In this document: one piece after another, positions 1 to 64,000 of the stretch
Layout: the number at the start of each line of letters is the position of its first letter
Position numbering within the stretch: position 1 is the stretch's first letter
NCBI GenBank assembly: GCA_000091205.1
Contig: AP006502.2
From: Cyanidioschyzon merolae
Taxonomy: Eukaryota
Length of the DNA: 64,000 nucleotides
Direction: 5' to 3' (one strand)
Translations under genes and position numbers: made by a program
The notes under the pieces: generated by a model
Databases searched by the model: none
Told to the model about the DNA's origin: nothing
What the model saw: the letters and a program-made list of their open reading frames with translations, nothing else

Positions 1-940
1 GGTTTCAGACTGCGGTGCCTGCTTCGACGTCTTTTCCTCGCTGTCGCGCCGCGTCTGCTCCGTGGAAGGAGCCCGCTCTCCTCTGACAGACGCTTTTTCT
101 CATTTTCACTTCTACTTGGCGGCGCGGCATGCGTGTCATTGCTATACATCACAGCCGTTTTGATCATCGTTACTCAGAAGCATCCCTCGGACAGTGAGTC
201 CGAGACGTGCCTGTTCTATCTGTGCCTGTATCCATCTGCAACGCCTCATGCACACGCTCGTCACCACCTGCTGCTGCAAGCACGCCCGTGGTCCCAGGCG
301 CGCCTTTCCGCTGCACCCTCTCGCCCGCTCGCACGAACCGAGAAGCAATATAGTAGCCCAGGGATGCCGAAGGTAGAGCGAGGCGTGCCGAAGAACGGTT
401 TGTTCGTGGACGGCGCCAGGGATACGCACGACTCGTCTACCGATCCCGGAGCGTAGCATGGGCGCAGGACAACACAGAAGCCATCTCCAACTGGACCGAA
501 CACAGGAAAACACGCTGACCCAAAGAGCAGCCTGATGAAAATCCCAGCTGGGGACTCCCTGATCGCTCCTGCGTCATGGCAGGTGACCTTCTCCAAGTGC
601 AGGACAGGAGCATGCTGGATGGAAGAGCCAGAAAGCGCTGCGGCTCCCAAGTCTATACATTTCTTATACAAGTGGACAACACGCGTTGCGGTCACCAGCA
701 TCGTCCATGAACTCGATTTGGAATCAGCGCATCATTTTGGTACAATTAGGAATCTAATGGACAACACGCTTGGGGCCGCCACCACCTCCCATGCCTCTGC
801 TGCGAAGGCACACGCTCTCGCCGGCATGCGCTTCTGTGGACACCACCAAGCGAGGTGTTATGACGTAGACACTGGAGTATGCAATATATCACGACGCCGC
901 GGTAGGCTTAAGGACATCATAATCACGATTTTGAAAACAG

Positions 941-3574
941 ATGGAAGAATCAGTGGGAACGTACGCGACGCTTCATAGTCGACAACCTGCGTTCGTTGGA
1001 GAGCTCGTGAACGCCCGGCAAGTCAGTGCGCACTCGTGGAGACAACGAGCGTCCATTTATTCCAACCGACAGTACGTGTTTGGCCTGCCACACTTTCAGA
1101 ACTTTGCTTCTAAACGAAAGCGAAGTCGTTATTCAGTGTACAGGACGCAATGTGAACCGTGGCGGCAGCCGGGTCCCGCTGAGGCACGCTGGGCCGCGCT
1201 TGCTGGAGCTTGCTCCACCCTGCGCGCTGTGCAGCGCCAGGCTGACTTGCGTGAACCTCCATGCACCGCAACTGAGCCTAACCAAAGAGCGAACGCTTCG
1301 ACCACCAACGGAGAGTGGCGTCCGCGGCTCGTTGTTGTCGGACCTCCGGGTTCCGGCAAAACGACACTAACCGAGCAGTTGCGTCAAGTGTACGGTCTTG
1401 TACGGGTCGGATGCGGCGACCTGCTACGTGCCCACGTTTTATACGGGACGGATATTGGTTTGGCTTCCAAGGCGTATATGGAATCTAACGAACTGGTTCC
1501 AGATGGAATCGTGATACCTCTCGTTCTCGAAAGACTTCGACAACGAGATTGTGAGGAACACGGATGGGTCCTAGACGGATTCCCTCGGACTGAAGCGCAG
1601 GCGCTGGCCTTGTTTGACTTTCTGGATATCGTAGGTGACAGCGCTGATGCAGAAAACTCCAGTCCTTCGATATCCATGGGCGCAAGGCCCGCAGGAACCA
1701 TCATTCTGCTCGAAGCCAGCGATGAGTGTCTCGTGGAACGTATCCGCCATCGCCGCATTGACCCCGTTACCCATACTGTCTACAATATGAAGTTCAATCC
1801 ACCAGAAGAAGAGGATATCATGGAAAGGCTCCTCCGTGTCCCATCGGATGAACCGGAAGCGTTTCGCCTACGCCTGACGCAGTACCGGGAAGCGCTGCCG
1901 GCGCTCCTGGCATGCATTTCCCAGCTGACACGGGCTCGGCGTGGCGATCAAGCGAACAATGTTGGCCTGATTCGTCTGAATGTATCCGAGCCAGGTGTTC
2001 AAGATCGTTTCCAAGAACTTGAGGAGCAACTGAAGCGAATCTGGGGAGCCAAAAGGCGATCCAACCAGTACGCGGAACACATATCCGGTTCGGTCTGGGT
2101 GCCGCATGCCTCGACGGCACTTGCACGAGCGCGAGCGGCAGGATTGCTGAATACGCCCTCCACGCGTACCTTTTCGGACTGGCGTGAGGACCCGGTCGAG
2201 ACCTCACTCAATGGAGGCGCTGGTCAACGCGATCAACTAGGATCGGGCTTGAGTACAGCCCACGCGGACGACGATGCCGTGGAACCGATGCTTGATGGCG
2301 CGTCGATGTCATCTGGCCAAGTGTCGGCAGCGGAGCAAGGTGCCGCGAGCAGTCCAGTTCGTCGATCCAACGACAACGATGCTCCAGAGTTGACGCTGCG
2401 CTCAGATCCCGAGCGAGTAAAAGCGTCACCTCAACCAGTCGATGCCGAAACAGCGAATCGCTCGACGGCGAGCAAGTACGAAAAGGCGTCCATCACTTTG
2501 ATTCGTTGCGACGGTGTTCAGTGCGTTCGCGAAGTTGTTCATCTTGGTGATATCGCTTTTCATGGGAGCGCGACCGAACAAGTAATGCTTCGTTGGAACG
2601 AACGACCTCGAACGGTCCTCTTGCTCGTCAAAAAGGGAGCTAATCTTTGTGAAATAGCGAAGCAAGCGGTGGACTACTTGCAAAACAGCGAACGGCTTCG
2701 AGTGCTCGTCGAGCCCTGGGTCCAGACGGAGCTGTTCGCGCTCGGAACCTATACCGATTCGTTCCATCACAGCCAGGACTTGCACCGCTGCGTCGATCTG
2801 GTAGTTTGTCTCGGTGGTGATGGCCTCATTCTGTACACATCTACCCTATTTCGAACGGCGGTGCCTCCAGTTGCTCCGTTTAACCTTGGATCTCTCGGCT
2901 TTCTGACACCATTCGAATGGAAAGACTTTCAGGGACACATACGTACCATGCTTTCCAGTGATCTTATGCTTTCGCTGCGAATGCGCCTCTTGGCCACGGT
3001 GGTGCGCGTCTCGGGCCAAGCCGAGCAACAGTTTCATGTTCTGAATGAAGTTGTCGTAGACCGGGGAGCTTCGCCTTTTCTCTGCCAGCTGGAGTGTTAC
3101 TGGGATGATGCACCGCTCGCCAGCGTCCAAGCCGATGGGATTATCGTTGCGTCGCCGACCGGATCCACAGCCTACTCCCTCGCCGCCGGTGGTGCTATGG
3201 TGCACCCGAGTGTGCCAGCTATCTGTGTGACGCCGGTTTGCCCGCACTCGCTGGGTCTGAGGCCGGTTGTGCTCCCAGACTCGGCTCGTATTCGAGTCCA
3301 GGTGAGCCCCGAGGCACGCTCCCATGCCTGGGCGAGTTTCGACGGGAAGCACCGGCTGCAGCTGCGGCGCGGGGATTCGCTGCTTGTCGAAATGAGCAAG
3401 TACCCAATGCCGACTGTGAACGCTACTGATCATGCTGCCGACTGGTTTGGTTCTCTGAATCGTGGGTTCGGTTTTAACGTGCGCGGAGCGAAACCGAAAC
3501 CTCGTGTGATGGGGCGCTCCTCCACAGCGGAGCAAGCGAGTGTTGATCGCTTTGCGGACGGCACCGAATCATGA
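941..3574 (+). CDS. Adenylate kinase and NAD(+) kinase fused in one polypeptide (877 aa). The true start may be downstream of the first Met.
   Basis: N-terminal half carries the adenylate-kinase P-loop 'VVVGPPGSGKTTLTEQL', 'LDGFPRT' and a LID-like 'RRIDPVTHTVYN'. C-terminal half carries NAD-kinase motifs 'VVCLGGDGLILYTSTLF', 'NEVVVDRG' and 'DGIIVASPTGSTAYSLAAGGAMVHP'. A single uninterrupted ORF joins them through a low-complexity linker (about 2000-2460). Confidence 0.8.
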   Translation: MEESVGTYATLHSRQPAFVGELVNARQVSAHSWRQRASIYSNRQYVFGLPHFQNFASKRKRSRYSVYRTQCEPWRQPGPAEARWAALAGACSTLRAVQRQADLREPPCTATEPNQRANASTTNGEWRPRLVVVGPPGSGKTTLTEQLRQVYGLVRVGCGDLLRAHVLYGTDIGLASKAYMESNELVPDGIVIPLVLERLRQRDCEEHGWVLDGFPRTEAQALALFDFLDIVGDSADAENSSPSISMGARPAGTIILLEASDECLVERIRHRRIDPVTHTVYNMKFNPPEEEDIMERLLRVPSDEPEAFRLRLTQYREALPALLACISQLTRARRGDQANNVGLIRLNVSEPGVQDRFQELEEQLKRIWGAKRRSNQYAEHISGSVWVPHASTALARARAAGLLNTPSTRTFSDWREDPVETSLNGGAGQRDQLGSGLSTAHADDDAVEPMLDGASMSSGQVSAAEQGAASSPVRRSNDNDAPELTLRSDPERVKASPQPVDAETANRSTASKYEKASITLIRCDGVQCVREVVHLGDIAFHGSATEQVMLRWNERPRTVLLLVKKGANLCEIAKQAVDYLQNSERLRVLVEPWVQTELFALGTYTDSFHHSQDLHRCVDLVVCLGGDGLILYTSTLFRTAVPPVAPFNLGSLGFLTPFEWKDFQGHIRTMLSSDLMLSLRMRLLATVVRVSGQAEQQFHVLNEVVVDRGASPFLCQLECYWDDAPLASVQADGIIVASPTGSTAYSLAAGGAMVHPSVPAICVTPVCPHSLGLRPVVLPDSARIRVQVSPEARSHAWASFDGKHRLQLRRGDSLLVEMSKYPMPTVNATDHAADWFGSLNRGFGFNVRGAKPKPRVMGRSSTAEQASVDRFADGTES

Positions 3575-6500
3575 GCAGTGCCGATTCTGAGACCTGGAAT
3601 GCGCAGACGGGACTCATTCACGCGAGCCCAGCTGAGGTCTGTGTGCTTGCCTCGCACACTATCCACGCAAATGTCCAGAAGAGTGGCATTCAGACGAGTT
3701 GTGGAGTCCGCGCTTCACCTTGCACCCAGTTCATGGAGGCATCAGGCAGTGTAGATGGGGCGCAGATACCGCCAAGGCTCGGCGCGCCCGGGCGCTAAAC
3801 ACTCTACAGACCCCGTATGTCCAGCGTTCAGCAGAGCAATTGCGACCTCGGCGGTGAGTTCGACTCCGCCTAGGTACCAGAAGCGCGTCGAGTCAGCGGC
3901 TAGAGGTCGCGTTGAACGTGCTTCCGTGGTCGTCGTCGTCGTCGACATCTACTGTTGCTGCTGGTGGACCCGGCGCTTTGTTGCGACGACGCATTGCCGG
4001 CCGGTATCGTCGGAGCTTGCGGTGCAGATGCCGCTCCGCAGAGGCCGCGTCTGCAGGCCAGCGTCTGTCGATAAGCGCAGGTGCAGTCGCGTCCAGGCAC
4101 TGGAGTCGTGCTGCCAGTCGCGTCGTAGTCGCACGGGGTCTGTTTCGTGGGGAGTGTTCGTGGCCGTTGCGCGGCTGCGGATGCAACCACAGGGTCCAGT
4201 TTGGTAACGCGCACCGCATCCGCACAATGCAACTGTCCAAACAGACACCACAGATACGTATCTCTCGCGTGGGAGCACTGCGACGCGCGTCTGCAGCCGC
4301 AGGCAGGCTATCGACTATGCAAGTCGTGCGGTTACGAGCGCGTAGGTCAAGCACATCGCCTCGGTCGCATGTTCTGGATGGGGGGCTCGTTACTGCCACT
4401 GGAGCAGTCCGGATCAGCGCGTATCTCCATTCACTTGACTTTCCATGTTTAGAGTTGCGTCGGGTTACTGGTTTCAGGCAAGAGATGCCGACTTTCATAA
4501 ACACGAACACATATCACATGACCATTCTCGAGCGCAACAATCCGCTCACAACCTCTTGAGCGCGGAAAGAGCGTGCCACAGCATTCCCAAAAGAAGCTCT
4601 CAAACCGGAACCAACCTGTCCAGTAGAGTAACGAGATTAGACTCCAGGTGTACGGAAAGAGAAGCAAGGTAAAGATCAGGAACGCGTAGTCGTAGCGAGC
4701 TGGATGGATGTCGTTGAAGACCTTCACGACGCGGGGAACTGCGCCGCTCCACGCTGCCGGTGCCGGGGCTGTCGTAATCGTTGCCGTAGAGGCCCCGACC
4801 GACGCATCGACTGCGTCCGTGGTCGGCGTGCCGTCGGCTGCAGGGCCCACAGGCACTTGCGTCAGGCGATGCTCGCGAACCGTTTGCCAGTAACCGTAGC
4901 GATGCCGCTTCTGCCAGTCCGCAACGTACGGCGGCAGAAGCGCACCCTCGGCACCCGCGAGCGTCGAGCGCTGACTCGCAGCGTCGGGTCCCAGGCACGG
5001 ACCCGCTGGCCAAGCTGATGCACCCTCCCCGGGACCCAGTTCTTCACCGCAAACGAAGCAGCGCGAGTAGTACTGCGACAGCGGTAGAAACACGAACGAT
5101 TCTGGCTCCAAAGAGTCCGCGTCCGCGGCCGGCGTCAGAGGCGAGGCCACCAGACGCGGCTGGTGCAGCGCCGCGGCACTGTTCCCCGCGAATCCTCAGC
5201 CGTCTAGTGGCTCAAGCGGCTGGGCTCCAGCCGAAAGACGCTGGACGCCCCGTCCAGACCTGCTGGTTTGACGCTGACCTCCTGTGCGTTGCGTCGACGC
5301 ACCCCCTCCGACGAACACATGCACGCGCTCGTTTGCATCAGAAGCTTTGGACGTTGCCCGATCACCTGGTCCAGCTACTTTCCCCTGATCACCGTTTATC
5401 ATGTGCGTTCGTCTCGGTTGGTGGCAAGTTCTAGTCTCTCTGCCGGTTCACAGCGGTCTCTGGCGTTCCAGACTCGCCCAGGATACCGCCTATGAATGCA
5501 GCGCGGACGTCCGGCAGCGCTCCCGGCGGTGGTATCCGTTGACGCAGCGTCGAGGGATGATGAGGCGGCGACGATCGACGCCACAAACCCGCAGAGGATC
5601 GCATGCTCCGTTGGCCTCGGGAGTCCTAGTAGCGGCATATTGCTCGAGCTGGAAGCTTCATATCGCAAACATTGCTATAGGCGCCACTGCTGTCGCTTTC
5701 GGCAGGCTCGGCACACGACAGGACGTAGGAAACGACCAGAATATCCGAGACGAATTATAGGTAATGGAACATGGAAGTAGGGGGTTGATGGATACTTTAC
5801 AGTGCACTGAAAAAAAAGCATAAAGAAAGAAGGAAGAAACGCGCATAATCGGAGAACGCTGGCGTAAGTAAACGCTCTGTCAATGAAAAAAATCGCAAAC
5901 ATAGCATGGTATGGTCTTTCAACTGGATTTTGGTTCATAACAGCTGAGTGGAATCGAATGCTTGTTAACAGTGCATTGCTGGAAGTCCTAATCACGGTGC
6001 AGTGTATACTCTGGATCCTAGTCGAATTGTTTGTAAAATGGATTCTTTATTGAATAGTGCACGGAGGACGGCATTCTACATTCAGGTCAGTCTTACGTCT
6101 ACCCTCAGATGGTTGACGAGCACTAAAAGAGAAAAGTACATGCGCTCCGCGTCAAAAACCGACAGTCTCAAAGAGTTCTTGCGTTCAATGATAGAAAATG
6201 ATTCGTTGATCATCGAACTGAAAGCAATAAGCGGCGAGTACAGCCACCGCCGGTATCTATCTTTCTAAACAGCTTGCTCCTTTAGCCCTGAATACACTGG
6301 GATACAGTGGGAAAAAGGTCCTAGTTCACGCACGGCCATCTTGCACGGAAATCCCAACGATTACAACGTTCCTGGAACTCAGCGACCGGTTTGAAACACA
6401 AGGACATCGGTTTGTTTTTTAAGACGGCGAGGCCTCATTCGGATGAAACGGTCGGAGCTTATATGCGTACTCGCCGAGCATGCATCCCGTTTTATATACA

Positions 6501-7056
6501 ATCGAACTCGAGGGGAATGAGGACATCATCTTCCGTTCAAGCCGCAGTGGACTCATTTGGCGGCTACAGTTTCGCTTATAGAGAAAGCGTATTCAACAGC
6601 ACCAACCACCTTGTCGAATCATGGAAGACTTGTTCGCTGACGCCTGGCGACGCTCTCCTAGTGATCAACTTGGTAGTTCACAATCCCCGCTGCGTCCCCG
6701 CTTTCGTGGATACTATTGAGGTAGAGCTGCTTTTCATTCCAGCGTACTCTTCGAGCTTAAATCGTATCGAAAGGAGTGTTTTCGCTCGTGACACGTAATG
6801 ATCACCTCAGAAGGCGAATCGCTGAAGCGCTTAGCACACATTGATACCGGGAGACATGTCGCCTTTCCCCTGCAAGTCCTTCTCCATCCGGAAGGTTCTC
6901 GCCTTAATGCATAAAGAAGTGAGTTCATTTGAATGAAAAATTCATGGGAACGGTATAGCCATGCAAGTCAAGGATCACGGGAGGCCGCTGTCGCCGGGTA
7001 CCTCGAAAAACGGAAAAATCCTAGGCTCGCCGACTATCGATCGAAAAAGGGTATCT

Positions 7057-7098
7057 GACGACGACGACAACGACGACAACGACGACAACGACAACGAC
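7057..7098. repeat. (GACGACGACAAC)n minisatellite
   Basis: Direct reading 'gacgacgacaacgacgacaacgacgacaacgacaacgac'. Confidence 0.9.
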
Positions 7099-7192
7099 CA
7101 AGAAGAAGAATAGAGGCGATAGACGAGAATAGACGTTCGCCCGACGTGACAATGCCGAGACTGAAACGACACAGAGGGCACGAGTTCCACCT

Positions 7193-7420
7193 ATGCTCCC
7201 AGTGGTGCATTCCACCGGCGGCAATAAACACATAGAGCTCGTGGACCGGGACTTCAACGCTGCCATCAATATCAGACGACTTGTGGCGCTGAAGACGAGA
7301 CCCGCGGAGCTGACACGATCTAACTTTGCGGGGCAGCCTCTCAGGCTCGAAATGTGCTTGGATATACTGAAACTGATTGCAGGCGGCGAGGCGAAAAGGC
7401 TGGACGTCGTCTGCGACTAG
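7193..7420 (+). pseudogene. TnpB/Fanzor-like C-terminal fragment with the RuvC-III motif
   Basis: 'HIELVDRDFNAAINIRRLVALKTRPAELTRSNFAGQPLRLE' matches the C-terminus of the longer copies ('EFVNRDFNAAINI...RPPELTRENFVGQ'). A degenerate 'FHLCSQWC' zinc-finger remnant lies in another frame just upstream. Confidence 0.55.
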
Positions 7421-7499
7421 GTTAACAAACTTACCCTCTATAGTTGTGAAATGTTTATCATTTTGCAGATTATAGTTAGGCGTATGTTCGCTGAACGCC

Positions 7500-7600
7500 A
7501 TTCTACAGACAAACGACGCCAGCAGTGTACAGTAGTGGCGAGAAGCCCGCCCTAGACGAAACGTCTCCAACTGACGTGCAGACGCCTCCCCGTCATTTTG
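7500..7600 (-). ncRNA. Candidate omega-RNA-like scaffold: conserved 3' tail of copy A
   Basis: After the 'GGRSK' codons the three copies' protein sequences diverge by frameshift. Nucleotide identity (about 85%) continues for about 100 nt through 'ccactactgtacac(t/c)gctg' before flanking sequence diverges. Confidence 0.3.
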
Positions 7601-8394
7601 GACCGGCCACCCAATACTGCCTCCAACTTTTTCTCATGTAGTTCGAGTTTGAGAAGTTGTCCAACAAAGTTCTCTCGTGTGAGTTCCGGAGGTCTCATCT
7701 CCAGCACCGCACATCTACTTATATTGATAGCGGCGTTAAAGTCTCGGTTCACGAACTCCACCCGTTTCTTGCCACTGATCGGACTAATTAATGCGAGTAG
7801 TCCACGAACGTTCGCCCTCCTTTCCATTTGCTCCTCCGTCAGCGGTCCGTACTTTGCTATTTCCTCAGGGCTCCTCTGGCGCTTCTCCATCTCGACCCTT
7901 TGAAGTGTGCACCCCAGTTCATGGTGTGTATACGATGTTCGGAACTCATCTATCGGGGTTGTAACGAACCGCCATGCGCACTCCTTGTACGTTCTTGTCG
8001 TTGGAGCTGGCATAGTCCCTTTTTGGGTCTTCCATCGCCCTGCTCCGCACGCTACTATCAGCCTCTGACTTTGATTCTCTTTGAGGGCACTCAACTGATT
8101 GAAAAAGTCCGCGAACGCCCGCTCCCTCTACCCGTATGGATTCATACGCAGACGAGCCAACCGAGGCTTCGTATACTCCTCCCAGAGCGCATCCCAATGC
8201 GCAACGCGAACATCCATGAATTTTCGAAAAGCTTCAAAGTCCGCTCCTCGGCTCGTGACCTCGCTCAAAGCTGCCAGGTGATCCTTCATTCCTGAATTCC
8301 AATTCTCGATTTTCTTCCTCGCATTCATTATACCGGATTCTCGATCGTATTTGGCTCTCGAGAACCTCAAAAGACGCATGTCTTTCCGACGCAA
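7552..8394 (-). pseudogene. TnpB/Fanzor-like RuvC nuclease ORF interrupted by an in-frame TAG (ORFs 8128..8394 and 7552..8094 share one frame)
   Basis: '...ARLRMNPYG*RERAFADFFNQLSALKENQSQRLIVACGAGRWKTQKG...IDEFRTSYTHHELGC...KKRVEFVNRDFNAAINI'. The stop falls at 8128-8130. The downstream ORF begins at a TTG, not ATG. Confidence 0.6.
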
Positions 8395-8498
8395 ATTACC
8401 GTCAGTGCCATCTTCCGAACGCTCCGGGCCTGCACCTTAGAGATATTCGGCGCCAGTTTGCCTCAGCTGGGCATGCTCTGCTGCGTTTTGTGACGGAT

Positions 8499-9917
8499 TC
8501 ACCGCTCCGCCGATACACCACTGTTCGTCGCATGCCCAGAGTGCTGAGGATGGGCATGCCCGAGCTGCTGCAGCGCACGCTCCAGAATACGCTTCTTTCC
8601 TATGCGAAAGCGCCGCGCCAGCTCCAATCGCTGGTTGCTCGGCTGCCATTGCTCATCCTCAGTGAGCGTCGTCGGCTTGCGCGCGAGCTCTTCGCGAATC
8701 AGTGCTATCAGACCAGTCGCCGAGAGGTGTTGGACCGACTCTGGATTGCGCACGCGGCCTGTCGCATCGAAAACGATCGTCGTCTCTGAGGCATCGTCCC
8801 AGAGCTTGTACGTGTCGTGCGGGTTATCCTCTTCCACGAATCCGTACAAAGCCAAAAGTTCATCGTTGGTCAAAGTGCCGTACGATATGAAGACCTGATC
8901 GCCTGCATGCGTGTCTCGATTGCTTATGCTGAGCGAAAAAGCATCATAAAAGTACTCATAAGCGACCTTCGATTGGACGCGAGAAGAATGATTGAAGAGA
9001 TCAATGAAAGGTGCAATGACATACTTCTTCAACGGTGCACCCTGCATGGACTGATAAATGCGCGGGTACAGCGCGTCAAATACGAGCTGCGACAAGACCA
9101 CCACCAGAAAGACGTTCAGTGCTGCGAACGCGTCCATGAGATGAAAGTTCCAGCTCGCTAGGGAAAGTGCCCCAGCGAAACACGCCTGACGCCAGCGTTC
9201 ACCGAATGGCGTCGTCTCGGAGGGTCCGCTGAATGCGCGCGTGACAACGACGTTCAACGCCCACTGAAAGTCCTGTTCGCTGAATAAACCTCCTCGCACT
9301 TTCAAATCGATTCCGCCTCGTTCGAATGTCTGCCGCACGAACCGACCATAGAGATCCTTCCATTTTCGTTCCTGCTCGCTGATAGCCCGCAAAAGACAAT
9401 CATACTGGAGCTCCCGACGTTCTGCATCTGTCCAGTACAGAGGCCGCTCGTCAAATGTTGTCGGCAAGAGACGGAACCAGGGCGAAAGTGTGCAGTTAGA
9501 CGCCGATACTTTGGCAGGGCCTCGACGCTGGTTTGGCCGGATCTCCCAGCGCTTTAATTTGCGACGCAAGACAAGAGTCTCTAGCTTTCGAGCAGACTCA
9601 GGATCTGCTTTGTACCGCTCGAAAAGCAACAGAAGCGCGAGACGAGCGTACCAAGGCGCCTGCTTCCAGAACATGGGCGCGCAGACCTCTTCTGGCAGAG
9701 GACAACCTCGTCCGCTATCATCGGAGCGGGTCTGCAACGCCAGAAACCCCGGCACTCGAGCGAGAATCGAACCTGCAGGCAAGGCGGTTTCAGCTCTGAG
9801 GCCGCGTAGGTGCTCGCGGCCAAAGTGCGCAATGCTGAGTTCAGCGGTTTCAATGCCGGCGCCTTTTGCCCACTCCATAAAGCCGACCTCTATGCTATGA
9901 TCATTCAGCGTTGTCAT
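8499..9917 (-). CDS. SET-domain protein-lysine methyltransferase (RBCMT/SETD3/SETD6-like). The ORF track extends to 10634, but the likely start is the Met at 9915-9917 or 10089-10091.
   Basis: 'MEWAKGAGIETAELSIAHF...GSILARVP' N-terminal region. SET core 'FIDLFNHSSRVQSKVAYEY...DTHAGDQVFISYG'. C-terminal Rubisco-LSMT-like substrate-binding region. The upstream 240 codons of the ORF overlap the 3' tail of TnpB-like copy B and look non-coding. Confidence 0.75.
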   Translation of the reverse strand: MTTLNDHSIEVGFMEWAKGAGIETAELSIAHFGREHLRGLRAETALPAGSILARVPGFLALQTRSDDSGRGCPLPEEVCAPMFWKQAPWYARLALLLLFERYKADPESARKLETLVLRRKLKRWEIRPNQRRGPAKVSASNCTLSPWFRLLPTTFDERPLYWTDAERRELQYDCLLRAISEQERKWKDLYGRFVRQTFERGGIDLKVRGGLFSEQDFQWALNVVVTRAFSGPSETTPFGERWRQACFAGALSLASWNFHLMDAFAALNVFLVVVLSQLVFDALYPRIYQSMQGAPLKKYVIAPFIDLFNHSSRVQSKVAYEYFYDAFSLSISNRDTHAGDQVFISYGTLTNDELLALYGFVEEDNPHDTYKLWDDASETTIVFDATGRVRNPESVQHLSATGLIALIREELARKPTTLTEDEQWQPSNQRLELARRFRIGKKRILERALQQLGHAHPQHSGHATNSGVSAER

Positions 9918-10619
9918 ATCTAGCTGTGGCGAATGCCTCGTGGCTTCCCTGGTCCATGTATTCTGCTGGGGTTCCTCGCCCGCTGTACTCCTTTGGTGCT
10001 CGCGCGTGTTGCAGTGTTCGCCGCTTTTTTCTTCGCCCAGCTCTCCCTCTCGAGATAGCGTCGCACGCACGCTGGACCGGAAACGAGTCATCAACCGATT
10101 ACACGGAGAGAGGGCCGGTCCGCTGCACACGGACAACGCCACCGGGCACCGTTGCTGCCACACGGTCGACGGCAGCAGCCACGCAACGGTCATCTGGTCT
10201 GGTTCAGCTCTACCAGAAAACAAAAGCATAGTCCCAGTGAGTGACAACTGATCCGACGCAGCCTCACTCGAAGACGCAATCACACGCGCACCTCGCAAAA
10301 AGCAGAACCGTTCAGTGGACGACAATTTCGGAACGTCGCAGGTCACTGCGAAGCTATGATGCGCTGTGCCGCTGCGCTCCAGAGTTGCAAACACTCGCCC
10401 GTTCTTTCGGGGCGCAGCGTAGCCCGGTGCTCCAGTGTGCTTCCAGAGGTCCTTCTTGTACGTCTGAAACGTTTCTACGAAACCACTGAACAGCTTTCTA
10501 TCGTCCAACACGAAACTCAGGAGCTTCAGTCCTTGAGCGAACGAGCATGAGCTTCGTGCTCGCGAGCAGTTCGAGATAGGACGTTTTGGATCAAACGAGG
10601 ATCCGTCGCTGAGTTCGCG

Positions 10620-10730
10620 CACCCCTGGAAGCAAACGCCTTTCGAAAGTCGAACAACAGCGGTGTACAGTAGTGGCGGCAAACGCGCCCTAGACAAGAAG
10701 TCTCCAACCGAGATGCAGACGCCTCCCAGG
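10620..10730 (-). ncRNA. Candidate omega-RNA-like scaffold: conserved 3' tail of copy B
   Basis: Aligns base-for-base with 7500-7600, 'ggtggccggtc.aaa...ggaggcgtctgca...gttggagac...gtctagggcg...gccactactgtacac'. Confidence 0.3.
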
Positions 10731-11635
10731 TTTTTTTCGACCGGCCACCCACTACTGCTTCCAATCTTGTCTCATATAGCTCGACTTTGAGAGGTTGTCC
10801 AACAAAGTCCTCTCTTGTCCACTCTGGAGGTCTCGTCTCCAGCACCGCATATTTCCTTATATTGATTGCGGCGTTATAGTCACGATTCACAAACTCCATA
10901 CGTTTCGTGCCATTGATTGTAATTAATAATGCGAGTAGCCCTCGCACTTTCTTCCTTCTTTGCATTTGCTCTTCCGTCAGCGGTCCGTATTTTGCTATAT
11001 CCTCAGGGCTCCTCTGGCACTTTTCCATCTCCACTCTCTGAAGTGTACAACCCAGCTCATAGTGTATATACGATGTTCGGAACTCATCTACAGGTATGGT
11101 AACAAAACGCCTTGCGCACTCTTTGTATGTTCTTGTCGTTGGAGCTGGCGTAGCTCCTTTTTGGGTCTTCCAGCGCACCGCCCCATACGCTACTACGAGC
11201 CTTTGATTTCATTCTCCTTCAGGGCACTCAACCCATTGAAAAAGTTGGCAAACGCCCGCTACCTCCCACCGTATAGATTCATACGCAAACGAGCCCACCG
11301 GGGCTTGGTATACTCCTCCCATAGCGCCTCCCAGTGAGCAACACGAACTTCTATGAATTTCCGAAAAGCTTTAAAGTCCGCTCCTCGGCTCGTCACCTCG
11401 CTCAAAGCTTCCAGGTGCTCTTTCATTCCTGAGTTCCAAGTCTCGATTTTCTTCCTCGCATTCATAATACCGGATTCTCGATAGTATCTTGCTCTCGAGA
11501 GCCTCAAAAGACGCATGTCTTTCTGACGTAAGTTACCATCAGTCCCATCTTCCGCACACTTTGGTACAGCGATGGTTATGATGTTCGTATTCCCAGGGTC
11601 CGCGCCAACGACAAAGTCGTTATCCTGCACCTCCT

Positions 11636-11828
11636 GCATCGCAAGATCCGCACCCTTCTCATCTACATCCTTCGCCGAGCCGTCTACAAGGTTGTACTTT
11701 TCCACTTCCTGCGTCGCAGGATCCGCATCCTTATCATCTACATCCTTCGCCGAGCCGTCTACAAGGTCGTCATCCTCCACTTCCTTCGTCGCAGGATCCG
11801 CATCCTTCTCATCTATATTCTTCGCCAC
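11636..11828 (-). repeat. 75-nt tandem repeat (about 2.5 units) encoding an acidic peptide repeat at the N-terminus of copy B
   Basis: The unit 'gcaggatccgcatcctt.tcatctacatccttcgccgagccgtctacaaggt.gt.......ccacttcct.cgtc' repeats. The peptide reads 'DEKDADPATKEVEDDDLVDGSAKDV', 'DDKDADPATQEVEKYNLVDGSAKDV', 'DEKGADLAMQEVQDNDFVVGADPG'. Confidence 0.7.
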
Positions 11829-11839
11829 GGGCGAAGCCG

Positions 11840-12880
11840 AGGACGGACCAGGAGGCGAGCCCGACGGCGCTGGAGGCGCAGAAGAACGCGTTTGCCGTTG
11901 GCGTGGACTCTGCGAACACGAACATCGTTACCATTGCAGCACCCAAGCGTGAGGAAGATGGCTCTGTCGGCAACTTATGTCAGAAAGACATAAGACTGTT
12001 GAAGCTCTCATGAGCGAGATATTACCGAGAATCCGGTATAATGAATGCGACGAAGAAAAGTGAGACATCGAATTCAGGGGTTAAGTGAATTTGGAAGCGA
12101 TCAGCCGGGTGACGAGCCGCGGAGCCGATATTTAAGCGTTTCCAGAGGCTATGAGCACTCACGCATCTGAAGTCGAGAGCCTTTGGAAAGAATGCACAAA
12201 GTTCAGGTGGGCTCGTCTGCGTATGAACCTGTACTGTAGGAAGCAGCGAGCATACGCCAGCTTTTTCATTCAATTGAGCGCCCTCAAGGAGGACAGGAGC
12301 CAAAGGCTCGTAGTAGCATACGGGGCAGGTCGATGGATCACCCAAAAAGGGTGTACACCAGCCTCCAACGACAAGAACGTACAAGGAGTGCGCACACCGT
12401 TATGTCAAAACACCTTTAGATGAGTTTCGAACATCTTCTACACACCACGAGCTGTGTTGTACACTTCAGAGGGTCGCGATGGAGAAAAGCCAGCGGCTCG
12501 CTGACGGAAATGCAAATGGCAAGGAGGGCGAAACTTCGAGGACTACTCGCTTTGGTTAATAAAACTAATGATAGGAAGAAACGAATAGAGTTCCTGGACT
12601 GAGACTTTAACGCCGCCATCAGTATAAGGAAATGTGCAGTACTGGAAAGAAGACCCCCGGAGTTGGCGAGAGCCAACTTTGCGAGGCAACCTCCCAAAAT
12701 GGAGTGATACGAGAAGAAGTTGAAACCAGTAGTAGGTGGCCAGTTGCGGAACGCCGGCACAGGCGTCTGCACATCATTGGGTAGACAATCGGTCTACGAC
12801 GGACGGTGTGAGAAACGCCACTCCTGTACACTGGCTTTCCAGCGTTTCTCTTTTGCAAGGCGTTTGGTGGTGTTTCCAGA
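11840..12880 (+). mobile_element. TnpB/Fanzor-like element copy C, inverted and immediately head-to-head with copy B
   Basis: Frame-corrected translation gives 'AFAVGVDSANTNIVTIAAPKREEDGSVGNLCQKDIRLLKLS*ARYYRESGIMNATKK...'. ORF 12151..12423 reads 'WARLRMNLY...SALKEDRSQRLVVAYGAGRWITQKG', then frameshifts. ORF 12420..12602 is followed by '*DFNAAISIRKCAVLERRPPELARANFARQ'. Confidence 0.6.
12715..12880 (+). ncRNA. Candidate omega-RNA-like scaffold: conserved 3' tail of copy C
   Basis: 'ggtggcc...ggcgtctgcac...ccactcctgtacactgg...aaggcgtttg...ttccagagg' matches the reverse complement of the A and B tails. Confidence 0.25.
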
Positions 12881-13923
12881 GGCGAATTGTTTATCAAAAA
12901 CGTCTTCTATCGATCTTCGAAACCAACGTGCTGCTTCCTCTGTGCGGCACGGGGCGTACGCTATGCGCTTTTCTGCTGATTGACAGCGGAAGCGACGAGT
13001 CCGGTTACTGCCTTGAAGACTTAGACGCTTTGGAGAGACCATCACGTGGATTGTTTCAGTTTTCTGACCTCCTCCTAACCACCACGCTCGGCTCTCTGTT
13101 GCAATGGCACGCGCAGCAGCTCTCATGGCAGCCAAAGCTGAACCCGGGCATCGAGAGAGTGGAAAGCTGCATCAAAGGTGGCGCAAAGCCAAGGAAGCCG
13201 GTCATCTAAGCAAGCTTGCATCGCCTGCAGAGCTGCGAGCACTCGTCCAAGCGAAACTGACACCCGAGGAGCAAGAGCGTTTCGGGATGCAGTGTGCAGG
13301 GCTGGCCGCCAAGGCACTTGAGGTACTCGACAAGTCGCTTACATCTTTAGAGCAAGACATAGAGAGCGAGTCGTGTGACTGGGAAATAGAATCGGACGCT
13401 GCTATGGACCGTGTTGCGAGACGATTCCTTGCCGATCTCGAACAGCTAAAGCAGACTGGCAGCACGCGTCGACTCACCCAACTCAGTATTTGGCGTCGCA
13501 TCAGTCGCTATGTCTTACTGGCGGAAAGGCGAGCATGAACTGCAGGCTGAAGGCAGTCCTTTTGTGAGGCAAGTCGCGAAGATCGCGGACCAGGCATCCA
13601 AGACTCCGGAATACCGCCAGGTCGTTGCCTGCGGGCATCTGGAAGAGCTCGCAGATGCGGCAACTGCAGATGGTGTATTCGGTTCGCAGTCGCGGTCGAT
13701 GTCACGTATCTTACGTCGCCCAGAAAGTCGGTTTCGACTCTTGCTCACGAAACTAGAGCTTGGTGAGGAGCTCTGCACACGCGACGAGCGGCGTTTGATG
13801 CTGGCATTGGATACCTCTGATGCGAGACTTGAACCCGAACGCATGCGCTCGAAGAAGAGGGCACCTGGTGGAGCGCAGGATGGCGCCTCTGCAAAGCGCG
13901 ACCACGGGAGGTCTGCATCCGTT

Positions 13924-13948
13924 TCGTCGTCGTCGTCGTCGTCGTCGT
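13924..13948. repeat. (TCG)8 microsatellite
   Basis: Direct reading. Confidence 0.9.
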
Positions 13949-15067
13949 TAGAGCCAGAGCACGAGGACGACGTGCACCCAGCGGCCAAGAACGCGTCTTC
14001 CGCGAGAAAGAAAAGACGACATCATCGGCGACGATCATCCAACAAAAACGAAACCCTGGAGAATCCTCAGTAAGCTAGCATTTGAGCGAGATTGCTGCCG
14101 AATCATCGCCGTGCCCTGGCCCTGTGGATATCGCATGATGCATCGTTTACAGCGTTTCACCCATGATACCGGGTGGTGATTATCGCCGCCGGAATACCTC
14201 AGGAATAGATCGCGGATCGTTGGAGGCTACGCTCGCGTCCATCGCGTGTACCATGTGCTGCAAAAGTGGTGCTTGTCTGCAGCTCCACAAAGAGCACATG
14301 ATCGCGTGCTGTGCTGCGAGCACCACGGCGCCGGCCTCTGTCGGCAAACGCGCTCAAAGGCGTACTCGCGACAAGCATGAATTCAGCAGGAATATTGGCG
14401 CTGGTTGAGGCACTACGACTGACTATCGAGAGACCAGTCTCAGCAACCGCAGCATGCGTCGATCACTGGGGCGCAGCTTAAACTCCAGCAGCGATGCGGC
14501 CGTGTCAGAGCCAGACCTGCAGACTAGTGGACAGAGCGCAGCATGCCTCATTCTGGATTTCGCAGAAGTACCCGCCAGAGACGCTTTTCAGGGTAGCCAG
14601 TGGCGGATCGCGTCTATTTCGCTACCGGGAATTCGGACGGATTCCGCGTCCAGTCGACCGGGGACGGTTCACGCTTTCCACTCGGACGTCAACGCGTTTC
14701 ACTTTGGCGATGAAGGTGCTGCATTCATCCACCGACCAGTCTGCATGACGATTCGACGAACATGGGGCGGAACCTTTGATGCATACCTCTGGAGCATGAT
14801 TCGCAGAGGTGTACTTTTTTGCAGGTCGTCGAGGTGGAGCGTGTGGCGAGAGCCACATATTTGAGCGACCTCGCACCGGGCGTGATCCAAGACACCATTC
14901 GGCTGATGCTCAAGCGTGCCTCGCGTACCCGACATGTCGTTGCTCACCTTCGTGATGCTGGTGTGCTTCTGTGGGTAGCGCACTTGCGCCCGTTTGCGAA
15001 GCGTAGCGGACCTTGAGGACAAGTGGCACGCTCCAGCAGCCATGCGCTTGCATAGGTCATGCATTCA

Positions 15068-18000
15068 TCATGTGATGCTTTCCAAAGCAGCACCTAGGGC
15101 GTGGTCATCAAACACGTCGTGGAAATCCCAGAACTGTACATTCCAGCGGGGGTGGTAGCGTCGACACCAGCGCTCAAACCCCTGGATATATGCGGGTCGC
15201 AGGTGCGCATCCAAAGAGTTCCGGAACGCCACCATGGACTCCTCGATGATCGAGGGATCCATGAGAATGCTCCCCGACAACGGATCCAGCATCACCTTGA
15301 CCGGAACATGCTCATAACCCCAGAAAGGCAGTTTCGTCACGATATCGCCGACCGCTGCCCATCGGAATGAAAACGGCACATGTCGCTGGAACGCTGCGGC
15401 GAAAGCGCGATTCCCGACTCGAGGCGACCCAAAAGTCACACTCATCACCAGATCCGATGACAGACGCAACGACTGTGAATTCTCAAAACACGTCATATCG
15501 AGGGCAGCGATGGTTGCCAGGGCCCCGCCGAGAGAGTGACCGCAAAAGATCACCGGTTTGTGGTTGCAAGATGCACTATCCAAGGAGTTCATCGCACTAC
15601 ACGGTTGCGCTTCGCTCGCATCTGCTGCTGCTGCTGCTGCTGCTGTAGCAGTTTCGCTTCGACACCGCGCTGCGGTCTCTCTACCCACTAAGCTCAGCTG
15701 CTGTTGCTGCTGCCCGTGTTCACAACCGCCATGAATATCTGCACTGGACACCTTGGGAAAGCGGTTCGATGGTTGCACGCGCCTATCCAGGCTGGTAGCG
15801 ACACCACAAGTGGCATCGCCGCAGGTGCTGCTCAAGGGCGCGCAAGCCGCATCCACTGCGGTTGGTGCAGTGCTCGAGGGCTTCGCAACAAGCGGTTTCA
15901 GCGTCTCCATTAACTCTTCACGCACGGATAAATAGGCGTGCAAAAATCCACCGTGCACCATTGAAGGCAATCGTCGCCCTATGAGATACGAAAAATCGTC
16001 ACCAGCCTGAGCGCGAAAATCACCAAAGCGCAGGGAACGGATCCCGCGTACGCTCAGCATATACTGCCACCATCGTCGATGTGCAAAACGGCCTCCAGGA
16101 TCTAAACCGAGTTCCTGTGACAGGGCATCATCAAGACCGCGCTCTATATCCGAATCGTCCTTGGCAAAGGCCTCCACTGATGCCTGGTGCTTCCTAGTCG
16201 AATCTATTTCGCGCTTGCTGTGTGTTGCGGGCGGTATTTGCGAACAAGTCGCAGCCGAGGTGCCGCTACGCCCGGCAGCCAAGGCAGTGGTGCTTACAGC
16301 ATTCGTCGTACGAGGCATTCGAGTTGTACCGTCGACAGTCGCTTTCGCCGGTGACTCCCGCAACGACCCGCGTTGACCGTGTTTGCTGCAGGCGCTCAAG
16401 CGCCACGTATCCTGTATTTGCGGACATTCACGTGCATGCAGGTGCTCCTCGAGAGGAACCCGTCGGACATTCATATCTGTGCGTAAATTTCTGGTGCTTT
16501 TGGTACCGCGAAAGCTCACCACAATCCTATCCGCCAAGTCAATGACGAGCACATGTACATCTGTAACGGCGCTGGAGATATGCCGCACGACTCGTGCTTG
16601 CAGGGGGTCCATTTCGCCCACACCATAATGATTGAACATCTCTGCATACATATGCGGGTCATGCCACGGTCGATAGGACAGGTACGCCATGTTGAAGATC
16701 AAAACATGCGTCTCGAGGACAAGTGAGCGCGAGAGCCAGCTGTCTCCATTTCGCAGTGCTTCCTGCTCAGTCTGGTAGTAGAGGTTTGCTTTGCGCAGCT
16801 CTCGCTCTGCATCCAGTGCGTCCGCTGGCCACGGTGCCGCCTGGCTGGCGCTGTGCGCGGACAACTCCCACTCGGAGGAAACGCTCCTTTGTGGGGCTCG
16901 CTTTTCTTGATATGCAGCTGGGTCCGGAGCCAGCGCAACGATCCAGGGCAGCCAAACACCCAGCACTGTCGGAGGTAAATGCACATAGAGCAGGAGCACC
17001 GACCATGTAAAGAGCATCGCGAAGGCACCACCATTGAATCGTGCAATACCCAGCAACCGCAACGGTACGCCATCGAGGGACGCGTTCGCGCTGGGTAATG
17101 GTACCAGGCCCACTGCGATGGTATCGTTTGCAATCAGGAATATATAGGATATCGCAGTAAAGACACGGTAGAAACGAGCACCCATTTGTTTGTGATGACA
17201 ACAGGTATACGGCAGCTGCTGGAGCACTCGGAAGGTGCGGTAGAGCTCCATGGCAATCCAACCATCGAGGAAAATGCGCATGGTAACCACGAGCGCAAAC
17301 GTAAGCGAGTAGGCCACTTGTTGTTGGTGTCCACGCATAGCAAACTGAACCAACATGCCCGGCCAGGTGAGTCCTAACGCCGTTCGAGACCAGCCGCAAA
17401 TGGCTGTCTCCACGGCGGCGATGATCAAACAGAGACCAAATACCACGCGGTTTCGTTCTAGAAACGTGTGGCGATCCTTAATATCACGATAAAGTCGTAG
17501 AATAGCCATGGCGTGTCCATAAAAACCAAATATCCAGAACCATTGCCAGACCAGGTCGGAGACATAGAGAATGGCAATCGTGGTGCCGCTCGCTTCCGAT
17601 ATCGTTCGTGCAATATTGCCTATAATATTCATCGTAAAGAATATAAATAGACCTTGTAGGAAGCAGCTGCGCATTTCGAAGGTGCAACGGATCCATCCAT
17701 ACCGATAGAGACGCAAAAAGTAGACGATCGTGAAAGTAAGCTGGAGCACGCAAAAGCAGTACACGACGACGCGGTCAACGAGGTTGAGTGCCGGGAGTGC
17801 CGCTTCGAAACGGCGTGCAAACAGACTCATTGCTAGCGTGTAGGTGACGGAGAGCACGATTGCACTGCATAAGTTGAGAATTTGCCAAGTTACCTGCTTC
17901 GAGGATAGCGTCTCAAGGAGGAACTTGGCTTCCTTTGGATCGCTTCGAATCTGTGGTGGAGCAAAGAAACTCGACAAACGACTGCGGTGACGTGCACTGC

Positions 18001-18133
18001 TTCGACGTGTGCGCGTGCCTCGTTCCTGTCCATTGATGAGTTCGCTGCTGCCTCTTAGCGTGCTGTCTCCAAATGTCTCCGACTCGAACGACGAGACGGA
18101 GGTACCACGAGCAGCCATGAGGGCAGCGTGCAA
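15068..18133 (-). CDS. Polytopic membrane domain (about 7-8 predicted TM helices) fused to a class-3 (fungal-type) lipase domain. Architecture resembles sn-1 diacylglycerol lipase but with more TM segments.
   Basis: N-terminal 400 aa contain repeated hydrophobic stretches ('LNLCSAIVLSVTYTLAMSLF', 'VVVYCFCVLQLTFTIVYFL', 'LFIFFTMNIIGNI', 'LVWQWFWIFGFYGHAMAIL', 'VVFGLCLIIAAVETAI', 'YSLTFALVVTMRIFLDGWI', 'AISYIFLIANDTIAVGLV', 'AFAMLFTWSVLLLYVHL'). The lipase_3 core has 'VVSFRGTKSTRNLRTD' and the nucleophile elbow 'VIFCGHSLGGALATIAAL'. Confidence 0.75.
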   Translation of the reverse strand: MHAALMAARGTSVSSFESETFGDSTLRGSSELINGQERGTRTRRSSARHRSRLSSFFAPPQIRSDPKEAKFLLETLSSKQVTWQILNLCSAIVLSVTYTLAMSLFARRFEAALPALNLVDRVVVYCFCVLQLTFTIVYFLRLYRYGWIRCTFEMRSCFLQGLFIFFTMNIIGNIARTISEASGTTIAILYVSDLVWQWFWIFGFYGHAMAILRLYRDIKDRHTFLERNRVVFGLCLIIAAVETAICGWSRTALGLTWPGMLVQFAMRGHQQQVAYSLTFALVVTMRIFLDGWIAMELYRTFRVLQQLPYTCCHHKQMGARFYRVFTAISYIFLIANDTIAVGLVPLPSANASLDGVPLRLLGIARFNGGAFAMLFTWSVLLLYVHLPPTVLGVWLPWIVALAPDPAAYQEKRAPQRSVSSEWELSAHSASQAAPWPADALDAERELRKANLYYQTEQEALRNGDSWLSRSLVLETHVLIFNMAYLSYRPWHDPHMYAEMFNHYGVGEMDPLQARVVRHISSAVTDVHVLVIDLADRIVVSFRGTKSTRNLRTDMNVRRVPLEEHLHARECPQIQDTWRLSACSKHGQRGSLRESPAKATVDGTTRMPRTTNAVSTTALAAGRSGTSAATCSQIPPATHSKREIDSTRKHQASVEAFAKDDSDIERGLDDALSQELGLDPGGRFAHRRWWQYMLSVRGIRSLRFGDFRAQAGDDFSYLIGRRLPSMVHGGFLHAYLSVREELMETLKPLVAKPSSTAPTAVDAACAPLSSTCGDATCGVATSLDRRVQPSNRFPKVSSADIHGGCEHGQQQQQLSLVGRETAARCRSETATAAAAAAADASEAQPCSAMNSLDSASCNHKPVIFCGHSLGGALATIAALDMTCFENSQSLRLSSDLVMSVTFGSPRVGNRAFAAAFQRHVPFSFRWAAVGDIVTKLPFWGYEHVPVKVMLDPLSGSILMDPSIIEESMVAFRNSLDAHLRPAYIQGFERWCRRYHPRWNVQFWDFHDVFDDHALGAALESIT
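15621..15644. repeat. (CTG)8 microsatellite inside the lipase ORF (poly-Gln on the minus strand)
   Basis: Direct reading. It encodes 'QQQQQQ' within 'CEHGQQQQQLSLVG'. Confidence 0.9.
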
Positions 18134-18499
18134 GCAGAATTAGAGTTGCATATTGTTCGGTACCCGTGCACTGCAGTGCAGAGTATACGGACCACGAAGC
18201 ATGAATATGGCAAAGAAGGTTCGTTTTTATGTATGGAGCGGTGCGTATGCGCATCCGCTCACACACGTTCACAAGCCCCAAGTCGGCTAGCTAAGGATTC
18301 CTGCACTGCACTGCACTGCCGTTCTTGGTCGTTCGAATTCGCAATCCAGAAACGCATCCCATGCGGACGCTCGAGACGCTCTCTGCTCACCAGCGCAACT
18401 CCATGAGGCTCCATTCCTGCTATGCGTATTCGTATGCTATGTTGATGTGTATAGCAGAAGGTCGAGATGTAGAAGCAATGTGCTGTATAGATCGTAGAC

Positions 18500-19800
18500 G
18501 AATAGAATGTTAGATATATATTCTTTACTGAACAGTGCAAGGAGGACTGCATTCCTCGTTCAGGTACGGTTCACCACAGTATTCAGATGGACGAGGAAAA
18601 CTGAAATAAAGAAGCAAGTACATGCGATCCACACCGAAACCAGATATACTCATAGCGTGCTTGCGTTCACTGGTAGAAAAACGACCCGTTGATTACTTTA
18701 GGGAAGGGGAAAGCGACGATAATACCCATTACCTCTATCTATTTTTCTCGCCAGCTAATTCGTGTGATCCTGAATGCACTGGCATACAGTCGCGATAAAG
18801 TCCTGGTTCATGCACAGCCGTCTTGTATCGAATTCGCAACGACAGCGTTCCCGGAACGTCCCGATCGGTACGAAGCACAGAGACGTAGCTCTGTCTTTTT
18901 CAGACGATGCGACTTTCTTTGGCCGAAATGGTCGGGGCGTACATGGGTAGTCGCGGAGATGGAGCCAGCTGTATGTATGATCGAACTTGATGAGAGCGAG
19001 GACATCATCAACTGTTTCAGCTGCAGTGGATTCATTTGGCGGCCGCAGTTTCGCTCAGAGAGAAGGCTCGTCGAACAGCACACACTGTACCGAATCATTG
19101 AAGAAATTTCCCCTGACGTCTGACGACGTCGTCCGGTTGTACGGCTTGGTATTTCACCATTCCCCTTGCGTTCGAATGTTTGCTGATTCGATCGGGGAAT
19201 AGAGCTGCTTTTCATTCCTCGATATAATCCGTGGTTGAGCCCCATAGAAAGTGTTTTTTCTATTATGAGACGTTTTTAATGCTCAACGGGGCGAGTCGCT
19301 GCAGCGTTCAGCACACATTGGTACCTGGCCACATTGTGTCCTTCGTCTGCAAGCCCTTCTCGCTCCGGTTAGCTCCTCATCTAACGGCATAAAGAAGCGC
19401 GCCATTTGAAGAAATAAGAAATCCAAGGGATGAGCTGCGGTGTACACTTCAGAACATCGAGATAGAGAGAAGGCAGCGGAGCGCATCGCGCGATAGAAAA
19501 GTACGGAGAGCTGACAGAGCAGTCAATGGTACTGAGTACTCGTGTTCTGGCAATCCTTGCATGGGTGAGTTCAACAAGCGGCATTATATGCGAGGAGTTC
19601 GTGAAACGAGACTCCAACGTCACCTTCAGTATCCGACGATATATAGTGCTGAAGAAGAGAACCGAGGAGCTGACGCGATACAGGTTTATGGGGCAGTCTC
19701 TCAGACTTGAGGTGTGCAGGAGGAAGCTGACGTCAATAGGTGGTGGTCGGTCGAAAAAGGCTTCACCTCTGCGAAAATTGCTTCGCCCATAACTTGCGTT
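18500..19800 (+). mobile_element. Decayed, diverged TnpB/Fanzor-like element (copy E), the same subfamily as copy D, in an AT-rich island
   Basis: 'SLLNSARRTAFLVQV' (18507..18692) and 'RTSSTVSAAVDSFGGRSFAQRE' (18987..19202) parallel copy D. The 3' fragment 19526..19792 'EFVKRDSNVTFSIRRYIVLKKRTEELTRYRFMGQSLRLEV' is a degenerate RuvC-III tail. Nucleotide similarity 19320-19450 against 6840-6960. Confidence 0.45.
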
Positions 19801-21307
19801 GGAAAAGCAAAATCGCACACATGAAGACTTTGTGATTTGAACATGCTGTTGTTCGGGAAACAACAAGATGAAAGGCTTGTGCATATGCATCGGATAAGGA
19901 TTCGGGTTATTTTAGGTACCCTTGTTCCAGCGTGTCGCGAATGATCTTGATTCAGAGGTCGTGACGAATTCCAGCGACAAGGCGTCATTGAAATCACTCT
20001 GAAAAGACGACAGAGCATTTGAAAACTGCATATGAGTCCGAAAGTCCTTACTGCTTCTCCTCAAACGCCGAAGTTGACCATTTAAAAAAGTTGGGAAGAG
20101 AAAAATGAAGAGCAGCAACAGAGCGACTAGTTCAGAGTTGCATGTGAATCTCGCAGTGGTTTAGTGCAGGTTACCCACTTGGAAAAAGAAGCAGCTTCGT
20201 GCGACCGACTGTATGCATCTACTTCGACGCACGCTGAGCGCGGAGAGCTAGGTCGACATGTCCATAGGTATCTTTTACAGCTTTCGATCCTGCACAGCTT
20301 CTTCCATTGCAGGTCTGCGGGTACTCGGAGTCAGCTACATGATTAGGTTCGAACGCAAATTACCCTCGATTGGAAAGAACTTCCATGATATCCTTGTGTA
20401 GAACGGCCTCTATACAGCAACGCAAAATCTAATGCAAGCTATCCATTTTTAGAAACGTAAAACTCATGATGAAATGAGGCAGCAGGCTGGCGCTCGTCAG
20501 CAGCCGAAGCAACATCGAATTCGAGATCCGCAGGCGGCTAGCCTCGGCGAGAACACCCGTTTTCTCAGACGCTGAAATGCGAACCGCTGTACAGCGGTTT
20601 TTCGGATGCGACCCGTTGTGCTGCGGCTGCGGCTGCGGCTGCTGTTGGCCGTAACCCTTCTGGTGACGCGCAGTACCGAACGCATGTCTTTGAGAACGAT
20701 TCTGACGCTGCTGGTTTTGCTTTCCGTATCGGGCACTATAACGCTCCTCGTTTTCGGAGGTCTATTCAAAGCAAAGTATCCTTACTTGGGTGACTTTGAA
20801 GGCGACTATGCAGCAACTGCATCCGTTTGTTTCCAAAGTGCGCTTGCTTTCTCTGCGCTTGGAGCAGCCAGTGCGCTTGGTTTGCCGCTTGTTCACTGGT
20901 GGTGGGAAAGACGCTTGGCGCGGAGACGGGCGCTGCGGTCATTGGAAGACCCCTCAAAAAGCGCACGTGTCCGCTTCGTTGCTACCTCTTCGTTTTGATA
21001 CTAATGCGCCCAAGAATCCCTCCCTGTCTACCAACGAGTACAGGGGGCGTGCTAGCTACGTGCGTCCATTCGTATCGCACTTCGTGTCGTGTGGCGAGCG
21101 CTGAACCACGCTCTCTCGCGAGGCCATGGACAAAAACGGTAGACTCCTTGTACAAAACTTCCTCGATCATTTACTGATCTTCGTTTCTAAACGGTTCGTA
21201 TCGAGAACCGCCGCCACGGGAGCACTCAGCTTCGCGAGAGCATCTCTTCGCTATCTCTTCCACGTGTGAGGGCAAAGTGCCTGTCAAAATCTCGGGACAC
21301 ATCTGCA

Positions 21308-22048
21308 TCACACTGCAGCTGACAGCCGTGATTTGTGTAGTGCAGACCGTCGACTACGACTTTCCTTTCGTGACTGGCGGGCCTCGGCTTGTCGCTGAGC
21401 GAGGAGCTTTTCGTACTCTGCGGCCTCCGCTTTCGCCTTCAAGGCCCTTGTGCGCTGTACGGCTCGCCGTCGACGCTTACGCTGTAATGACTGCGCGGTC
21501 ACTAGACGCTGGATTTTGGGAGCTTTCTCGTAGGTCTTCCCCGAGGCAGTCGTCACTTTGCGCCGAATGACATATTTGCGCACGTCGTCGTCCTTGCTCA
21601 AGTTAAACAACTTGCGGATTTTAGAAGCTCGTTTCGGACCCAGACGACGCGGGATTATTCGATCCGTTAAGCCGGGTATCTCTTGCTCGCCTTGACGCAC
21701 AATGGCCAGGTTCACTACGCTCATCTCGCTGCTGATGATGCAACCACGCACGCTTCGTCGCTTTCGCTCGCCATCACGCATACCATAACCCCGACAACCG
21801 ACGTCTCCCTTGTGCATCAGAAGCCGTACGCGGTTCGGTGTGAGGACACCGAGACGCGCGGGAAACCCTTCCTTGTCCTGCGCACCCATTATGCGCAGGA
21901 TCGTGCCGCGGAACTCCTCTCCGAGTAACGCTTCGCCATCCACTTCTTGAGCGATGCGCTTATCATAGATGGCTCGCAACCGACTCTCGTCGTCTATTTC
22001 AAACTGCTTCTGGCAACCTGTCGCAGGATTCGCGACGTTGAACTTCAT
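21308..22048 (-). CDS. RPS6: 40S ribosomal protein S6 (eS6)
   Basis: '[69 protein letters not shown]...' and a C-terminal basic region '[19 protein letters not shown]'. Full length and intronless. Confidence 0.95.
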
Positions 22049-23330
22049 CGGACTGGTTCAGAACTGCAGCAACGCGAATATGTTAGGTAAGATAGCGGGC
22101 TGCGCACCGGCAGTCGACGCAGTAGCGGCATGCTCAGCGCGCCGCACGACGGATCGCCGATCCAGTACAAGATATGTCATTAAGGAATTAATGTGCCTCC
22201 ATGAAGTTCGGCTACGCACGCGATTTCAACGAGCGACCACACATGAACCAGGAGGTACCTGGGTAGTCCTGCGAAATGAACCTATGAAACCTCTCTATGA
22301 AGGCATTCAAGATTCGCGCGCTTTTGTGGTGCAAGTTTCCGTCCACATGAATAATCTTGGTCAACGAGAGCGTATCGCTTCGAGTTCTCTAGCTTGGGAG
22401 ACCCAGTTGCGGAAATGACTCGGTACGCAGGAGGCCCTGCCCTGTCGACGACAAGCCAGTACCTGGATTGCATACGGCCATCGGTTGTATTCCGCTCGTG
22501 CATCGTATTCAAGTACACTCGTGCAGGAGTTGCGTACCAGGCTTCCGGGTGCTGACATCAAACCTACGCTACACGCATGGCCTCGACATGTGACGCATCA
22601 CTCGAGTTCCGCGTGAGCTGCCATCACGCGTGGACTGCTCCAGTACCCCTGCGACATCCGCAGACATAGGCATTGCTGCGTGCTATCCAGGGAATAGATA
22701 ACTGCGTTGGGACGTTGCCCACAGGATACGTGGCTGCACTGAATCGGTCACACAGATCCTGCATCGTCCGGGACTGCAACCGTGCATCGCCGTCGCTGGC
22801 CATATGCCTCAGTCAGCGCTGCACGAGCGCCACCGCTGGGCGGCCATCGCGTTTTCAGTGCGCATGGTATTGAGCTCCAGCGAGGAGCGACTGGCGTCGT
22901 CGGTATCGCATGTTGCGTGGTGTCTCTCGATACCACCTGGACGCAACATGGAACTCCGAGCGTCATTGGAACCAAACGTTGATATATATATATTGTGCTC
23001 TAGGCCGCAAGAAACATTGCGCGTGTTTTGCTATGCTGATAAACGAATTGCTGAGAAGCCCGAAAGCGCGGTGCACGAATGTCTTACCGACATACGGCGA
23101 CATCGCGAACCGCGTGGACACGAGCAACCAGGCCTTACAAACGCAGCGGCATGATATGGGATGTTGCATCTCATGCTCGATGCTCGGCTCAACAGCGCGT
23201 GGCCTCAGACGCCTATTGTTTCCTCGGACTTTAACGTGCGACGAAATCAGAATGACTCGCTACGGGAGTCTCTGGGCGATGAACACTGACAACAACAACG
23301 CGACATTCGTGTTTCCATAAACGTTCCGAA

Positions 23331-24467
23331 ATGGACTCTGGATGGTATGAGCGCTCGCTGGACCCTTTCGGAACTCGTCTGCTATGGAAGCGAACACGTG
23401 CATCCGCGGGTATCGAGTTCGAGGCATTGATCCAAAGTCGTATGAATCGCGGCCAGTCGGAGGCCACGTGGCCGCGCATCCACGCGTTGCTTGCTCGAGC
23501 GTTGCTCCGAGCCCAGCTTGTCGCTGGATATACCCGTGCGGAACACCCGCTTCGAAACCTAGGACGCGTTGGAAGCGAGTCTGGGACTCTGCAGACGCCT
23601 CCTGCGTGCTTTCCTGGGTCGTTCGAAGCGATCTTGGTAGAAATGGCAACGCTTACCCCAACGGAAGAGTCTACCAGTGCCCGCAGTCTTCGTCGTGACT
23701 TTCGGAATACCTTTCGACACCTCGCTGCCGCGCTTTTTGCAGCTGTTTTATCGGCTTGTGCCGACCATCTGCATCAGTGGAGCCTATTTCCGGTCTCAGT
23801 TTCGAAACTGGTCTCTGTTGGAGTCTACGCATCAAGCTGGCTTGTATACTCCTGGCAATGCAGCAGGAAGCCACAGAGGCTTACTTCGCGGCTTGTTTCG
23901 ACAACGTCGCAACGCCGAGAACTCGCAACCATTGTGGTCCACCGAGCCGGGGAAAGCTTTGGACACACGGCAATGGTTGCCGGACTATTCATACGAACTG
24001 CCTCCTACCGGATCATTCTAACTTATTTCGTGATCGAATACGTGGCAACCTGGGCAGGGTTCAGCGTTTGGATCTCGGGACCTCGCTATGCTCCCACGAC
24101 ACCGAATGAAAGCTCGCAAGAGACCAGGCTTGAAAAGGCACCGGCACGCCAGCGAGTATGGCGGCTTTTGGAGTTTTTGAATGGACCCCATGCCCTAGGT
24201 GTAACCCTCGGATGGGTGCTCCCATTCGTGCTCGTGACGTATTGCACTTTTCGAGCGACGCGCGTGTCACCGACCGTGCATTCGTCCTCCATGATGGCGG
24301 AATTGAGCGCCATCGGGCTCTGGCAATCCGCTCGCATGCGTATCGCAGAGTGGCTGATGTTTGTCGCAGGCGCAGCGCATATGCTATGTATATGCGGCAA
24401 CGTTCTCATCACCACAATATATCTTGCAACCGTGGAGCCAGATTCCCGGCAGTCGAAGAAAGCGTAG
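23331..24467 (+). CDS. Hypothetical multi-pass membrane protein
   Basis: A 378-aa ORF with several hydrophobic segments ('LAAALFAAVLSACA', 'VSVGVYASSWLVYSW', 'IILTYFVIEYVATWAGFSVWI', 'ALGVTLGWVLPFVLVTYC', 'WLMFVAGAAHMLCICGNVLITTIYL'). No recognisable motif. Confidence 0.3.
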   Translation: MDSGWYERSLDPFGTRLLWKRTRASAGIEFEALIQSRMNRGQSEATWPRIHALLARALLRAQLVAGYTRAEHPLRNLGRVGSESGTLQTPPACFPGSFEAILVEMATLTPTEESTSARSLRRDFRNTFRHLAAALFAAVLSACADHLHQWSLFPVSVSKLVSVGVYASSWLVYSWQCSRKPQRLTSRLVSTTSQRRELATIVVHRAGESFGHTAMVAGLFIRTASYRIILTYFVIEYVATWAGFSVWISGPRYAPTTPNESSQETRLEKAPARQRVWRLLEFLNGPHALGVTLGWVLPFVLVTYCTFRATRVSPTVHSSSMMAELSAIGLWQSARMRIAEWLMFVAGAAHMLCICGNVLITTIYLATVEPDSRQSKKA

Positions 24468-25060
24468 AGATTTGCGCTCTCGCGAGGCGATCGCTTGGAT
24501 GGGCGCTTTTGCAGTGATGTACACGAGCAGCGATCCCGCGGGAGAACACGATCGTTGCCGCTGGTTTGGATCCTAATCCTCACGACCTGTTACTACGCTT
24601 GATATTCATGCGGTTCTCAATGGACCGTCACGTCTTGATATCAAAGCGGATTTGTTGCGTGTGCCGCACTCGCTTGACGGCCGGTTCACGACCCGTAGGC
24701 ACCAGTGCTGTTCTGGACTTCCATACCTGGATGCGCGCCGCTTGGCTTCTGTACACTCGCTCGCTGACTTTGTCTATAGAGGCAGTGGATCCTGCTCATG
24801 GCCGTCCAGATGCGCATTCATGCGCCTAAACATCCGACTGGTTCGCGTTCCTGGGCGTTTACGATCATAAAATGAATACACCCGTGATAAAGTCGCCAGC
24901 TGCTCGGGCGATCCCGCCGTTGGCACAGGCGATCCCGGATGTTGCGAACCGCGGCGGGGCGCGATGCAACGTACCCGCGCCCCCTACCGTCCCATTCGTC
25001 GTTCTGCTCCAAACTCGTGCATAGACTGGGGGCACTGGTGCTTCGGGGAACCGCGAACCC

Positions 25061-25741
25061 ATGTTTATTCTGGGCACAAGCATACTCCGCGCCTATACCA
25101 ACGTTTCCGGACGTTTTCGTGGTCGGCACAGGGCAACCACGGCCCGTACGAACCAGTCCGAGTTGCGCGTCCGGCGCTGTGGCTCCGTCAAGTACCGGGC
25201 GGCAGCTTCTAGACGTTCCCGCTCGAGCGTGCTTGCGTCCGCCACGGGAGGAAACGCGTCGCACCTAAAAGAGGCCCTACAGGCCGGTGAAACTATAGCC
25301 TACGAAGTGGAGCCGGGCACCTTGCCCACGACCCTTCCGGATGGCTTCTGGTACCGCTGCCTCAGCGGCGATGTGGACAACTGCATCATAAACGGACTCG
25401 TTGCATACAGTCTCGGCTATGTTTTCGATGGAGAACGCGACGTATGGGAGACTGAATACGTTCCGAAAGAGTGGCTACAAGCTTTTCCCGATGGAGCGCC
25501 ACCTGACTTTATCGGCTCTTCGAAGAACCACGCCAGAGAGGCAGATGAGCCGGTAAAGCGGGCGATCCAGAAGCTGCAACAGTCGCTACCAAAAGAGTAT
25601 CGTCAATTCCTTCAACGTCGACTGCCGCAGTTCCATGGATACCAAATAAGCGAGTTGACACCAGAGAAAACTCGACGAGCGCAGTGCATTAACTATTTGT
25701 TGGCGCGTATCGACATGCAGGAGAAAGGGCTCCCGCACTGA
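25061..25741 (+). CDS. Hypothetical protein
   Basis: A 226-aa ORF with no recognisable motif. Codon usage is consistent with neighbouring genes. Confidence 0.2.
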   Translation: MFILGTSILRAYTNVSGRFRGRHRATTARTNQSELRVRRCGSVKYRAAASRRSRSSVLASATGGNASHLKEALQAGETIAYEVEPGTLPTTLPDGFWYRCLSGDVDNCIINGLVAYSLGYVFDGERDVWETEYVPKEWLQAFPDGAPPDFIGSSKNHAREADEPVKRAIQKLQQSLPKEYRQFLQRRLPQFHGYQISELTPEKTRRAQCINYLLARIDMQEKGLPH

Positions 25742-27551
25742 AAGCCCGATCACGACAGGAGAAAGGCGAATCCCAGCCTCATGCCCAAGCGGGTCATGCG
25801 GCGGCGACCTCGTCTCTGTTCATGTGAGAATAAAATATGAACGGATCCTCTAACCTTGGCGGACACGCTAGATTTCAGGTCTGTTCGCATTGTCAACAAC
25901 TCCAGCTTTTGTGGACCTTTTCTCTGAGTGGTTCTTGTAGATCCTGCGTACCCCCGGCTTTAGATACATCTGTTTCTCTGTTTACGCCAGCTCCGTTGTC
26001 AGCAGTCAGACAATGTCCATGGCAATGTAGATGTCCCGATTACGCTGAATCCGGCTGTTGTGGACGCAGTTCGTATATGAACAGAATTTGGTATCTTCGC
26101 TTTGCTTGCCATCTGCATGTTCTTTGTATACAGCCTCTGTGCTCCCTACGCAGCGGTGCCACTTAACTGTGATCAGATGTACCCATACACCCATCGTGCC
26201 TCTTTTCCAGAAGGCTGCCCTCTGGCACGTCAACGCTGGCCTCATCGCGTGGTACATGCGCTTGACCGGCACAGCGGGGTTTACTGGATGCGCTCCTCCG
26301 TTTCCGCGCCCTGCGATCACGGGCTTCCTCTGGGCGATTACTTTGACGAACACACTGTCCTCTGCATTTGCAAATGCACCCTACTCCTATCGACAGAAAA
26401 GAGTTGTGAAGCACGAGCTTGTCTATCATGGAACGAGTGCCGAATGGAGATGCCAGGATGGAAAACAGGTCGAGTAAATTCGATCTATCTACGCTCCATT
26501 CATGCAAAGCGAGCGCACACTCTCCGCTGGTAGCGATTGTTGTGATGAATAAAGCCAGATTCCAAGAACCGTTCCACGGAAACAAAATATACGAGAGCTT
26601 GCGAGCGCATATTACGTTAGAGGCATATTCCTGATGTCGAAGAAGGTTGCATCTATGGCCGCAACAAGAGGAGAACTTGTCTTTCGAACGAAAACGATCA
26701 TTTGAACAGAGAAGTTCAGTGAGTTCCCGGCATTAGACGGTAAACAAATTTTCGATGAAAGACGTCGATCATTTTTTCAAGTCATGCCAGCGGCGCACAA
26801 TGCTGCGCCCACCAGTTGCCTCGAAACTGACCGATCAAAACCTCGAAGCATGTGCAATTTGAGCGTACTGCGCGCCAGGAAAGGAGCATCATAGAGTCTT
26901 TTGTGTGTAAATCGGATAATGATATCGGCTTTCTTACGAATCCTCGTTCGAGCACCTTGCGAACCAATTTGATTTCGGTGAACTAACGAGTTTCTGCGGC
27001 AGCGACAATTCGAAGAAGTGACTCCTTAAAACCACTCAGAATCTTATTACCAAGCATGAATCCCAAGCTTCTATTGATGCACTTCGAACCTCGAGTCCGT
27101 ATATCTAAGAACAACTTCGGACACGTCTCAAAGCACAAATCCAGCGCGCCATGCAATGCCCCACATTCACCTGACCTAGATGTGTCGCGCAACCGCGTTT
27201 CGCGTGCCCTGACCCCCGAGACATCCCGCATCGCCAACGAACGGCTGCGCGCATGCATGCGAGCGTTCCACAAGCGTATCACGCACCGGCAACGAACGCA
27301 TGCAGCAACGCTGGGACACGTGTTCACTCGAGAAACGCCCCGGGGCGCGACTGCCGCGTTCGGTGCGTTGCATGCCAGAGATTCCGAAACGCTTCCTGGC
27401 GCTGCGAGCCGCACGCAGTCTACGCGTTCGCAGTGGAGTTGCTGTCTGGGGTACTCGCGGGCATCCCAGAAGCAATGCATGCCTCCGAACAGCGCACAGT
27501 GGTTGCGGAAAACCTCGAGCTTTACAGACTTTATTGACGGTCTGGCTTCGT

Positions 27552-27579
27552 CGTTGTTGTTGTTGTTGATGATGATGAT
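27552..27579. repeat. (GTT)n/(GAT)n microsatellite
   Basis: 'tcgttgttgttgttgttgatgatgatga'. Confidence 0.85.
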
Positions 27580-27984
27580 CGGAGGCAGTGAAGGACGCAC
27601 CCCCGCGCGCCTCACTCAACAACGACAACCGCTGCGCCCGTGTGCAGCGAACGCTCGATGCGTGCACCGGTGCTGGCGCTGCACGAAGCACTGCGCAAAT
27701 GCATGCAATGAACGCATTGCCACGAGCCGTGCGCACCTGAACGCACACACTGCGCACCCGAAAAGGAACCAGCGCTGATCAAACTGAACCAGACCGCAAC
27801 GCTGCACGCGTGATGCGCGGCACCAGCGAACGGGGCCTCGGGTGCGCGCTGGGGAACCCCCGGGGCGCCGCGCGTCGCAGCTTCTCTCGCGTGCTGCCCT
27901 GATGCCCCCAACCCGGAGTTCTTTTCAAGCAGAGCGCGGAGGACGTCCAAGTGCATGACGCTGCGGACGACGGTCCTTTCGCGT

Positions 27985-28521
27985 CTACTTCAAACGCTGT
28001 GCCAGCCAAGCGAATGCTTCTTGAAGGCCTTCACCGCGCTCCGCGCTTGTGCCCATAATGGTCCACGTACGCTCCAAATCCGCGAGCCCCAGACGCTCAC
28101 TGACTTCTGAAACCCGCGCTGCGTCAGGTACGTCCTGTTTGTTAGCTAGAACGAGTAAGACAGCACCCTGAAGCTCTGGTTCAGTTAAAATCGCGTGGAG
28201 CTCTTGCTTCGCGGTCAACATCCGCCCTTTGTCTGTGCTGTCCACAACAAAAACGATAGCCTCCTGGTTGAAAAAGTACGATCGCCAGTACGGCCTGATT
28301 GAGTCTTGACCACCGAGATCCCAGCACTGCATCTTAAGGCCGTGTACTTTCAGCGTTTCCAAGTTGAAACCCACAGTCGGGGTGTGCTTGAGACTGGAGT
28401 CCGGTTCCAGGAGCTTGTACAGGATCGTCGTCTTGCCTGCGTTATCCAGTCCCAGCACAAGAACTCGTACCTCCCGCGTGCCAAACAGGACGTAAACCAG
28501 CTTACTGAATAACTGACCCAT
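27985..28521 (-). CDS. ARF-like (ARL) small GTPase
   Basis: N-myristoylation-type start 'MGQLFSK', then G1 'GLDNAGKTT', G3 'WDLGGQ', G4 'NKQD' and 'SA' G5. 178 aa, full length. Confidence 0.9.
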   Translation of the reverse strand: MGQLFSKLVYVLFGTREVRVLVLGLDNAGKTTILYKLLEPDSSLKHTPTVGFNLETLKVHGLKMQCWDLGGQDSIRPYWRSYFFNQEAIVFVVDSTDKGRMLTAKQELHAILTEPELQGAVLLVLANKQDVPDAARVSEVSERLGLADLERTWTIMGTSAERGEGLQEAFAWLAQRLK

Positions 28522-28960
28522 TCTTCAGACAGCGACACGGTAACCGGCACCTACAGGCTCCCAGCACCCGTGCTCTTGCTTCTTCCTCGTCTTCTTCTAT
28601 TGCTGGGGCAGCGCTGCAGACGTGGCTCTCGGGGTCGTCCAGCGTCCCGTGTGTCCAGCGACGATAGCGGAACACTGGCGGGGGGCGTGTGCGCCCGTGG
28701 ACTGCGGATACAAGGGTCCCAAGCGACGCATTCCACGTTCGCGCTGAGTGGCGTTGAGGGCGTTTATACCCGCTTCTGCAGACTCTGGTGGACAGATTCA
28801 ACCTCCAGAGCGTATTCCGTTGAAAAGGTAGTCTAAAACGGGGAGAGACATAAAGTTGGGCACCAGGAGGCCAGCGACACGGCTCTGGGTACTCAGGGGC
28901 GCGTGGAGCAACGCTCTGCAGTGAAGATTTGCTGAACGTGCCGCGGGAACCCTTCTGGAG

Positions 28961-29725
28961 ATGTTGGCTTTCATCCCATCATTCAGCAAAAAGCCGCAGT
29001 TAAGCGGTGTAAGAGGAATCGAAACAGGTGCCCATCCGAGCGGCCGGCGACGGAGCGGTTTCTACCAGCGCAGAGCAGGAGTCGGTGCCCGAACGCTGCG
29101 CTCCGAGTCCGACGACCCGAGCGAACTCTTCGAAAGAATATCCTTGGATAAGCCCCGGCGTCTTTTTAGAGTCACAGCCGAGCCAGAAACAACCTCGAAC
29201 GGGATGTCCGCGTTGTCGCCGTCGGCCACGCAGCAGCATAATGGTGACGCTGTAGTTCTCTCGAACGAGCCAGACGCTTTGCAGAAGAGCGACGCCGAGC
29301 TCCGAGAAACCATCGAGCGACTCGGGCTTACGGAGGCGATCTTCGGAAACACATCCCAAACGGATAAGCAGGACAAGAACGCAGTTCCGCAACAGGTCAG
29401 CTTCGAGGAAATCAGTGCAATAAAGTGCTTCTACACAGCGCTGTTGGCCTGGTGCTTCAGTTGGCTAATGTGGAACGTGATGGGCTATCTGATTGTGAAA
29501 TTTGAGGCCCTTGGTCCGGTGTCGGACTGGTATGTCGTTCAGCGATTAACAGTGGTCTTCCGAGCGCTTGTCGTCGCGAGTTTTGCGATGGGATCTGGTC
29601 TCAGTTTCTTTACGGGTGCCGGGTTGGTGCTTCTCGGCGGTCGCGTGCTCTATAGTCGATCGCAACGGACAGGGCCTACCTCGGAGACGAGACCGGATTC
29701 CCGATCTGAAAGCGACGCCCTGTAA
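28961..29725 (+). CDS. Hypothetical membrane protein
   Basis: A 254-aa ORF with two or three hydrophobic segments in the C-terminal half ('ALLAWCFSWLMWNVMGYLIV', 'VVFRALVVASFAMGSGLSFF', 'GAGLVLLGG'). No motif recognised. Confidence 0.3.
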   Translation: MLAFIPSFSKKPQLSGVRGIETGAHPSGRRRSGFYQRRAGVGARTLRSESDDPSELFERISLDKPRRLFRVTAEPETTSNGMSALSPSATQQHNGDAVVLSNEPDALQKSDAELRETIERLGLTEAIFGNTSQTDKQDKNAVPQQVSFEEISAIKCFYTALLAWCFSWLMWNVMGYLIVKFEALGPVSDWYVVQRLTVVFRALVVASFAMGSGLSFFTGAGLVLLGGRVLYSRSQRTGPTSETRPDSRSESDAL

Positions 29726-30952
29726 GCGAAAGACGCCTCAACATGTCAACCGAATGATGGAATGCATCCTCAGTTACGGGGACACGGTGAACGCACCACC
29801 AGATCATAGAGCTGGGTTCGTCGGGCAGCGCCGTCACCACATTCGCCCGAATACTCAGAATGGTACGCGGTGCGGTTCCGCTTCTTCTGATGCGTTCGAT
29901 GCATCCTTCAAAAGTCGTTGAAAGAGCGCACCAATGGCGCCTCGGTATGTCCATCGACTCAGAAACCGCCGCATCACATGCTCAATATCACCGCGGATCA
30001 TGCCCGTGGCTGACTAGGTGTCATGTACACCACGGATACGTTGCCTCGTAGACGGATTCAGAGGCGCTTCGCTGGGCGACGTATTTTTGCGGCAGAACCG
30101 ATGGCAGTCACCAGATGTTCCCGAATACGCTCGTGCGAAAAGCCGGCAATCAGCGAGTGAGACCGCCGTTCAAAGGTTTCTGTTTTTCACTGGCTCCAGC
30201 TCAGTGTTCCCATTGGGAATAGCGGGTCAATCGATGCTGCCACCATTCGGATGCGAGGGTGCGAGCGCGGCGAATGGCCAACGCAAGACCCCCGCTGCGA
30301 CGCTCGATGCACCGTCACCGCAATGTCCACACAGAGACAGCACCGCTTCGCCATGGCGCTGCTGACGTTCGCTTCAGGTCCACCGAGCAAACATGCGCAC
30401 TACCCGAAGCGAGCCCGGAGCTGCGAACTTGTCGTCAACGGCATCGGGCACCCTAACCTGAACGATCATTTTTAAAGAGAGACAGAGATCTGGTGTCGCC
30501 GTCTTGCACGACGCGCTCGATCCAAAATGCACACGACGATCGACTGCGGACAGCATCGAGCACAAAGTGCCAACGCTCGCTACTACCAACCGCCTCCGCC
30601 TAGTGGCGCCTGTCAAGTCTGGTCTGTTCGGTACTCTGGATGCCAGCGAGGCCGCTCGTTCAACAACTGCAGTGCTGGTTCAACGAGTGCGCCGCTCAGC
30701 GTTCGCGACTCGTCCCGAAATACGGAAAGCGTTCTATTGCGATACCTCGCTCGCGGTTTCAAAAGGAAACAGGGACCTTGTTTAAGTGTGCATGATAGCA
30801 AGTCCGGAAAGCATCAATACAATCGCAACGATGCTTTCGGTGTTTGATCGAGCGCGGCGAAACGAGGCAGGGGCGCATGTACATCACCAGCCACCGAGCG
30901 CTCACTGCAACCGTCACGCAACGCACCGTCCTCGCGAGCGACATCCTCAGTT

Positions 30953-31582
30953 TTACTTGGTCTTCTTCCTCCTCTCAAGTTTCTTTAGATAAAACTCGAG
31001 CTCCTTGCCCTCGAGGATGTAGCCGTCAGCACGGCCACATTGCCCCGGCCGCGATGCAATGCACGCCAGCAAGCGACCCGAGTTGAATTGATCCTCGAGT
31101 GCTTTCTCTAGTGAGCGCTTCGCCTGTCGTGCTGCCAGCTTTGCCAATACGCTAGCACTGCGTTTCGCTTCCGTGGTGGTGCCGTCTGTGGCGTCTGCAG
31201 AACTTACCGCTTTCTTGCCCAGATCAATGCCGTAATGCTGAAAATACCACGTACGGAACGGTGTTGCATCGATGTGGACAATGGAGCCTTTGACCAGCGT
31301 ATTCGTGCGCACCAGCTCGTTATTGCTTGCGTTGTACACGACGCCAAGGATGCGCGTTTTTCGCGTCACACACTCCGACGCCCAGCTGTAGTTTCCCATC
31401 TCCAGCCGGAGTGCTCGGAACTTGAAGTGACCGCCCCGCACACGCAGCGGGCGAACAAGTTTCGGCCCCAGACGAGTGTTCGCCGGTGGCCGACCAAGCT
31501 CATACTTGCGCTTTTTCCGATGGATCTTACGCTTGCCGCCCGTAAGCCGGCGTTTATGGATCGAGTCACGCGAGATACCCAT
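30953..31582 (-). CDS. RPS8: 40S ribosomal protein S8 (eS8)
   Basis: '[39 protein letters not shown]...' and '[19 protein letters not shown]'. Full length and intronless. Confidence 0.95.
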
Positions 31583-32410
31583 GGTACTTTGTCAACGCAG
31601 GTGCTTTTGCACGGATGAGAATGGTGCACAGCCGTATGACTCTTGCGTCACACCCCAGAAATAACAGCGTGCCTGGATTCGTTCAAGATTCGGAACAAGG
31701 TGACGTTTCGTCAGCGAGTCCCGGTTTAATGTGTGCGCCTCACGTACGTTGCACGTGAACGTAGTTCCCGGACCCGCGCTCGATCAAGTTCTGGTGTGTC
31801 GCTCGCGCCTGAACAGGTTGATGTTTCGCGGTGCGTAGCTTGTTATATTGCAAGGCTGTTAACACTGGGCGTCAACCAAGACAAACCTGCGCACAATCGG
31901 TATCAGGGTCAACAGGCTGGTCTTCTGTTCGCCTGACAAGAGCAGTAGCAGCATCTACCCAGGCGATCGGGTGTACCGCGGGCAGCGAGACGACGCCGCG
32001 CCCGCGTCTCTCGGCGTTGCCATTTCATCCGACATGAAACAATATTGTAATATAATGCTTTTATATGGAATCAATGGACACAATATGTTGGAGCGCGGCG
32101 ACAATCCGCCCTACCGCAGTGCCGACTCGCGCCGCACCAGCGCCGCTCTACCGCCTGCACAAGTCTATCGTACCAGGAACGTGTCTATCCACGAACGTCA
32201 GTGTACTTTTCTCGACAGTCGCGGCCGGTGCTTCTGGGTCCTCGAACCCGTATCCTTGTGTACGACGTCGGTTTTGGTAGACGGATCGAGTGAGTACGGC
32301 TGGGTGACGGTGACGCCTGTGAGGTCGGGTGCTCGTCGTCGGCGACGTCTCTGTGCCTGACAGGGGCGGTGGTGAGCGCGACTGTGCGCAGCGCACGTTA
32401 ACAGGGCGTC

Positions 32411-33013
32411 ATGCGCATCGAAAAGTGTTATGTCTGCGGCGCGAACGTCTACCCGGGCCATGGCAGTGTTTTTGTGCGGAACGACGCAACTTTTTTCCAT
32501 TTCTGTCGTTCCAAGTGTATTCGAGCCTTCCGACGCAAGCGCAACCCGCGCTACCTACGTTGGACGAAAGCTTACCGCAAGGCCCACGGGAAGGAGCTCG
32601 CCCAAGATCTGACGTTCGCCTTTGAACGACAGCGGCACACTGTGCCCAAGTATGACAGAGAACTTGTTCGGGACACTTTGGCGGCGATCGAACGCGTGAC
32701 CCAGGTGCAACAGGAGCGACAAAAAGCGTTTTACCTCCAGAGAATGCGCGTGAAACAGCGCATAGAGCAAAGAGAGGCAGCCGTTGAGCTTGCCCGGCAG
32801 CGAGCGACAACCAGCCTGCGTGCCATCGAAAAGCTGCCGAGTGTACAGCGGCGACTGTCACACAGAGCATCCCATCCCTTGGTACGCGAGGCGCGCGCTG
32901 CGCTCGTCGCAGCCAGTTCCATGCAGGAACCTGCGCCAACGCACTCTGAGCATGGTTATATGGCGAGTGAGCTCACGGACGGCGCTCCGCAGCCGAACGG
33001 GACCCTGTCGTGA
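32411..33013 (+). CDS. RLP24: Ribosome biogenesis protein RLP24 (ribosomal L24e-like, TRASH zinc ribbon)
   Basis: 'MRIEKCYVCGANVYPGHGSVFVRNDATFFHFCRSKCIRAFRRKRNPRYLRWTKAYRKAHGKE'. Confidence 0.85.
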   Translation: MRIEKCYVCGANVYPGHGSVFVRNDATFFHFCRSKCIRAFRRKRNPRYLRWTKAYRKAHGKELAQDLTFAFERQRHTVPKYDRELVRDTLAAIERVTQVQQERQKAFYLQRMRVKQRIEQREAAVELARQRATTSLRAIEKLPSVQRRLSHRASHPLVREARAALVAASSMQEPAPTHSEHGYMASELTDGAPQPNGTLS

Positions 33014-34162
33014 GCACTCGAGGTTCCCCGGTCGTGTCTTGCCGGGGTTGCGCTCCGGCCTTCGAGCACCAGAACCTGCAACAGATTCTGCGCAGATCGA
33101 CTGGTACGGGCGCGAGCGATGCATTCTAGATGCATCTTGTTTCTGCCGAGCGAAATTTAGCGATACTCGGCATGGTATCGTTTACGCACGTGCATGTGTT
33201 CCAGCTTTGCGTGCGCTGCCGCATTCTACGAAGAGCGACCGTCGATCTCGACGAACGAGATGTCAGATACGTACCCGACGTGCATGGTGAAGGAATCGGG
33301 GCTGAAGTTTTACGTAGCAGGGATACCGTGAGGTTTCATGGCGCACGCTTCCGCCATTTGCGTCGTCAGCAGGTATTGCATTGCGGGTTTCTCTCCACCG
33401 AGTCAACATCAACTGCGTAAATTATCAAGTTGCCGACGATCGATTTCGCTGGAGGAGGTCCCGCTAGTTACACAGACAATGCCCCGCGGCATCATAATGA
33501 CATCGGAAACTCGCTGCTCCCTGATTTGTGCGGACAGTGATGGAGATCACGAAGCGGATTGCTCGAAATTCGAATCCAGCGTCTCCTGCAAAACTACCGC
33601 GCAACGTAATATAGAAGCATCTGTAGATAACCGGTTATCTCCTGTGTGACTTTGGGCAGCGTCCGCGACTGCGGGCGCCCAAGCGGGTACAACGATTGAC
33701 GGTACATCAGAACGCGGCACGTTCAGTTCTTCAGCGATCAAACGCTGAGCACCAGTACGCCGAGATCTCCGGTGTACCAGACGCCGGTACACGTCCGTGG
33801 ATCACCCCGCTGAGGTGGAGCGCTCCGGAGCAGGGTGCCCGACGCGCTCGGCACTTGACATTGGCATCAGCCGCGCTCGTTTCTAATGTCATAAAGAACG
33901 CCGCTTTGTTCGGAGGCGCACACCATACGTACGCACCGCAGAAACCCTGACGTATTCCCGCGGCACTGACGGGAACGTTTTTGAACGACTCGTCATGTCT
34001 GGGCATCCTCAGAGAGATCCTCCTCTATATGCGTCCTGTGGAGCAGCTTGGCACCGCCACGAGGCCACCGCGCAAGCGAAAACGCGCGACAGACTGTTGA
34101 TGCGGTACCGTTAAACGCAAGGGGAACTCTCCAGTGCCACAGACGCCATGCTCTGGTCATCT

Positions 34163-34858
34163 TTATGAGCTGGTCCGGTTCGTGTGTGTCTTGATGATCT
34201 CCAGGATCTCCGAATAGGCTTCGTATTTGGAGTTGCGAACAAGACCGCCGAACTTGCGCGGTTGCTCCTGCGCCAATAGCTCCTCGACCAACTGTTGAGC
34301 AGTGCGGTTTCTCGAGTCGCGCAACTCAAATCGCAAGAAATCACACGCTGCATCAGTCAGTGCACGAACCGTTGCTGGACGTGCATACCCGCATGCCATG
34401 TGCAGCGCGGTGAGCCCCTGCGAGTCTTGCGCGTTCACATCGACACCAGCCTTGATGAGCATTTCGACGACTTCGGCCAAACCGAGCGCCGCGGCAAAGT
34501 GCAGCGCTGTTCGGTTATCCCGGTCGACAGCGTTCACATCGAAAGGAAGACCTCTGCCGTCCAGGTGAGCCCGCAGTAGCTCTCGCGCTCGTTCCGCGTT
34601 CGTATTCGGTGGCTGCAGCGCTGTGTGCAACGGCAGCGGGTCATAGGTATCGCGCAGGTGCACTTGTTCCTTCTGCGCACTATCTGGCTGTTTTCTCCAA
34701 AACGAGCCAATACACTGTAAACTACGCGCAGATGACGCTTGTCTCGGAAGTTTTTGCGTCGAATACGAGCGCAGTGGCAACCGCTGTCTTGTCAACAGCC
34801 GTCGCTGCAGTCGAGTCGCGTGCGCAGGGCTCGAGGAAACCAGAAACATGCTTTCCAA
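34163..34858 (-). CDS. Ankyrin-repeat protein
   Basis: Repeats 'RTALHFAAALGLAEVVEMLIKAGVDVNAQDSQGLTALHMACGYARPATVRAL'. Confidence 0.7.
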   Translation of the reverse strand: MESMFLVSSSPAHATRLQRRLLTRQRLPLRSYSTQKLPRQASSARSLQCIGSFWRKQPDSAQKEQVHLRDTYDPLPLHTALQPPNTNAERARELLRAHLDGRGLPFDVNAVDRDNRTALHFAAALGLAEVVEMLIKAGVDVNAQDSQGLTALHMACGYARPATVRALTDAACDFLRFELRDSRNRTAQQLVEELLAQEQPRKFGGLVRNSKYEAYSEILEIIKTHTNRTSS

Positions 34859-35614
34859 CGTGCTTCACTGCTGCCAACTTGTCCCGCCTATACCAGGCGT
34901 CAGGTTCTACAAGTCGCCGCCTCGGGTAGCGTAACCTCTATGTGTAGTCGACGATAACGACGACAACGACGAAAACGTCGAAGTCGTTGGTGTATGCTGG
35001 CGTCTTTAGTGGTAATGACAGTTGGCGTCGTGGTGCCGGAGCAGGCCGCGGAGCTCATGTGCGTCGCTCCGCGGCTGGTGCTCCCAGCGCGCCGTCCGGT
35101 TTAGGCACGTTTTCCATCGCGATGACCCAAGTGCGTCAGCAGCTGATCCTGGCGATACAAGCGTTGTTGACGAGTGCGTACATTTGCATATGCACTGATG
35201 CTTGTGGGATATTGCGAGCGTTGAATAGGACTGCATGTATATGTCTATGGACACGAACACGCATTGGCTGGTAAACAAAGACTGAGGTACGTTCTGGTAG
35301 GGATCATTGCCGAGGCGATACGCTATCGCCAGCAACAAGAGCGGCATCACAGTTCCTGGGAGACGATTCGTGCGGTCCGACGCCGCGCTCGGTCGTTGGC
35401 AGCCAACAACCGAACATTCGTCTTCATAATCTCTATGCCGAGGCTGGTCTCATAAATCCATCATGGGAATACGCTGGGGGCGCGTCGTTCGGCAGATACT
35501 GTTGCAGGTTTTTGCACGTTTCGTGCTGCGTTTTTACGACGATGTCGGACACATCTGTGGCTTCCACAACGCTGGGTCACGCTGAGCATGTTCCAGCGTT
35601 CCTGAACGGGTGTT

Positions 35615-36523
35615 TCACGGTTTCGAACTCGACCCGGATCCGCTGATATTTCCTGCGTGCAACCCGCATTCCTTCTTGGTTTGGTCCTCCCACCACCAAC
35701 GGCCTTCACGTTCATGCTGGCCAGGGAGGACGGCACGCGTGCAGGGCTCACACCCGATGCTGATGTAACCGCGCTCATGGAGTTCGTTGTATGGGACTTC
35801 CAGAATTCGGATTGTGTCCCAAACCTGCTTCGAGCTCATGTTCGCAAGCGGGTTAAACTTGACAAGCATGCCGTCGCCCTCGAGACCTGCGAACGTCGGG
35901 TCTACCTGCGCCACGGGGATCGCGGCCCGAGTACCAGGTGACTGATCACGTCGCTGACCCGTGATCCACGCTCGAAGGGTAGCCAGCTGCTTCCTCAGGG
36001 GCTGAACTTTGCGGACGCCGCAGCACTCTTGGTGCCCATCCGTGTAGAACGAGAAGAGACCCTTGTTTCGGACGAGTTTCTCTACTTCAGTCGCATCCGG
36101 GAAGCAGTATTCGATGCGGATTTCATAGTGGCGCTCCACGCGATCGAAGAAACGGTACGTTTCAGGGTGCAACCGACCAGTGTCCAGGGCGAACACACGG
36201 AACGGCCGTTTCGTTTGCGACGCATACTCGACAAGGAGCACGTCCTCCGCACCCGAGAACGCAATAGCACAGTCAGACCCGAAAACTCGGAGCGCTGCGT
36301 CGATCACCTCCACCGGGTCGGAGTTTTCGTCCAAAGATGCAAATTCAGCGGGAAGACTCGGCACTACTGCCGTTGCGTGTATACCAAGCACTCCCGAGCG
36401 TCCGCTACGCAAAGTCGCACGTTTGGGTTGCCCAAGCGGCCGCCAGGCGATCACGCGTCGACTGCACGCACACTTAGACCGCCGTTGCGAACTGCTCGGG
36501 AAACCAGCTGTGAACTGGAACAT
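35615..36523 (-). CDS. APS/PAPS reductase (CysH family; Fe-S-cluster type without a C-terminal thioredoxin domain) with an N-terminal extension of about 50 aa
   Basis: '[17 protein letters not shown]', the Cys pair '[11 protein letters not shown]', '[10 protein letters not shown]' and the catalytic 'KECGLH'. Confidence 0.85.
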
Positions 36524-38744
36524 GAGTCAGATGCACCTCAGGAAGGCTCACGTTGACGAAACGCACGTACCCTCTAGAGGAAGTTTTTCGTGGGTATCAC
36601 GAGCGCGCGCGTTACCCAGACACCGACTCGCAATGCTCGACGTCGCACCGCCGGGTGCCGCTGCGCGTGCGTCGGGATCGGGGGCTGTTTGCGCGCGTGC
36701 CGCGACACCGGCGCGACGGCAGGCGTTCCCCCACAGCGGCCACCGCCGATGATTGCCACGGAGGCGCAGGGGGCCAAATTCGCATGGCGGCGGATGCAGT
36801 GCGTGCATGCCACGTGGACATGCATCGCCCTCGTCATTCGTTCGAACTGACACGGATGCGATGATGCCGAATCGGGATTCGAACATGCGTGTCCCGTTGG
36901 TGTTGGTGCTGTATCCGCAAGGAGCGCTTGCGCCAAGATATGACTATGAGCGTTCCAGTGTTTGCTTGTTTGTCACGGGAGCAGCCAAGGACTTGTCAGA
37001 TTGTGTGCGGACCCAGTACATCACATAGATCCCACTGTCGAGTCAGTAGTTTGGAGTTTGATCCAGTTGAAACCGGTCGAGGACGGTCGTGCGTGCGAAC
37101 GCCGTTCGCGTGGTGCGGGGTTCTCTCGTGGCTTGTGGCTGTGCTCATTGGGACCAGAGCTGCGGTTTCGAGACGTCTTGATGTATGGAAGTCGTCCAGA
37201 GATCGACTGGGACTCGCGTACGCTGCCTCACGGAGTCCGCGAGCCAGCAGCACCTCTGCCACTGCGACGGTGGCGAACGTGGGTATTGCCGGCGCCGGGG
37301 CTCCGACGAGCGCGTTGGCGGCGACCTCAGCGTTGAAGAGCTCACCGGCGGGGCCAGCGGCGGCCGTACTCACGGCAGCCGTGTGGATGCGTTCACGTCT
37401 CACGATTCTACTGGTGTTGGTGCCGTGTACACTCGGGGGTTGGTTGCTGGTCGAGGGTCTGCGCGAGTTCGAGAAGCGAAAGCCGGTTTGGCGAACTGCG
37501 AGTCCGGATGTGGCCACCAGAGATCAAGGGAATCAATAGTCCTTGGTATACATCCCGCAAACTTCATGTATGTACAGTTTCATGCGAACCATGCCATCTA
37601 CAGCACGTGTCAATTGTATATATCGTTCTAGGTGCAGGGCTCGGAAGGCGCTTGCCAGCAAGGCCGTGTACTATGCGAATCGACTGGAGCTGATCTCGGA
37701 AATCGAGTGATCGATACTGTTTGAGAAAAAGCATCGAAAGTAAACGCACTGTCATGCATCGCTGATCGTAGCGCGAACACATTGTGCACGAGGCGTACTC
37801 ATTGGGGCGAATACAAGGGACCGGCGTTCGACGACGGACCCCGACACCGGAACGCGATGCGTGGACCAGTGCACCGATAAACTTGTGGTGCGTCCACGTG
37901 ACAGGTTATCATGCAGGCACCGTGCCGACAGTTCTCGTAGGTTCCTCAGGTAGGTAGCGCTTTAAACGAGCGTGCATCTGGCGATACACTGGGGCTGCCA
38001 TTCGAACTGGGACAGGTTTCCTGCGCTCTTTCGAGCTCAGGAGACGCTGGACTACCTGTGCTGTCTGCTGCGACTAATGAAATAACCTATAAGCGCTGGG
38101 GCGCTTCATGGTGAACCAAAGCTATGCGAAACAGGCAAATTTTTCGCGTTGCTTGGCCCCTGCCCAGCTCGCATGCGTTACGGAACGAGCATGCCGCGTA
38201 TCGCCAACATGCGATATGCTCGTCCTGAAACCGCACCACTGCACGCAATCTATCGCATCCTAAACACCCAAGCGTCTCGAGTTGTCAACCGTGCGTCACG
38301 TGCTCGTGCGGCATCCAGATGCAGCAACGATGGCCCCAGCTGCAGTCCTGCGCTCGCTTTTGGAATGGCAGCGTTTGTTCTATGTGGCCAACACGCCCGT
38401 CCACTGACTGGCGTTCGAGGCTGTTCGGCGTGGCGCCCTGGATGCACGACCAACACCCGATGCACAAATGATACCTCGCATGAGTCGGGGCGCATCGTCG
38501 GTGTTTGCGCGCTGTCTGAAGCGGCATCATTCCCGTCAAGGTCAACCGGGACCCGCTTGTGCGATGTATCGACGCTCGTGACCAGATGAAGTCGTCCGTC
38601 TCCCGTGAAAGGCGGCTTCATAACAACCACGCATTCCAGCTTGCTAGTTATCTTGGGTGTAATCATGCTTTCCCAAACTGACACTGCAGCATTGTCCTAC
38701 GTTTTGTTCTTCACCGACACCACAGCCATCGACTTGAGCCTCTT

Positions 38745-40694
38745 TCAGGCCGAGAGTACCGCACTCGACGCATTCGGCAACGCTTCCCTCCACTGCAGCG
38801 AATCCTTCAACGCCAGCGTAAGCATCAGTGCCTGGGCATAGTTCAGTCGCGGATCGCAAGCTGAATGGTACGCGCGAGCGAGGTCATGAACTGCGGTTCG
38901 GGTGGCGCCACCAAGGCACTCGGTCACCGCTTCGCCGCTCATTTCCAGGTGTATGCCACCAGCAGGCACACCTTCGGCAGCGGTAATTTCAAAGAATAAC
39001 CGCATCTCGTCGAGAACCTGCTCACAGTCTCGAGTCTTGAATGAATTGCCGTTCTTGTCCCGAACACTCTGGGTATTCGCATGCATCGGATCGCACATCC
39101 AGACGACTGCGAGGCCGCTGCGCTTCACCGCTGCCATGAGCGGTGGAAGCTTTCGCTGGAGAGCATCCACACCCATGCGTGTGATCAGTGTCAGACGTCC
39201 GGGAGTGTTCGCGGGATTCAGGATCTCGGCTAGCGCAAATACTTGCTCCAGTGTAGCGTTTCCAGACAGTTTCACGCCAATCGGATTGGAAACACCTCGA
39301 AGAAACTCAACATGAGCGCCATCAATCTGGCGAGTGCGCTCACCTATCCAGAGAAAATGAGCACTTGTCGCATAATACTGCGGCGCTGATAATAAATCGA
39401 TAGGCGATCCCGCGTCTCGGTTCAGGTGCTCCAGGGTATGTGCATTGCCCGAAGGAGACCAGTCGGCAAGGCGCACTAGGCCTTCCTCGTACGGAAGTAA
39501 AAGTGCTTCGTGCGACGTGAACACATTCTCGATCACGTTTGTGTCGATACTTGTTACATGGCGGCCAGTGCTGCTCATCACTATGATTTCTTCATCGATT
39601 CCTTGCACCAGGTTTTGAATCGCCTTCACCAGGTTCGAGTCCACGACGCTGTCCCAGGCCAGTTTCTCGCTCAAAATCCTCAGCGATTCCATCGGAGACG
39701 CATGCAGGTGCTCAAGAACACGCAGATGTTCCAGAGACGCGGACGCATGCCGGTACGCCTGCAAGAGTCGCTGTGGGTCCGGAGTTCGCGCTCTGCCATT
39801 CGGTGCTGCGGAGTGCACGATGTCGCCCCGGAACGACGGCAGCCCGTCCGCATCCACAGGAGCAGAGCGAGGCTTCGCAAACTGACCTGCTATGCGTCCG
39901 ATTCGAACGATACGCCGCTTGCTCCCAGTACTCGATAAGATAGCCGCCTGGGCAGCCAGCAAATGGTAGAGGCTTATGTTGTACTCGAGGGTGCGGCTCG
40001 AGAACGTTTCGGCACAGTCCCCACCCTGAATCACGAACGCCTCACCGTGACACGCCGCGGCCAAGTGCTCGTGCAGTGATCTGATCGATTTGGGTGTCAC
40101 GAGACCGGGGAGTGTGCGCAAACCCGCTTCGACGAGCGCCAGCTGGTCTTTATCCGGGTACACGGGTAGCTGGTGCGCAGGTCGCTGGCGCCAGGAGCTC
40201 GGTGACCACGGCTCCGACCCTACCTGCCGACCCCCGATCGAGACGCTGTTTCGCAGTCCGAACGCTCCGCAGCCATCGCCGAGCCGTACGCAGACCTCCG
40301 CGCCCCGTTCAACGTAGTAGACGCGGCTGCTCAGCGCGACGCTTCCACACCGACGCACCGCTTGCCAAGCAGCGCGCCCGCTCACTCTTCGCCGAAACGG
40401 ATTCGACACCACAAACCCTTCCATTGAACGTATAGTGCACGTAATAGCGGACGAAGGTCGCTTCGATGCAACTGAGCCCGCAACGGCTTCCGAAGCTGCC
40501 GCCCCCGGAAGCATTCTGCGCTTACAGCCAACCTCGCTGCTGCTGTTGCCGGACGCAAAAACGGCGGCAACCGGCATTCCGGCCGCCGCCAATGTCGACG
40601 CCTTCCTGCAGCGCATCCGGACACGTGTCTGGTTCCCGGCGGCGTTTTGATCATCGTTCACCTCAAATGTGTTCCACATTCCGGTGCAGGTCAT
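38745..40694 (-). CDS. 3-deoxy-7-phosphoheptulonate (DAHP) synthase, class II (plant/AroAII type). A 170-aa N-terminal extension is either a transit peptide or an over-extended ORF.
   Basis: 'SEPWSPSSWRQRPAHQLPVYPD', 'AFVIQGGDCAETF', 'RIAGQFAKPRS', 'WIGERTRQIDGAHVEF'. The conserved domain starts near 40180. Confidence 0.85.
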   Translation of the reverse strand: MTCTGMWNTFEVNDDQNAAGNQTRVRMRCRKASTLAAAGMPVAAVFASGNSSSEVGCKRRMLPGAAASEAVAGSVASKRPSSAITCTIRSMEGFVVSNPFRRRVSGRAAWQAVRRCGSVALSSRVYYVERGAEVCVRLGDGCGAFGLRNSVSIGGRQVGSEPWSPSSWRQRPAHQLPVYPDKDQLALVEAGLRTLPGLVTPKSIRSLHEHLAAACHGEAFVIQGGDCAETFSSRTLEYNISLYHLLAAQAAILSSTGSKRRIVRIGRIAGQFAKPRSAPVDADGLPSFRGDIVHSAAPNGRARTPDPQRLLQAYRHASASLEHLRVLEHLHASPMESLRILSEKLAWDSVVDSNLVKAIQNLVQGIDEEIIVMSSTGRHVTSIDTNVIENVFTSHEALLLPYEEGLVRLADWSPSGNAHTLEHLNRDAGSPIDLLSAPQYYATSAHFLWIGERTRQIDGAHVEFLRGVSNPIGVKLSGNATLEQVFALAEILNPANTPGRLTLITRMGVDALQRKLPPLMAAVKRSGLAVVWMCDPMHANTQSVRDKNGNSFKTRDCEQVLDEMRLFFEITAAEGVPAGGIHLEMSGEAVTECLGGATRTAVHDLARAYHSACDPRLNYAQALMLTLALKDSLQWREALPNASSAVLSA

Positions 40695-40990
40695 CAGGTG
40701 CTTTTTCGCGGTTTTGTAGCGGTTGCGGTCGAAGTGCGTTCATTTTCAAACATAAGATACCCTAGGGAAAGGTGCGGACATAAAATTCGGGGAACTTGGA
40801 GGGCGGCATTGCTGGGTTCTACAAAAAACCCGAAAGAAGTCCATGTTCTCGCTGACCCGCGCGCGAAGCAGAGCGAGTGACGGACAGGAAGAAGAAGAAG
40901 AAGGAGATAGAGGAAACACTGTTTGCCTGACAAGTCGATGACGAGACTGCATTAGCACAGAGGGTATGCGTTCGAGGAATCCTTGCAATA

Positions 40991-41221
40991 TTGAGTTCCC
41001 CTAGAGGCAGTGCATGTAAGGAGTTCGTAAACCTGAACGCTAACGCTGCTTCAAGTATAAGACGACGTGCTGTGCTGAGGACGAAACTCGAGGACCTGAC
41101 GCGAACCAGCATCGTCGGGCAGCCTCTCAGGCTCGAAGTATGCCTCGATAAACCGAAATCGATAGCAGGCGGCCAGTCAAAACAGGCTGGAAGGCGTCTG
41201 CGAGGGCGTAGATATATATAA
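40991..41221 (+). pseudogene. Isolated degenerate TnpB/Fanzor-like C-terminal fragment
   Basis: 'EFVNLNANAASSIRRRAVLRTKLEDLTRTSIVGQPLRLEVCLDKPKSIAGGQSK' parallels '...EFVNRDFNAAINI...RPPELTRENFVGQLLKLEL...AVLGGRSK'. Confidence 0.4.
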
Positions 41222-41763
41222 ACGCTCCATCGTCGTAGGGTGTTTACGAATGACTGAACGCTCAGATACTGCAGCAGCGCGTGCAGCGCATTCGCGGCAG
41301 CGCACACGCATGCGCAACGGCGCGACGATGCAGGCGCGCACATCGATCCAGTGCGTTGTTAGCGGACTGCCATACGCGGGCATCGAACACCAGCGTGTTG
41401 CCGGCGTGCACGATTCCTGTAGGCAACTTGCGGTAGCGACTGCCGCCTCGAGAGTGCAGCGGAGGAGATCACACACATAAATGTATTCCATTGGATTGGG
41501 GGTTCTCGGCGAGAAGGTAACCTACCGTGCAATCCATTCGAGATTAGAGGCTCTTCGTGCAACAGTCTCCGCAACCGGCAAATGCGCTACGGACATCGAG
41601 GGGCAGGGCGCTTTTCGCCAAGGTCTGTGCACCCGTAATGATAGTATCCAGCACCAAACAATCCGCGTGTGGAAGACGTCGTCCCCCAGGCCGGATGTCT
41701 CTCCGAAAGCAGAACCCTTATTCCCATCATTTCCTCTAGTCGTGGAGCACTGGTTTTGCTGGA

Positions 41764-44142
41764 ATGCTCGCGTGTCCAGGGGCAGCTCGGGGAGAACGCC
41801 GCACCGTCAGCGACGACGCACCGTCGCCGCGGCGCGATCAGCGCACCGTTTCGCGTCGGAACATTCGCCGCGTGGGGCCGGCAGCGCGCGCCTCTCCTTC
41901 GCGCTCCATGCATCGTGGCGTCGCCATCCCTGCGACTGTCCAGCCACGCTCCTATCTTTGCATTGTGTTGCGTGGAGCACGTATGGTCGAGCCGTCTGTG
42001 GTGTGGTGGTGCCTGGTGGAAGCGCTCAAGCGACGCTTACTCCGTCAACAGCGCTGGCAGTTATGGCTCCTGGTCGTGGGCCTTTTCCTTCTTTGTACGA
42101 TACGCCCAAGGATGCAGAGTGTTCTGGATGCCGCCAGTAAGGAACCCGGGTCCCTACTGGATCCGAATCCAATGTATATTCCTGCGTGGGACGCACAAAC
42201 CGGTGCGGTGCTAACAGCTTTTGATCCTCAGAGGCACCTCCTGCCGTTCCACTTCATTGCATGCTCTTCAGATGACTGGGGCCGCATCGCGGATAGCGTC
42301 CCACTATTTCGCGACTCGCATGCACGTCAGGAGTTTCTGGCCGTGGCGTCTGAGGAGCTGAAGCGTTCACTGCGCCAGACCGACTGGTCCATGGCAACCG
42401 TAGAAACCGTGCGTGATCTGCAGCGACTCCACGAGTTCCTACTTCGCCTGCAGGAGGCTGCAGGAGAACCGCGTCAGCGTTTCGTGCTGTCACCCATGTG
42501 GGTTGTCGGCGGACCCGACATCCCCGCCATGCAAAACCAGCTCGATATCAAACGGGAAGGCAGCACCGGGCCGCTGCGTGAACGATCATCTGACGCCCAG
42601 CTCTGGGTGGACGCTCGCGTCCAGCGCGCAGCTGCGACCCCGGAACGCCGGGGTCGCATGCGTCTGGTACAGCGGTCGCCTAGGGAGAGATGGCGAAACA
42701 GTCGCCAGCGGCTGCATGAAACGCATGCCGAGTATCCGCAGCCGGGTGTCGGGCAGCGCTCCACGGACCCCGTGGGCGAAACGCGGCGCGCTGGGGTAAC
42801 TTTGCAACGCCCTGATTCCCTGAAGAGGTTCACGGGCCAATCGTCGACGTGGGGATTGCTGACGCGGCCGGTCGTACCTACAGACGCACAGGCTGTACAC
42901 GCTGCACCAACAGGTTTCCCCTATCGAAGCATGTACATGTGCCGGCTTTCACGAAACGGTGCATCAATACTTCCAGGCCGCGATCTGATCGAATCCATTG
43001 AGGTTGCCGAATGGTACCGTAAGCTGTGGTACGATCGCGTGTGGGCACCTCAGTTCCACGGCAGCGCCCATATCCATCCACATCGCTGGCTCGAAGCGCT
43101 CGAGCGGACACGACCTCTGCGGCGACAACGAAGCACTGCAAGGACGCGAATTATTCGCAGCGCCTACGACAGCCTCCGTGAAGGCTACGTCTACGCGGGA
43201 AACATCACCGCTCTGCGTTCTGAGTTCGCGGATGGCGCTTGGTCACCGGCAAGCCTACGAAAAGGCATTGAGACATTTGCAGGGTTTTGGGGTTATCGAC
43301 CGCGGGTTATGAGCTCGCCGCATAACACCTGGACGCCGTCGTTCGTCCAGCATCTCGTTGCGAGTCATGCAGTCTTTGGCATCGATGCTGGCACTGGTCA
43401 ATGTGCGACGCTCGTGATTCCAAACGCGACTCAGCGCTCCGTTTCATGCATCGATCGTGAACCGTGGGATACGTTCGCGGGGCGTGCCGCGCGTCTCGAT
43501 GCGCGCATGCCACTCATCCAGGAGCGGATTGCGGCGTTGAGGCCGGGATTTACGAGCCTCGCCTGGCACGCACAGAATGCACTGAGCGCGACGACATCGC
43601 CCCGGGTGGCTGCTGCGCACCTGGAGCATCTGGAAACGTTTGTGCATTGGGTACAGCGCCAGAATCATACTGTTTTCGTGACATCCAATGAACTTCATCA
43701 AATTCGTTTGCGTGGATGGAGCCTCGAGGTATGGCCAGATGCATTCGTTTATCGAAATTTTCTCCCATACGACATACTCGTATTGGTTCCGTGCCTTGAG
43801 GACATGTTCTCAGGAGCTTCGCCATGGGAAGCAGCGCCTTTACGCGTCGTCCGGCTTGATCAGCGTCTCATCCGCGCTCCGATCTCACAGTCGAGTCCCG
43901 AACTGACGCAGTGCCGACCCTGGTCGGCACTGATGGCGGATTCACAGCACGGGCATGCACTGCCTCGGAGCTTACGATACATTCAGCGGCAGAAGCAGAA
44001 ACGGAAGCAGCTTGCCGCCACTCCGGCCTTTCGAGGTTGTCGCTGTCAGCGCATTCGATTGCCCTCGTTTATGGATGATGGCGTCCTTCTTCTGCCAGGC
44101 AACAGTCATTGGATCGAGGTTCGGCGCCTGTCGCACGAGTGA
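41764..44142 (+). CDS. Large hypothetical protein (792 aa) with an N-terminal hydrophobic segment
   Basis: A long uninterrupted ORF with a hydrophobic region 'WQLWLLVVGLFLLCTI' near residue 100. No motif recognised. Confidence 0.35.
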   Translation: MLACPGAARGERRTVSDDAPSPRRDQRTVSRRNIRRVGPAARASPSRSMHRGVAIPATVQPRSYLCIVLRGARMVEPSVVWWCLVEALKRRLLRQQRWQLWLLVVGLFLLCTIRPRMQSVLDAASKEPGSLLDPNPMYIPAWDAQTGAVLTAFDPQRHLLPFHFIACSSDDWGRIADSVPLFRDSHARQEFLAVASEELKRSLRQTDWSMATVETVRDLQRLHEFLLRLQEAAGEPRQRFVLSPMWVVGGPDIPAMQNQLDIKREGSTGPLRERSSDAQLWVDARVQRAAATPERRGRMRLVQRSPRERWRNSRQRLHETHAEYPQPGVGQRSTDPVGETRRAGVTLQRPDSLKRFTGQSSTWGLLTRPVVPTDAQAVHAAPTGFPYRSMYMCRLSRNGASILPGRDLIESIEVAEWYRKLWYDRVWAPQFHGSAHIHPHRWLEALERTRPLRRQRSTARTRIIRSAYDSLREGYVYAGNITALRSEFADGAWSPASLRKGIETFAGFWGYRPRVMSSPHNTWTPSFVQHLVASHAVFGIDAGTGQCATLVIPNATQRSVSCIDREPWDTFAGRAARLDARMPLIQERIAALRPGFTSLAWHAQNALSATTSPRVAAAHLEHLETFVHWVQRQNHTVFVTSNELHQIRLRGWSLEVWPDAFVYRNFLPYDILVLVPCLEDMFSGASPWEAAPLRVVRLDQRLIRAPISQSSPELTQCRPWSALMADSQHGHALPRSLRYIQRQKQKRKQLAATPAFRGCRCQRIRLPSFMDDGVLLLPGNSHWIEVRRLSHE

Positions 44143-44644
44143 ATCTTGACTGTAAATCACCGCCATGCATGCATGTTTGCATGAATCCATGCTTCCATAA
44201 CGTACGTCATGGTCGATCACCGCACTGTCACAGCGATCACTGGCTATCAAGGAACACATGCACACGACTCCACGAATGCTCCGACTGGGCAGGATGATCC
44301 GCCGTCCGCCAGAGACGACGCACACCGCCCAGCGCCTGAGGATGTACTCGCGGAGACGCCGCGACACCCGAACACCCACTAAAATAGCCCCGGCGATCGA
44401 ATCACGCCTCCAGCGACCGCTGCAGTGCATGCAGCGTTGTAGCAACCGGGCACCGGGTGCTCGAGAAACACGAGGCCGCTCGATCGCTCCTAGCCTCGAT
44501 GACCAACGGTAGCGAGTAAGCAGCCGAGGGAGCGCTCAAACTTCTACGGATCAACAGTTATCTGCTGCAGAGTTATCGGGAGTCCATACTTGACCAAACC
44601 AACACGGTTCGACGCGCACCTGTTTTCCTCGGCAGGATAAGCGC

Positions 44645-46134
44645 ATGTCTGCATGCGGATGCACCACTCTGCGCACCAGAGAACAGGGTGCCGGATCGAA
44701 TCGCCTGCAGCGCCGCAGATGCACCACACGAAGAAGTCGTGACCCGCCGGCGCGGTACGAGCGCACTACGCGCAGCATTCGAGCAGCGCTGTTGTGCACC
44801 AGCGTTGACGACTGCCAGAACACTCTTCCGGAAAACCTATTCCACAATCAGAACACGAGGCAGTCGCTTAAAATAATGCTTACTTTCGAAGCGTTTGTAG
44901 CGGGTGCTATCTGGGATATTGAGCGCAATGGCTCGTGGCTGGCACCGCGCTGGCGCCGGTCAAGCGTGAAGCGTCGGGCGCCGTTGGGGCAGCGCCCGCC
45001 CGTGAGCGGAACCCGGAACTTGGCGGGAAAAGAGCCAAGCGGACCAGCACGGTCGGAGGGTCCTTTCTTTACCTCCAAATGGGGACGCTCCGAGAGCAGT
45101 CAAGCGGGATCTCAGGCCGGTGCAGGTCGCCAAAAGTTCTTGAACAAGAGCGAGCGCGTTCCCGAGCCGCTCGAAGACCCACTGTTCGAGTCACTGCTGG
45201 GACCGGAGCCCGCTGAGAAGCGCAGCAAACACAAGTCTTCAAAGAAACAGTCCGTAGACAGGCTGGTGCGAGGAAAGCAAAAGTACTTTTTCGAAGGCGC
45301 AGTATCTGAGACGGAAGCGTACAACATGTTTGCGAACTTGCTAGAGAGCGAGTCGCTCACGCAATATGCTGCCCGTGCAGAGGTCGAATGGTTCGATGCG
45401 AAGCGCCTTGAGGCAGCGTCTAAGAATAGGCGTGGATTCCCCTCCGTTGGCGAGATCCAGGACCTCCTGTACGATGAACTCATCGACACCGACGGCAAAC
45501 GGTGGCGCGAGACCGTTGTGCCATCGGACAATCGCGTGCTCCTTGTCTTGTTTCAGGTTTCCCCGATTGACGTGGAATTTCCCAGATACTTGGAACATTT
45601 TCACGCTGCGTTAAATCTGACGCCAACGGATGCTATCCATTTGATCGCGGTTTCGCGGGAGAAGCCATCAACGAATCGCAAAACGATGCGCAAGCTGAAC
45701 TTACGCTTTCCGCTTTTGAGCGATGAGCAGGGTGCACTTGGTGCGCTTTTTGGGACAGGAAATAAGCCCCATATGTTGATTTTCTATCGAGAGAAAACGC
45801 CGAGCGGCATCGAGGGTTGGTTCTTCGATCGCTGTGCGCGCGCCGAACTACCCAGCAAACTTTTGGAGAACACCGTTGACTATGCCCGCAAGCTAGTTGC
45901 CCAACGATTGCAGGCGAGCATGCGGGCAAAGCAGAATCCGACGAGCACCGGCGCCAGAGCGGCTGGCACTGATTCCGTTGCGAACACAGGAATGCAACCG
46001 GTGCCGCCGGGACCAGGTGCGTCACGCTCGCCGCAGGCCGCTGGTGCCCAGGCGACGTCCACGTCGACCGCGGGTGCCGCAGCACCAGAGCGCAGGATCG
46101 GACAGAATCCTCCGGCAGCAGGGCGCACTGAACT

Positions 46135-46165
<31 letters not shown>

Positions 46166-46618
46166 AGCGGTGCCTCTGCATCGACACCAACCGCTGCCGA
46201 GAGACTCTCTGCGGCATCGAAAGCGGTACCGCTGGCAGATCGAACGTCTTCGACACCCGCAGCAGCGGGTCGCGGCACCGTATCAAAAAACGAGGCCAGG
46301 GCGCGGCTCGTGCTTAATCACTCAACACACTTGGAAGGCCTCATTAGCGTTTTAGAGCGGCTGGCGGTCTATGAAAGCATTCGCAAAATCGTTCCAGGAA
46401 GACTTTACACGGCACGGAGCAATGCAGAGCGCTTGAGCATTCGCGTCACCGTGCCTGTCGCTGGAGGTTGGAAGCTTGTCGCTCGCAAGGGAACGCAAGT
46501 TCAGGATGTGTTCGTTACCCTGGAAAGTCCCTCAAGCGCGTATGCAGTGGCCCACCAGAGATCCATTTTATCAAAGGAGCAATTGCAGCGACTCGTCGAC
46601 GAGGCCATTGCGGCCTGA
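44645..46618 (+). CDS. Protein with a redoxin/AhpC-TSA-like thioredoxin-fold domain (catalytic Cys absent) and a C-terminal low-complexity region including poly-Gln. The true start is probably downstream, for example the Met near 44875.
   Basis: 'VVPSDNRVLLVLFQVSPIDVEFPRYLEHFHAALNLTPTDAIHLIAVSREKPSTNRKTMRKLNLRFPLLSDEQGALGALFGT...HMLIFYRE' has the layout of a peroxiredoxin/BCP domain. The position of the peroxidatic Cys carries 'VSP'. 'QQQQQQQQQQQ' at 46132-46165. Confidence 0.45.
46132..46165 (+). repeat. (CAG)11 microsatellite (poly-Gln) within the ORF
   Basis: Direct reading. Confidence 0.9.
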
Positions 46619-47000
46619 CCTCAAAGACCCGCGACACGCAATTTCTGAGCAGTCTCTAGCCAGCAAAGTTCCGATGACTACCGTGAAGGCTGGGCCAAAT
46701 TTGCCGACTATCGAATTTGGCTCGCAAATGGCGGCTCTTGTGCGTCGCTGATGCGTAAAACACAGAACGCTGGGGCTCTGTGGCTGGCTCTGGTGCAGGC
46801 TCATCCCGCGGAGGGATTTGGGCGTCTTCCACATGTCCACGAGTTCAGCAACGTAGCGTCCACCAGGACAAGTGCCCAGAACGCAATTCGTCATACTGCG
46901 TATGGTCGACGCTTGCGTATGCTGCCGTGGCTGCCAGGGCCCTCGAACGCCTCCTCTGCCGTCAACAGCGTTCCGTGTACACAAAAAAGCGGTTCGCGTG

Positions 47001-47022
47001 ACACACACACACACACACACAC
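47001..47022. repeat. (AC)11 microsatellite
   Basis: Direct reading. Confidence 0.9.
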
Positions 47023-48612
47023 GACTCGCTCGAGAGCGGCACGTTAGCCTCAGCCCTCAGGTCTCCATGTCCTTTTGTAGACGCTTGCAAGCGAGAGCCT
47101 ATCAGTCATCTCAGAATAAAATGGAACGGCCTCTCGAACTCGGGCGTACACTCCAATGTTTGGATGTTGTCCCGTGATTTTCAACACCAGCTTTTGCGGG
47201 ATTTTCTTTTCTGTGACCGCTTCCGTTTCGTATCTCTTACTTCCGGCTTTCAAGATGCGGGTCACTCCTGTCCCTCGAGCTCCACTGGAAACAGTCGGGG
47301 GATATTGATGGCAGCTTTTTCGTCCCGATTTGGCCGCCTCCAGCACTTGTCGACGCAGTTGACGTTCAGGTGAAAGTTGCGATCCTCGATTCGCTTGCGA
47401 TTCCCATCTTTATTGGAAGTAGTTATGGTGCGCCCTTCACAAAGCAAATGATTGGCCGTTGTTCGGTGTTCCCCTGGATCCACTGGACCTCATCGACCGA
47501 GCGCCATCGTGCGGCTCGTGAAATCCTGCCTCAGCGCTCGGCACCGGCCCATGACGGGTACAGTACGCTGCACTCGATGTCATCGCCTGTTTCCGCGCCC
47601 GATACCGTACCCTTCCATCACGTAGTTCCGCTGAGCGATTCTCTGAAACAGTACGTTGTCTGCCGTACAAGCAAACGCGCTTTGTTCCATTTGATAGAGG
47701 ATTTATGGAATACGATGTTGTCTATGATGAAATAAAATGCGGGAAGGACGATCCACGCTGAGGAACATCTCGAACAATGGCGATCCGGTCTACGCTTCCT
47801 TCATGAAAAGTGATGTCGTATGCTCCATTGGTATCGATTGCTGCGATGACGCAAGTGCTAGTCCGAGACACCTTTCCATGCAAATAGGAGAAACACGAAC
47901 ATATTCGAGAATATCTAGTAAGATGTATCATGGTGGTGCTGCCGAAAACAATGTCTTCGATGCTCGCACCGGGAAGACCGTTTGTCTTTCGAATGGGAGA
48001 GATTATTTGGCGCGACAAGTTCACCGAGATCCCCGCACAAGCGTATAACCAAGTCGTCCAGGGACGGTTTCAAGTGTCTTCCGTCGTCAATTGAGCGACA
48101 CGGCTAGCTGCGCCCACGAGTTACCTTGAAAAACCAAGATGGAAAACTTGAAGAACGGATGATTCTAGGCATGCATTAGATGATGATATCGATATTTTAC
48201 GAAACCTTGTGCGAGGCCGTCATGAACCAGTTGGATTCGGGTCACGTCACGAATTCCAGCGGCAGGGCGTCGAACGTGCCACATCCCGAAACACAACCGT
48301 GGATCCCGCATCGACTTTTGAACCCGATAAACCTCTTCGCATTACTAGGAATGCTGAGGTCTTACATTTAGAAGAACTCGGGAACAATCGCAAGCTAGAA
48401 CAGAGCGAGTCGTTCAGTGCTATTTTCTATGAAGGTGACGCGGGTGTCGAGCGCCCGGACGCGCAGCCCCTGGTGCGACCATACCAACTGTTCCGCTCCC
48501 GCTGCACAGATACGCGTTTCCGCTTCTAAAATAGGTCTAGGAAGCTGCCGCGGGACGGGAACGCTTTTCGTCGTTCCCAAACCCGGCTGGGTCCGCCGGC
48601 TCGGTACACAGC

Positions 48613-49983
48613 ATGTCCAAAAAAACAAGTGACGACCAACGCCAAACAGTCAGCAAGTCAAGAGCTGTGGCTTTCATTCACCCGGATCTCGGGCTCGGTG
48701 GAGCCGAGCGTCTCGTCGTGGACACAGCGCTTGAACTACGCGCGCGACACCATACCGTCGTCCTGTACACGCTGCATCTGGACCCTCAGCGCTGCTTTTC
48801 TCATGTTCTAGATGGTTCTTGTGGGAAAGTGGTTTGTGTAGAGAACCGTGTGATACGTTTCATTAGACGTTTCGTCTGGGGACACGCGTTGCGCGCTGCG
48901 CTCTCCTGCGCAGTGCTGGCGGCAAGCGTGCCGCTCGACTATGATGTCGTCTTCGTGGACCTGGTTGCAATACCGCTCATGATTCTATGGTGGAAGAGGT
49001 TCCTGCAAAGGATCAGCTTGCACTGGAAAACGAGTCGGTACCTGGAAGCCGACGCCGCACGAAGATCCCGTCCTCGACCGCTTCTCGTGTACTATTGCCA
49101 TTTTCCCGATCGTCTGCTGGCACCTGGTGCCTCTTTCGAAAGCGTACCCACTGGCGTTGGTCCACCCAAACAATCGGAGACCTGGTGGCGACGCTGGCTG
49201 CGCAGTCTCTATCGCAGCGTTGTGGACAGCCTAGAAGCCTGCAGCATCGCGCACGCAGATAGGATCCTGGTGAATAGTCAGTTTACAAGTCGAGTCGTCG
49301 AGAGAACGTTTCCTCGAGCAACTCGGAGCCGAAAGCCGTGCGTCTTGTATCCGCCAGTACCTGCATCGCCGGCGGATGTGAGCGAACCCCGCATACCCGA
49401 CATGGTTCCCAAGCGCCCGTTCCTTCTCTGCATCAGTCGCTTTGAACGGAAGAAAAGGATGGAACTGGCGGTCCACGCACTCGCTCTACTCTATCAGGAT
49501 ACACGAGTGCGTGAAAGGCGGGTAATGCTAGTGATTGCCGGCGGCTATGACGAACGATTGACTGAGAACGTCGAATACCATGCAGATTTGCAAAAGCTTG
49601 CCGAAAAACTCGGCATCACGGAGGCGGTGATTTTCGCTCCCAACGTCAGTGATGCGGCTCGTGACGCCCTACTTTCACGCTGCGTGGCGTTGGTGTACAC
49701 GCCATCCTTTGAGCATTTCGGTATCGTGCCCTTAGAAGCGATGCGAGCGGGGAAGCCGGTCGTCGCCTGTAACAGCGGTGGTCCACGGGAAACCGTTGTC
49801 CACGAGGTGACGGGGCTGTTGTGCGACGAGCCGGTCACCCCAGAGGCGTTCTCACAAGCGCTCAAATCGCTTGTGATGGACGAGGAAAAGCGGCAACGGC
49901 TTGGTCAGAATGCACGGGAGCGCGCAGTGCAATGTTTCTCCCGTAAGGTCTTCGGAGATCAACTCGTCTCTCTTCTCGGTTGA
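48613..49983 (+). CDS. ALG2: Alpha-1,3/1,6-mannosyltransferase ALG2 (GT4)
   Basis: 'VAFIHPDLGLGGAERLVVDTALEL' is the ALG2 N-terminal signature. The GT4 C-terminal part reads 'EHFGIVPLEAMRAGKPVVACNSGGPRETVVHEVTGLL'. Confidence 0.9.
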   Translation: MSKKTSDDQRQTVSKSRAVAFIHPDLGLGGAERLVVDTALELRARHHTVVLYTLHLDPQRCFSHVLDGSCGKVVCVENRVIRFIRRFVWGHALRAALSCAVLAASVPLDYDVVFVDLVAIPLMILWWKRFLQRISLHWKTSRYLEADAARRSRPRPLLVYYCHFPDRLLAPGASFESVPTGVGPPKQSETWWRRWLRSLYRSVVDSLEACSIAHADRILVNSQFTSRVVERTFPRATRSRKPCVLYPPVPASPADVSEPRIPDMVPKRPFLLCISRFERKKRMELAVHALALLYQDTRVRERRVMLVIAGGYDERLTENVEYHADLQKLAEKLGITEAVIFAPNVSDAARDALLSRCVALVYTPSFEHFGIVPLEAMRAGKPVVACNSGGPRETVVHEVTGLLCDEPVTPEAFSQALKSLVMDEEKRQRLGQNARERAVQCFSRKVFGDQLVSLLG

Positions 49984-51121
49984 GGATGCCATCGGAAGCC
50001 AGCAACGGGCGACGAGGCCGTGGCATTCGCAGCGCGCGCACTTGTCGTCTTGCGATTCCGCGTGCGGGCGTCAGAGTCGCGAATGCGCATGCGCGAGAGA
50101 GTACGCATCCGCCGCGCGCGCGTAGCACTTGACCGCGTGCCAGCCGCATCGCCATGCTTCATGGATCGAAGTGGCACCCAGAGCGGATGCTTTCGGGCAC
50201 CTTACGCTCGCGCCTGGATCCGTGCATAACTGGCGTCGTCATTCCCGCGTTAAACCGTGCCAACACGCTGGCAACTCCACCGGGTTTACCGATTCCAGAA
50301 ACACAAACCAGGAAGGAGCTCGCCAGCGAAATCCTTCCGCGTCCGAAAAGAAAACCGAACCCATTGGTAGCCGCCCCTGAACCTGGTGCATATCACGTGG
50401 ATACCGACCATGAACATGCGTTTCGCCGCGGCGCTGGCGAAGATGCGGCGCGCGGGTCCATGGCGTCGAATGATCGCGCACGCACAGGTCGATGGATAGA
50501 CTGGGACACGTGTCCACGGATGGGCGTTCCCGCGAAGCAGTCGTTCCGCGTACGCACCTGAGGGCCATTCGTGGACCGGTAGCCGGCGTTCCGTGTGCCG
50601 GAATCGTACGCGCTTCCATGTATGTACGTTTTGTGTCCTATCGCCGCGGCGATGCTCAGCTGCGTTTCCTGAATGGGCGTTACCCGGGCCGGATCTCTTT
50701 TTCCGGTGCTGTGCTGGGAGCCGTTTCGCCAGGAACCTTCCGCGACCTTGCTCGATTGGCTTGATAATTATCGAAGCATATCATCGGCCGCAGGGAAACA
50801 TGACTGCATGCGTGATGGCGTCGAATGCTAGCGCCGTGCGGAAGCCGCGCATACCGGGGTACACGAGCCCCGGGGCCGATATCGACGCCATGCCGGCAGC
50901 AGCGCAGGTAGCGTAGGCTGCGTTTTCGCTCGAGGAGACCGCTTCCAGAGCCGGTTCATGGAATGCCTGGGGCGATCGACTTATTCGTTTTCAGTCTTAT
51001 GGACTCGATTGGGACCGAATACCTCGACTTGAATCCGGAGAACGTTGCACCACCGTGTGCTTGCGTACCAGCGCGATCTGAGACACGTACGAGCGACAAA
51101 CCTGCGTCTCGAAGGACCGCA

Positions 51122-52423
51122 CTAGTCTTGGTCCCAGTCAGGTCGCTCCCAGAAATAGCGTGGTGAAGCATCCGTCTTGGCGGTGAGCACCTCCACGCCC
51201 GCGTTCGTTACCAGCAGCGTTTCCTCGAACTGGGCAGAGCGTCCGCCATCGCTCGTTACTGCTGTCCACTGGTCCGGCCAGAGAACGTCACGTGCACTGC
51301 CCTGACAAATCATCGGCTCAATGGTGAACGTATTCCCGGCCCGGGCCACACCAGGAGTTTTGTTTTTCCGGTAGTGGGGAATATTCGGAGCCGCATGGAA
51401 TAGCCGATGGATGCCGTGGCCACAATACGTTCGTACAACATTGTGCCCCAGTTTCTGCGCTTGCTCCTCAACCGCTGCCCCAATATCCCGGAAAGCTAGG
51501 CCCGGTTTCACGATGCGAATACCAGCTTGCAGACAGTCGTATGCGTTTTTGACCAAAATTCGAGAGGCTCGGTCAACATGGCCCACCAGAAACGTCTCAT
51601 TCAGGTCACCGTGGAAGCCGTCCACATAAAGCGTCACATCAATGTTGACAATATCTCCATCTTCTAGAGGCCTACAGTCCGGGATCCCGTGGCATATGAC
51701 TTCGTTCACGGAAGTGCAACACGACTTGGGAAAGCCGTAGTAGTTCAGCGGCGACGGGTACGCACCGCGAGCGATGCACGCCTCGTGAACGACTGCATCG
51801 AGCTCGTCCGTGGTTACGCCAACGTCAACAGCCTTGCCCGCAAGATCGAGCACCTCACGCGCAAGTCTGCACGCTCGACGCATACCCTCGATCTCGTGCG
51901 GACGCAGACACGGTATCTGGTTGGAACGCTTCGCCGCCTCCTCCGCGGCCGATACCCCGGTCTCTGCGTAGTCCGGCCGCGGAATCGTCGGCGGTACCGC
52001 TCGCTGAGGCGTTACTTTCCAGGGTCGCAGTGGGCCGGTGTACCCTGCGTAGCCGTGAAAACAGGGCGGAGGGTCCGCCGCGCTATCGTTCACCTCGTTT
52101 ACCGTTGCAGTGTGGTTACGCTGCAAGCTTCTCGCAAGCAACGCCAGGTGCAGGCGCTGGTGCAACGGCCACGTTCGGTTGAAACAAGCAACCGAGCAGA
52201 AAAACGCAGGAGGACCCTTGAACCCCAGTCGAGTACACACCGGGCAGCGGTACCTACCCAGGTGTTTACAGGCGGCGGCGGCACAGTGGCGCTCTTGACA
52301 AGCGTCCGCTGGACACTTCTCGAGCTGCACCGGTGCGGCTGCGTTCAGCGACTCGTCGGTGGTTTGTGGTGTACCCCACTTTGACGGAGCATCGAGAGCG
52401 CCATTCTTGCTCTTGGAGCTCAT
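51122..52423 (-). CDS. Methionine aminopeptidase type 1 with an N-terminal zinc finger
   Basis: The Cys/His-rich N-terminus 'CPADACQERHCAAAACKHLGRYRCPVCTRLGFKGPPAFFCSVACFNRTWPLHQRLH' is typical of eukaryotic MetAP1. The pita-bread core carries 'VNEVICHGIPDCRPLEDGDIVNIDVTLYVDGFHGDLNETF' and 'GHGIHRLFHAAP'. Confidence 0.9.
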   Translation of the reverse strand: MSSKSKNGALDAPSKWGTPQTTDESLNAAAPVQLEKCPADACQERHCAAAACKHLGRYRCPVCTRLGFKGPPAFFCSVACFNRTWPLHQRLHLALLARSLQRNHTATVNEVNDSAADPPPCFHGYAGYTGPLRPWKVTPQRAVPPTIPRPDYAETGVSAAEEAAKRSNQIPCLRPHEIEGMRRACRLAREVLDLAGKAVDVGVTTDELDAVVHEACIARGAYPSPLNYYGFPKSCCTSVNEVICHGIPDCRPLEDGDIVNIDVTLYVDGFHGDLNETFLVGHVDRASRILVKNAYDCLQAGIRIVKPGLAFRDIGAAVEEQAQKLGHNVVRTYCGHGIHRLFHAAPNIPHYRKNKTPGVARAGNTFTIEPMICQGSARDVLWPDQWTAVTSDGGRSAQFEETLLVTNAGVEVLTAKTDASPRYFWERPDWDQD

Positions 52424-52886
52424 GCCTCTACACTAGACCAGGTCTGGTCTCTGGTACAGCCACAGCACTGGCCTCGGGGCGCTCGTACCGAAAGGGGGCA
52501 AGCACAGCATCCCCACCGACCGGCGTTCTGGATCGTGGAGACGCAGGGCGGCGCGCCGTTCTCTTTCGTTCTCTGTATATCGAGACGATACCAGGGGCAT
52601 CCGGCAGCTCGCTGGAGCTCACCTGTATGTTATACCGAACCGGACGCAGCGGTTGAGCTGATGCGTCGTTCCGTGTCACTAGTTGCAGTCGCGCGCCTGT
52701 TACGTGTTGGCTAGGTCTCTCACTTCCCGTCGCATAAAGAGTAACGGGCGGAGCGCTTCCTCCAGCGTGGGTTGTTCAAGGTCAGGCGCTCGCTATTTTG
52801 ATGCTGGCTGACTACTGGCTTGTGAAGCGGTCTCGTAGACGTGTGGCAGGACGCCCGCAGTGAGCAACTGGTAAGCGTCTGCTCCT

Positions 52887-54488
52887 GTGGGAACAGAGAC
52901 TGTTCGCGCTGCTACCATGCGTGACCAGCAGCAGCTTGCTGGACGTCCGCGAAAACGTCGTTTCAGTGCTGTGAATCATCTAGATGCAGACTCCGGTGTG
53001 GGATCAACTGGAACTAATGCGGCTGCCGGTAGTCAGGTTTCTTCATTTTTGACCGCACTCGCTGGAAAGCGTCACACCGCTGATACCGAGCGCTCAACTG
53101 GAAACCAGTTGGCTGCCGCTGGCCAGGTTGCCTCCTTTTTGACTGTGTTAGCTGGCAAGCGAACCAGCGCTGATGCTCCGTCTTCATTCTCTGCTCATGG
53201 AAGAACGACCAGTGCGTCGCAAACAGCAGTTGCCAGGGAGAACCCTTATGTTAGTGAGCCGCTGTTACAGGCACTCAGAGAAAGCGGCCTAGCGGATAAA
53301 CGCCGGCAGCTACACGAGTATGTGCCAGGTTCGTGGATTCGATGGGCGCATCATCTGCGTCTCCAGCGGCAAAACGAGATCGAATGGGAGAAATGGTTGC
53401 GATATGGTATGAATGTCACGAGTCTCGCAGTGAGCGAAGCAAGAGCACCGCACTACTTGGTTGCTGAGACGATGCTCCCGTCCAGGAGTAGTCACGAGAC
53501 GCAACTGGAACCATGGGATGAACTCTTGGTTGCTACCTCTTCAACAGCTTGCTCCTATGCGGAGGCGCTGAAAATGGCGACGCTCTTCGATCCGACACAG
53601 GAGGCGTTTCGCCGGCCTTTTGACGCCACGTCCCTTGCCAGGTTCATTCAGGCGCCACCATATCCAAATTGTATGAGCATCGACTTGACGCTGCCAGAGG
53701 AGCGACGACGCATTCGGCGCGCAAGAAGGCTCCAGAAACGACAGGAAATGGAGCATCTGAGACGCGCTGGCGCTGCTCCGCCGCCACTTGCTCACCGACG
53801 AGCCTTCCACGGGGTGCTAGCGGCCCTGGAAGCGCGACAGACGCGAGCTGGCGCCGCCTACGGGGCCTTGGCCACAGACCAACTGCGTCAGGTTGCGCAA
53901 GCGATGGTAACAGAGCGCATGCGCCAGCATGAGGCACGGAACGAAGCGAACAAACGTTCCGCCGCAGAGCGTGCGCTTGCGCGGAAACAGAAGCTAGAGC
54001 GAGACCGTCAAAGAGGCCTCGTCACGAAAGTGTACGCGCTCTGGACAAAAGGTATGACGAGTCCGAACGTGCGGCGCTTGCTTTTCCAGCTGTCAGCAGC
54101 TGCGGAGCGAATTGGTGTGAACGGTTTTATTCTGGAATGGCGGGAACGTTTCTTCAAGCACTGGGCAGGTGGCCTTCGATTTGCGGTCTTCATCGCCATC
54201 CAGGGTGGTGAAACCGCGACTCGCCAATGGGATGCTCTCCTCGAGCGACGGATGTCTCATACGGAAGATCGACTGCTTCTCGATCGTGTATGGCAAAGCA
54301 CCTGGATCAGGGTTCTAGCAGGCGCCGCCCCAGTGACACTGCGGGGTGTGTCCTCGGAGGACAGCGCCCGGATGCTCACATTCGAGGCGCAAGTCGCTGA
54401 ACTGTATGATATTGCACGCGCACGTTTCCTCTTGCATGTCGCAAAAGACACCTCTACGCCAGAGCGGAATGAGCATGATCTGTTTTAG
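52887..54488 (+). CDS. Hypothetical protein (533 aa) with a charged, coiled-coil-like middle region
   Basis: A long ORF with the R/E/Q-rich stretch 'RRRIRRARRLQKRQEMEHLRRAG...RQHEARNEANKRSAAERALARKQKLERDRQRG'. No recognised domain. Confidence 0.35.
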   Translation: MGTETVRAATMRDQQQLAGRPRKRRFSAVNHLDADSGVGSTGTNAAAGSQVSSFLTALAGKRHTADTERSTGNQLAAAGQVASFLTVLAGKRTSADAPSSFSAHGRTTSASQTAVARENPYVSEPLLQALRESGLADKRRQLHEYVPGSWIRWAHHLRLQRQNEIEWEKWLRYGMNVTSLAVSEARAPHYLVAETMLPSRSSHETQLEPWDELLVATSSTACSYAEALKMATLFDPTQEAFRRPFDATSLARFIQAPPYPNCMSIDLTLPEERRRIRRARRLQKRQEMEHLRRAGAAPPPLAHRRAFHGVLAALEARQTRAGAAYGALATDQLRQVAQAMVTERMRQHEARNEANKRSAAERALARKQKLERDRQRGLVTKVYALWTKGMTSPNVRRLLFQLSAAAERIGVNGFILEWRERFFKHWAGGLRFAVFIAIQGGETATRQWDALLERRMSHTEDRLLLDRVWQSTWIRVLAGAAPVTLRGVSSEDSARMLTFEAQVAELYDIARARFLLHVAKDTSTPERNEHDLF

Positions 54489-54959
54489 TGAGGCACAGCA
54501 CAAAGTACCAAACGCTCTCCGCAAAAGATACCACTGCAATCGATTGGAAAGAGTATGTCCTGTTAGGGTGAAGCGGGCACGACAGGAAACGCTTCCCCAG
54601 CGTTTCCTCTTCCCAGGGAGCATGTGATCCAGGTTTTCGCCTACGGACATCTATCCTACTCGAATTCCAGACGTTTCTTTTGCATGCGACAACTCCAGTG
54701 CCGCGTTAAGCGGGTATTACATGATTCGCGAGGCGCTTAGAGCACGTCCAGAAGACGCGAGGCAGGCGTCCCATCTACGTGCATCCAGATCGAGGGAATG
54801 CGTCCGAAGTTGCCCCTGGCGAAGAAAAGCTCTCGTCACCTGTGTGTCCATAAACACACGACGCTAGGCCGCAGTGTTTTTGCTGCCGTTTGGAATCCTG
54901 TTGGTACAGGTCTATCGTTGAAGTCTTCATCGATGCGCTGCAGATGCGGAAGCAGCCTA

Positions 54960-56249
54960 CTAAATTTCTTCAACGAGACGCCGTTCATGGCGCTGATTCT
55001 CAACGGATCCACCGAGCGGCACCCGGAGAGAGAGCGTCGTCGGTGCAGAGGCGGCCCGCAGAGGTACGAGGGTCCCATCCAGACGAAGCCGAAGCAACAC
55101 CGTTTCCGAACAAGTTGGAGTACCAGCTTGGAATACACCTTCCTCTACTGCGTGAATTGAAAGCGAGTCCCCGGAAACACCTGGAGAAACGTACCGAAGC
55201 AAACCTCGATGAAACGCGGTCCGATGCCCGTCGAGGCATCGGCGGTATGCTGGTTCCCAGCGAAGGCGCCAGCCCCAATGGGTGCCTATGGCTCGAAGCA
55301 CAGCACTTTCGAGCGTTTCAACTACCGGTTGCCATGATCGATATGCTGTTCGTAAACAGGCTGGCAGGCGTACATCGAGCACGTCAACGAGCTCGGTGGC
55401 GGCGGGAGCAGGCACCGAGGCCTCAACGCCGCGAGCCCCCACACGGTCAAGCGGAAAGCTTCTTCGCTGGATGCGAGCTACCAACACTGTATCTGCAGTG
55501 CCGACGAGGTTTCCGTTTGCTGTCAATTGCAGATCAGCATAGGACGGATGGACCAGCTCCGAGTCCGGAGAGAAGCGCCAATGGATGTAGACTTGTTGAT
55601 CGAACTCCCGGCTCGTCATCGTACACGCTGCATTTCCCAGTGATACTAGGTCCATCTGCTGCTCCAGGTCTCTTTGCAGGACCCGGAGCCAGTGCAGGAC
55701 GCTGTAGCGCTGCCTCAACGAAAGTACAGTCTGCACGAGAGTATCGGGAACGGAGCTCGAGGTGGGTGTGGCGCTTTCCTCGCCAGGGGGCTCGGTATGT
55801 TTGCGCGACAACGCCTCGACCTGGTCCAGAGCAAGCAGGCGCCGCCACCGCTGACTTGACACGGTTTGCGCGGTACCCCGTATTCGAAGCAAACGCAAGA
55901 GGTCTGCCTTGACGTCCAGGATTCCAAGAGCCTCGCTTTCGTTTGCGGCTATTCTTTCCAGTTCCCGTTCGAATGCTTCCGGGTCCAGTTCGAAGAGTTC
56001 GAGAGCCACTGTGGCCACAGCGCCGAGCTCATGCTTTAGATCTTCAAGGATTGCTCTCAGGAGTGCAGCTGGAACAAGAGGTGCGGGGGTTACCTCCGAT
56101 TTCGACGTCGGCAGCCGTGCGTCGCCTTGGAGGCGCTCCGCAAAACATAGCACCGTGCACAGGACGACATACCGAAGCAGCGTGCCTTGGCTAGCGCGTG
56201 CTTCCACGCTGGCGGTACTCTCCGCGGCATACCCTCCCGTGGTGTCCAT
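54960..56249 (-). CDS. Hypothetical protein (429 aa)
   Basis: A long ORF on the same strand as the downstream CbbX gene. The opposite-strand ORF 54890..55912 is probably an artefact. No motif recognised. Confidence 0.3.
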   Translation of the reverse strand: MDTTGGYAAESTASVEARASQGTLLRYVVLCTVLCFAERLQGDARLPTSKSEVTPAPLVPAALLRAILEDLKHELGAVATVALELFELDPEAFERELERIAANESEALGILDVKADLLRLLRIRGTAQTVSSQRWRRLLALDQVEALSRKHTEPPGEESATPTSSSVPDTLVQTVLSLRQRYSVLHWLRVLQRDLEQQMDLVSLGNAACTMTSREFDQQVYIHWRFSPDSELVHPSYADLQLTANGNLVGTADTVLVARIQRRSFPLDRVGARGVEASVPAPAATELVDVLDVRLPACLRTAYRSWQPVVETLESAVLRAIGTHWGWRLRWEPAYRRCLDGHRTAFHRGLLRYVSPGVSGDSLSIHAVEEGVFQAGTPTCSETVLLRLRLDGTLVPLRAASAPTTLSLRVPLGGSVENQRHERRLVEEI

Positions 56250-56637
56250 AAACGCGGTCCACTGCTTCGGTACTCGCCAACGCGAGTACTCGGAGAACGC
56301 TGTTCACGGAGAGCAAGTCTTGAACCGCCGGGTACTCGTGCGTCCAGTGCGTTGCCAGCCAACTGGATGGTGGTCGTTCAGCGCGCTCGCGCTTCAACCG
56401 CGTACACCGTCATTATCCCGGGAGGTCAAAGCCTGGTGCTCCGACTCAAGCCGCACATATGAGTTACGACTTTACGTGCTTTAGACTTGAAACGACATGT
56501 GTCCAGTTGTCATTGGACCTGTCTCTGCAGTACACGTTCTGAACCAACATGGTACCTCCTATCCTGAGCAATACAGCGCGTTCGCCAAGTACGGAGTCGC
56601 CCTTCCCACACGCACTGAGTTATCCTTGCAACGACGC

Positions 56638-57843
56638 TTACTCCACAATCGCGGTCTCTCCACGTTCCAACAACTCCTGGACGGTCGGAAAGTCTTCGGT
56701 TATGAGCGTCATCAGCTCGTCGCGGCTAACGAGGCCGTCCGCGTTCGGGTCCATAGCCTTGTTGAAAATGCGGATAGCACTCCGCATCCGAGCGCGGTTG
56801 ATGAGGTTGCGAACTGTGCGCGCGTTAGAGAAGTATGGCATCTGCATACGCTTCTCGATGTACGCACGGCAGGCGGGGATCGCATCGTCTGCGATACGGT
56901 ACTCCATATCGCGGACCATCACCTTCGCGATGTCGACCAACTCCTCGAGTGTATAGTCCGGGAAGCTGATGTGATTTCCGATTCGGGAGCTGATGCCGGG
57001 GATATACGAATAGAATTTGTTCATGCGGTCCTCGTAGCCGGCAAAAATGACCACGAGATCCTCACGCTGCTCCTCCATGACGTTCAGCAAAATCTCGATG
57101 GCCTCGACACCGTAGTCGCGATCATTCGCGGCATTGTAGAGGTAGTACGCCTCGTCGATGAAAAGCACGCCTCCGAATGCGCGCTTGATTACCTCCTTGG
57201 TTTTCGGTGCGGTATGACCCACGTATTGTCCGACGAGGTCGTCGCGCGTGGCAACGATGAGATGGCCCGATCGGCTGTAGCCCATGGCCTTCAGAATTTG
57301 ACCCATGCGCATCGCAACAGTCGTCTTGCCCGTACCAGGCGAACCAGTAAATGCCATGTGCAAGGATGGTGTCGTACCAGTCAAACCCAAGCGGCTTCGC
57401 AGCTTGTCGACTACCAGCAGTGCGGCGATTTCCCGAACCCGATCCTTGACCGGTTTCAGACCAACCAAGTCGTGGTCGAGCTTCTGTAGGATATCGAGCA
57501 CGCCCTCTTTCTGAAGAAACTCGTCGATAGTGCCAGCCTCTTTGTCGTCAGGGATACTCATCAGTTCTTCGATTTTGCGTTGGCGCCGCAAACGCTCCTC
57601 GCGACGCGCCCGGTCTCGCCGTTCCGCCTCCTCGCGAGCGAGACGTGCCTCCACGTCACGCTCCTTGAGCGCATCACTAAGTCGACGTTCAGTTGGTTGC
57701 TCATAGTCTGAGCTTTCGTCAGCACGCAGACGAAAAGCTGCCGGGACAGCAGCGCCACTACGCTTTGAATTAGAGCACTTTGCGAGTGCCGGCGCCCGAA
57801 TGCGCAGTGAAATCCCCTGAAGACTAGTCGTAAAACCCAACAT
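56638..57843 (-). CDS. cbbX: CbbX-type AAA+ ATPase (red-type Rubisco activase family) with an N-terminal extension of about 150 aa
   Basis: 'GSPGTGKTTVAMRMGQILKAMGYSRSGHLIVATRDDLVGQYVGHTAPKTKEVIKRAFGGVLFIDEAYYLYNAANDRDYGVEAIEILLNVMEEQREDLVVIFAGY' is near-identical in pattern to CbbX Walker A / Walker B / sensor regions. Confidence 0.85.
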   Translation of the reverse strand: MLGFTTSLQGISLRIRAPALAKCSNSKRSGAAVPAAFRLRADESSDYEQPTERRLSDALKERDVEARLAREEAERRDRARREERLRRQRKIEELMSIPDDKEAGTIDEFLQKEGVLDILQKLDHDLVGLKPVKDRVREIAALLVVDKLRSRLGLTGTTPSLHMAFTGSPGTGKTTVAMRMGQILKAMGYSRSGHLIVATRDDLVGQYVGHTAPKTKEVIKRAFGGVLFIDEAYYLYNAANDRDYGVEAIEILLNVMEEQREDLVVIFAGYEDRMNKFYSYIPGISSRIGNHISFPDYTLEELVDIAKVMVRDMEYRIADDAIPACRAYIEKRMQMPYFSNARTVRNLINRARMRSAIRIFNKAMDPNADGLVSRDELMTLITEDFPTVQELLERGETAIVE

Positions 57844-58818
57844 GCTTCAAAGTATATATGTCAGTCTATGAATTGAACTATATTACCTGTGTTAAAGTGA
57901 ATTTTAGCACCGTATGTTACGAGCAGTCGCGAAAGCTCCACACACGCACACACACAACCGTTGTATACCGAGCGGAGCAAAGAATTCGAGCCATTCGTGT
58001 GATGCGACGCAGCATGCGCTCGCCCGCAGCCGCTCGCCCGCAGCCGCTCCGTCGTGCGCATGCCGCGCCGCATCACACGATCCCAGATGTGACCGATCGC
58101 GGCGAACGACGTGACATCGATTTCCTTCCGATTCGATAGGGCGTGTGTCCGCTGACCACGGATCCAGGACTGCGGGATGGATGCAGGTACTCGGGGAAGC
58201 GTGCATCATGTTGCACTCTAATTTCGATTACCGTTAAGTTCTCTTGGGCGTGCGGGCCGTTTCGTACGTTCTATCTTGAACCGAGTGCCTGCCGTGCTGT
58301 ACCCATCATAGCACCGAGACCGCTGGCACGGATGCCGTATTGAGAAAGCACGCGGTATTGCGCGAATACTGAGGGTGTCGGCTCGATGCCATGATTCGTT
58401 CAACGCGGCACCGCAGTGCATAATCGTGCCGGGAGCCAGCAAGCTGTGCATGCGGACATCCTGTCTGCCGACGCGCGGAGCGATATGCTACGAGTCCGCT
58501 GCGACCAGGGCGACGCCCAGACGCAGCGTAACCGTCCCTAGTGCAAGAATAAAGTGCGATGCCGACGATTTGCTCAGGTATTGCCACAGCACGCGCCACA
58601 GAACAGAGCGTGAAACACGAGTCCAACAGACTTGGACGCTCCGCGGGACCTAATACCGAGGAGGTAAACTCTCGAGAATATGGAAAACCTTTTCTTCCTT
58701 CCACGCTACCGAGAAAGCGAAACGAAATTATGATACGGTTGCTAGTCAGTGATAAGTTTCTGTTCTTTCCGCACCATACTGCATCACAGGGATGATGCGT
58801 GCGCAGCTACGAGCCATC

Positions 58819-58969
58819 GATGCAGGGGCAGGGCCTCACAACAGACTCGGTGCACTGCGGAACTTGCGGCCTGATCCATATCTTCAAGGGAACCGATGCA
58901 GGGGCAGGGCCTCACAACAGACTCGGTGCACTGCGGAACTTGCGGCGTGATCCATATCTTCAAGGGAAC
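58819..58969. repeat. Tandem duplication, 2 x 75 bp
   Basis: 'cgatgcaggggcagggcctcacaacagactcggtgcactgcggaacttgcggc(c/g)tgatccatatcttcaagggaac' occurs twice back to back (58819-58893 and 58894-58968). Confidence 0.85.
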
Positions 58970-59110
58970 TATGGATAGTCGCTCGACAAACTTGGAAGTA
59001 CGGCGTGGAATGATGGGCGCTTTCCCGGAGGCCGATACCCATCCAGCCCGCAATCTGGGATCCATGGTCCATGGGAACGTTTTGTCATCGAAAAGAAAAA
59101 TCCGTCGCTG

Positions 59111-59147
59111 CAGCGGCGGCGACGGCGGCGACGGCGGCGGCGGCGGT
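59111..59147. repeat. (GGC/GAC)n trinucleotide repeat upstream of the helicase gene
   Basis: 'cagcggcggcgacggcggcgacggcggcggcggcgg'. Confidence 0.85.
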
Positions 59148-59338
59148 GCCCAAACGCGCCCCCGCGAATCGCGTTACCGTTTCACAATCGCTTCTGCAGT
59201 CGTTTGTATACTGTGGAGAGAATACTGACGAAAATGCCAGAAGAAACAACATCAACAGTGTAAAGGAATGATCATAACGAGCAGAGGGATACGAGGGAGC
59301 GTCACGGTTCAGAAAGGGACGCCAGAGACGGCGCAAAG

Positions 59339-61222
59339 ATGGCTCGATCTTACGTACCGCCCCATATGCGGCGGCAACTGGAACAGCAGCTCCGAGTAGG
59401 TGCGGCAGCAACCGAGCGCCCACAGCCGTTTCAGGGAAACGGTGCTCCCGAGGGGCGTGCTGCCTCATCTGGGGGCTTCTTTCGAAGTGGTTCTGGGGCG
59501 TCAAGAGGAGGCAGCTCTTTTGGAGGTGGCGTGATGGGTGCTCGGGAACGCGGCACCGGGAGCGCTGCTCCGGGTGGCGGTCGGCGTTGGGGTGCGGCTC
59601 CGACAGGCCCTGGACACCAATCAGGCGCGTCATCGCGCTTGCAGCGCCTTGGATTGTGGGAGGAAACAAACCCCTACTACAGCAGTGGGCTGGGGAAGCC
59701 TCAGGAACAGGATCACGCTGCCGCTGATGCGAACGGCGAGGTTCTAGAGCTTTTCAACGGCCAGAATACTGGCATCAACTTTGACAAGTACGACGATATT
59801 CCAGTAGAAGTTTCCGGTGAGAACGTCGTACCGGAGATCATGTCCTTTGAGACCAGCGGTATGGATAAGATTCTCCTGCGGAATGTCGCACTGTCAGGGT
59901 ACCGCAAGCCCACACCTGTGCAGCGGCACGCGATCCCGACGGTGATGGCTGGTCGCGACCTCATGTCATGTGCCCAGACCGGAAGCGGGAAGACTGCAGC
60001 GTTTGTGCTGCCTGTTCTACATCAGATGCTGTTGATGGGCGGCCCCGCGCCACCGCCATCCTCGTCGGGCGTAGGCGGGATTTCCTCGCGCTCCCGTTGC
60101 TCGTATCCAACGTATCTGATTCTGGCTCCGACGCGGGAGCTTGCATCGCAAATCTTCTCTGAGTGCCGGAAGTTCTGTTACGGCACCAGTATTCGCGCCG
60201 CCGTGATCTACGGTGGCTCCGAAAATACCCGTGAGCAACTGCGCGCCGTGGAGAATCAAGTTGATATTGTGGTGGCAACACCCGGGCGCCTTTTGGATTT
60301 TATTGACCGGGGCCGCATCCATTTGGCAAACGTCCGGTTCCTGACCCTTGACGAGGCGGACCGTATGCTCGATATGGGTTTCGAGCCTCAGATCCGGCAG
60401 ATTGTGGAGAACTGCGACATGCCGGCGGCTGGCCAACGCCAAACGCTCATGTTCAGCGCAACCTTCCCACGGGAAATCCAACGGCTTGCCTCCGACTTTC
60501 TGCACGACTATATTTTCCTTGCCGTGGGGCGAGTCGGTTCCACCACGGATTTCATTGTGCAACGTATCGAGTTTTGCGAGGACCATTTGAAACGAGAGAT
60601 GCTGCTAGATCTCTTGAACAGCATACCCGGCTTGACCTTGGTTTTTGTAGATACAAAGCGAGCCGCCGATGCTCTCGAGGACTTTTTACTGCGACACGGG
60701 TATGCGGCGTCGTCGATTCACGGAGACCGGAGCCAACGCGAGCGCGAAGACTCGCTCGCAGCTTTCCGTTCAGGACAGACGCCTATTCTCGTTGCAACGG
60801 ATGTGGCTGCTCGTGGTTTGGATATCCCGAATGTTGCGCACGTCGTCAACTACGAGTTGCCAGCAGCCATTGATGACTACGTGCATCGGATTGGCCGAAC
60901 TGGTCGAGCTGGCAACCAGGGCATCGCGACCTCTTTTGCGAACGAAAAGAATCGGGGCATTGTACGTGACCTCATTGAACTCCTACAGGAGGCCGGCCAA
61001 GAGGTTCCCTCCTGGCTCTATACGATGTGTCAGGCACCAGTAGCCCGGAGCGGTAGCGGTCGAGCGGGGCGTGGCGGTCGTTTCGGCGGACGCGATATGC
61101 GTCGCGAAACGGGTGCTCCACGTCGACCTGCATTCGCAGGGAATGCATCATCGACCTCGACGATGCGCGACGAGCCCTGGGGAGGTGGCAACTGGCGTGC
61201 CTCCGGCGGAAGCGCCTGGTAA
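59339..61222 (+). CDS. DEAD-box ATP-dependent RNA helicase, DDX3/Ded1 subfamily
   Basis: Q-motif region '[13 protein letters not shown]', motif I '[11 protein letters not shown]', 'PTRELA', 'DEAD', 'SAT', '[10 protein letters not shown]', and Gly/Arg-rich tails ('[13 protein letters not shown]'). Confidence 0.9.
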
Positions 61223-63229
61223 GCACATGGACCGCTCCGTTGTACCTCGCGTCCGTTACTATGTACTCTAAACATCTCAATATACGAGCAGCAGGTTGTT
61301 GGTTTCGTTTTCAGTTGTGGCGTCGAGTGGATACCATTCCGAGCGCCTCGATGCTGGCGTCGCGTCTGAGCCCAGGCCTGCGCTTGCCCCGAATCAAAGT
61401 GCTTCAGGCAGGTCGTTCTATTGGTGCCAGCGTGACCTGGTCGTCCAAATTGTGAAGCAGACCAGTTGATGTGTCCTGTTCTGTGCACACCAGACAGCAG
61501 GCTCTGTAGATGTCTGGACGTGGCGTACGGCTCGGCGGTTTGTTTGTGCTTACCTGGCGTGCGGCGAGCGACCCAGCCGCGCCCTGAAAGCGCCTGCGCG
61601 TGGTTATTGTTATTGTTATTGGGTACTACAAGCAGCAATTGCGCCTTTGGGAGGATGCACCATCGACACATCGATTTTCTGTAATCAAAAACATGTGCCT
61701 GTCGGCAAGCGACATCCTCTGGTACGCCATGAGCCTTCCAAGGGTGCAGCGCCTGCACCACGGCGCACAGCATCGCTGAAGGTACTCGAAGCAGCTGGAT
61801 AGCTGGGGCCTGGGAATGGGTGTGCGTGGGGAAAGATCACGGCGGACGATGCGCTGGGGGATACCCAGGGGAAAAAATAGATTGGATCTGTACGCATGCC
61901 AGGCTAAAATGGAACGCGTCCCCCAGGCGAACTCAGGTGTCTGCTCTAAGGAAAGGGTCTCTTTCCATGATCATGATCAGCACCAGCGTTTGCAGGCTTT
62001 TCCGCTACTGTCCGTTTTTCCTCTCTCGTTCTCTCTTATATCCGGCATTGCACAGGTCGGACGCTCGTATCCCTTGCGAGGTAATCCCAACAGTCGACGG
62101 ACGTGGACAGTGGCTTTAGAGACTGGATTTCGGAGTTTCCGACGGTTGTCGACGCATTTCACGTACAAACCGAAGTTGCGATCTACGCTTTGCGAACCAT
62201 TTCGATTTCCTTCGTATGCAACCTCTGTGCATGCTGCGCAGCGGTAACGCTTGACGCTGATCAGGTATACCCATAGGTCCATCATTTCTCTCGTGGCGCG
62301 GAGGCCGCGTTGCGGCGCATGAAGGCTTGCACCCTCGCTCAATACACACGTTCTTGTTGGGTACTGAGAGCTTCCCCATATGCTTCCAAAGATTTCCGCG
62401 CCTACTTTCGTTCTTTAACGATCACGCGCTTCTTCGGCACGGTGCCTGCGGCGCGCTATCCGCTGCGCTCGCAAGTGCAGGCCCTTCTATTCGATGCTAT
62501 ATTCGTGGAGCGCCAAATTACTCACAGTGACATAAGTAACGGAAGAAGAACCCAACTTAGAAAGCTTTCCGATCCGGTTACTGTCCCTTCTTGGAGAACG
62601 GTGACAATCTCGCCACTGAGAGCGATCGCCGTTTTGACTCAAGTCCGAGTTGAAGTCCCTCTGCCATGCACACAGAAGAGACGGGAGCCTTTGCAAGTAT
62701 ATCCCGTCGGGGGGACCATGCTGCTGTGGACTTTTGTTTCGTTGATGTCCACAAAAAGAGAAGGACTGGCAGTTCGAACGTTGTTCTTTATTTGGTGCGA
62801 CGAGTCCATTGAAATTTGGGCAAGAGCTGACGAACAAGTCATCAAGGGACGAGGTCAAGTATTTTATTCCGTGAATCCGGCGGTTCGAAATGCTGCACCC
62901 ACGAGTTGCCATGAACCAAAATGATCGAGAACTTGAAGCGTATGTGATTTGACGAAGCTACACATAGGGATTGGACACGAGCGGAGGCTTTTAAATGTGA
63001 ATCGCATGATAAGATCGGCTATTAAATGAACCCTTTTTCGATAAAGTTGCGAATCATCTTGATTCTAGTGACGCTACGAAATCCGAGTAGACAGCATCGG
63101 AGGAGCCGCTTCGAAAGCGCGACCGAGAATCCGAGAAATTCCAATGAATCCATTAGCACCCTGTGTTCACTATCCTCTTTTTATACACATGTGATCAGAG
63201 AAACAAAAACGCTTTCTTCGAACGTCCAG

Positions 63230-63670
63230 GATAAATGAATACCTACTCACAGACGCTTCCCAGTCTTTTCCGACCGGCAGCCTGCTATCGGCTTCAGCTT
63301 CTCCTTGTACACTTTGAGCCTGAAAGGTTGCCCCATGAAGTTGGATCACCTCAGGTCCGCAGATCTCGTCTTCTGCACCGCATATCGTCTGGCGTGGATG
63401 GCGGCGTTGAAGTCTCGGTTCACGACCTCCATGCGTTTATTGCAGCTGGTTGGACTCACTATCGCGAGGCTCACTCGAACTTTTGCATTCTGTACCACTA
63501 CAGTCCCGCCATTGGCCTGTCGAGCAAACACCTTTTTTTTTGTCAGTGTCCCTCTTCTTCGTCACTTGCTCTTCTTCGTTCGATGGCCGGCGAGCATATT
63601 GTTTTCGTCCATTTCGGGCGCCCGGCGATGACGGGCCTGCAGGATCCTCGACTGCCATGTGCATAACTGT
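63230..63670 (-). mobile_element. Degenerate TnpB/Fanzor-like 3' fragment (copy G)
   Basis: ORF 63346..63531 reads 'NKRMEVVNRDFNAAIHARRYAVQKTRSADLR'. The upstream frame has a Cys-rich remnant 'GVCSTGQWRDCSGTECK', a possible zinc-finger relic. Antisense frames match those of copy A (7034..7570). Confidence 0.45.
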
Positions 63671-64000
63671 CCCTTGGATGTTTTGTTTCTTTAAAATGAA
63701 CGCACTTGTTTATGCCCCTTTGTGGTGACCTTCACGGACGGAGAAGGGCCTGCGGAGGAACGACGCATGATATCCCGATGTGTCGCCGTGTGCTGAACGC
63801 TCTAGCGATTCACCTAGAGGATCGATCAATACGTTTCATAATAGACAACACGCCTTCCATGGGCTTCAACCACGGAGCGTACGGAGGAACGAAAAGCAGC
63901 TCTACCCCGATAGAGTGCGCAAAAGCTCGGACGCAATGGGAACGCTGAAATGCCACGTTTTCCAACAGAGGGACGTCACCAGACCCACAGGTGAAAGGTC

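Follow-up and report, generated by a model that had tools for sequence, protein, structure and literature searches.

The Cyanidioschyzon merolae gene CMT143C (CmNADK2), a conserved red-algal fusion of an adenylate-kinase-family domain with NAD kinase

The window analysed here, a 64,000-nucleotide stretch of the Cyanidioschyzon merolae contig AP006502.2, carries at positions 941-3574 an intact nuclear gene, CMT143C (CmNADK2), which encodes one polypeptide of five parts. From the N- to the C-terminus, these are a disordered presequence, an adenylate-kinase-family (AK) domain, some 139 aa of disordered linker, a β-hairpin pre-domain and a complete NAD kinase (NADK). The translation of 941..3574 on the + strand is 100% identical to the C. 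merolae 10D protein BAM83146.1 (P0026). The single uninterrupted AK-NADK reading frame described in the earlier note is borne out: it runs for 877 codons from an ATG, with an in-frame stop two codons upstream and no second Met within aa 1-128. Over the same 877 codons, 30 and 31 stops interrupt the two remaining forward frames, so that so long a reading frame is not due to chance. The features of the locus are as follows.

941..3574, + strand: whole ORF, 877 aa plus stop, from the ORF listing; CMT143C / CmNADK2 / BAM83146.1 / XP_005539182.1
941..1321, + strand: N-terminal presequence, aa 1-127, predicted to be disordered (pLDDT <50 over aa 1-124; 11-31% identity to orthologues)
1322..2056, + strand: adenylate-kinase-family domain, long type with LID, aa 128-372 (Pfam, TIGR01351 and 1zak matches, AF2 fold)
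1340..1363, + strand: P-loop GPPGSGKT, aa 134-141 (verified translation; nearly invariant in the fusions)
1619..1702, + strand: 28-aa insertion within the AK domain, specific to Cyanidiales, aa 227-254 (not in florideophyte orthologues; AF2-disordered over aa 231-251)
1739..1873, + strand: LID region within the AK domain, aa 267-311 (aligned to 1zak and to an E. coli AK variant; pLDDT 63-69)
2057..2473, + strand: disordered inter-domain linker, aa 373-511 (pLDDT ~27-34)
2474..2608, + strand: NADK2-type pre-domain, aa 512-556 (invariant columns; β-hairpin strands 518-523 and 528-533)
2609..3490, + strand: NAD kinase catalytic domain of the eukaryotic cytosolic/plastid type, aa 557-850 (PF01513, PF20143 and human NADK matches)
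2813..2824, + strand: GGDG motif, aa 625-628 (verified translation; invariant in 17 red-algal sequences)
3044..3067, + strand: NE/D motif NEVVVDRG, aa 702-709 (verified translation; N702, E703, D707, R708 and G709 invariant)
3155..3193, + strand: Gly-rich motif PTGSTAYSLAAGG, aa 739-751 (verified translation; T740-S746 and A749-G751 invariant)
3491..3574, + strand: variable disordered C-terminal tail, aa 851-877, plus stop (5-46% identity)

The P-loop, GGDG, NE/D and Gly-rich signatures first read from the letters of the sequence are thus all found in the verified translation, and the NADK half, judged by its residues, is complete, with every catalytic motif present. The Pfam model NAD_kinase (PF01513) matches aa 559-671 (E=9.9e-13, 49.0 bits against a cut-off of 25.5) and NAD_kinase_C (PF20143) matches aa 701-827 (E=2.4e-36, 124.7 bits against 23.7), while the cut-offs of the bacterial NCBIfam NADK equivalogs are missed (e.g. 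166.8 against 316), as expected for a eukaryotic enzyme. The domain is 58-63% identical to those of florideophyte orthologues, and the closest solved NADK is the human cytosolic enzyme (PDB 9cr3/9cr4, 8kgc and 3pfn; E=8.7e-77 for 9cr4). The N-terminal region of human NADK is reported to be inhibitory (PMC11759006). It is a phosphorylation-controlled disordered tail, whereas CMT143C has a folded nucleotide-kinase domain. The archaeal bifunctional NADP phosphatase/NAD kinase (NF010678, PRK14076) sets a precedent for joining NADK to another catalytic domain that handles related phosphorylated nucleotides, although its partner is an inositol-monophosphatase-type NADP phosphatase rather than an AK; only the NADK part of CMT143C matches this model (profile 286-548, E=1.1e-40, score 140 against a 493-bit cut-off).

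Between the two enzymatic domains, the earlier note had seen about 150 low-complexity residues. This holds for aa 373-511, which AF2 predicts to be disordered. Identity over this stretch is 9-26% in comparisons with florideophytes and 32% in that with the closest relative, and all of them keep the frame open. The remainder, aa 512-556, is not linker; it is a conserved β-hairpin of the type found in NADK2, with the pattern 'K..ITLIRCDGxxCxRE...F.G.ATEQVMLxWN', in which C523 and C528 are invariant. A 55-aa query covering this pre-domain aligns to the plant NADK2-type proteins P0048, P0049, P0050, P0051, P0055 and P0115 with E values of 2e-9 to 1.5e-7, and the columns shared with plant NADK2 read K-x-x-[FL]-L-[IV]-R-x-D-G-x-x-C-x-R-E ... 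Q-x-[ML]-L-x-W; in the plant proteins, Thr takes the place of the first hairpin Cys (C523 in CMT143C). At the other end of the protein, pLDDT is below 50 over aa 828-877. The AF2 model of the whole protein has a pTM of 0.40 and gives no confident arrangement of the AK domain relative to NADK.

The layout of the green-lineage plastid enzyme, as seen in AtNADK2 and in Dionaea NADK2 (P0050), is the same: presequence, accessory domain, long linker, β-hairpin pre-domain and NADK. The accessory domain differs, having a DSP-PTPase-like fold (PF22741, PTP-NADK) in plant NADK2 and an adenylate kinase fold in CMT143C. PF22741 occurs at the N-terminus of eight of eight plant-type relatives tested, and a Pfam search of the CMT143C protein gave no match to it. 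The placement of CMT143C in NADK subfamily II, or NADK2, is taken from Table S1 of Li et al. 2014 and from a phylogeny in which the NADKs of rhodophytes and the plant plastid NADK2 clade are sister groups (Vickman & Erives 2019, PMC6675116).

The first 127 residues are probably an organelle-targeting region. An F-based motif is a signature of rhodophyte plastid presequences (PMC7038456), and the N-termini of eight florideophyte orthologues read M-x-[AG]-F-[VIAL] at their extreme end. The C. merolae protein has 'PAFVGE' at aa 16-21, with 'AFV' at aa 17-19 and not at the extreme N-terminus, and a Cyanidioschyzon-like relative has 'AFV' at aa 13-15. On these sequence features, CMT143C is probably a plastid NADP+-synthesising enzyme and the red-algal counterpart of the green-lineage NADK2. 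For the C. merolae protein itself, whose Phe motif lies at aa 16-21 and not at the N-terminal end, a plastid location is a weaker prediction.

One objection to a fusion of this kind, already raised as the alternative in the earlier note, is that two adjacent genes, an AK and an NADK, were merged through faulty assembly or annotation, or that a sequencing error removed a stop or a frameshift. The linker, being long, of low complexity and weakly conserved, is compatible with such an artefact, as are the database entries of some relatives, P0002 (629 aa) and P0036 (713 aa), which comprise NADK only. The latter could also be taken to mean that the fusion is facultative, a reading that we reject; these entries are truncated, prokaryote-style gene calls, and in L001, an environmental assembly of a relative that is ~69% identical and keeps the AK-NADK frame open, the frame continues upstream of the NADK-only call across an entire AK domain, P-loop included. 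AK and NADK are fused in 16 protein clusters (90% identity clustering). These take in Cyanidium, the Cyanidioschyzon-like relative, Eucheuma, Agarophyton and Gracilaria, and thus two red-algal classes. The fusion is a complete ORF on three single assembled transcripts (Eucheuma GFKZ01009072, Agarophyton GEZJ01003134 and a Gracilaria Trinity assembly) and a single uninterrupted genomic ORF in a further sequence (L006). Another orthologue (L005) lies on a 2.5-kb Logan contig with no poly(A) tail, for which transcript and genomic DNA are not distinguishable. Three independent metagenome assemblies of a near-identical environmental strain give the same ORF with 11 nucleotide differences, no indel and no stop; four are synonymous and seven non-synonymous, too few for a dN/dS estimate, and four of the seven amino acid differences fall in the presequence. 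The exact C. merolae protein, sought in the contig index as transcript evidence, was absent. Given the fused orthologues, the assembled transcripts, the environmental frames and the C. merolae ORF itself, with its upstream stop and 877 stop-free codons against some 30 stops in each other frame, we reject the mis-join, which is effectively refuted and to which we attach almost no credence.

The AK-NADK fusion is therefore a conserved red-algal architecture, found in Cyanidiophyceae and Florideophyceae; Galdieria (GsNADK1, 738 aa), Bangiophyceae and Porphyridium may or may not share it. By parsimony, it would date to the red-algal ancestor. In an exhaustive search of 1.84 billion representatives, aimed at fusions beyond the red algae, fusions were found among the best 150 matches only in P0003, P0011, P0014 and P0056, the remaining matches with several aligned stretches being either proteins with more than one AK or NADKs whose N-termini are of another kind, and a profile search for further AK-NADK fusions returned no new one.

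The architecture is already known, having been catalogued in 2014. Table S1 of Li et al. 2014 (PLoS One 9:e101051, PMC4072752) lists CMT143C (877 aa, BAM83146.1) in NADK subfamily II, which likewise holds the chloroplastic AtNADK2, and the paper describes subfamily II NADKs that carry adenylate-kinase (PF00406) domains on their N-terminal side, which it attributes to gene fusion; in its text, the subfamily II proteins bearing ADK are not individually named. The entry concerns the same gene, in what is a domain and phylogeny catalogue covering two Cyanidiales genomes, without analysis of AK catalytic residues, linker or targeting and without biochemistry. In the literature searched, it was the only paper to mention NADK alongside an adenylate kinase domain; 'CMT143C' had no occurrence in main texts, and neither experimental localisation data for it nor a biochemical study of an AK-NADK fusion was found. 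The earlier view of the architecture as uncharacterised thus stands with respect to biochemistry and falls with respect to the fusion as such. Its existence being on record in databases and in one paper, the question that remains is its function.

That question turns on the AK domain. Pfam ADK (PF00406) matches aa 132-323 (E=8.6e-30, 104.3 bits against a cut-off of 26.8), TIGR01351 adk matches with E=1.8e-42 and 145.4 bits, under its cut-off of 168, and AF2 predicts a folded domain with a core pLDDT of ~80-90. Among solved structures, maize AK (1zak, 147 bits) is the closest on a single-domain basis. The mammalian protein AK8 has a higher top PDB score (169 bits); as this sums two AK8 domains, each at ~90 bits, we do not retain AK8 as the nearest AK relative. 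Like maize AK, E. coli Adk (1ake) and AK8, the domain has a P-loop, an NMP-binding region, the core arginines and a long LID; unlike the red-algal domain, none of these three is fused to NADK. The 28-aa Cyanidiales insertion is polymorphic between strains (D236G and T253A).

The two halves of the domain differ in conservation. When C. merolae is compared with florideophytes, identity is 51-60% over the nucleotide-binding half, matching the conservation of the NADK domain, and 24-33% over the LID and C-terminal half, which evolves much faster. In E. coli numbering, the equivalent of K13 is kept in 16/16 fusions, as are those of R36, D84, R88, Q92, R119, R123 and R124, and the AMP-site stretches LLRAH and DGFPR together with Q220 are invariant or nearly so. 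The LID of C. merolae retains R267, R271 and R272. In contrast to canonical 1zak and 1ake, which have Arg at R156 and Asp at D158, the position of R156 is occupied by V300 in C. merolae and by L in the remaining 15 of the 16 fusions, leaving the canonical LID Arg in none, and that of D158 is S, V or K. The position of D159 is D in 15/16 fusions and E in Cyanidium. The equivalent of R167 is kept in C. merolae and Cyanidium, and the 14 non-Cyanidiales fusions have L, S, H or V instead, an assignment that is less certain in florideophytes since this half aligns at low identity. Basic residues lie one or two positions from the missing R156, namely R299 in C. merolae and the K/R of 'LDKDR' in florideophytes, and might compensate for it.

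To call the AK domain dead for want of R156 would not be justified. Domain 2 of AK8 (PDB 9fqr_G8) has the same LID pattern, R-L-L-x-x-P-x-D (RLLQNPKD), with no Arg at R156 and Lys at R167, and both AK domains of mammalian AK8 are reported to be active (PMC10056885). As AK8 is reported to be active despite the same deviation, the red-algal LID lowers confidence in AK activity and does not exclude it.

Taken as a whole, the explanation we favour, to which we give a probability of about 0.5, is that CmNADK2 is a conserved fusion and a plastid enzyme in which NADK is joined to a regulatory AK domain. The NADK half would do the chemistry, NAD+ + ATP -> NADP+ + ADP. The AK module would act mainly as an adenylate-binding regulator, tuning NADK activity to the ATP/ADP/AMP status of the stroma; it may keep a slow AK turnover, especially in Cyanidiales, and would not be a high-flux ATP-regenerating partner. 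This predicted division of labour falls slightly short of an even chance in our estimate. It is favoured by the retention of the P-loop, AMP site and core arginines together with the absence of R156 from 16/16 fusions and the loss of R167 outside Cyanidiales, by the divergence of the LID half, by the disordered linker, and by the regulatory role of N-terminal regions in other NADKs, namely that of human NADK and that of AtNADK2, which binds CaM (PMC6593290). Against it, the full retention of ATP-site and AMP-site residues also fits a working AK, and, with AK8 as the precedent, a non-canonical LID is no proof of lost catalysis.

The earlier note had proposed that the fusion could couple local ATP regeneration to NADP+ synthesis. 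A fully active AK would turn 2 ADP into ATP + AMP beside NADK, removing inhibitory ADP and resupplying ATP. NADP+ could then be made even when energy charge is low, or with ADP serving in effect as the donor. The substrates and products of the two enzymes are indeed complementary, as is established biochemistry, and the Pfam and TIGR adk scores lie far above noise. The invariance of the P-loop, of the AMP-site (R36, R88, Q92) and core Arg (R119, R123, R124) equivalents and of D84 across red algae, an acidic residue at the D159 position, the R167 equivalent kept in C. merolae and the activity reported for AK8, with its similar LID, all agree with catalysis. Against it stand the same lost arginines (R156 in every fusion, R167 in the 14 non-Cyanidiales ones) and the fast evolution of the LID half. 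A disordered tether of ~139 aa and a low pTM show no sign of a channel or fixed interface, and we predict no fixed channel. On general biochemical grounds, the flux of NADP+ synthesis should be minute compared with adenylate turnover. Proximity of the two enzymes should therefore help little, and the kinetic gain from local ATP regeneration would be small. The proposal appears weakened by these residues and models, and we hold it to be the case in a minority of our expectation, well below even odds.

The AK-like module could also have another role altogether, as a kinase of other nucleotides or dinucleotides, as an effector site of the NAD(P)(H) or Ap-n-A type, or as a structural or oligomerisation module. 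The divergence of its second half (24-33% identity) and the changed LID residues leave room for this, and the phosphatase-like domain in the same position in the green lineage shows that the N-terminal slot tolerates the swapping of modules. However, there is no variation in Q92 and the AMP-site arginines, the residues by which an adenine NMP is recognised; all of the best matches are genuine adenylate kinases, and nothing points to any particular alternative substrate. We regard such a role as improbable.

In its more specific form, the regulatory reading would make the AK domain a slow or pseudo-adenylate kinase that senses energy charge: by closing over ATP and AMP/ADP, it would gate the NADK tethered to it, and NADP+ synthesis in the plastid would thereby track stromal adenylates. 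This version is tentative, and we would sooner wager against it than for it. The red-alga-specific Cys pair of the pre-domain, C523/C528, might add a redox input.

NADP(H) is reached by no route other than NAD kinase, which in photosynthetic plastids determines how large the pool of electron acceptors is; even for plants, there is little understanding of the way in which plastid NADK is adjusted to light and energy status. An AK fold in the place of the plant phosphatase-like domain is a natural experiment on the control of this enzyme. If the sensor model were true, red and green lineages would have independently brought plastid NADK2 under control by fusing different phosphate-handling domains to it, an AK in the one and a PTP-like domain in the other. 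C. merolae is genetically tractable, and the function of the fusion is therefore directly testable in this alga.

The (+)-strand ORF at window 941..3574 comprises 877 codons from an ATG start in the ORF listing, and the two remaining forward frames across it carry 30 and 31 stops. An in-frame stop lies two codons 5′ of the ATG and translation revealed no second methionine within aa 1-128, so that M1 is the sole start able to yield the P-loop. The earlier note had read an adenylate kinase (AK) and a NAD kinase (NADK) fused in one open frame, and this is borne out by the ORF together with its ADK, NAD_kinase and NAD_kinase_C matches; all the motifs it listed are present, with coordinates verified by translation. 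NCBIfam models for adk and NAD kinase agree with Pfam, and the solved-structure relatives include human NADK 9cr4 (E=8.7e-77) as well as numerous adenylate kinases. By sequence, the protein belongs to the NADK family, bearing every defining feature, and its N-terminal domain belongs to the AK fold family but lacks one defining catalytic feature.

Regions of the protein: Pfam matches, AlphaFold2 (AF2) predictions and sequence identity between C. merolae and florideophyte orthologues (all encoded on the + strand)
aa 1-124, presequence: AF2 disordered; identity 11-31%
aa ~125-372, AK domain: AF2 folded, core pLDDT 80-90, LID 63-69; identity 51-60% over aa 128-226 and 24-33% over aa 255-345
aa 132-323, ADK (PF00406): Pfam, E=8.6e-30
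aa 231-251, loop within the AK domain: AF2 disordered
aa 375-511, inter-domain linker: AF2 disordered; identity 9-26%
aa 512-556, pre-domain: identity 55-62%
aa 518-533, beta-hairpin: AF2
aa ~547-827, NADK domain: AF2 folded; identity 58-63%
aa 559-671, NAD_kinase (PF01513): Pfam, E=9.9e-13
aa 701-827, NAD_kinase_C (PF20143): Pfam, E=2.4e-36
aa 828-877, C-terminal tail: AF2 disordered

The protein is 100% identical to C. merolae 10D BAM83146.1 / XP_005539182.1 / UniProt M1UXF5, which sits on a 1.62-Mb chromosome record and is annotated as 'similar to inorganic polyphosphate/ATP-NAD kinase'. Table S1 of Li et al. 2014 lists it (CMT143C) as CmNADK2, 877 aa, of subfamily II, whose members gained additional N-terminal catalytic domains (DSPc, PTPc/DSPc or ADK, PF00406) via gene fusion (PMC4072752); the architecture, of which the earlier note knew no characterisation, had thus been published. 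No biochemical or cell-biological work on CMT143C was found in a literature search that included the gene name, so the absence of a characterisation stands for the literature searched, in which only Li et al. 2014 mentions a NADK with an AK domain. In a later phylogeny, rhodophyte NADKs form the sister group of plant plastid NADK2, with the AK unmentioned (PMC6675116). Gene and architecture were therefore known beforehand, and the additions made here are incremental: a genuine, red-alga-wide fusion, a common NADK2 pre-domain, plastid-type N-termini in orthologues and a non-canonical LID.

The possibility that two adjacent genes have been mis-joined is very improbable. The architecture recurs in 16 clusters (90% identity clustering), including Cyanidium caldarium KAK4534023.1, and complete ORFs on single assembled transcripts cover AK and NADK in Eucheuma denticulatum (GFKZ01009072), Agarophyton chilense (GEZJ01003134) and Gracilaria changii (a Trinity contig). 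The fusion is one unbroken ORF on a genomic contig (13.7 kb) from another relative (L006). A near-identical environmental strain, represented in three independent metagenome assemblies, shows 11 substitutions (4 synonymous, 7 non-synonymous) and no indel or stop in its copy. These assemblies (L002, L003 and L004; JGI metagenomes 3300051093, 3300053647 and 3300054994) place a C. merolae-like strain in the environment, with 11/2634 nt of the gene differing from 10D and flanks matching at ~99% of bases. On contig L001 (3296-5890; JGI metagenome 3300041539), prokaryote-style calling gave a 629-aa 'NAD+ kinase', but the frame is open upstream, with an N-terminus 'MESCSSAKARQAFVSQ...', GPPGSGKT and a complete AK domain, and the real ORF is of ~860 aa. 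Such calls on eukaryotic metagenome contigs can conceal fusions in database domain architectures; the two database entries that seemed to have an NADK alone (P0002 and P0036) are shortened gene calls. An exhaustive HMMER scan covered 1.84 billion cluster representatives; of its best 150 matches, only P0003, P0011, P0014 and P0056, all of red-algal type, are fusions, the remaining multi-stretch matches being multi-AK proteins. Since the fusion occurs in Cyanidiophyceae and Florideophyceae, parsimony would date it to the red-algal ancestor. Another unusual NADK architecture is found in the choanoflagellate Didymoeca costata (P0046, EukProt, 832 aa), with two tandem units in which PF01513 and PF20143 each occur twice.

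The pre-domain (K..ITLIRCDGxxCxRE....F.G.ATEQVMLxWN), many of whose positions are invariant among red-algal fusions, is homologous to the stretch ahead of the kinase domain in plant NADK2-type proteins (in Dionaea NADK2, KAEMFLVRTDGISCTRE..HPSTQQQMLMW). Layout and pre-domain resemble those of green plastid NADK2, whereas the accessory domain differs: in the plant proteins, the place of the red-algal AK is taken by PF22741 ('DSP-PTPase phosphatase fused to NAD+ kinase'). Two hairpin cysteines, C523 (window 2507-2509) and C528 (window 2522-2524), are invariant in 17/17 red-algal fusions, while plant NADK2-type proteins have Thr in place of the first Cys and retain only the second; a red-alga-specific, thioredoxin-type redox switch is pure speculation. 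At the N-terminus, eight florideophyte orthologues start M-x-[AG]-F-[VIAL] (MEAFV, MDAFV, MNAFV, MEGFV and similar), and an F-based motif at the extreme N-terminus marks rhodophyte plastid presequences (PMC7038456). In Cyanidiales the AFV/GFV tripeptide lies further inward, at aa 17-19 in C. merolae, 13-15 in its relative and 5-7 in Cyanidium. Given these N-termini and the subfamily II/NADK2 affinity, a plastid location of the fusion is likely, though for C. merolae itself only putative.

In the AF2 model (17-sequence alignment, mean pLDDT 59.8, pTM 0.40), the disordered AK loop belongs to a Cyanidiales-specific insertion of 28 aa (aa 227-254, window 1619-1702; identity 24-25%), itself predicted to be disordered, in which 2/7 amino-acid differences to the environmental strain fall. 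The linker is genuine and weakly conserved. Amid it, an Ala/Arg-rich motif 'VPHASTALARARAAGLL' (aa 386-402, window 2096-2146), with a short AF2 helix at aa 393-399, is nearly identical in a 69%-identity relative (VPHASMSFARARAAGLL) and by eye resembles the florideophyte 'RPASAAAAMRA'; it may serve as a short linear motif in interaction or regulation, or be just low-complexity sequence.

Catalytic residues of 16 fusions were mapped onto E. coli Adk, maize AK 1zak and an E. coli AK variant.

AK catalytic positions (E. coli numbering)
K13, R36, D84, R88, Q92, R119, R123, R124: conserved in 16/16
D159: D in 15/16, E in Cyanidium
R156 (LID): L in 15 fusions, V in that of C. merolae
D158: S, V or K
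R167: R in Cyanidiales only; L, S, H or V in the remaining 14

The nucleotide-binding half is thus strongly constrained at the sequence level and the LID half relaxed. P0018 and P0019, AK fusions of an unrelated kind recovered in that search, keep R156, D158 and D159. Kerns and colleagues reportedly found (2015, Nat Struct Mol Biol) that R156 and R167 are among the E. coli Adk arginines whose substitution lowers the rate of phosphoryl transfer by orders of magnitude. A verdict of a dead domain is nevertheless not upheld, since domain 2 of mammalian AK8, both of whose AK domains are reportedly active (PMC10056885), has a matching LID pattern (ARLLQNPKD...IKLKM) and basic residues adjoin the missing R156 position, so that AK activity is not predictable from sequence.

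Elsewhere in the window, a 147-aa ORF in another frame runs into the beginning of the NADK gene and was called as a gene in metagenome annotation (L002 2595-3038); the call is probably spurious, the DNA being GC-rich. Ordinary eukaryotic genes occupy the remainder (8499-61222), where no tRNA was found.

Other features of the window (protein names from Pfam)
535-978, +, 147-aa ORF
8499-10634, -, long ORF without Pfam match
15068-18133, -, class 3 lipase
23331-24467, +, long ORF without Pfam match
28961-29725, +, DUF3082 protein
35615-36523, -, PAPS reductase
38745-40694, -, class II DAHP synthase
41764-44142, +, long ORF without Pfam match
44645-46618, +, DUF2103 protein
48613-49983, +, GT4 glycosyltransferase
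51122-52423, -, methionine aminopeptidase with zf-C6H2

What emerges across red algae is a complete NADK with a tethered AK-family domain of predicted nucleotide-binding function, which would most likely couple NADK output to adenylate status. High-flux ATP regeneration with removal of ADP, close to the local regeneration first suggested for this gene, is less likely than a sensing or regulatory role: the LID deviates and its half of the domain evolves fast, the ~139-aa tether is flexible with no interface predicted by AF2, and, NADP+ synthesis being of low flux relative to adenylate turnover, ATP supply by proximity should be of little importance. The same points favour the latter role, to which we give a probability of about 45%, and regulation by NADK N-terminal regions also has precedent, that of human NADK being inhibitory (PMC11759006) and that of AtNADK2 binding CaM (PMC6593290). 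Most of what these two readings leave falls to a different ligand or substrate, or to a structural function. The fusion would gain in interest should the AK module prove to sense energy charge and so control the supply of plastid NADP+.

Follow-up and report, generated by a model that had tools for sequence, protein, structure and literature searches.

Fanzor1 proteins (Fz1) are omega-RNA-guided, TAM-dependent endonucleases composed of REC, WED, RuvC and TNB domains (PMC11423790; bioRxiv 10.1101/2023.06.13.544871). A Fanzor1 family has been published for the red alga Cyanidioschyzon merolae as CMe-1A, with a 3169 bp consensus encoding the 734-aa Fanzor1 protein CMe-1 (Bao and Jurka, 2013, Mob DNA 4:12; PMC3627910). 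CMe-1 was among the proteins on which Fanzor1 was defined and was placed within this group, and the element was reported to have about 150 copies, each around 80% identical to the consensus, to lack TIRs, and to have TSDs that were left undetermined (PMC3627910). The CMe-1A consensus DNA (supplementary file 2) and the CMe-1 protein used here come from the supplements of that paper.

The stretch of DNA that was analysed (64 kb, hereafter the window) contains five ORFs that exactly match C. merolae 10D proteins (BAM83146, 83160, 83162, 83167 and others) and was placed on nuclear chromosome 20 of C. merolae 10D, with host genes flanking both sides. We consider it very probable that copies A, B and C of the locus studied here are ancient and mutated insertions of CMe-1A, independent of each other and truncated at the 5' end, and that the locus also contains one member of a second, older mariner-Fanzor family. 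Judged by sequence, copies A, B and C are dead, front-truncated members of CMe-1A, i.e., of a family already known and catalogued in 2013 from this same genome.

Copy A (7496..8433, minus strand, 3' terminus at about 7496) corresponds to positions 2236-3169 of the consensus and amino acids 441-734 of CMe-1, with 88.4% DNA identity over 934 nt (blastn). Copy B (10634..11853, minus strand) covers consensus positions ~2093-3169 and amino acids ~406-734 (88.8% over 1024 nt, the aligned part being 2093-3142), and copy C (11850..12862, plus strand) covers positions 2140-3169 and amino acids ~402-734 (76.2% over 1042 nt). The DNA similarity is therefore at the level reported for CMe-1A members (~80%), and the host is C. 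merolae. Searches by tblastn with the reconstructed consensus and the published CMe-1 protein as queries aligned copies A (8433-7555, minus), B (11675-10692, minus) and C (11819-12785, plus), the E-values for these copies and the scattered fragments described below ranging from 1e-15 to 1e-169, and gave 84-87% amino acid identity to CMe-1 for A and B. Among these relics, copy C is best read as older or more diverged than A and B. The initial annotation had called the three copies near-complete, which is incorrect, since each one keeps only the last ~30% (the 3' third) of the 3169-bp consensus.

All three copies lack the REC/WED domains and the N-terminus. By tblastn, each is 5'-truncated and carries stops and/or frameshifts, in agreement with the previous view that the locus contains relics and no active member. 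Copy A runs in a single frame with one in-frame stop and lacks the RuvC-I aspartate D431; copy B retains D431, E603 and D672, but in a broken frame (-3 and then -2) with one stop and one frameshift; copy C has at least 3 frameshifts and ~10 stops, and a stop stands in place of the arginine of the RD motif, next to D672. Every copy in the window is a pseudogene, incapable of making the nuclease; at most, the preserved 3' ends could still yield omega-RNA-like transcripts. It could be argued that the ORFs represent host genes, either functional or domesticated (e.g., a RuvC-only nuclease or a regulator), since A and B still have open ORFs of 180-195 aa and hot-spring metagenome contigs contain the same copies at 99% identity. 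However, those contigs are 99% identical throughout, including the flanks, which indicates near-identical strains and not selection, and no NCBI-annotated protein of the CMe-1 family was found among the matches listed. Together with the damage present in each copy, this makes domestication very improbable.

The host gene between A and B, BAM83147.1 (8499..10229, minus strand), lies outside the element and encodes a SET-domain protein N-methyltransferase-like product, which is an exact C. merolae 10D match and gives Pfam SET and Rubis-subs-bind matches, both weak. Its ATG is ~400 bp downstream of the 3' end of copy B, and its stop is ~65 bp upstream of the truncated 5' end of copy A. BAM83146 and BAM83147 are consecutive accessions of the annotated proteins that flank copy A and F1, the neighbouring member of the second family.

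Copies A and B form direct repeats separated by 3137 bp, while B and C abut head-to-head with the junction at 11849/11850 and remain weakly similar for ~55 nt past the published 3' end of the element. One could read this arrangement as the product of local duplication: a segmental one around the SET gene for A and B, and an inverted one for the B/C palindrome. Nevertheless, A and B are 84.8% identical, no closer than either is to unrelated copies, since any two unlinked copies share 81-87%, and their truncation points differ (2236 versus ~2093). B and C are only 72.7% identical, and B is 89% identical to the consensus versus 78% for C, so that the arms are unequal. Another head-to-head pair, joined at a different junction, was found at the unrelated locus L016, and the extra 3' similarity is in part loosely common to other copies, suggesting that the published consensus is a little short. 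Local duplication is thus unlikely, and independent insertion of the three copies remains the preferred explanation.

The family is indeed abundant in the genome, as the initial annotation had anticipated: besides the copies reported by Bao and Jurka (2013), we have found 280 near-identical database proteins and more than 12 further loci in near-identical metagenome strains. The sampled copies are 81-87% identical to one another and 87-89% to the consensus. No intact full-length ORF was found in them, the longest one having 516 aa, and the one full-length DNA copy (locus L002) is broken into several ORFs. The copies differ in the number of units of a 75-bp tandem repeat encoding 25 acidic amino acids (1 to about 7), copy B having 3 units (11600-11826). 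Head-to-head truncated dimers were observed at two unrelated loci, the two arms differing in reach by ~50 nt (consensus 2091|2140 in the window, 1976|2029 at L016), a geometry that snap-back (self-primed) synthesis would give. The window also contains a TE-N2_CMe-like element (58153..58768, plus strand) that matches 635 bp at the 5' end of CMe-1A (consensus 21-636; 73% over 624 nt, blastn), as well as smaller pieces at 58989-59090 and 5678-5781, both on the minus strand. The relationship of TE-N2_CMe to CMe-1A has been described (PMC3627910).

The copies encode putative TnpB/Fanzor-type RuvC nucleases. All the motifs quoted in the initial annotation are present both in the window and in the published 734-aa CMe-1. 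A profile built from 35 diverse relatives, P0037 and P0008 included, matched the PDB sequences of the solved Fanzor1 chains 9cf0 (PpFz1; E = 1.8e-18), 8gkh (SpuFz1; E = 1.1e-10) and 9cer (GtFz1; E = 1.6e-6), with no other credible matches and TnpB not listed, so that the family is not an unrelated one. The catalytic D/E/D residues of RuvC-I/II/III (D431/E603/D672 in CMe-1) are invariant across the 35 relatives. The AlphaFold2 model of the close relative P0008, which does not include the N-terminal ~225 residues of the full-length protein, has a mean pLDDT of 73 (~90 in the RuvC region) and shows a RuvC (RNase H-like) fold with the REC/WED/TNB arrangement. Its best Foldseek matches were SpuFz, PpFz and GtFz (E = 5e-11 to 5e-7); the best seven were Fanzor structures, followed by Cas12 and TnpB. 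Thus, neither the RuvC-like fold nor the catalytic triad is missing, and profile and fold place CMe-1A in Fanzor1, as had been proposed in general terms for these copies.

The Pfam scan of the window ORFs gave no more than an 11-residue match to Cas12f1-like_TNB, below threshold (E ~0.2), and the NCBIfam scan gave no match; it is therefore the profile, the fold and the published consensus that support the family assignment. Since this sole Pfam signal comes from a Cas12f1-like/TnpB TNB model, one might suppose a prokaryotic TnpB (IS200/IS605 or IS607) acquired by recent horizontal transfer, or derived from an organelle or contamination. The probability of this is practically negligible, given that the window belongs to a nuclear chromosome and is flanked by host genes, that NCBIfam consists of prokaryotic protein models, that Fanzor1 is far ahead in both the profile (E = 1e-18 to 1e-6) and the fold (5e-11 versus 3e-4), that TnpA is absent, and that a length of 734 aa with a long N-terminal region agrees with Fanzor1.

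The published Fanzor/TnpB motif, D-X-[TS][TS]-X-X-[C4]-X-RD, places a C4 zinc finger between RuvC-II and RuvC-III. CMe-1 does not have it, reading EFRTSYTHHELGC...RGLLALVSTT instead. A degenerate zinc finger had been counted as damage of the local copies, and this holds for the H-to-Y change of copy B, which is a single local substitution, but not for the rest: the family consensus already reads TSYTHHELGC...RGLLAL, copy A carries the same, and among the 35 relatives, 16 have His and 2 have Cys at position +7, Asp or Thr occupies position +10, 24 have Cys at position +32, and a fourth Cys is found in none. The lack of the Cys4 is accordingly an ancestral trait of the whole clade and does not reflect local damage. 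As CMe-1 was included by the authors who defined Fanzor1, we have filed it, on homology and fold, as a Fanzor1 (putative nuclease) of a zinc-finger-less clade.

CMe-1A has a defined 3' terminus. An alignment of 9 independent 3' ends revealed a conserved hairpin at the extreme 3' end, with a 10-bp stem and a 3-nt loop, whose family form is CGTCGTTCGA-CTT-TCGAACGGCG. It is best preserved in copy B (10634..10656, minus strand) and degraded in copies A (7496-7518) and C (12840-12862). In this alignment 84% of the cells are paired, compared with 31-60% in slid controls, and the hairpin appears in the predicted MFE fold. The 3' region folds mildly better than shuffles (z = -1.9); no covariation was detected in the hairpin and 3' region alignments, and no Rfam match to the 3' region was obtained. 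The copies keep this 3' terminus and are truncated at the 5' end, and neither TIRs nor TSDs were found for CMe-1A. Both observations, together with the head-to-head dimers and the strand of the downstream host genes described below, could point to a spread by a 3'-end-anchored copy mechanism, unlike the cut-and-paste hosts described for Fanzor1, although we consider this rather unlikely. If true, a zinc-finger-less Fanzor1 of a thermo-acidophilic alga would ride on, or help to drive, a replicative element, the candidate modes being retrotransposition-like, rolling-circle-like, or nuclease-triggered one-sided repair copying.

The next downstream host gene is on the same strand in 9 of 11 sampled loci, often within 200 nt, which might be a bias.

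The initial annotation had assigned the scattered fragments, including that at 7193-7420, to the same family as copies A to C. They are Fanzor-derived, as confirmed by tblastn, but they belong to a different family and lie behind a DDE_3 remnant. Self-blastn families, alignment and tblastn group them into four copies (F1-F4) of a second, older family. In it, a Tc1/mariner-type DDE_3 remnant is followed by an internally deleted Fanzor gene with about 45-54% amino acid identity to CMe-1. F1 (6014..7422, plus strand), which lies tail-to-tail with copy A, contains the DDE_3 remnant (~6388-6798) and two Fanzor remnants, an N-terminal one starting at the ATG at 6961 and a C-terminal one at 7157-7399 (aa ~640-721); the fragment at 7193-7420 falls within this copy. 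F2 (18490..19762, plus strand) combines a DDE_3 remnant with a Fanzor C-terminal remnant (aa ~600-721; tblastn 19396-19759), and F3 (40732..41218, plus strand) combines the Fanzor start region with a C-terminal remnant (aa 640-734; tblastn 40943-41218). In F4 (63226..63984, minus strand), the end of the DDE_3 remnant is followed by Fanzor aa 1-41 (63664-63533) and, closely adjoining, aa 645-730 (63492-63226), so that the internal deletion is visible. With 37.4 bits (E = 2.9e-9), the DDE_3 match (PF13358) of F2 exceeds the Pfam cutoff of 28.6, and that of F1 is weaker (E = 3.9e-4); the family thus has the DDE_3-type transposase expected of Tc1/mariner elements. No convincing TIRs or TA duplications were found in F1 or F2, and since F1-F4 are only 66-71% identical to one another, their ends may be eroded. 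With three copies of CMe-1A and four of the second family, the window displays the multi-copy state of Fanzor1 carriers. In the passages of PMC3627910 consulted here we have found neither mention of a conserved 10-bp hairpin at a defined 3' terminus, nor a description of the variable number of 75-bp repeats (1 to about 7), of head-to-head truncated dimers, or of a second, mariner-linked C. merolae Fanzor family.

Homology with SpuFz1, PpFz1, GtFz1 and TnpB suggests how CMe-1 would be guided by RNA, where the omega RNA would lie and what role the protein would play in the life cycle of the element. The parent element of 3.17 kb encodes a 734-aa Fanzor1 with a basic N-terminus, REC/WED, a split RuvC (D431/E603/D672) and a TNB without the usual Cys4. 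The omega RNA bound by an intact copy would come from the 3' end of the transcript of that same copy and would probably comprise the last part of the ORF and a ~75-100-nt tail with the terminal hairpin. The guide would be read from the DNA flanking the element, and the complex would cut TAM-adjacent DNA matching it; this cutting would probably aid the persistence or spread of the element via repair from an element-bearing copy.

When compared with known systems, bacterial TnpB (e.g., ISDra2 TnpB, 8h1j) and Cas12 share with CMe-1 the RuvC/TNB core fold (E = 3e-4 and weaker), and TnpB follows the same logic as Fanzor1 elements, in that the 3' end of the element encodes the guide RNA. They are, however, much more distant: CMe-1 has no TnpA partner or CRISPR array, is encoded by a nuclear gene of a eukaryote, and has an N-terminal half of twice the length. 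SpuFz1 (8gkh), PpFz1 (9cf0) and GtFz1 (9cer) are homologous to CMe-1 by profile and fold and have the same domain order, i.e., WED strands with 'TDG', RuvC-I DPG, RuvC-II E-x-R-T-S/T and RuvC-III RD-x-NAA-x-N, but with only 12-17% identity. These three proteins have CxxC...CxxxC zinc ligands in the aligned region, which CMe-1 and its clade lack, whereas CMe-1 has between WED and RuvC-I the acidic 25-aa tandem repeat, modelled as disordered. They have been demonstrated experimentally to be omega-RNA-guided, TAM-dependent DNA endonucleases (PMC11423790). The mariner-Fanzor1 composites PUl-1 (from Pythium ultimum) and PGv-1 (Bao and Jurka, 2013; PMC3627910) are described with the same gene order as F1-F4, a Tc1/mariner-type DDE transposase followed by a same-strand Fanzor1, but in F1-F4 the transposase is a pseudogene and the Fanzor gene has an internal deletion, with aa ~1-41 and ~640-734 retained in F1, F3 and F4, and aa ~600-734 in F2. 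Finally, the published CMe-1A belongs to the same genome and the same family as copies A, B and C, which differ from it in being 3'-third pseudogenes.

Exact-seed repeat finding detected two direct repeats at 7520-8369 and 10657-11506, about 3137 bp apart and 81-88% identical, as well as a third, inverted copy at 11869-12744. A tblastn search of the window with a frameshift-corrected consensus located three long copies along with four short fragments (E values from 1e-18 to 1e-169). As reference we have used the 3169-bp CMe-1A consensus and its 734-aa protein, CMe-1, taken from the supplementary files of PMC3627910 and aligned to the window. Copy A (minus strand, 8423-7496) corresponds to consensus positions 2236-3169 with 88.4% identity; copy B (minus strand, 11853-10657), which includes three units of a 75-bp repeat, to 2093/2120-3142 with 88.8%; and copy C (plus strand, 11850-12862) to 2140-3169 with 76.2%. 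The initial annotation described these copies as near-complete, which is wrong because each of them is only the 3' third of the element: of the 734 residues of CMe-1, about 402-734 remain in B and C and 441-734 in A. The protein motifs quoted there can all be read in the three-frame translation, and they are the sequence of the published CMe-1 protein.

In copy A there is one stop, and the RuvC-I aspartate (D431) is missing. Copy B retains D431, E603, and D672 and carries one stop and one frameshift; at least three frameshifts and about ten stops interrupt copy C. Together with the 5' truncation of all three, this damage agrees with the earlier view that the locus holds relics without an active member, and no copy in the window is able to supply the protein. 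Judged by homology, CMe-1 in its intact form would cut DNA as a TAM-dependent endonuclease guided by an omega RNA. Five long ORFs of the window are identical to annotated proteins of C. merolae strain 10D that carry CMT locus tags (chromosome 20). The SET-domain gene between A and B is BAM83147.1, annotated as "similar to protein N-methyltransferase", and the annotated proteins flanking copy A and the adjacent fragment F1 have consecutive accessions, BAM83146 and BAM83147. In a search of a 5.8-billion-protein collection, no NCBI-annotated protein of the C. merolae genome was among the matches listed.

Family databases gave little information on this protein. The direct Pfam scan of the window ORFs produced just an 11-residue sub-threshold match to Cas12f1-like_TNB, and with Pfam and NCBIfam nothing beyond sub-threshold noise was seen, either for these ORFs or for their nearest database proteins. 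Precomputed annotations flag PF26935 (DUF8286), which no Pfam scan matched and which is mentioned in none of the papers searched. The 5.8-billion-protein collection contained 280 close relatives, all unnamed and the longest of 516 aa, and searching 1.84 billion cluster representatives with a profile recovered 1514 relatives, typically of 600-740 aa. An alignment of 35 diverse relatives shows no variation at the three RuvC acidic residues. The profile of this alignment matched, among PDB sequences, Parasitella PpFz1 (9cf0; E = 1.8e-18), Spizellomyces SpuFz1 (8gkh; E = 1.1e-10), and Guillardia GtFz1 (9cer; E = 1.6e-6), with no credible match outside the solved Fanzor1 proteins. This search worked only once the distant relatives from the 1.8-billion-protein search had joined the profile; the profile of close relatives only found nothing relevant in the PDB. 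The AlphaFold2 model of P0008, a database relative 82% identical to the window consensus, has a pLDDT near 90 over the RuvC region, and the top seven PDB entries that Foldseek matched to it (E = 5e-11 to 5e-7) are without exception Fanzor structures, followed by Cas12 variants and TnpB. The profile matches, the fold matches, and the invariant acidic residues thus bear out the TnpB/Fanzor-type reading: the repeats are genuine, and their interpretation as Fanzor is correct.

The relationship among the copies was analyzed with an identity matrix of 25 copies, from the window and from metagenome loci, over a shared 930 bp. Unrelated copies are 81-87% identical to one another and 87-89% to the consensus, a star-like pattern pointing to one old burst. 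A and B share 84.8% identity, which is no closer than either is to copies elsewhere, and they are therefore separate insertions on either side of the SET gene. Local duplication, whether of A and B or of B and C, was rejected on the basis of the same matrix. Empty sites were sought in three metagenome contigs carrying the SET gene and none was found; since all three are about 99% identical to the window and have the same copies, the element termini cannot be defined in this way. The loci L007-L009 (JGI Ga0207433, Ga0080006, and Ga0078972) are about 99% identical to the 10D region over up to 9.3 kb, all relics included, and thus strains very close to 10D were present in those environmental samples.

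Copies B and C meet head-to-head at 11849/11850, where B extends to consensus position ~2091 and C begins at 2140. A second head-to-head pair, at the unrelated locus L016, has its junction at 1791-1794, and its arms end at consensus positions 1976 and 2029. In both pairs of 5'-truncated copies one arm is about 50 nt longer, and in the identity matrix the two arms resemble each other no more closely than random copies do. An offset of about 50 nt is as expected from the geometry of snap-back or self-primed synthesis, and the mode of spread of CMe-1A is possibly 3'-anchored. No meaningful target-site duplication of 6 nt or more was found around A, the B|C dimer, or the L016 dimer.

The 75-bp repeat encodes a 25-aa acidic tandem repeat (...KDEDEKEADPATQEVEDNDFVV...) just upstream of RuvC-I (window 11600-11853; columns ~200-345 of the alignment of close relatives), which is predicted to be disordered and whose unit number differs among copies, between 1 and about 7. 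B and C are 5'-truncated inside it and A just downstream. The switch point of a metagenome contig, L015, is also inside: this contig (1-3747, compared with window 10634-14449) matches window 11675-14449 at 96%, switches within the 75-bp repeats to another copy of CMe-1A, 86% identical to B, and then has a TCP1 chaperonin gene in place of the SET gene. This arrangement suggests a strain-level rearrangement at the repeat, and a chimeric metagenome assembly is a possible explanation of the same switch. With L015 read as a rearrangement, CMe-1A relics seem to lie at breakpoints between closely related strains.

The 3' end of CMe-1A is well defined. Nine independent copies could be aligned up to ...CGTCGTTCGA-CTT-TCGAACGGCG-TT, beyond which a loose similarity extends for 5-30 nt more before the sequences diverge. 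The segment CGTCGTTCGA-CTT-TCGAACGGCG forms a conserved terminal hairpin with a 10-bp stem and a 3-nt loop; after it come TT and a (T)GGTG that is loosely conserved. It is found at 10634-10656 (the best copy), 7496-7518, and 12840-12862, and at loci L001, L003, and L010-L012. In the published consensus this hairpin is present in a degraded form, and that consensus seems to be a few to ~30 nt short at its 3' end. Over the stem, 84% of cells are paired, versus 31-60% in slid controls. The nine 3' ends show conservation, with no covariation by pair counting and little by RNAalifold, and the hairpin could thus act as DNA or RNA. The last 235 nt fold just slightly better than shuffled sequences (z = -1.9). 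Rfam gave no match over the whole window at gathering thresholds and, in a permissive search of 7000-13100, only a chance miRNA match. Given this slight excess of folding, the little covariation, and the lack of an Rfam match, an omega RNA is something that we infer and not a finding.

The nearest host gene downstream of the element 3' end lies on the same strand in 9 of 11 independent loci, often within ~200 nt (L001, L002, L010-L013, L016, L017, and copy B with the SET gene); the exceptions are L003-L006, with a Myb gene, and L015, with TCP1. With a one-sided binomial p of ~0.03, this same-strand bias upstream of host genes is only suggestive. The 5' 635 bp of CMe-1A are given in PMC3627910 as another repeat, TE-N2_CMe. 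Matches to it were found in the window at 58153-58768 (plus strand), 58989-59090 (minus strand), and 5678-5781 (minus strand), and at L002 (13904-14108). The L002 piece adjoins, in antisense, the 3' end of an element that has an ORF for a reverse transcriptase (RVT_1), and one may ask from this arrangement whether TE-N2_CMe is the tail of a retroelement.

Bao and Jurka (2013; PMC3627910) list CMe-1A as the one Fanzor1 family of C. merolae, with about 150 copies that each share ~80% identity with a consensus of ~3 kb, without TIRs, with undetermined TSDs, and of unknown TE class. The family is therefore already known, having been published for the same genome since 2013, and Fanzor1 biochemistry has been available since 2023. 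The significance of the locus, which has dead copies only, is accordingly small: it confirms that copies of a known Fanzor1 family are strewn over the compact C. merolae genome. It also offers a worked example of Fanzor relics that can be recognized by motifs alone where Pfam fails. Loose ends persist in this model alga with a finished genome, where the transposition mechanism of CMe-1A is still unclassified, and the small remaining upside lies in a possibly 3'-anchored, unclassified mode of spread and in a clade without the zinc finger.

Self-comparison grouped 6014-7422, 18490-19762, 40732-41204, and 63241-63984 (F1-F4) at 66-71% identity; in full, F3 spans 40732-41218 and F4 63226-63984. 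The fragment at 7193-7420 and the scattered fragments, which had been assigned to the family of copies A-C, are indeed Fanzor sequence and belong to this second family; the former is the tail of F1, which is separated by about 60-75 bp from copy A in a tail-to-tail arrangement. F1, F3, and F4 keep the start of the Fanzor ORF (aa 1-41) closely followed by its end (aa ~640-734), and in F2 the start is missing and aa ~600-734 remain. Translation revealed a same-strand remnant of a Tc1/mariner-type DDE_3 transposase upstream of the Fanzor piece in F1, F2, and F4, that of F2 (E = 2.9e-9) being above the Pfam cutoff. No TIRs were found in this family. Within it, only F1 has a (GACGACAAC)-type microsatellite (7060-7110, translated DDDDNDDNDDNDND), located inside its Fanzor N-terminus remnant. 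F1-F4 are an older family than CMe-1A and may be unreported, because CMe-1 is the only C. merolae Fanzor1 family that the 2013 paper lists. The gene order is that of known Mariner-Fanzor1 composites such as PUl-1, a hint that the Fanzor of this alga once rode a mariner; unlike in PUl-1-type composites, the Fanzor gene of F1-F4 has been gutted by an internal deletion.

The degenerate zinc finger that the initial annotation counted as damage is not local decay, since the CMe-1A family consensus already lacks all four canonical cysteines. Among the 35 diverse relatives (CMe-1 residues ~603-672), the third ligand position is the only one that is commonly Cys, and the first is often His. In this alignment the CMe-1 clade, with 1514 cluster representatives at E<=1e-3, combines the absence of a Cys4 zinc finger with an invariant D/E/D triad. 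SpuFz1, PpFz1, and GtFz1 have CxxC...CxxxC in the same alignment region, whereas the CMe-1 clade is without such a Cys4 zinc finger.

Follow-up and report, generated by a model that had tools for sequence, protein, structure and literature searches.

The window, that is, the whole stretch of 64,000 nucleotides analysed here, has a GC content of about 56% and carries long, intron-less genes of eukaryotic type, among them those for MetAP1 with zf-C6H2, PRP3, a DEAD-box helicase and a class II DAHP synthase. The closest named relative of this MetAP1 comes from Cyanidium caldarium (65% identity), several other red algae reach about 55%, and 100% identity was found only to a protein from a JGI metagenome of the hot-spring type. 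Judged by these sequences, the host points to an intron-poor eukaryote, namely a cyanidiophycean-type red alga. Cyanidiophycean red algae are known from hot, acidic springs.

The three similar tails to which an earlier note on this DNA drew attention correspond to the final 97 bases of a Fanzor1 (eukaryotic TnpB-like) mobile element that is present here in three decayed copies, called A, B and C (Table 1). Within the window, the covariance model R1 recovered the module formed by these bases in A, B and C only; a marginal match at 1520-1609 (E=0.15) lies antisense within a kinase ORF and was dismissed. The right end of copy A abuts the tail of copy D, and the flank directly following copy A is the reverse complement of the tail of this different Fanzor fragment. 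In the D-type family, the stop codon (TGA) comes right after ...GRRL and is followed by the hairpins GGGTA...TACCC and GAAACG-TTTT-CGTTTC and the end ...ACTGA, and the presence of two different hairpins after the stop suggests an architecture conserved despite sequence turnover. As three further short fragments lie beside A to D, the window holds at least seven fragments of the superfamily, mostly 3' ends, which, together with 524 loci in metagenomes, characterizes the element as multi-copy in a eukaryotic genome.

Table 1. Fanzor-derived copies, right-end modules and their parts in the window
Feature	Position	Strand	Remarks
Copy D	7157-7456	+	more diverged Fanzor fragment, ~70% nucleotide identity to its own relatives; tail-to-tail with copy A
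Flank directly 3' of copy A right end	7474..7493	-	CAGCGAACATACGCCTAACT
Copy A	7494-8434	-	span by homology to copy B
Copy A right-end module	7494..7590	-	97 nt; R1 106 bits, E=1e-24; candidate ωRNA scaffold
Copy A module, H3	7494-7520		
Copy A module, conserved block	7525-7540		CGCCACTACTGTACAC
Copy A module, H2	~7533-7554		
Copy A module, ancestral stop	7552-7554		TAG
Copy A module, H1	~7558-7588		
Copy A body	7591..8434	-	5'-truncated Fanzor1 pseudogene; ORFs 7552-8094 and 8128-8394
Copy B	10634-~11850	-	
Copy B right-end module	10634..10727	-	94 nt; R1 95 bits, E=6e-22
Copy B body	10728..11850	-	Fanzor1 pseudogene; RuvC-I (GADPGNTN) retained
Copy C	11869-12864	+	inverted relative to A and B
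Copy C body	11869..12757	+	heavily degenerate Fanzor1 pseudogene, many stops; head-to-head with copy B; inverted repeats
Copy C right-end module	12758..12864	+	107 nt, degenerate; R1 35.6 bits, E=3e-7
Short 3'-terminal Fanzor fragment	19396-19759	+	35-45% amino acid identity to copy B
Short 3'-terminal Fanzor fragment	40889-41203	+	35-45% amino acid identity to copy B
Short 3'-terminal Fanzor fragment	63241-63529	-	35-45% amino acid identity to copy B

Copies A, B and C are 5'-truncated, frameshifted pseudogenes of an element that measures approximately 3-3.7 kb in its full-length form, and they are non-functional relics. The RuvC-II/III region is present in copy A (VDEFRTS, NRDFNAAINI), which has an internal stop near 8128; copy B is interrupted by a stop and a frameshift between 11178 and 11259 and has acquired a +1 insertion in an A-run directly upstream of its right-end module. 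The RuvC catalytic set is intact in none of these three copies, as the RuvC-I aspartate is missing from A, and stops and frameshifts break up B and C. A and B share 84% of their nucleotides over 931 nt (blastn) and 78% of their amino acids (tblastn), and copy C matches either of them at about 72-74% (blastn, 72% over 904 nt). Of the three tails, for which an identity of about 85% had been given, those of A and B are 81% identical over 80 nt (7520-7599 and 10657-10736), and C reaches just about 72-74% to either. This likeness among A, B and C is inherited and not maintained by selection. Copy B additionally contains three tandem 75-nt repeats at 11600-11826 on the minus strand, which encode 25-aa acidic repeats (…DEKDADPATQEVEDNDLVVD…) just before RuvC-I and whose number differs between relatives, with up to about seven in the relative P0001. 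The head-to-head joint of B and C spans 11428-12078, where both copies are cut off within the repeat/RuvC-I region and the inverted arms (11428-11637 and 11869-12078) are 80% complementary.

A search of 5.8 billion proteins yielded 280 close relatives of the nuclease, nearly all of them from JGI metagenomes, and an exhaustive profile search of protein-cluster representatives found 1480, many with a length of 600-740 aa. A profile of 28 relatives matched the PDB sequences of Parasitella parasitica Fz1 (9cf0, E=5e-21) and Guillardia theta Fz1 (9cer, E=1.5e-7), and the family motifs GADPGNTN, VDEFRTS and NRDFNAAINI aligned to DPGR, DEFRTS and NRD of PpFz1. The RuvC catalytic residues, i.e. the aspartate of RuvC-I, the relocated glutamate in DEFRTS and the aspartate in NRD, are present in the family consensus. 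Given these profile matches to solved Fanzor1 proteins and the aligned RuvC motifs, the nuclease family is, by homology, Fanzor1 with a predicted protein of about 800 aa, in agreement with the earlier assignment to Fanzor. Only the profile of distant relatives gave these matches; a close-family profile was uninformative against the PDB sequences, as was a single-sequence search with just E~1 to SpuFz1. Pfam returned nothing for the ORFs that belong to copies A, B and D in the window or for close full-length relatives, and its Cas12f1-like TNB model produced one sub-threshold match, in one distant relative. The consensus TNB/zinc-ribbon region (A2, A4) is without most of the CxxC cysteines of PpFz1 (…THHELGC…EKC…RGLLALVS; …SYTHHELGCTLQRVEMEKCQRS…VRGLLALVS…). 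The family thus differs from known Fanzor1 proteins in that the TNB zinc-finger cysteines are largely absent and that a variable array of 25-aa acidic repeats precedes RuvC-I. No fully intact nuclease ORF was found among approximately 80 loci, the longest uninterrupted one comprising 778 aa.

The shared codons up to ...GGRSK and a homologous stretch after them are present in all three copies, and the protein ends are those quoted earlier, with the ORF of A ending in GGRSKMTGRRLHVSWRRFV and B reading GGRSKKTWEASASRLETSCLG... Since intact metagenome relatives end in ...GGRSKKAGRRLHVSWRLLG or close variants, the ending of copy A (…MTGRRLHVSWRRFV*) represents the native frame and that of copy B is shifted by +1; its ancestral TAG (10689-10691) is out of frame. 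The protein divergence that had been taken as a sign of an RNA gene is a frameshift in a decaying pseudogene, and the tail is not kept better than the protein part, as the identity between A and B is 79% for the 97 nt of the module compared with 83% for the body of the gene. The module starts 35 nt before the nuclease stop codon (GGAGGCGTCTGCAC...), extends 59 nt past it and ends sharply at ...GGCGTT. Describing the whole tail as non-coding is correct only for these approximately 59 nt, because the first 35-45 nt or so after GGRSK are coding in intact relatives. The block CCACTACTGTACACYGCTG, at which the earlier note had let the identity end, does occur at 7520-7538 and 10657-10675 (0.02 chance matches expected), but the identity continues for about 26 nt through a further hairpin to ...GGCGTT (7494 in A, 10634 in B, 12864 in C). 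For copy A, homology to all other copies ends at 7494. The tail of copy C was confirmed as well, albeit on the plus strand at 12758-12864 and inverted to A and B. Its module contains a 15-nt insertion within the H2 loop, and an orthologous copy with the same flank exists at metagenome locus L059; the module of copy B has a 3-nt deletion before H3, and its H1 and H3 are eroded.

A scan of JGI metagenomes yielded the 524 loci, and 79 of these were retrieved; among them, L065 represents the very locus that carries copies A and B in the window. The right edge of the element is sharp: BLAST coverage of the reference locus L002 by other loci drops from 92 to 1 within about 100 nt of the right end, and a common sharp 3' edge is found in approximately 50 independent loci. 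In about ten loci, homology is lost shortly after GTACAC. On the left, the edge is ragged and the sequence modular, at least two alternative 5' modules being present. Inspection by eye for a TAM showed that [C/G]AT recurs ahead of a T-run in the left flank of 9 out of 11 loci, at a boundary too fuzzy to call one. No inverted repeat joining both ends was found in four full-length loci, no target-site duplication was seen by eye at the left and right flanks examined, and no transposase gene was found in the element. A palindromic motif, AAACGTTT/AACGTT, is located near the left end (…GACAAAACGTTTAC…; e.g. L029 at ~2880, L061 at ~4026, L046 at ~3265), and motifs of this type are also part of two hairpins, namely the type II right-end hairpin and the terminal one of the D family; the motif could be a protein-binding site.

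Past GGCGTT, subfamilies share 9-20 nt, namely TTTCCAGGGG (as in B and C), GTTGGTGYG or GGTGGTGGCTTGTCCAT, and for this reason the junction between scaffold and guide is not cleanly defined. TTTCCAGGGG follows the module in about seven independent loci and G[T/A]TGGTG[T/C]G in about eleven; loci with such shared sequence comprise the window itself (10619-10633, 12865-12884), L038, L067, L079, L030 and L011 as well as L003, L016, L025, L032, L059 and L066. Either these sequences are ends of the element that are specific to subfamilies, or they represent a preferred target. A solo 97-nt module without nuclease ORF was detected at L030 3233-3329, L036 1233-1332 and L054 795-894, which count as a single case since the three represent one shared locus. 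It starts exactly at module position 1, its upstream sequence is unrelated and non-coding, and it has a host short-chain dehydrogenase gene on one side and a full Fanzor element on the other. A terminal hairpin without the upstream block was not found in 783 kb, which rules out H3 as an independent repeat or a pre-existing target.

Three further observations concern single loci or small sets of them. At L052 (652-797), the module has its final 49 nt (CGCCACTACTGTACAC...GGCGTT) twice in tandem, while L062 with the same flank has them once; the duplication is either genuine or was introduced by the assembly. The coding sequence GTGTACACTATCGGCG (…CVHYRR…), situated about 1.7 kb upstream of the right end, shows a 13/16 reverse-complement match to CGCCACTACTGTACAC in six loci (e.g. 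a minus-strand match at 3533 in L001), which may be due to chance. L001 and L002 are 99% identical in the element and the right flank and fully different upstream of L002:3946, where they carry other 5' modules; this probably reflects a repeat-induced assembly ambiguity, recombination between elements being the alternative, and the difference was left out of the analysis.

Nucleotide diversity was computed over approximately 42 independent metagenome copies. In the gene body, it amounts to 0.14, 0.11 and 0.26 at codon positions 1, 2 and 3, a periodicity that shows past selection at the protein level, and in the last 14 codons to 0.23, 0.21 and 0.24, i.e. the periodicity is gone. The entire 97-nt module has a diversity of 0.257, equal on average to that of synonymous sites (third codon positions, 0.262), and the conservation within it is uneven. 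Two blocks fall below third positions and are as little diverse as non-synonymous sites, GGAGGCGTCTGCACGTCAG (19 nt, over the last codons) with 0.149 (p=0.004) and CGCCACTACTGTACAC (16 nt) with 0.114 (p=0.0005), whereas variability is higher in the loop of H2 and over much of H3, and the module outside the two blocks is unconstrained. Diversity in the 30 nt past GGCGTT rises to 0.68, compared with 0.26 inside the module. The 97-nt module hence has a sharp 3' edge and is, at the nucleotide level, under some real constraint. Shared duplication, named earlier as the circumstance that would explain the conservation away, does fit the three window copies but not the two blocks constrained across the family.

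Most independent copies are predicted to form the same three hairpins. H1 (GGCGTCT...AGACGTT, 7-9 bp) lies over the last codons, H2 (GGCG(G/C)...(C/G)YCGCC) is extended by pairing of TAG, the stop codon, with CTA, and H3 (GGCGTCGTTCGA-CTT-TCGAACGGCGTT or the variant AACGTTTTTC-TTTT-GAAAGGCGTT) is situated at the element edge. The sense strand folds with a much lower mean minimum free energy than the antisense strand (-32.9 vs -26.3 kcal/mol, independent copies), the same holds for the three hairpins of copy A (-34.7 vs -18.3 kcal/mol), and six stem pairs of the consensus are G·U. The energies as such are ordinary, with z-scores of -1.1 for the consensus, -1.0 for A, +1.5 for B (-23.2 kcal/mol) and -1.5 for C. 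Pairing of the H1 loop with the conserved block to form a pseudoknot would involve just 4 bp (CAGU:ACUG) and is unconvincing, and Rfam 15 gave no match at the gathering threshold anywhere in the window.

The covariation check proposed by the earlier note gave weak results. In the sequence-based (MAFFT) alignment, 81.7% of the cells are paired compared with 80.7% in shuffles, the covariation score was reached by 116 of 500 shuffles, no measure was clearly above the shuffles, and RNAalifold recovered H2 alone. Only the alignment fitted to the structure model, which is biased toward the structure, gave significance, with none of 500 shuffles reaching the observed score. In this model-fitted alignment, most H3 pairs show changes on both sides, and in about half of the copies the centre of H3 contains a G·A mismatch. 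The inner pair of H2 is C-G in 26 copies and G-C in 17, and positions of H3 vary between A-U, G·U and G-C, with G-C to U-A swaps present. Derived G·U and A·C variants at Watson-Crick positions are equally frequent (37 each), which is a signature of neutral decay after insertion.

We compared the module with the ωRNAs of SpuFz1, GtFz1 and PpFz1 (Saito et al. 2023, PMC10432273; Xu et al. 2024, PMC11423790; Jiang et al. 2023, PMC10530073). Fanzor1 ωRNAs are encoded at the 3' end of the ORF, may overlap its last codons, 17 of them in GtFz1 (PMC10432273), and reach the right end of the transposon, so the location given by the earlier note fits the published systems (PMC10432273, PMC10530073, PMC11423790). 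They measure 75-150 nt and consist of a 7-bp SL1 and one to three more stem-loops, followed by a guide of 14-21 nt from the flank (PMC11423790, PMC10432273). The conserved part of the fRNA includes some coding sequence, and Chlamydomonas and Spizellomyces harbour solo fRNA or 'ghost' copies (PMC10530073, PMC10432273). The module described here resembles these ωRNAs in several respects: the nuclease belongs to the same family by profile homology, the module lies at the 3' end of the ORF over about the last 12 codons and reaches the right edge of the element with a variable flank after it, the 97-nt scaffold is within the known size range, the predicted first stem of 7-9 bp is followed by more stem-loops, and one solo module parallels the Spu-1 'ghost' elements and the Chlamydomonas solo fRNA. 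Unlike SpuFz1 with its 30-nt inverted repeats, the element has no detected terminal inverted repeats, and unlike in known Fanzor1 ωRNAs, the 9-20 nt past the proposed scaffold end are common to subfamilies. A similar arrangement is found in IS200/IS605 (e.g. ISDra2), where the sequence for the TnpB ωRNA spans the 3' end of the nuclease gene together with the right end and the guide comes from the flank. IS200/IS605 elements likewise have subterminal hairpins, and they lack terminal inverted repeats and target-site duplications, neither of which was detected in our element. However, they are prokaryotic and come with a TnpA Y1 transposase, whereas no TnpA-like gene was seen here, the TnpB ωRNA overlaps far more of the ORF, and the sequence similarity of our family is to Fanzor1 and not directly to TnpB.

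Considering all this, the tails represent the right-end module of a multi-copy Fanzor1-type mobile element, and on balance this module is probably an ωRNA (fRNA) scaffold. In our assessment, this reading leans more on homology and position than on RNA-level evidence: the sharp edge, the two constrained blocks and the strand-asymmetric hairpins make it plausible, but covariation and folding energy are weak. The main rival, which we consider unlikely, holds that the module is a transposon right end at the DNA level only, in which the block and the terminal hairpin serve as recognition or cleavage signals without any guide RNA, comparable to the subterminal hairpins of IS200/IS605 right ends or to the 3' hairpin of Helitrons. 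Such an end would agree with the sharp 3' edge, with the weak RNA-structure statistics, with the AAACGTTT-type palindrome shared by the left end, the type II right-end hairpin and the terminal hairpin of the D family, and with the lack of inverted repeats linking the ends and of target-site duplications at the examined flanks, typical of single-strand mechanisms that use hairpins. It accounts less well for the G·U pairs in the consensus hairpins and their far weaker formation on the complementary strand, for the position of the most conserved parts (the 5' arm and loop of H1, and CGCCACTACTGTACAC) 30-95 nt inside the end, and for an element in which no transposase gene was detected. A Helitron 3' terminus has a hairpin near a CTRR end and neither terminal inverted repeats nor target-site duplications. 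Our element is similar in the hairpin beside the 3' end and in the failure to detect such repeats or duplications, and the D-type family ends in ...hairpin-ACTGA, but the main family ends in GGCGTT instead of CTRR, the flanks are not A/T, and Rep/helicase is missing. We therefore rejected a Helitron-like end as a superficial resemblance, the CTGA end being confined to the diverged D family, whose flanks misfit. A DNA-level end may coexist with an RNA function, and a DNA role would not exclude an RNA role, since the right end and the ωRNA overlap in all characterized TnpB/Fanzor systems (PMC10530073).

That the module has no function, the similarity merely reflecting the shared ancestry of decaying copies, appears improbable. 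Within the window, this explanation is in line with the pseudogene state of A, B and C and with a tail no better conserved than the body between A and B (79% vs 83%), and across the family with a module diversity equal to that of synonymous sites and with the balance of derived G·U and A·C variants; yet it leaves unexplained the two family-wide blocks with a diversity as low as that of non-synonymous sites (p=0.004 and p=0.0005), the common sharp 3' edge in approximately 50 independent loci and the retention of a 59-nt non-coding stretch in a family with selection on the protein. We give equally little weight to an ordinary 3'-UTR element of the nuclease mRNA that acts in stability, 3'-end formation or translation termination. 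The module indeed lies directly after and over the stop codon, with TAG pairing to CTA in H2, but its conserved region coincides with the edge of a mobile element and not with a variable poly(A) site, no canonical polyadenylation signal is evident from the consensus, one solo copy exists without an ORF, and it is the ωRNA that characterized Fanzor1 loci encode at the homologous position (PMC10432273).

If the module is an ωRNA scaffold, the 3' end of the mRNA would be bound and processed by the nuclease, and the resulting scaffold would comprise the stem-loops H1 (last codons), H2 (stop codon) and H3 (element edge), with approximately 15-20 nt of flank after it as the guide. For copy A, the guide would then be the flank listed in Table 1. 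It is conceivable, though we regard it as a long shot, that a Fanzor1 without terminal inverted repeats and target-site duplications, with a hairpin-terminated ωRNA right end and with hundreds of copies in a streamlined thermoacidophilic red alga, moves by an IS200/IS605-like single-strand mechanism or by homing driven by the guide RNA and not by a cut-and-paste transposase. Under such a mechanism, the shared post-module sequences TTTCCAGGGG and GTTGGTGYG would be a preferred, RNA-specified target.

For the annotation of the window, our results mean that 7.1-12.9 kb is a cluster of dead transposon fragments and not of genes. The right-end arrangement is already known in kind, and a further example is described here. 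If it does encode an ωRNA, it adds a Fanzor1 system from a cyanidiophycean-type red alga, in which hundreds of natural copies define a scaffold of approximately 97 nt together with the changes it tolerates. Such a system would lend itself to comparative studies of Fanzor ωRNAs and might also serve as an RNA-guided nuclease adapted to heat and acid.

Follow-up and report, generated by a model that had tools for sequence, protein, structure and literature searches.

Results

A gene that joins many membrane helices to a lipase

A long open reading frame in Cyanidioschyzon merolae couples a strongly hydrophobic N-terminal half to a class-3 lipase. We asked what this membrane half is: a receptor wired to an enzyme, an enlarged diacylglycerol lipase anchor, or a domain of another kind. 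The window analysed here is a 64,000-nucleotide stretch of contig AP006502.2. It carries genes on both strands, including one for a class-II DAHP synthase, and Rfam and tRNA scans of it gave no matches. Composition alone had brought a kinetoplastid or apicomplexan source into view; the two-strand gene layout, the DAHP synthase, and proteins identical to those of C. merolae 10D led us to reject it. The reading favored below, at a probability of roughly 65%, is that the gene, CMT151C, encodes an ER membrane lipase that faces the cytosol and has a diverged Wntless-like transmembrane domain.

The open-reading-frame listing places an ORF of 1021 aa at 15068..18133 (-), counted from an upstream TTG start. 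The first ATG, at 18118, gives a product of 1016 aa that matches BAM83148.1/XP_005539184.1 (also M1VMD2) of C. merolae 10D exactly; the long ORF reported in a preliminary description of this DNA is real.

15068..18118 (-): complete CMT151C CDS, 1016 aa plus stop at 15068-15070, intronless, identical to XP_005539184.1

We assigned the locus tag because published CMT151C primers map onto the ORF, at 18099-18118 and 17831-17850; they delimit 96 codons, agreeing with the table entry that pairs 96 with 1016 (PMC4928187). The gene itself was already known. XP_005539184.1 is annotated as "similar to triacylglycerol lipase," and a localization survey lists CMT151C as a putative TAG lipase seen in the ER, on the basis of GFP fused to the first 96 residues only and not to the full-length protein (Mori et al. 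2016; PMC4928187, Suppl. Table 3). The membrane half, by contrast, had no assignment, and the one proposed here is new. Searching the literature for the accessions and the locus tag returned no relevant main-text matches, and no enzyme assay on CMT151C was reported in the literature searched.

The lipase domain is split by two inserts

The protein matches Pfam Lipase_3 (PF01764) at 82.2 bits against a cut-off of 22, and the C-terminal half alone scores 84.5 bits in 3 stretches. All expected motifs are present: the FRGT strand at 536, VHGGF at 721, GHSLG at 860, GDIV at 924, and DAHL at 970. The domain had been described beforehand as a complete lipase_3 unit with GHSLG; that holds for the motifs but not for its continuity, since two inserts of about 115 and 106 aa split it. 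Because of these interruptions, what Pfam can align without a break is limited to profile positions 57-138. The parts are as follows.

16424..16798 (-): lipase N-part, residues 441-565, with strand IVVSFRGTKS and the lid-position segment
16079..16423 (-): insert 1, residues 566-680, about 115 aa, A/S/T-rich, poorly conserved
15884..16078 (-): lipase middle part, residues 681-745, with VHGGFLHAY, aligning to VHxGF of Rhizomucor and related lipases
15566..15883 (-): insert 2, residues 746-851, about 106 aa, A/S-rich, with QQQQQ and poly-Ala
15071..15565 (-): C-terminal lipase core, residues 852-1016, Lipase_3 match
15527-15541 (-): GHSLG, residues 860-864, with Ser862 at 15533-15535
15344-15346 (-): Asp925 in GDIV, aligned to RDIV of 6a0w and 5tgl
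15203-15205 (-): His972 in DAHL, placed by the His-x3-Tyr motif, not by structural superposition

Solved lipases of the Rhizopus/Rhizomucor type match over VHxGF, GHSLGG, and the catalytic Asp with E values of 1e-13 to 1e-11. The N-part aligns to solved lipases (e.g., 6a0w residues 78-120) as well as to Cyanidium and oomycete lipases. GHSLG aligns to GHSLGG of the solved enzymes; the lipase motifs do not vary among orthologues, the pentapeptide included, and the residue that follows it is G or A. The Asp of RDIV we take, from Rhizomucor lipase, to be the catalytic one, and the His-x3-Tyr motif (DAHL...Y) is retained by all homologues inspected. Judged from these alignments, the Ser862-Asp925-His972 triad is apparently intact.

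One insert follows the lid position and the other precedes the nucleophile strand; by sequence comparison both are lineage-specific and poorly conserved. The Q/A-rich low complexity noticed earlier is readily located, with QQQQQ at residues 803-807 and AAAAAAA at 826-832. The latter is encoded in a perfect 8-copy trinucleotide repeat (15622-15645), and the length of the Ala run varies between alleles (P0014 versus P0016). In some environmental alleles TGA replaces the TGC codon of Cys859, and there are candidate alleles with a 2-nt insertion. A selenocysteine reading of this TGA was judged unlikely, because the contig that carries it also has a frameshift.

The fusion is conserved in Cyanidiophyceae

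The possibility had been raised that the N-terminal half is a separate gene joined by a read-through artefact. This is ruled out by the single ORFs conserved in further Cyanidiophyceae: Cyanidiococcus yangmingshanensis (KAK4529157.1, 963 aa), a third lineage (P0024, 964 aa), and Cyanidium caldarium (KAK4537769.1, 1041 aa). The orthologues keep the single ORF at 68-71% identity in the membrane domain, so this is not a chance reading frame, and one ORF in three further lineages, together with the collinear oomycete proteins described below, makes the fusion genuine. The downstream gene is syntenic in L001.

The membrane domain has eight helices

A 19-residue Kyte-Doolittle scan of the N-terminal half gave eight separate peaks, and DSSP of both AlphaFold models described below returned the same eight long helices. 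The earlier count of 7-8 hydrophobic helices thus settles at eight, and the alternative of a mere 4-TM topology falls away.

17888..18118 (-): N-terminal tail, residues 1-77, Arg-rich, 13 K+R, predicted cytosolic
16976..17887 (-): eight-helix membrane domain, residues 78-381, from hydropathy, AlphaFold helices, orthologue identity, and oomycete WLS-like_TM similarity
17816-17887 (-): TM1, residues 78-101, Kyte-Doolittle peak
17714-17788 (-): TM2, residues 111-135, Kyte-Doolittle peak
17609-17677 (-): TM3, residues 148-170, Kyte-Doolittle peak
17519-17587 (-): TM4, residues 178-200, Kyte-Doolittle peak
17390-17458 (-): TM5, residues 221-243, Kyte-Doolittle peak
17243-17326 (-): TM6, residues 265-292, Kyte-Doolittle peak
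17096-17167 (-): TM7, residues 318-341, Kyte-Doolittle peak
16976-17047 (-): TM8, residues 358-381, Kyte-Doolittle peak
16799..16975 (-): end of the last helix and linker, residues 382-440, VHLPP conserved, linker weakly conserved

Lys and Arg are commoner in the N-terminal tail and loops 2, 4, and 6 than in loops 1, 3, 5, and 7. Eight helices and a predicted inside N-terminus, the arrangement found in Wntless, would place the lipase in the cytosol as well. The loop between TM1 and TM2 is only 9 residues long and therefore leaves no room for a luminal domain in the red-algal protein. Immediately ahead of helix 1 the tail ends in a PQIR...LETLSS motif, which also precedes helix 1 in Phytophthora and Bremia proteins (weak alone, E 0.11), and VHLPP is invariant across red-algal and oomycete proteins. 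Between near-identical alleles, pN/pS in the membrane domain is about 0.16, which points to constraint, though the value comes from only 9 differences.

Oomycete proteins suggest a distant link between the membrane domain and the Wntless family

A word-indexed search with the full-length protein matched only three clusters. Searching with the lipase domain after removal of the inserts found oomycete relatives, and these match PF06664 (WLS-like_TM; cut-off, 28.3 bits) over nearly the whole profile: P0037 at 41.9, P0151 at 37.3, P0153 at 44.2, and Bremia P0196 at 40.6 bits. BLASTP of CMT151C against PF06664-matching oomycete proteins gave E values of 2e-7 and 3e-8. In the comparison with Bremia P0196, residues 224-383 of the membrane domain align to 433-593 (E 3e-8), the lipase N-part matches at 2e-6, and the lipase core matches at 6e-19, all collinear. 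By hhalign, the similarity extends over 269 columns, nearly the entire membrane domain, with an E value of 1.1e-4. Two motifs are common to the red-algal and oomycete domains, LPY-x5-(K/R)Q-x3-RF and (V/M)HLPP. From these comparisons the membrane half most likely belongs, as a strongly diverged member, with the Wntless-like TM domains (PF06664), a relationship that is distant but statistically supported. In the literature searched we found no paper on Wntless-like membrane domains fused to lipases.

Is the membrane domain a receptor?

AlphaFold reached a pLDDT of 42.7 from three sequences; with a 13-sequence alignment the mean was 54, with helices at about 60-80, which is still low confidence. 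Foldseek with the low-confidence model reported a non-significant resemblance to seven-helix proteins (rhodopsins, TMEM87A, and GPCRs), the GPCR structures at E >= 0.16. Rhodopsins scored as high as TMEM87A, and WLS was absent from the top 60.

These resemblances bear on a true receptor-enzyme, in which the seven-helix domain senses a ligand or membrane lipid and allosterically switches the lipase. In its favor, conservation of the membrane domain equals that of the catalytic core and far exceeds that of the inserts, a degree that simple anchoring would not require. Both red algae and oomycetes keep the fusion, the model looks like 7TM receptors, and lipid-occupied, membrane-open cavities are found in WLS and TMEM87A (PMC8316347, PMC9711517); in solved structures, helices 2-8 of WLS adopt the fold of a GPCR, with a cavity that lipids can reach (PMC8316347). 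By sequence, however, the N-terminal half alone matched no GPCR or other 7tm receptor family in Pfam. The Wntless/TMEM87 (GOST) members are not known to act as signaling receptors, and the structural study of TMEM87A speaks against its working as a GPCR or a channel (PMC9711517). The alga also lacks the luminal domain with which WLS engages its cargo. We therefore consider a receptor-enzyme unlikely, and the membrane domain is not demonstrably a receptor. The "receptor-like" character proposed in the preliminary description does have some substance, in an apparent distant Wntless-like relation and a 7TM-like model of low confidence. A receptor-coupled, DAG-lipase-like signaling role is speculation: there is neither a GPCR match nor evidence of a tie to DAGL, and the gene is annotated as a putative TAG lipase, with a reported location in the ER.

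Is the Wntless kinship real?

The membrane half could instead be a lineage-specific polytopic anchor without Wntless kinship, its likeness to the oomycete domains being due to transmembrane composition and its 7TM-like model to AlphaFold bias. Several searches point this way. Residues 60-405 matched no Pfam family, including PF06664, at E<=10, and the membrane domain alone had no NCBIfam match. When a three-sequence profile was run exhaustively with HMMER against 1.84 billion representatives, every match belonged to the protein's own clade. Among PDB sequences, the membrane-domain profile had chance-level matches only (e.g., herpesvirus gL, E 0.018), and a combined red-algal and oomycete profile matched nothing relevant, Wntless included. 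An earlier hhalign comparison had given a weak result, with E 0.009 and a probability of 4.5%, and the structural model, with rhodopsins equal to TMEM87A and Foldseek matches that are not significant, fits an anchor too. In the absence of a direct match to PF06664 or Wntless, the link to WLS consists of two transitive steps. The alga is also devoid of the luminal domain that defines GOST proteins.

Composition is unlikely to account for the similarity, however. Locally shuffled decoys, which keep the composition of the helices, were all outscored in both directions. Smith-Waterman z-scores against them were 5-13.7. A profile of the four red-algal membrane domains scored 9/9 oomycete domains at 11.5-25 bits, while the maximum over 1800 local shuffles was 8.6 bits, below all nine. 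The matches are collinear with an adjoining lipase domain that is clearly homologous, and the loop motifs LPY..KQ..RF, HLPP, and PQIR..LETLSS stand at equivalent positions. An anchor unrelated to Wntless is, in our estimate, quite improbable.

Discussion

We propose that CMT151C is an ER membrane lipase with a diverged Wntless-like domain. Its layout is well supported: a cytosolic Arg-rich tail, eight TM helices, a short linker, and a class-3 alpha/beta-hydrolase lipase. The membrane half would correspond to the seven-helix domain of GOST proteins (WLS, TMEM181, and TMEM87) with an extra N-terminal helix. The lipase would face the cytosol at the ER surface, where its probable role is to cleave acyl esters of glycerolipids (TAG, DAG, or phospholipid) in or on the membrane. 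The membrane domain would anchor it and may accommodate lipid in a cavity open to the membrane, as in WLS and TMEM87A. Direct hand-over of substrate is not obviously possible, because the cavity of WLS and TMEM87A opens to the luminal leaflet and the lipase is predicted to be cytosolic.

A bolder and rather doubtful extension is that the Wntless/TMEM181-type seven-helix domain was ancestrally membrane-lipid-binding and serves here as a lipid-sensing or lipid-presenting gate on the lipase. If so, the fusion would be a "Rosetta stone" for a lipid-handling role of GOST proteins older than Wnt secretion, and it would concern the poorly understood TMEM181, TMEM87A/B, GPR107/108, GPR180, and TMEM145. 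No Wnt cargo is to be expected in a red alga. If the relationship itself is true, Wnt-less protists possess a fold familiar chiefly from the animal chaperone of lipidated Wnt, and have it covalently attached to an enzyme that hydrolyses lipids, a testable hint at the original use of the seven-helix cavity. C. merolae is haploid and nearly intron-free, and homologous recombination is feasible, which makes CMT151C a practical entry point. The gene is also relevant to algal lipid engineering, since the list of putative TAG lipases for C. merolae has just eight entries, this one among them (PMC4928187 supplement).

Comparison with known systems

The fungal lipases of Rhizomucor miehei (4TGL), Rhizopus (6A0W), and Thermomyces (1DT3) have FRGT, VHxGF, GHSLGG, and the catalytic Asp as in CMT151C, but they are soluble, secreted proteins of about 270 aa without a membrane domain or long inserts.

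DAGL alpha and beta have a four-helix anchor and a cytosol-facing Lipase_3 catalytic domain containing an insertion. CMT151C is likewise a membrane-anchored Lipase_3 protein with insertions in its catalytic domain, predicted to face the cytosol, and comparative-genomics clustering placed it in a heterogeneous Lipase_3 set (PMC4928187 supplement). The 120 best lipase-domain matches are Lipase_3 proteins from Cyanidium, oomycetes, other protists, and cyanobacteria. AT3G14075 and AT4G16070, DAGL-like genes of Arabidopsis, presumably belong to the clustered set. That the protein is a DAGL-type sn-1 diacylglycerol lipase for lipid signaling, its anchor grown from four to eight helices, is nevertheless very unlikely, given the eight helices, their similarity to oomycete WLS-like_TM, the lack of any protein named as a DAG lipase among those 120 matches, and a Pfam result for the whole protein that holds only Lipase_3 and general alpha/beta-hydrolase families. 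A polytopic anchor unlike the 4-TM one of DAGL had been suggested before and is borne out; the suggested DAGL likeness is not, the membrane domain being of another kind. The comparison with DAGL made here is one of architecture and of protein names among the matches.

Among Cyanidiophyceae, the Cyanidiococcus and Cyanidium orthologues also have eight helices plus a lipase and no luminal domain. The former is 59% identical to CMT151C overall; for the latter, identity is about 39-42% over the two principal matches in the lipase core. The inserts of these orthologues differ from those of CMT151C in sequence and length, and in the Cyanidium protein an additional loop follows helix 2 and the C-terminus is extended.

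Wntless, like the algal protein, has an N-terminal helix ahead of seven helices, for a total of eight, and is tied to it transitively through PF06664 and not by a direct sequence match. Between its helices 1 and 2, WLS holds a GOLD/beta-sandwich domain in the lumen, which the alga lacks, whereas the alga has a C-terminal enzyme domain that is found in no animal GOST protein.

A further parallel is with the uncharacterised oomycete proteins (Bremia lactucae XP_067818331.1, 911 aa; Phytophthora palmivora PHPALM_12921). In contrast to the alga, they match PF06664 directly, have a luminal domain, some 225 aa long, where the alga has its 9-residue loop, and are without the two long low-complexity lipase inserts; membrane-domain identity with the alga is only about 20-28%. 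The order of parts is nonetheless the same: PQIR/LETLSS, helix 1, seven helices ending in VHLPP, a short linker, and a Lipase_3 domain with GHS(L/M)GG.

The CMT151C gene

The window carries a single long minus-strand ORF at 15068-18133. Counted from a TTG it has 1021 codons, the length reported in the preliminary description; from the first ATG, at 18118, the product is 1016 aa. This product is identical in every letter to BAM83148.1/XP_005539184.1/UniProt M1VMD2 of C. merolae strain 10D, annotated as "similar to triacylglycerol lipase" and carried on a 1,621,617-bp chromosome. Three neighboring ORFs, for ALG2, MetAP, and a DEAD-box helicase, also match the 10D genome exactly, and the window is therefore nuclear DNA of C. 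merolae, a red alga with a nearly intron-free genome. A GC content of about 55%, genes on both strands, and an encoded class-II DAHP synthase all fit this origin. CMT151C appears in the supplementary primer table of Mori et al. 2016 (PMC4928187) with the values 96 and 1016; its primers have unique sites at 18099-18118 (-) and 17831-17850 (+) and span exactly 96 codons. By this mapping the locus tag of the ORF is CMT151C.

Eight helices and a split lipase

A Kyte-Doolittle scan (19-residue window) found eight separate hydrophobic segments within residues 78-381, and both of two AlphaFold runs modeled eight long helices in matching positions, which settles the 7 to 8 helices first proposed at eight. 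The protein matches Pfam Lipase_3 with 82.2 bits (cut-off 22), and the solved Rhizopus, Rhizomucor, and Thermomyces lipases align with its lipase landmarks at E values of 1e-13 to 1e-11.

Lipase features of CMT151C
Residue 536: landmark IVVSFRGT
Residues 566-680: insert 1, A/S/T-rich, poorly conserved
Residue 721: landmark VHGGF
Residues 746-851: insert 2, A/S/T-rich, poorly conserved, with QQQQQ and a poly-Ala run
Window 15622-15645: trinucleotide repeat coding for poly-Ala in insert 2, 8 perfect copies
Residues 860-864: landmark GHSLG
Residue 924: landmark GDIV
Residue 970: landmark DAHL..Y

The preliminary description is correct, with one reservation: the lipase domain, described as complete, does hold every landmark including GHSLG but is split by the two inserts; the Q/A-rich low-complexity sequence noted at the time lies in the second. 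In CMT151C, a class-3 lipase whose triad appears intact is covalently linked to a conserved domain of eight helices.

Environmental alleles (locus L003, JGI 3300053653), 97 to 98% identical to CMT151C, bear disabling changes. A 2-nt GA insertion at window 17596/17597, in the stretch from helix 3 to helix 4, causes a frameshift. At 15542-15544, one codon ahead of GHSLG, TGC (Cys859) is replaced by TGA in three of the cluster members listed (P0001, P0014, and P0016); other members keep the Cys. The poly-Ala repeat also varies in length, L003 being one unit shorter and P0014 several longer. The disabling changes suggest that some wild strains can do without CMT151C; alternatively, they may be assembly errors.

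The fusion in other Cyanidiophyceae

The preliminary description allowed that the two halves might be separate genes joined by read-through. They share one ORF in Cyanidiococcus yangmingshanensis (KAK4529157.1, 963 aa) and also in a third lineage, represented in metagenomes and at NCBI (P0024, 964 aa), and Cyanidium caldarium has a more distant copy (KAK4537769.1, 1041 aa); judged by these ORFs, the fusion is real. The three close orthologues share 68 to 71% identity in the membrane domain, whereas their inserts can barely be aligned. One annotation splits the Cyanidiococcus gene (P0002 cluster) into two models, KAF6005539.1 (529 aa) and KAF6005540.1 (259 aa), and another keeps the full 963 aa; the EukProt Cyanidium model P0029 (543 aa) lacks the entire membrane domain present in KAK4537769.1. 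Such models would mask the architecture in database searches.

Synteny of the gene downstream of CMT151C is kept in L001, a 98-kb metagenome contig. Two overlapping window ORFs, 13104-13538 and 13510-14073 (+), are read in different frames and jointly match one 347-aa gene of L001 (13826-14869), which implies a frameshift near 13531-13538 in the C. merolae genome or a differing gene structure. Elsewhere in the window, an 877-aa ORF at 941-3574 (+) unusually fuses an adenylate kinase domain (residues 132-323) to a complete NAD kinase (residues 559-827), and a 657-aa ORF at 44645-46618 (+) has a DUF2103 metal-binding domain and matches AhpC/TSA weakly (24.5 bits; cut-off 26). ORFs 8499-10634, 23331-24467, and 41764-44142 had no Pfam match.

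Probable relatives of the membrane domain

By direct sequence search the membrane half is an orphan. It matched no Pfam or NCBIfam family, even at E<=10, and no sequence of a solved structure, and a three-sequence profile, run with HMMER exhaustively against 1.84 billion cluster representatives, recovered its own clade only. We reached relatives by using the lipase domain, with inserts cut out, as the query. Its best matches include longer protist proteins with N-terminal membrane domains of their own, among them P0037, which covers part of Bremia lactucae XP_067818331.1 (911 aa, P0196). The Bremia sequences match Pfam WLS-like_TM (PF06664, "Wntless-like, transmembrane domain") with 40.6 to 41.9 bits (cut-off 28.3), covering positions 13-245 of the 247-position profile, and Lipase_3 comes next; further oomycete members do likewise. 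Full-length oomycete proteins are laid out like Wntless, with a luminal domain of about 225 residues separating helix 1 from seven further helices, and with the lipase after these.

Several independent sequence measures indicate a long-range relationship between the algal and oomycete domains. BLASTP of the whole algal protein against the Bremia protein gave collinear matches covering the membrane domain (224-383 to 433-593, E 3e-8), the N-terminal part of the lipase (E 2e-6), the VHxGF segment, and the lipase core (E 6e-19). With shuffling within 15-residue windows, which keeps helix composition, Smith-Waterman scores against four oomycete membrane domains were 5 to 13.7 SD above shuffles. 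When the three close orthologues were made into a profile, each of the nine oomycete domains outranked every one of 1800 such shuffles; with Cyanidium included, they scored 11.5 to 25 bits (best shuffle, 8.6), and hhalign gave E 1.1e-4 over 269 columns, nearly the full domain. MAFFT paired the helices one to one. Shared motifs are PQIR...LETLSS ahead of helix 1, LPY-x5-(K/R)Q-x3-RF in the loop that follows helix 6, and (V/M)HLPP where helix 8 ends. Two results weigh against the relationship: hhalign had earlier given a weak match from fewer sequences, and a combined profile failed to pick out Wntless from the PDB sequences. The putative tie to WLS is therefore transitive, from alga to oomycete to PF06664. 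Other protist proteins of the same Lipase_3 subfamily, P0034 (a Telonema subtile transcript), P0038, and P0096, close the last membrane helix with a related motif, (Y/F)(L/A)PP, but their helices are fewer or cut short; the family thus seems to extend beyond red algae and oomycetes.

An AlphaFold model from a 13-sequence alignment had a mean pLDDT of 54 (60 to 80 in most membrane helices) and a pTM of 0.51; its top Foldseek matches were GPCRs, every one non-significant (E at least 0.16). The model is consistent with a seven-helix fold of the GOST type, being too uncertain, and that fold too generic, for proof. Of the receptor-like character first suggested, the fold part stands in part and signaling found no support.

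Location and predicted function

GFP fused to the first 96 residues (tail and helix 1) localized to the ER, contrary to three predictors, which pointed to the plastid or elsewhere (PMC4928187, Suppl. Table 3). Given eight helices, an Arg-rich N-terminal tail, and loops 2, 4, and 6 that carry more positive charge, both termini are probably cytosolic, as in Wntless, which would place the lipase on the cytosolic face of the ER. There the enzyme may hydrolyze acyl esters of glycerolipids; the published label "TAG lipase" comes from homology alone. The membrane domain is strongly conserved, and the fusion persists in two eukaryotic groups far apart, so that this domain may do more than anchor the enzyme.

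Comparison with known systems

DAGL has a four-helix anchor, whereas the eight-helix domain of CMT151C is of another kind, and none of the 120 best lipase-domain matches listed bears the DAGL name. Any likeness to DAGL is functional at most. CMT151C is already annotated and surveyed, and WLS-like_TM with Lipase_3 is already in databases for oomycetes; our literature search found no paper describing this architecture or assigning the C. merolae membrane domain. In WLS and TMEM87A a cavity opens toward the luminal leaflet, whereas the lipase active site is predicted to be cytosolic, which argues against a simple hand-over of substrate. WLS, TMEM181, and TMEM87A belong to the "GOST" group, seven-helix proteins with a GOLD domain (PMC9711517). 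Unlike these, which are defined by a luminal GOLD-type domain, and unlike the oomycete proteins, with their luminal domain between helices 1 and 2, CMT151C has a nine-residue loop there; the GOLD-type domain is missing from Cyanidium as well. CMT151C is thus probably a GOLD-less form of the WLS-like_TM and Lipase_3 architecture, which is known but uncharacterized.

Follow-up and report, generated by a model that had tools for sequence, protein, structure and literature searches.

The nuclear CbbX (red-type Rubisco activase) gene of Cyanidioschyzon merolae, its start codon and its N-terminal extension

Positions 56638..57843 (minus strand) of the 64,000-nucleotide stretch of Cyanidioschyzon merolae DNA analysed here, called the window below, hold an ORF that the ORF listing gives as a complete, intronless CDS with an ATG start (401 aa plus stop). 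A sequence-only reading took this ORF for a nuclear gene for CbbX, the activase of red-type Rubisco, preceded by a presequence. The locus raises the question of whether its product is indeed a Rubisco activase, at which codon translation starts and what the long N-terminal extension is made of. We conclude, with a probability of about 95%, that the ORF is a single-exon nuclear gene of C. merolae and encodes "CmN", the nuclear-encoded CbbX subunit of red-type Rubisco activase. Publications already cover the gene along with its product, phylogeny and mechanism, and the protein is known and biochemically characterised, which makes this an ordinary finding. The residual interest lies in a helix peculiar to the nuclear-type protein and in discordant database models of the gene.

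Identity and genomic setting of the ORF

The translated ORF is identical at 401/401 residues (100%) to XP_005539202.1/BAM83166.1 of C. merolae 10D, which is encoded on a 1,621,617-bp record. XP_005539202 is labelled "Cyanidioschyzon_merolae_nuc" in the CbbX phylogeny of Hovde 2015 (PMC4580454 supplement). A homology search also returned a 100% identical UniRef entry of 307 aa from C. merolae, [quoted passage not shown], and the 307 aa of Swiss-Prot M1UXG8.2 ("Rubisco activase, chloroplastic") correspond to aa 95-401 of the ORF. The product name of BAM83166.1 at NCBI, "presumed transcriptional regulator for RuBisCO operon", is outdated. The databases thus differ in length as well as in name, with a "transcriptional regulator" of 401 aa at NCBI versus a 307-aa protein that starts at M95, and so without the conserved nuclear-type helix, in Swiss-Prot.

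The neighbouring genes, all intronless, encode a DEAD-box helicase (upstream and divergent), a PRP3 homologue, a MetAP with a zf-C6H2 domain and a glycosyltransferase. Between the CbbX ORF and the DEAD-box helicase gene (59339..61222, plus strand) lies a divergent intergenic region (57844..59338) that presumably contains the promoter. The order of the DEAD-box helicase gene and the divergent CbbX gene is kept in Cyanidiococcus yangmingshanensis (loci L007/L008) and Cyanidium caldarium (locus L009), where the CbbX proteins are 89% and 71% identical to the window ORF, respectively. Since the neighbours are eukaryotic and the same local gene order is found in two other Cyanidiales, we assign the DNA to the nuclear genome of a red alga. 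No tRNA genes or Rfam families were found within the window.

The sequence-only reading presupposed a Rubisco in the host, and the literature places an rbcL-rbcS-cbbX operon on the plastid genome of C. merolae (PMC8504449, PMC9548191). Both rbcL and rbcS are plastid-encoded and lie outside the window. It had left room for a host that was formerly plastid-bearing; the host does bear a plastid, and the word "formerly" falls away for a photosynthetic red alga. The other extended N-termini to which it pointed in the window would be plastid or mitochondrial presequences of this red alga.

Start codon and N-terminal extension

Homology with bacterial CbbX sets in at about aa 95-112, with the TIGR02880 and Rhodobacter sphaeroides alignments both starting at aa 108-112, and proteobacterial CbbX ORFs are 302 aa long with nothing upstream. 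The extension is therefore about 95-105 aa long by homology to bacterial CbbX and shorter than the roughly 150 aa first proposed. Only by taking the start of the Pfam AAA domain (aa 163) as its end does the extension reach about 160 aa.

The Swiss-Prot model offers a different view of these residues. If translation started at M95, residues 1-94 would be 5' UTR and there would be no presequence. This is the start used for the 307-aa entry (aa 95-401), and bacterial CbbX begins near the same position. A comparison with Cyanidiococcus argues against it. The divergence between the two species at codon positions 1, 2 and 3 is 0.22, 0.16 and 0.54 in codons 1-50, 0.09, 0.09 and 0.52 in codons 51-94 and 0.075, 0.02 and 0.53 in codons 95-401. 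All three stretches carry the signature of coding sequence, and across codons 1-94 the third position diverges at 0.52-0.54 versus 0.09-0.22 at positions 1 and 2. Codons 51-94 contain 21 synonymous and six non-synonymous codon differences and zero indels. By contrast, over the 600 nt that precede M1 the two sequences align poorly, with 49% identity and 176 gap columns, and one codon before the ATG there is an in-frame TGA.

Conservation in more distant species points the same way. Residues 51-94 are conserved in red algae, in cryptophyte nucleomorphs and in proteins with signal-peptide-like N-termini, but M95 itself is not, being replaced by L, H or N in other species. A protein that started at M95 would also be without any plastid-targeting signal. 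Because of the codon-position signal, the poor alignment upstream, the in-frame TGA and an M95 that is neither conserved nor compatible with a targeting signal, we take M1 as the start codon, as in the NCBI model, and regard translation from M95 as very improbable.

With M1 as the start, the first residues (aa 1 to ~50; 57694..57843, minus strand) are a predicted plastid transit peptide, judged by composition and variability. The first 41 residues contain seven K/R and zero D/E, the first acidic residue being D42, and aa 1-50 include nine S/T and eight A. A phenylalanine stands at position 4, and 44 of 57 homologues have an F within their first 6 aa. F4 fits what we take to be the Phe motif described for transit peptides of rhodophytes, glaucophytes and cryptophytes. 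Across 104 full-length homologues the region varies and is interrupted by gaps (identity 0.07-0.18), and an AlphaFold2 (AF2) model shows it as disordered, with a pLDDT of ~34. The AF2 model has an overall pLDDT of 65 and was used solely for N-terminal secondary structure and disorder. Residues 1 to ~50 have the composition of a stromal transit peptide and probably serve as one for the plastid.

Residues 51-95 (57559..57693, minus strand) are of a different kind. This stretch (RRLSDALKERDVEARLAREEAERRDRARREERLRRQRKIEELM), which begins with RRLSDALKERDVEAR and ends at M95, the Swiss-Prot start, is a charged, low-complexity helix that is peculiar to nuclear-type CbbX. It aligns without gaps among the 104 homologues, with an identity of 0.37-0.63. 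L59 is invariant, and D63, E65, R67, R70, E71, R76, Q88 and K90 are each at least 90% conserved. In the AF2 model a single helix spans aa 55-95. The sequence-only reading had described a charged, coiled-coil-like stretch here. The charge stands, with 62% K/R/D/E in aa 51-100, but a coiled coil fits less well: the hydrophobic a/d positions of the heptads number at best 3/12, and there are 11 opposite-charge i/i+4 pairs. The helix, whose net charge is just +2, is closer to an ER/K single alpha-helix than to a canonical coiled coil.

This helix is missing from the 302-aa bacterial CbbX and conserved in every nuclear or nucleomorph CbbX examined. In two distant representatives, P0192 and P0276, which we assumed to come from secondary-plastid algae, the motif NYRRLSDALKEADVERR is found downstream of signal-peptide-like N-termini. 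Since the helix is conserved across lineages whose presequences look very different, it probably belongs to the mature protein, where it would be a feature that bacterial and plastid CbbX lack. The presequence first proposed for the whole extension would accordingly be confined to about the first 50 residues.

We suggest only tentatively, and with slightly less than even confidence, that the helix functions as a module of the mature activase and does not belong to the presequence. It might pair with the plastid-encoded subunit or keep that subunit soluble, dock to Rubisco, or act in regulation. If the recombinant CmN followed the 307-aa model, the published biochemistry left out the helix too. 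The helix of aa 51-95 may be worth including in constructs meant to transfer red-type Rubisco with its activase to crops.

The helix is followed by a linker with the pattern SIPDD..G and then by a helical N-extension common to bacterial CbbX (together aa 96-127; 57463..57558, minus strand). P98 and G104 are invariant in this segment, and the AF2 model places helices at aa 106-113 and 115-125.

Catalytic residues, activase function and family membership

Downstream of this segment, the ORF contains the AAA+ alpha/beta nucleotide-binding domain (PF00004; 56962..57357, minus strand; aa 163-294, Pfam E = 5.8e-14) and the alpha-helical subdomain, or AAA lid (PF17866, AAA_lid_6; 56689..56889, minus strand; aa 319-385, Pfam E = 7.9e-15), which includes the sensor-2 residue R342. 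The RuBP pocket of CbbX sits in the alpha-helical subdomain, and a review gives it as conserved in the nuclear and the plastid isoform of C. merolae alike (PMC5437159).

We took a list of functional residues from PMC4580454 and placed them on the ORF by means of the PDB alignment, in which the ORF position equals the R. sphaeroides position plus 93. All listed residues (K173, Y207, E231, R287, H291 and R342) are present. The Walker A motif GSPGTGKT (aa 167-174; 57322..57345, minus strand) is invariant in 57 homologues, and its K173 corresponds to R. sphaeroides K80. The pore-loop 1 tyrosine Y207 (57223..57225, minus strand) is Y114 in R. sphaeroides numbering. E231 of the Walker B motif VLFIDE (aa 226-231; 57151..57168, minus strand) is E138 in the same numbering. 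The Arg finger R287 and the CbbX-specific H291 (56971..56985, minus strand) correspond to R. sphaeroides R194 and H198. In the literature, Y114 and E138 are numbered 93 below their ORF positions, one less than the 94 that Swiss-Prot numbering would give.

Three of the motifs quoted in the sequence-only reading (MLGFTTSLQGISLRIRAPALA, RDDLVGQYVGHTAPKTKEV and GGVLFIDEAYYLY) occur verbatim in the ORF. The fourth was misquoted: the ORF has DRDYGVEAIEILL, with DRDYG in place of ERDYG, the bacterial/plastid form.

The function of this protein has been described. [quoted passage not shown] These three papers, which review Loganathan 2016, describe the functional activase of C. merolae as a constitutive 1:1 heterohexamer of CmN and CmP that reactivates inhibited form ID Rubisco in an ATP-dependent manner. 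According to the same reviews, the ATPase of CmN/CmP is stimulated by RuBP and by inhibited Rubisco, and the C-tail of RbcL is needed for activation. PMC5437159 further reports that the Walker B change E138Q abolishes ATPase and activase activity when made in CmN but is tolerated in CmP, and that CmN, CmP and RsRca all lose their activase function with Y114A.

The NCBI product name of BAM83166.1 implies another role, in which the product would regulate transcription of the plastid rbcL-rbcS-cbbX operon and would not be a Rubisco-remodelling ATPase. Nucleic-acid binding is conceivable for the R/K-rich N-terminal helix. However, the net charge of that helix is only +2, Pfam finds AAA and AAA_lid_6 only and no DNA-binding domain, and every residue needed for AAA+ threading is retained. 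Light activation of the operon has been ascribed to the plastid protein Ycf30 (PMC8504449), and the reviews give direct activase activity for this very protein (PMC5437159, PMC9833100, PMC5385338). We consider a transcriptional regulator highly unlikely, a little more so than a start at M95.

Under the activase reading, cytosolic translation would yield the 401-aa precursor, and a transit peptide of ~45-50 aa would direct its import into the plastid, as composition and conservation suggest. In the stroma, mature CmN alternates 1:1 with the plastid-encoded CmP in a AAA+ hexamer. The C-tail of RbcL is then threaded through the pore (Y207) in an ATP-driven manner, so that the active site opens and releases its inhibitory sugar phosphates. 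The literature has established these stromal steps for the same protein. Mature CmN would probably retain the 45-residue charged helix (aa 51-95), which has no counterpart in bacterial or plastid CbbX.

Profile and structure searches likewise assign the ORF to CbbX. The best NCBIfam match is TIGR02880 (cbbX_cfxQ), with 420.2 bits over aa 108-384 and a lead of 154 bits over the next model, although it falls short of the curated equivalog threshold, 459.25 bits. TIGR02880 is a model for annotating bacterial and archaeal genomes. We attribute the shortfall to the model, which we assume to be prokaryotic/plastid-type in origin, and to the divergence of the nuclear clade from such sequences (~58-59% identity). 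TIGR02881 (SpoVK) scored 266.3 bits, below its cut-off of 422.95, and EccA (TIGR03922) scored 187 bits. Among solved structures, the best phmmer match is R. sphaeroides CbbX (PDB 3SYL/3SYK/3ZUH; E = 2e-101, aa 112-366). The top Foldseek matches are also CbbX structures (3SYK/3SYL/3ZUH; E = 5e-23), with a low TM-score that we ascribe to the moderate quality of the AF2 model. The similarity of the ORF to CbbX is specific and far beyond chance.

For a phylogenetic analysis, we drew sequences labelled as plastid, nuclear, nucleomorph or bacterial from the supplement of Hovde 2015 and added red-algal matches and six bacterial loci, with four SpoVK-like AAA domains serving as the outgroup. The six loci came from a locus search of genome contigs and were added as bacterial CbbX sequences. 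The outgroup domains were chosen from the best 150 protein matches, which also supplied five single-domain matches for the N-terminus comparison. These best 150 matches were nearly all giant proteins in which 3-8 CbbX/SpoVK-like AAA modules stand in tandem, and the search yielded neither plastid nor bacterial CbbX.

The NJ tree (257 columns, 300 bootstraps, support computed from bipartitions) placed the window ORF in a clade of nuclear and nucleomorph CbbX with a bootstrap of 0.96, separate from the groups formed by plastid, bacterial and SpoVK-like sequences. The splits between all CbbX and the SpoVK-like outgroup, the plastid CbbX clade, and the pair of the window ORF with Cyanidiococcus were each supported at 1.0. 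Over the 257 columns, the ORF is 0.79 identical to nuclear Cyanidium CbbX, 0.59 to R. sphaeroides CbbX, 0.58 to CmP and 0.45 to an outgroup domain. The ORF groups with CbbX and away from SpoVK-like domains, and, together with the 401/401 identity, the tree bears out the initial call of a nuclear red-algal CbbX gene. That the ORF is instead a generic SpoVK/EccA-type AAA+ ATPase with no connection to Rubisco, as the SpoVK (266 bits) and EccA (187 bits) matches and a score short of the TIGR02880 cut-off might suggest, can be given almost no credence against the 154-bit lead of the CbbX model over SpoVK, the identity of 59% to R. sphaeroides CbbX versus 45% to a SpoVK-like outgroup domain, the 100% bootstrap for the split between CbbX and the outgroup, and the presence of the CbbX-specific H291.

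Comparison with known CbbX proteins and other activases

C. merolae CmN (XP_005539202.1/BAM83166.1; M1UXG8) is the same gene as the window ORF, with zero sequence difference, although version 2 of the Swiss-Prot entry covers aa 95-401 only. R. sphaeroides CbbX (RsRca; 3SYL, 3ZUH), at 59% identity over the 257 columns, has the same Walker A and B motifs, pore-loop Tyr, Arg finger, His198 equivalent and sensor 2, and it has the C-tail threading mechanism in common with the algal enzyme (PMC5437159). The two differ in assembly, since the R. sphaeroides protein is a homohexamer that requires RuBP and ATP to assemble from inactive fibrils, while the algal enzyme is a constitutive heterohexamer (PMC5437159). 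Bacterial CbbX proteins are also shorter (~300-309 aa) and have neither a transit peptide nor the helix of aa 51-95.

Plastid CbbX, such as CmP (BAA22821), is the paralogous partner subunit, with 58% identity and the same fold and motifs. Unlike the window ORF, it belongs to a plastid clade of its own (100% bootstrap), and its gene lies downstream of rbcL-rbcS in the plastid genome. The role of CmP in the hexamer appears mostly structural, as judged from the tolerance of CmP E138Q (PMC5437159). CmP aggregates without its nuclear partner (PMC6508576).

The nuclear or nucleomorph CbbX proteins of cryptophytes, haptophytes and stramenopiles fall into the same clade as the window ORF, with 72-76% identity to Guillardia (nucleomorph) and Phaeodactylum (nuclear) over the 257 columns, and they have the helix RRLSDALKE.D(V/I)E in common with it. 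The nuclear CbbX proteins of secondary algae (P0192, P0276) differ in their longer, signal-peptide-like presequences, consistent with a bipartite targeting signal. The orthologue in T. pseudonana localises to the pyrenoid (bioRxiv 10.1101/2023.10.26.564148).

More distant systems are similar in architecture or in task only. SpoVK and EccA (TIGR02881, TIGR03922) have the same AAA plus AAA_lid_6 architecture, but their models score 266 and 187 bits versus 420 for CbbX, and the ORF stands apart from SpoVK-like outgroup domains. The green-type Rca of plants is likewise a AAA+ hexamer that frees Rubisco of inhibitors. However, it arose independently and engages RbcL at a site other than the C-tail, and RuBP does not regulate it (PMC5437159, PMC9833100, PMC5385338).

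Gene models of the nuclear CbbX gene

Public gene models of the nuclear-encoded CbbX, the red-type Rubisco activase subunit of C. merolae, conflict over the region at 57559-57843, which encodes residues 1-95 of the 401-aa ORF (56638-57843, minus strand). The NCBI model (XP_005539202.1) has 401 aa and carries the product name 'presumed transcriptional regulator for RuBisCO operon', whereas the Swiss-Prot entry (M1UXG8.2) begins at M95 and is 307 aa long. Both the probable transit peptide (residues 1 to about 50) and the conserved charged helix that follows it (residues 51-95) are missing from the Swiss-Prot model. Codon-position evidence favours M1 as the start of CbbX. Relatives from metagenome and SRA data that fall into one 90% cluster with the CbbX of the window (56638-57843) carry single-residue changes relative to it, namely N25I, I91V and I381M, which look like natural variation in C. 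merolae-like populations.

Neighbouring ORFs and non-coding RNA

An ORF of 330 aa runs antisense at 56497-57489 (plus strand) and lies almost entirely inside the CbbX gene; judged from this overlap, it is probably no gene but a shadow ORF of the GC-rich coding sequence. Another ORF, of 429 aa, lies directly downstream of cbbX (54960-56249, minus strand) and had no match in a Pfam search. At the equivalent place, Cyanidiococcus (L008, 7584-8792) and Cyanidium (L009, 7570-8790) each have a gene of about 400 aa, likewise without Pfam matches. The downstream ORF appears to be a positionally conserved Cyanidiales gene, with no function assigned. Across the whole 64 kb of the window (1-64000), no tRNA genes were found and no Rfam family scored over the gathering score.

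Giant proteins and bacterial relatives

The top matches of CbbX among the 50%-identity protein representatives were giant proteins of 750-2,233 aa (P0128-P0277), containing three to eight tandem CbbX/SpoVK-like AAA modules with 31-44% identity. One of these, P0128, is 2,233 aa long and was matched over eight stretches.

Among bacterial loci, a single-cell assembly contig labelled 'Prochlorococcus sp. AG-363-P15' (L002, 134-4909) carries a 302-aa CbbX-like gene with 55% identity to the C. merolae protein. This gene is placed just downstream of the alpha-carboxysome genes for CsoS2, CsoSCA and a BMC shell protein, and its product grouped with proteobacterial CbbX in the neighbour-joining tree. 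The pairing of a red-type activase with an alpha-carboxysome may be genuine here, or the contig may be a contaminant. The CbbX-like proteins of Actinobacteria (L003-L006, ~3850-4830; 51-54% identity) formed a separate clade of their own. They have in common a basic N-terminal extension, 'MIPP(K/R)DM.(K/R)I(L/I)(S/A)(I/F)GSK..K(K/R)(R/A)..RR', which distinguishes them from proteobacterial CbbX, where this extension is absent.
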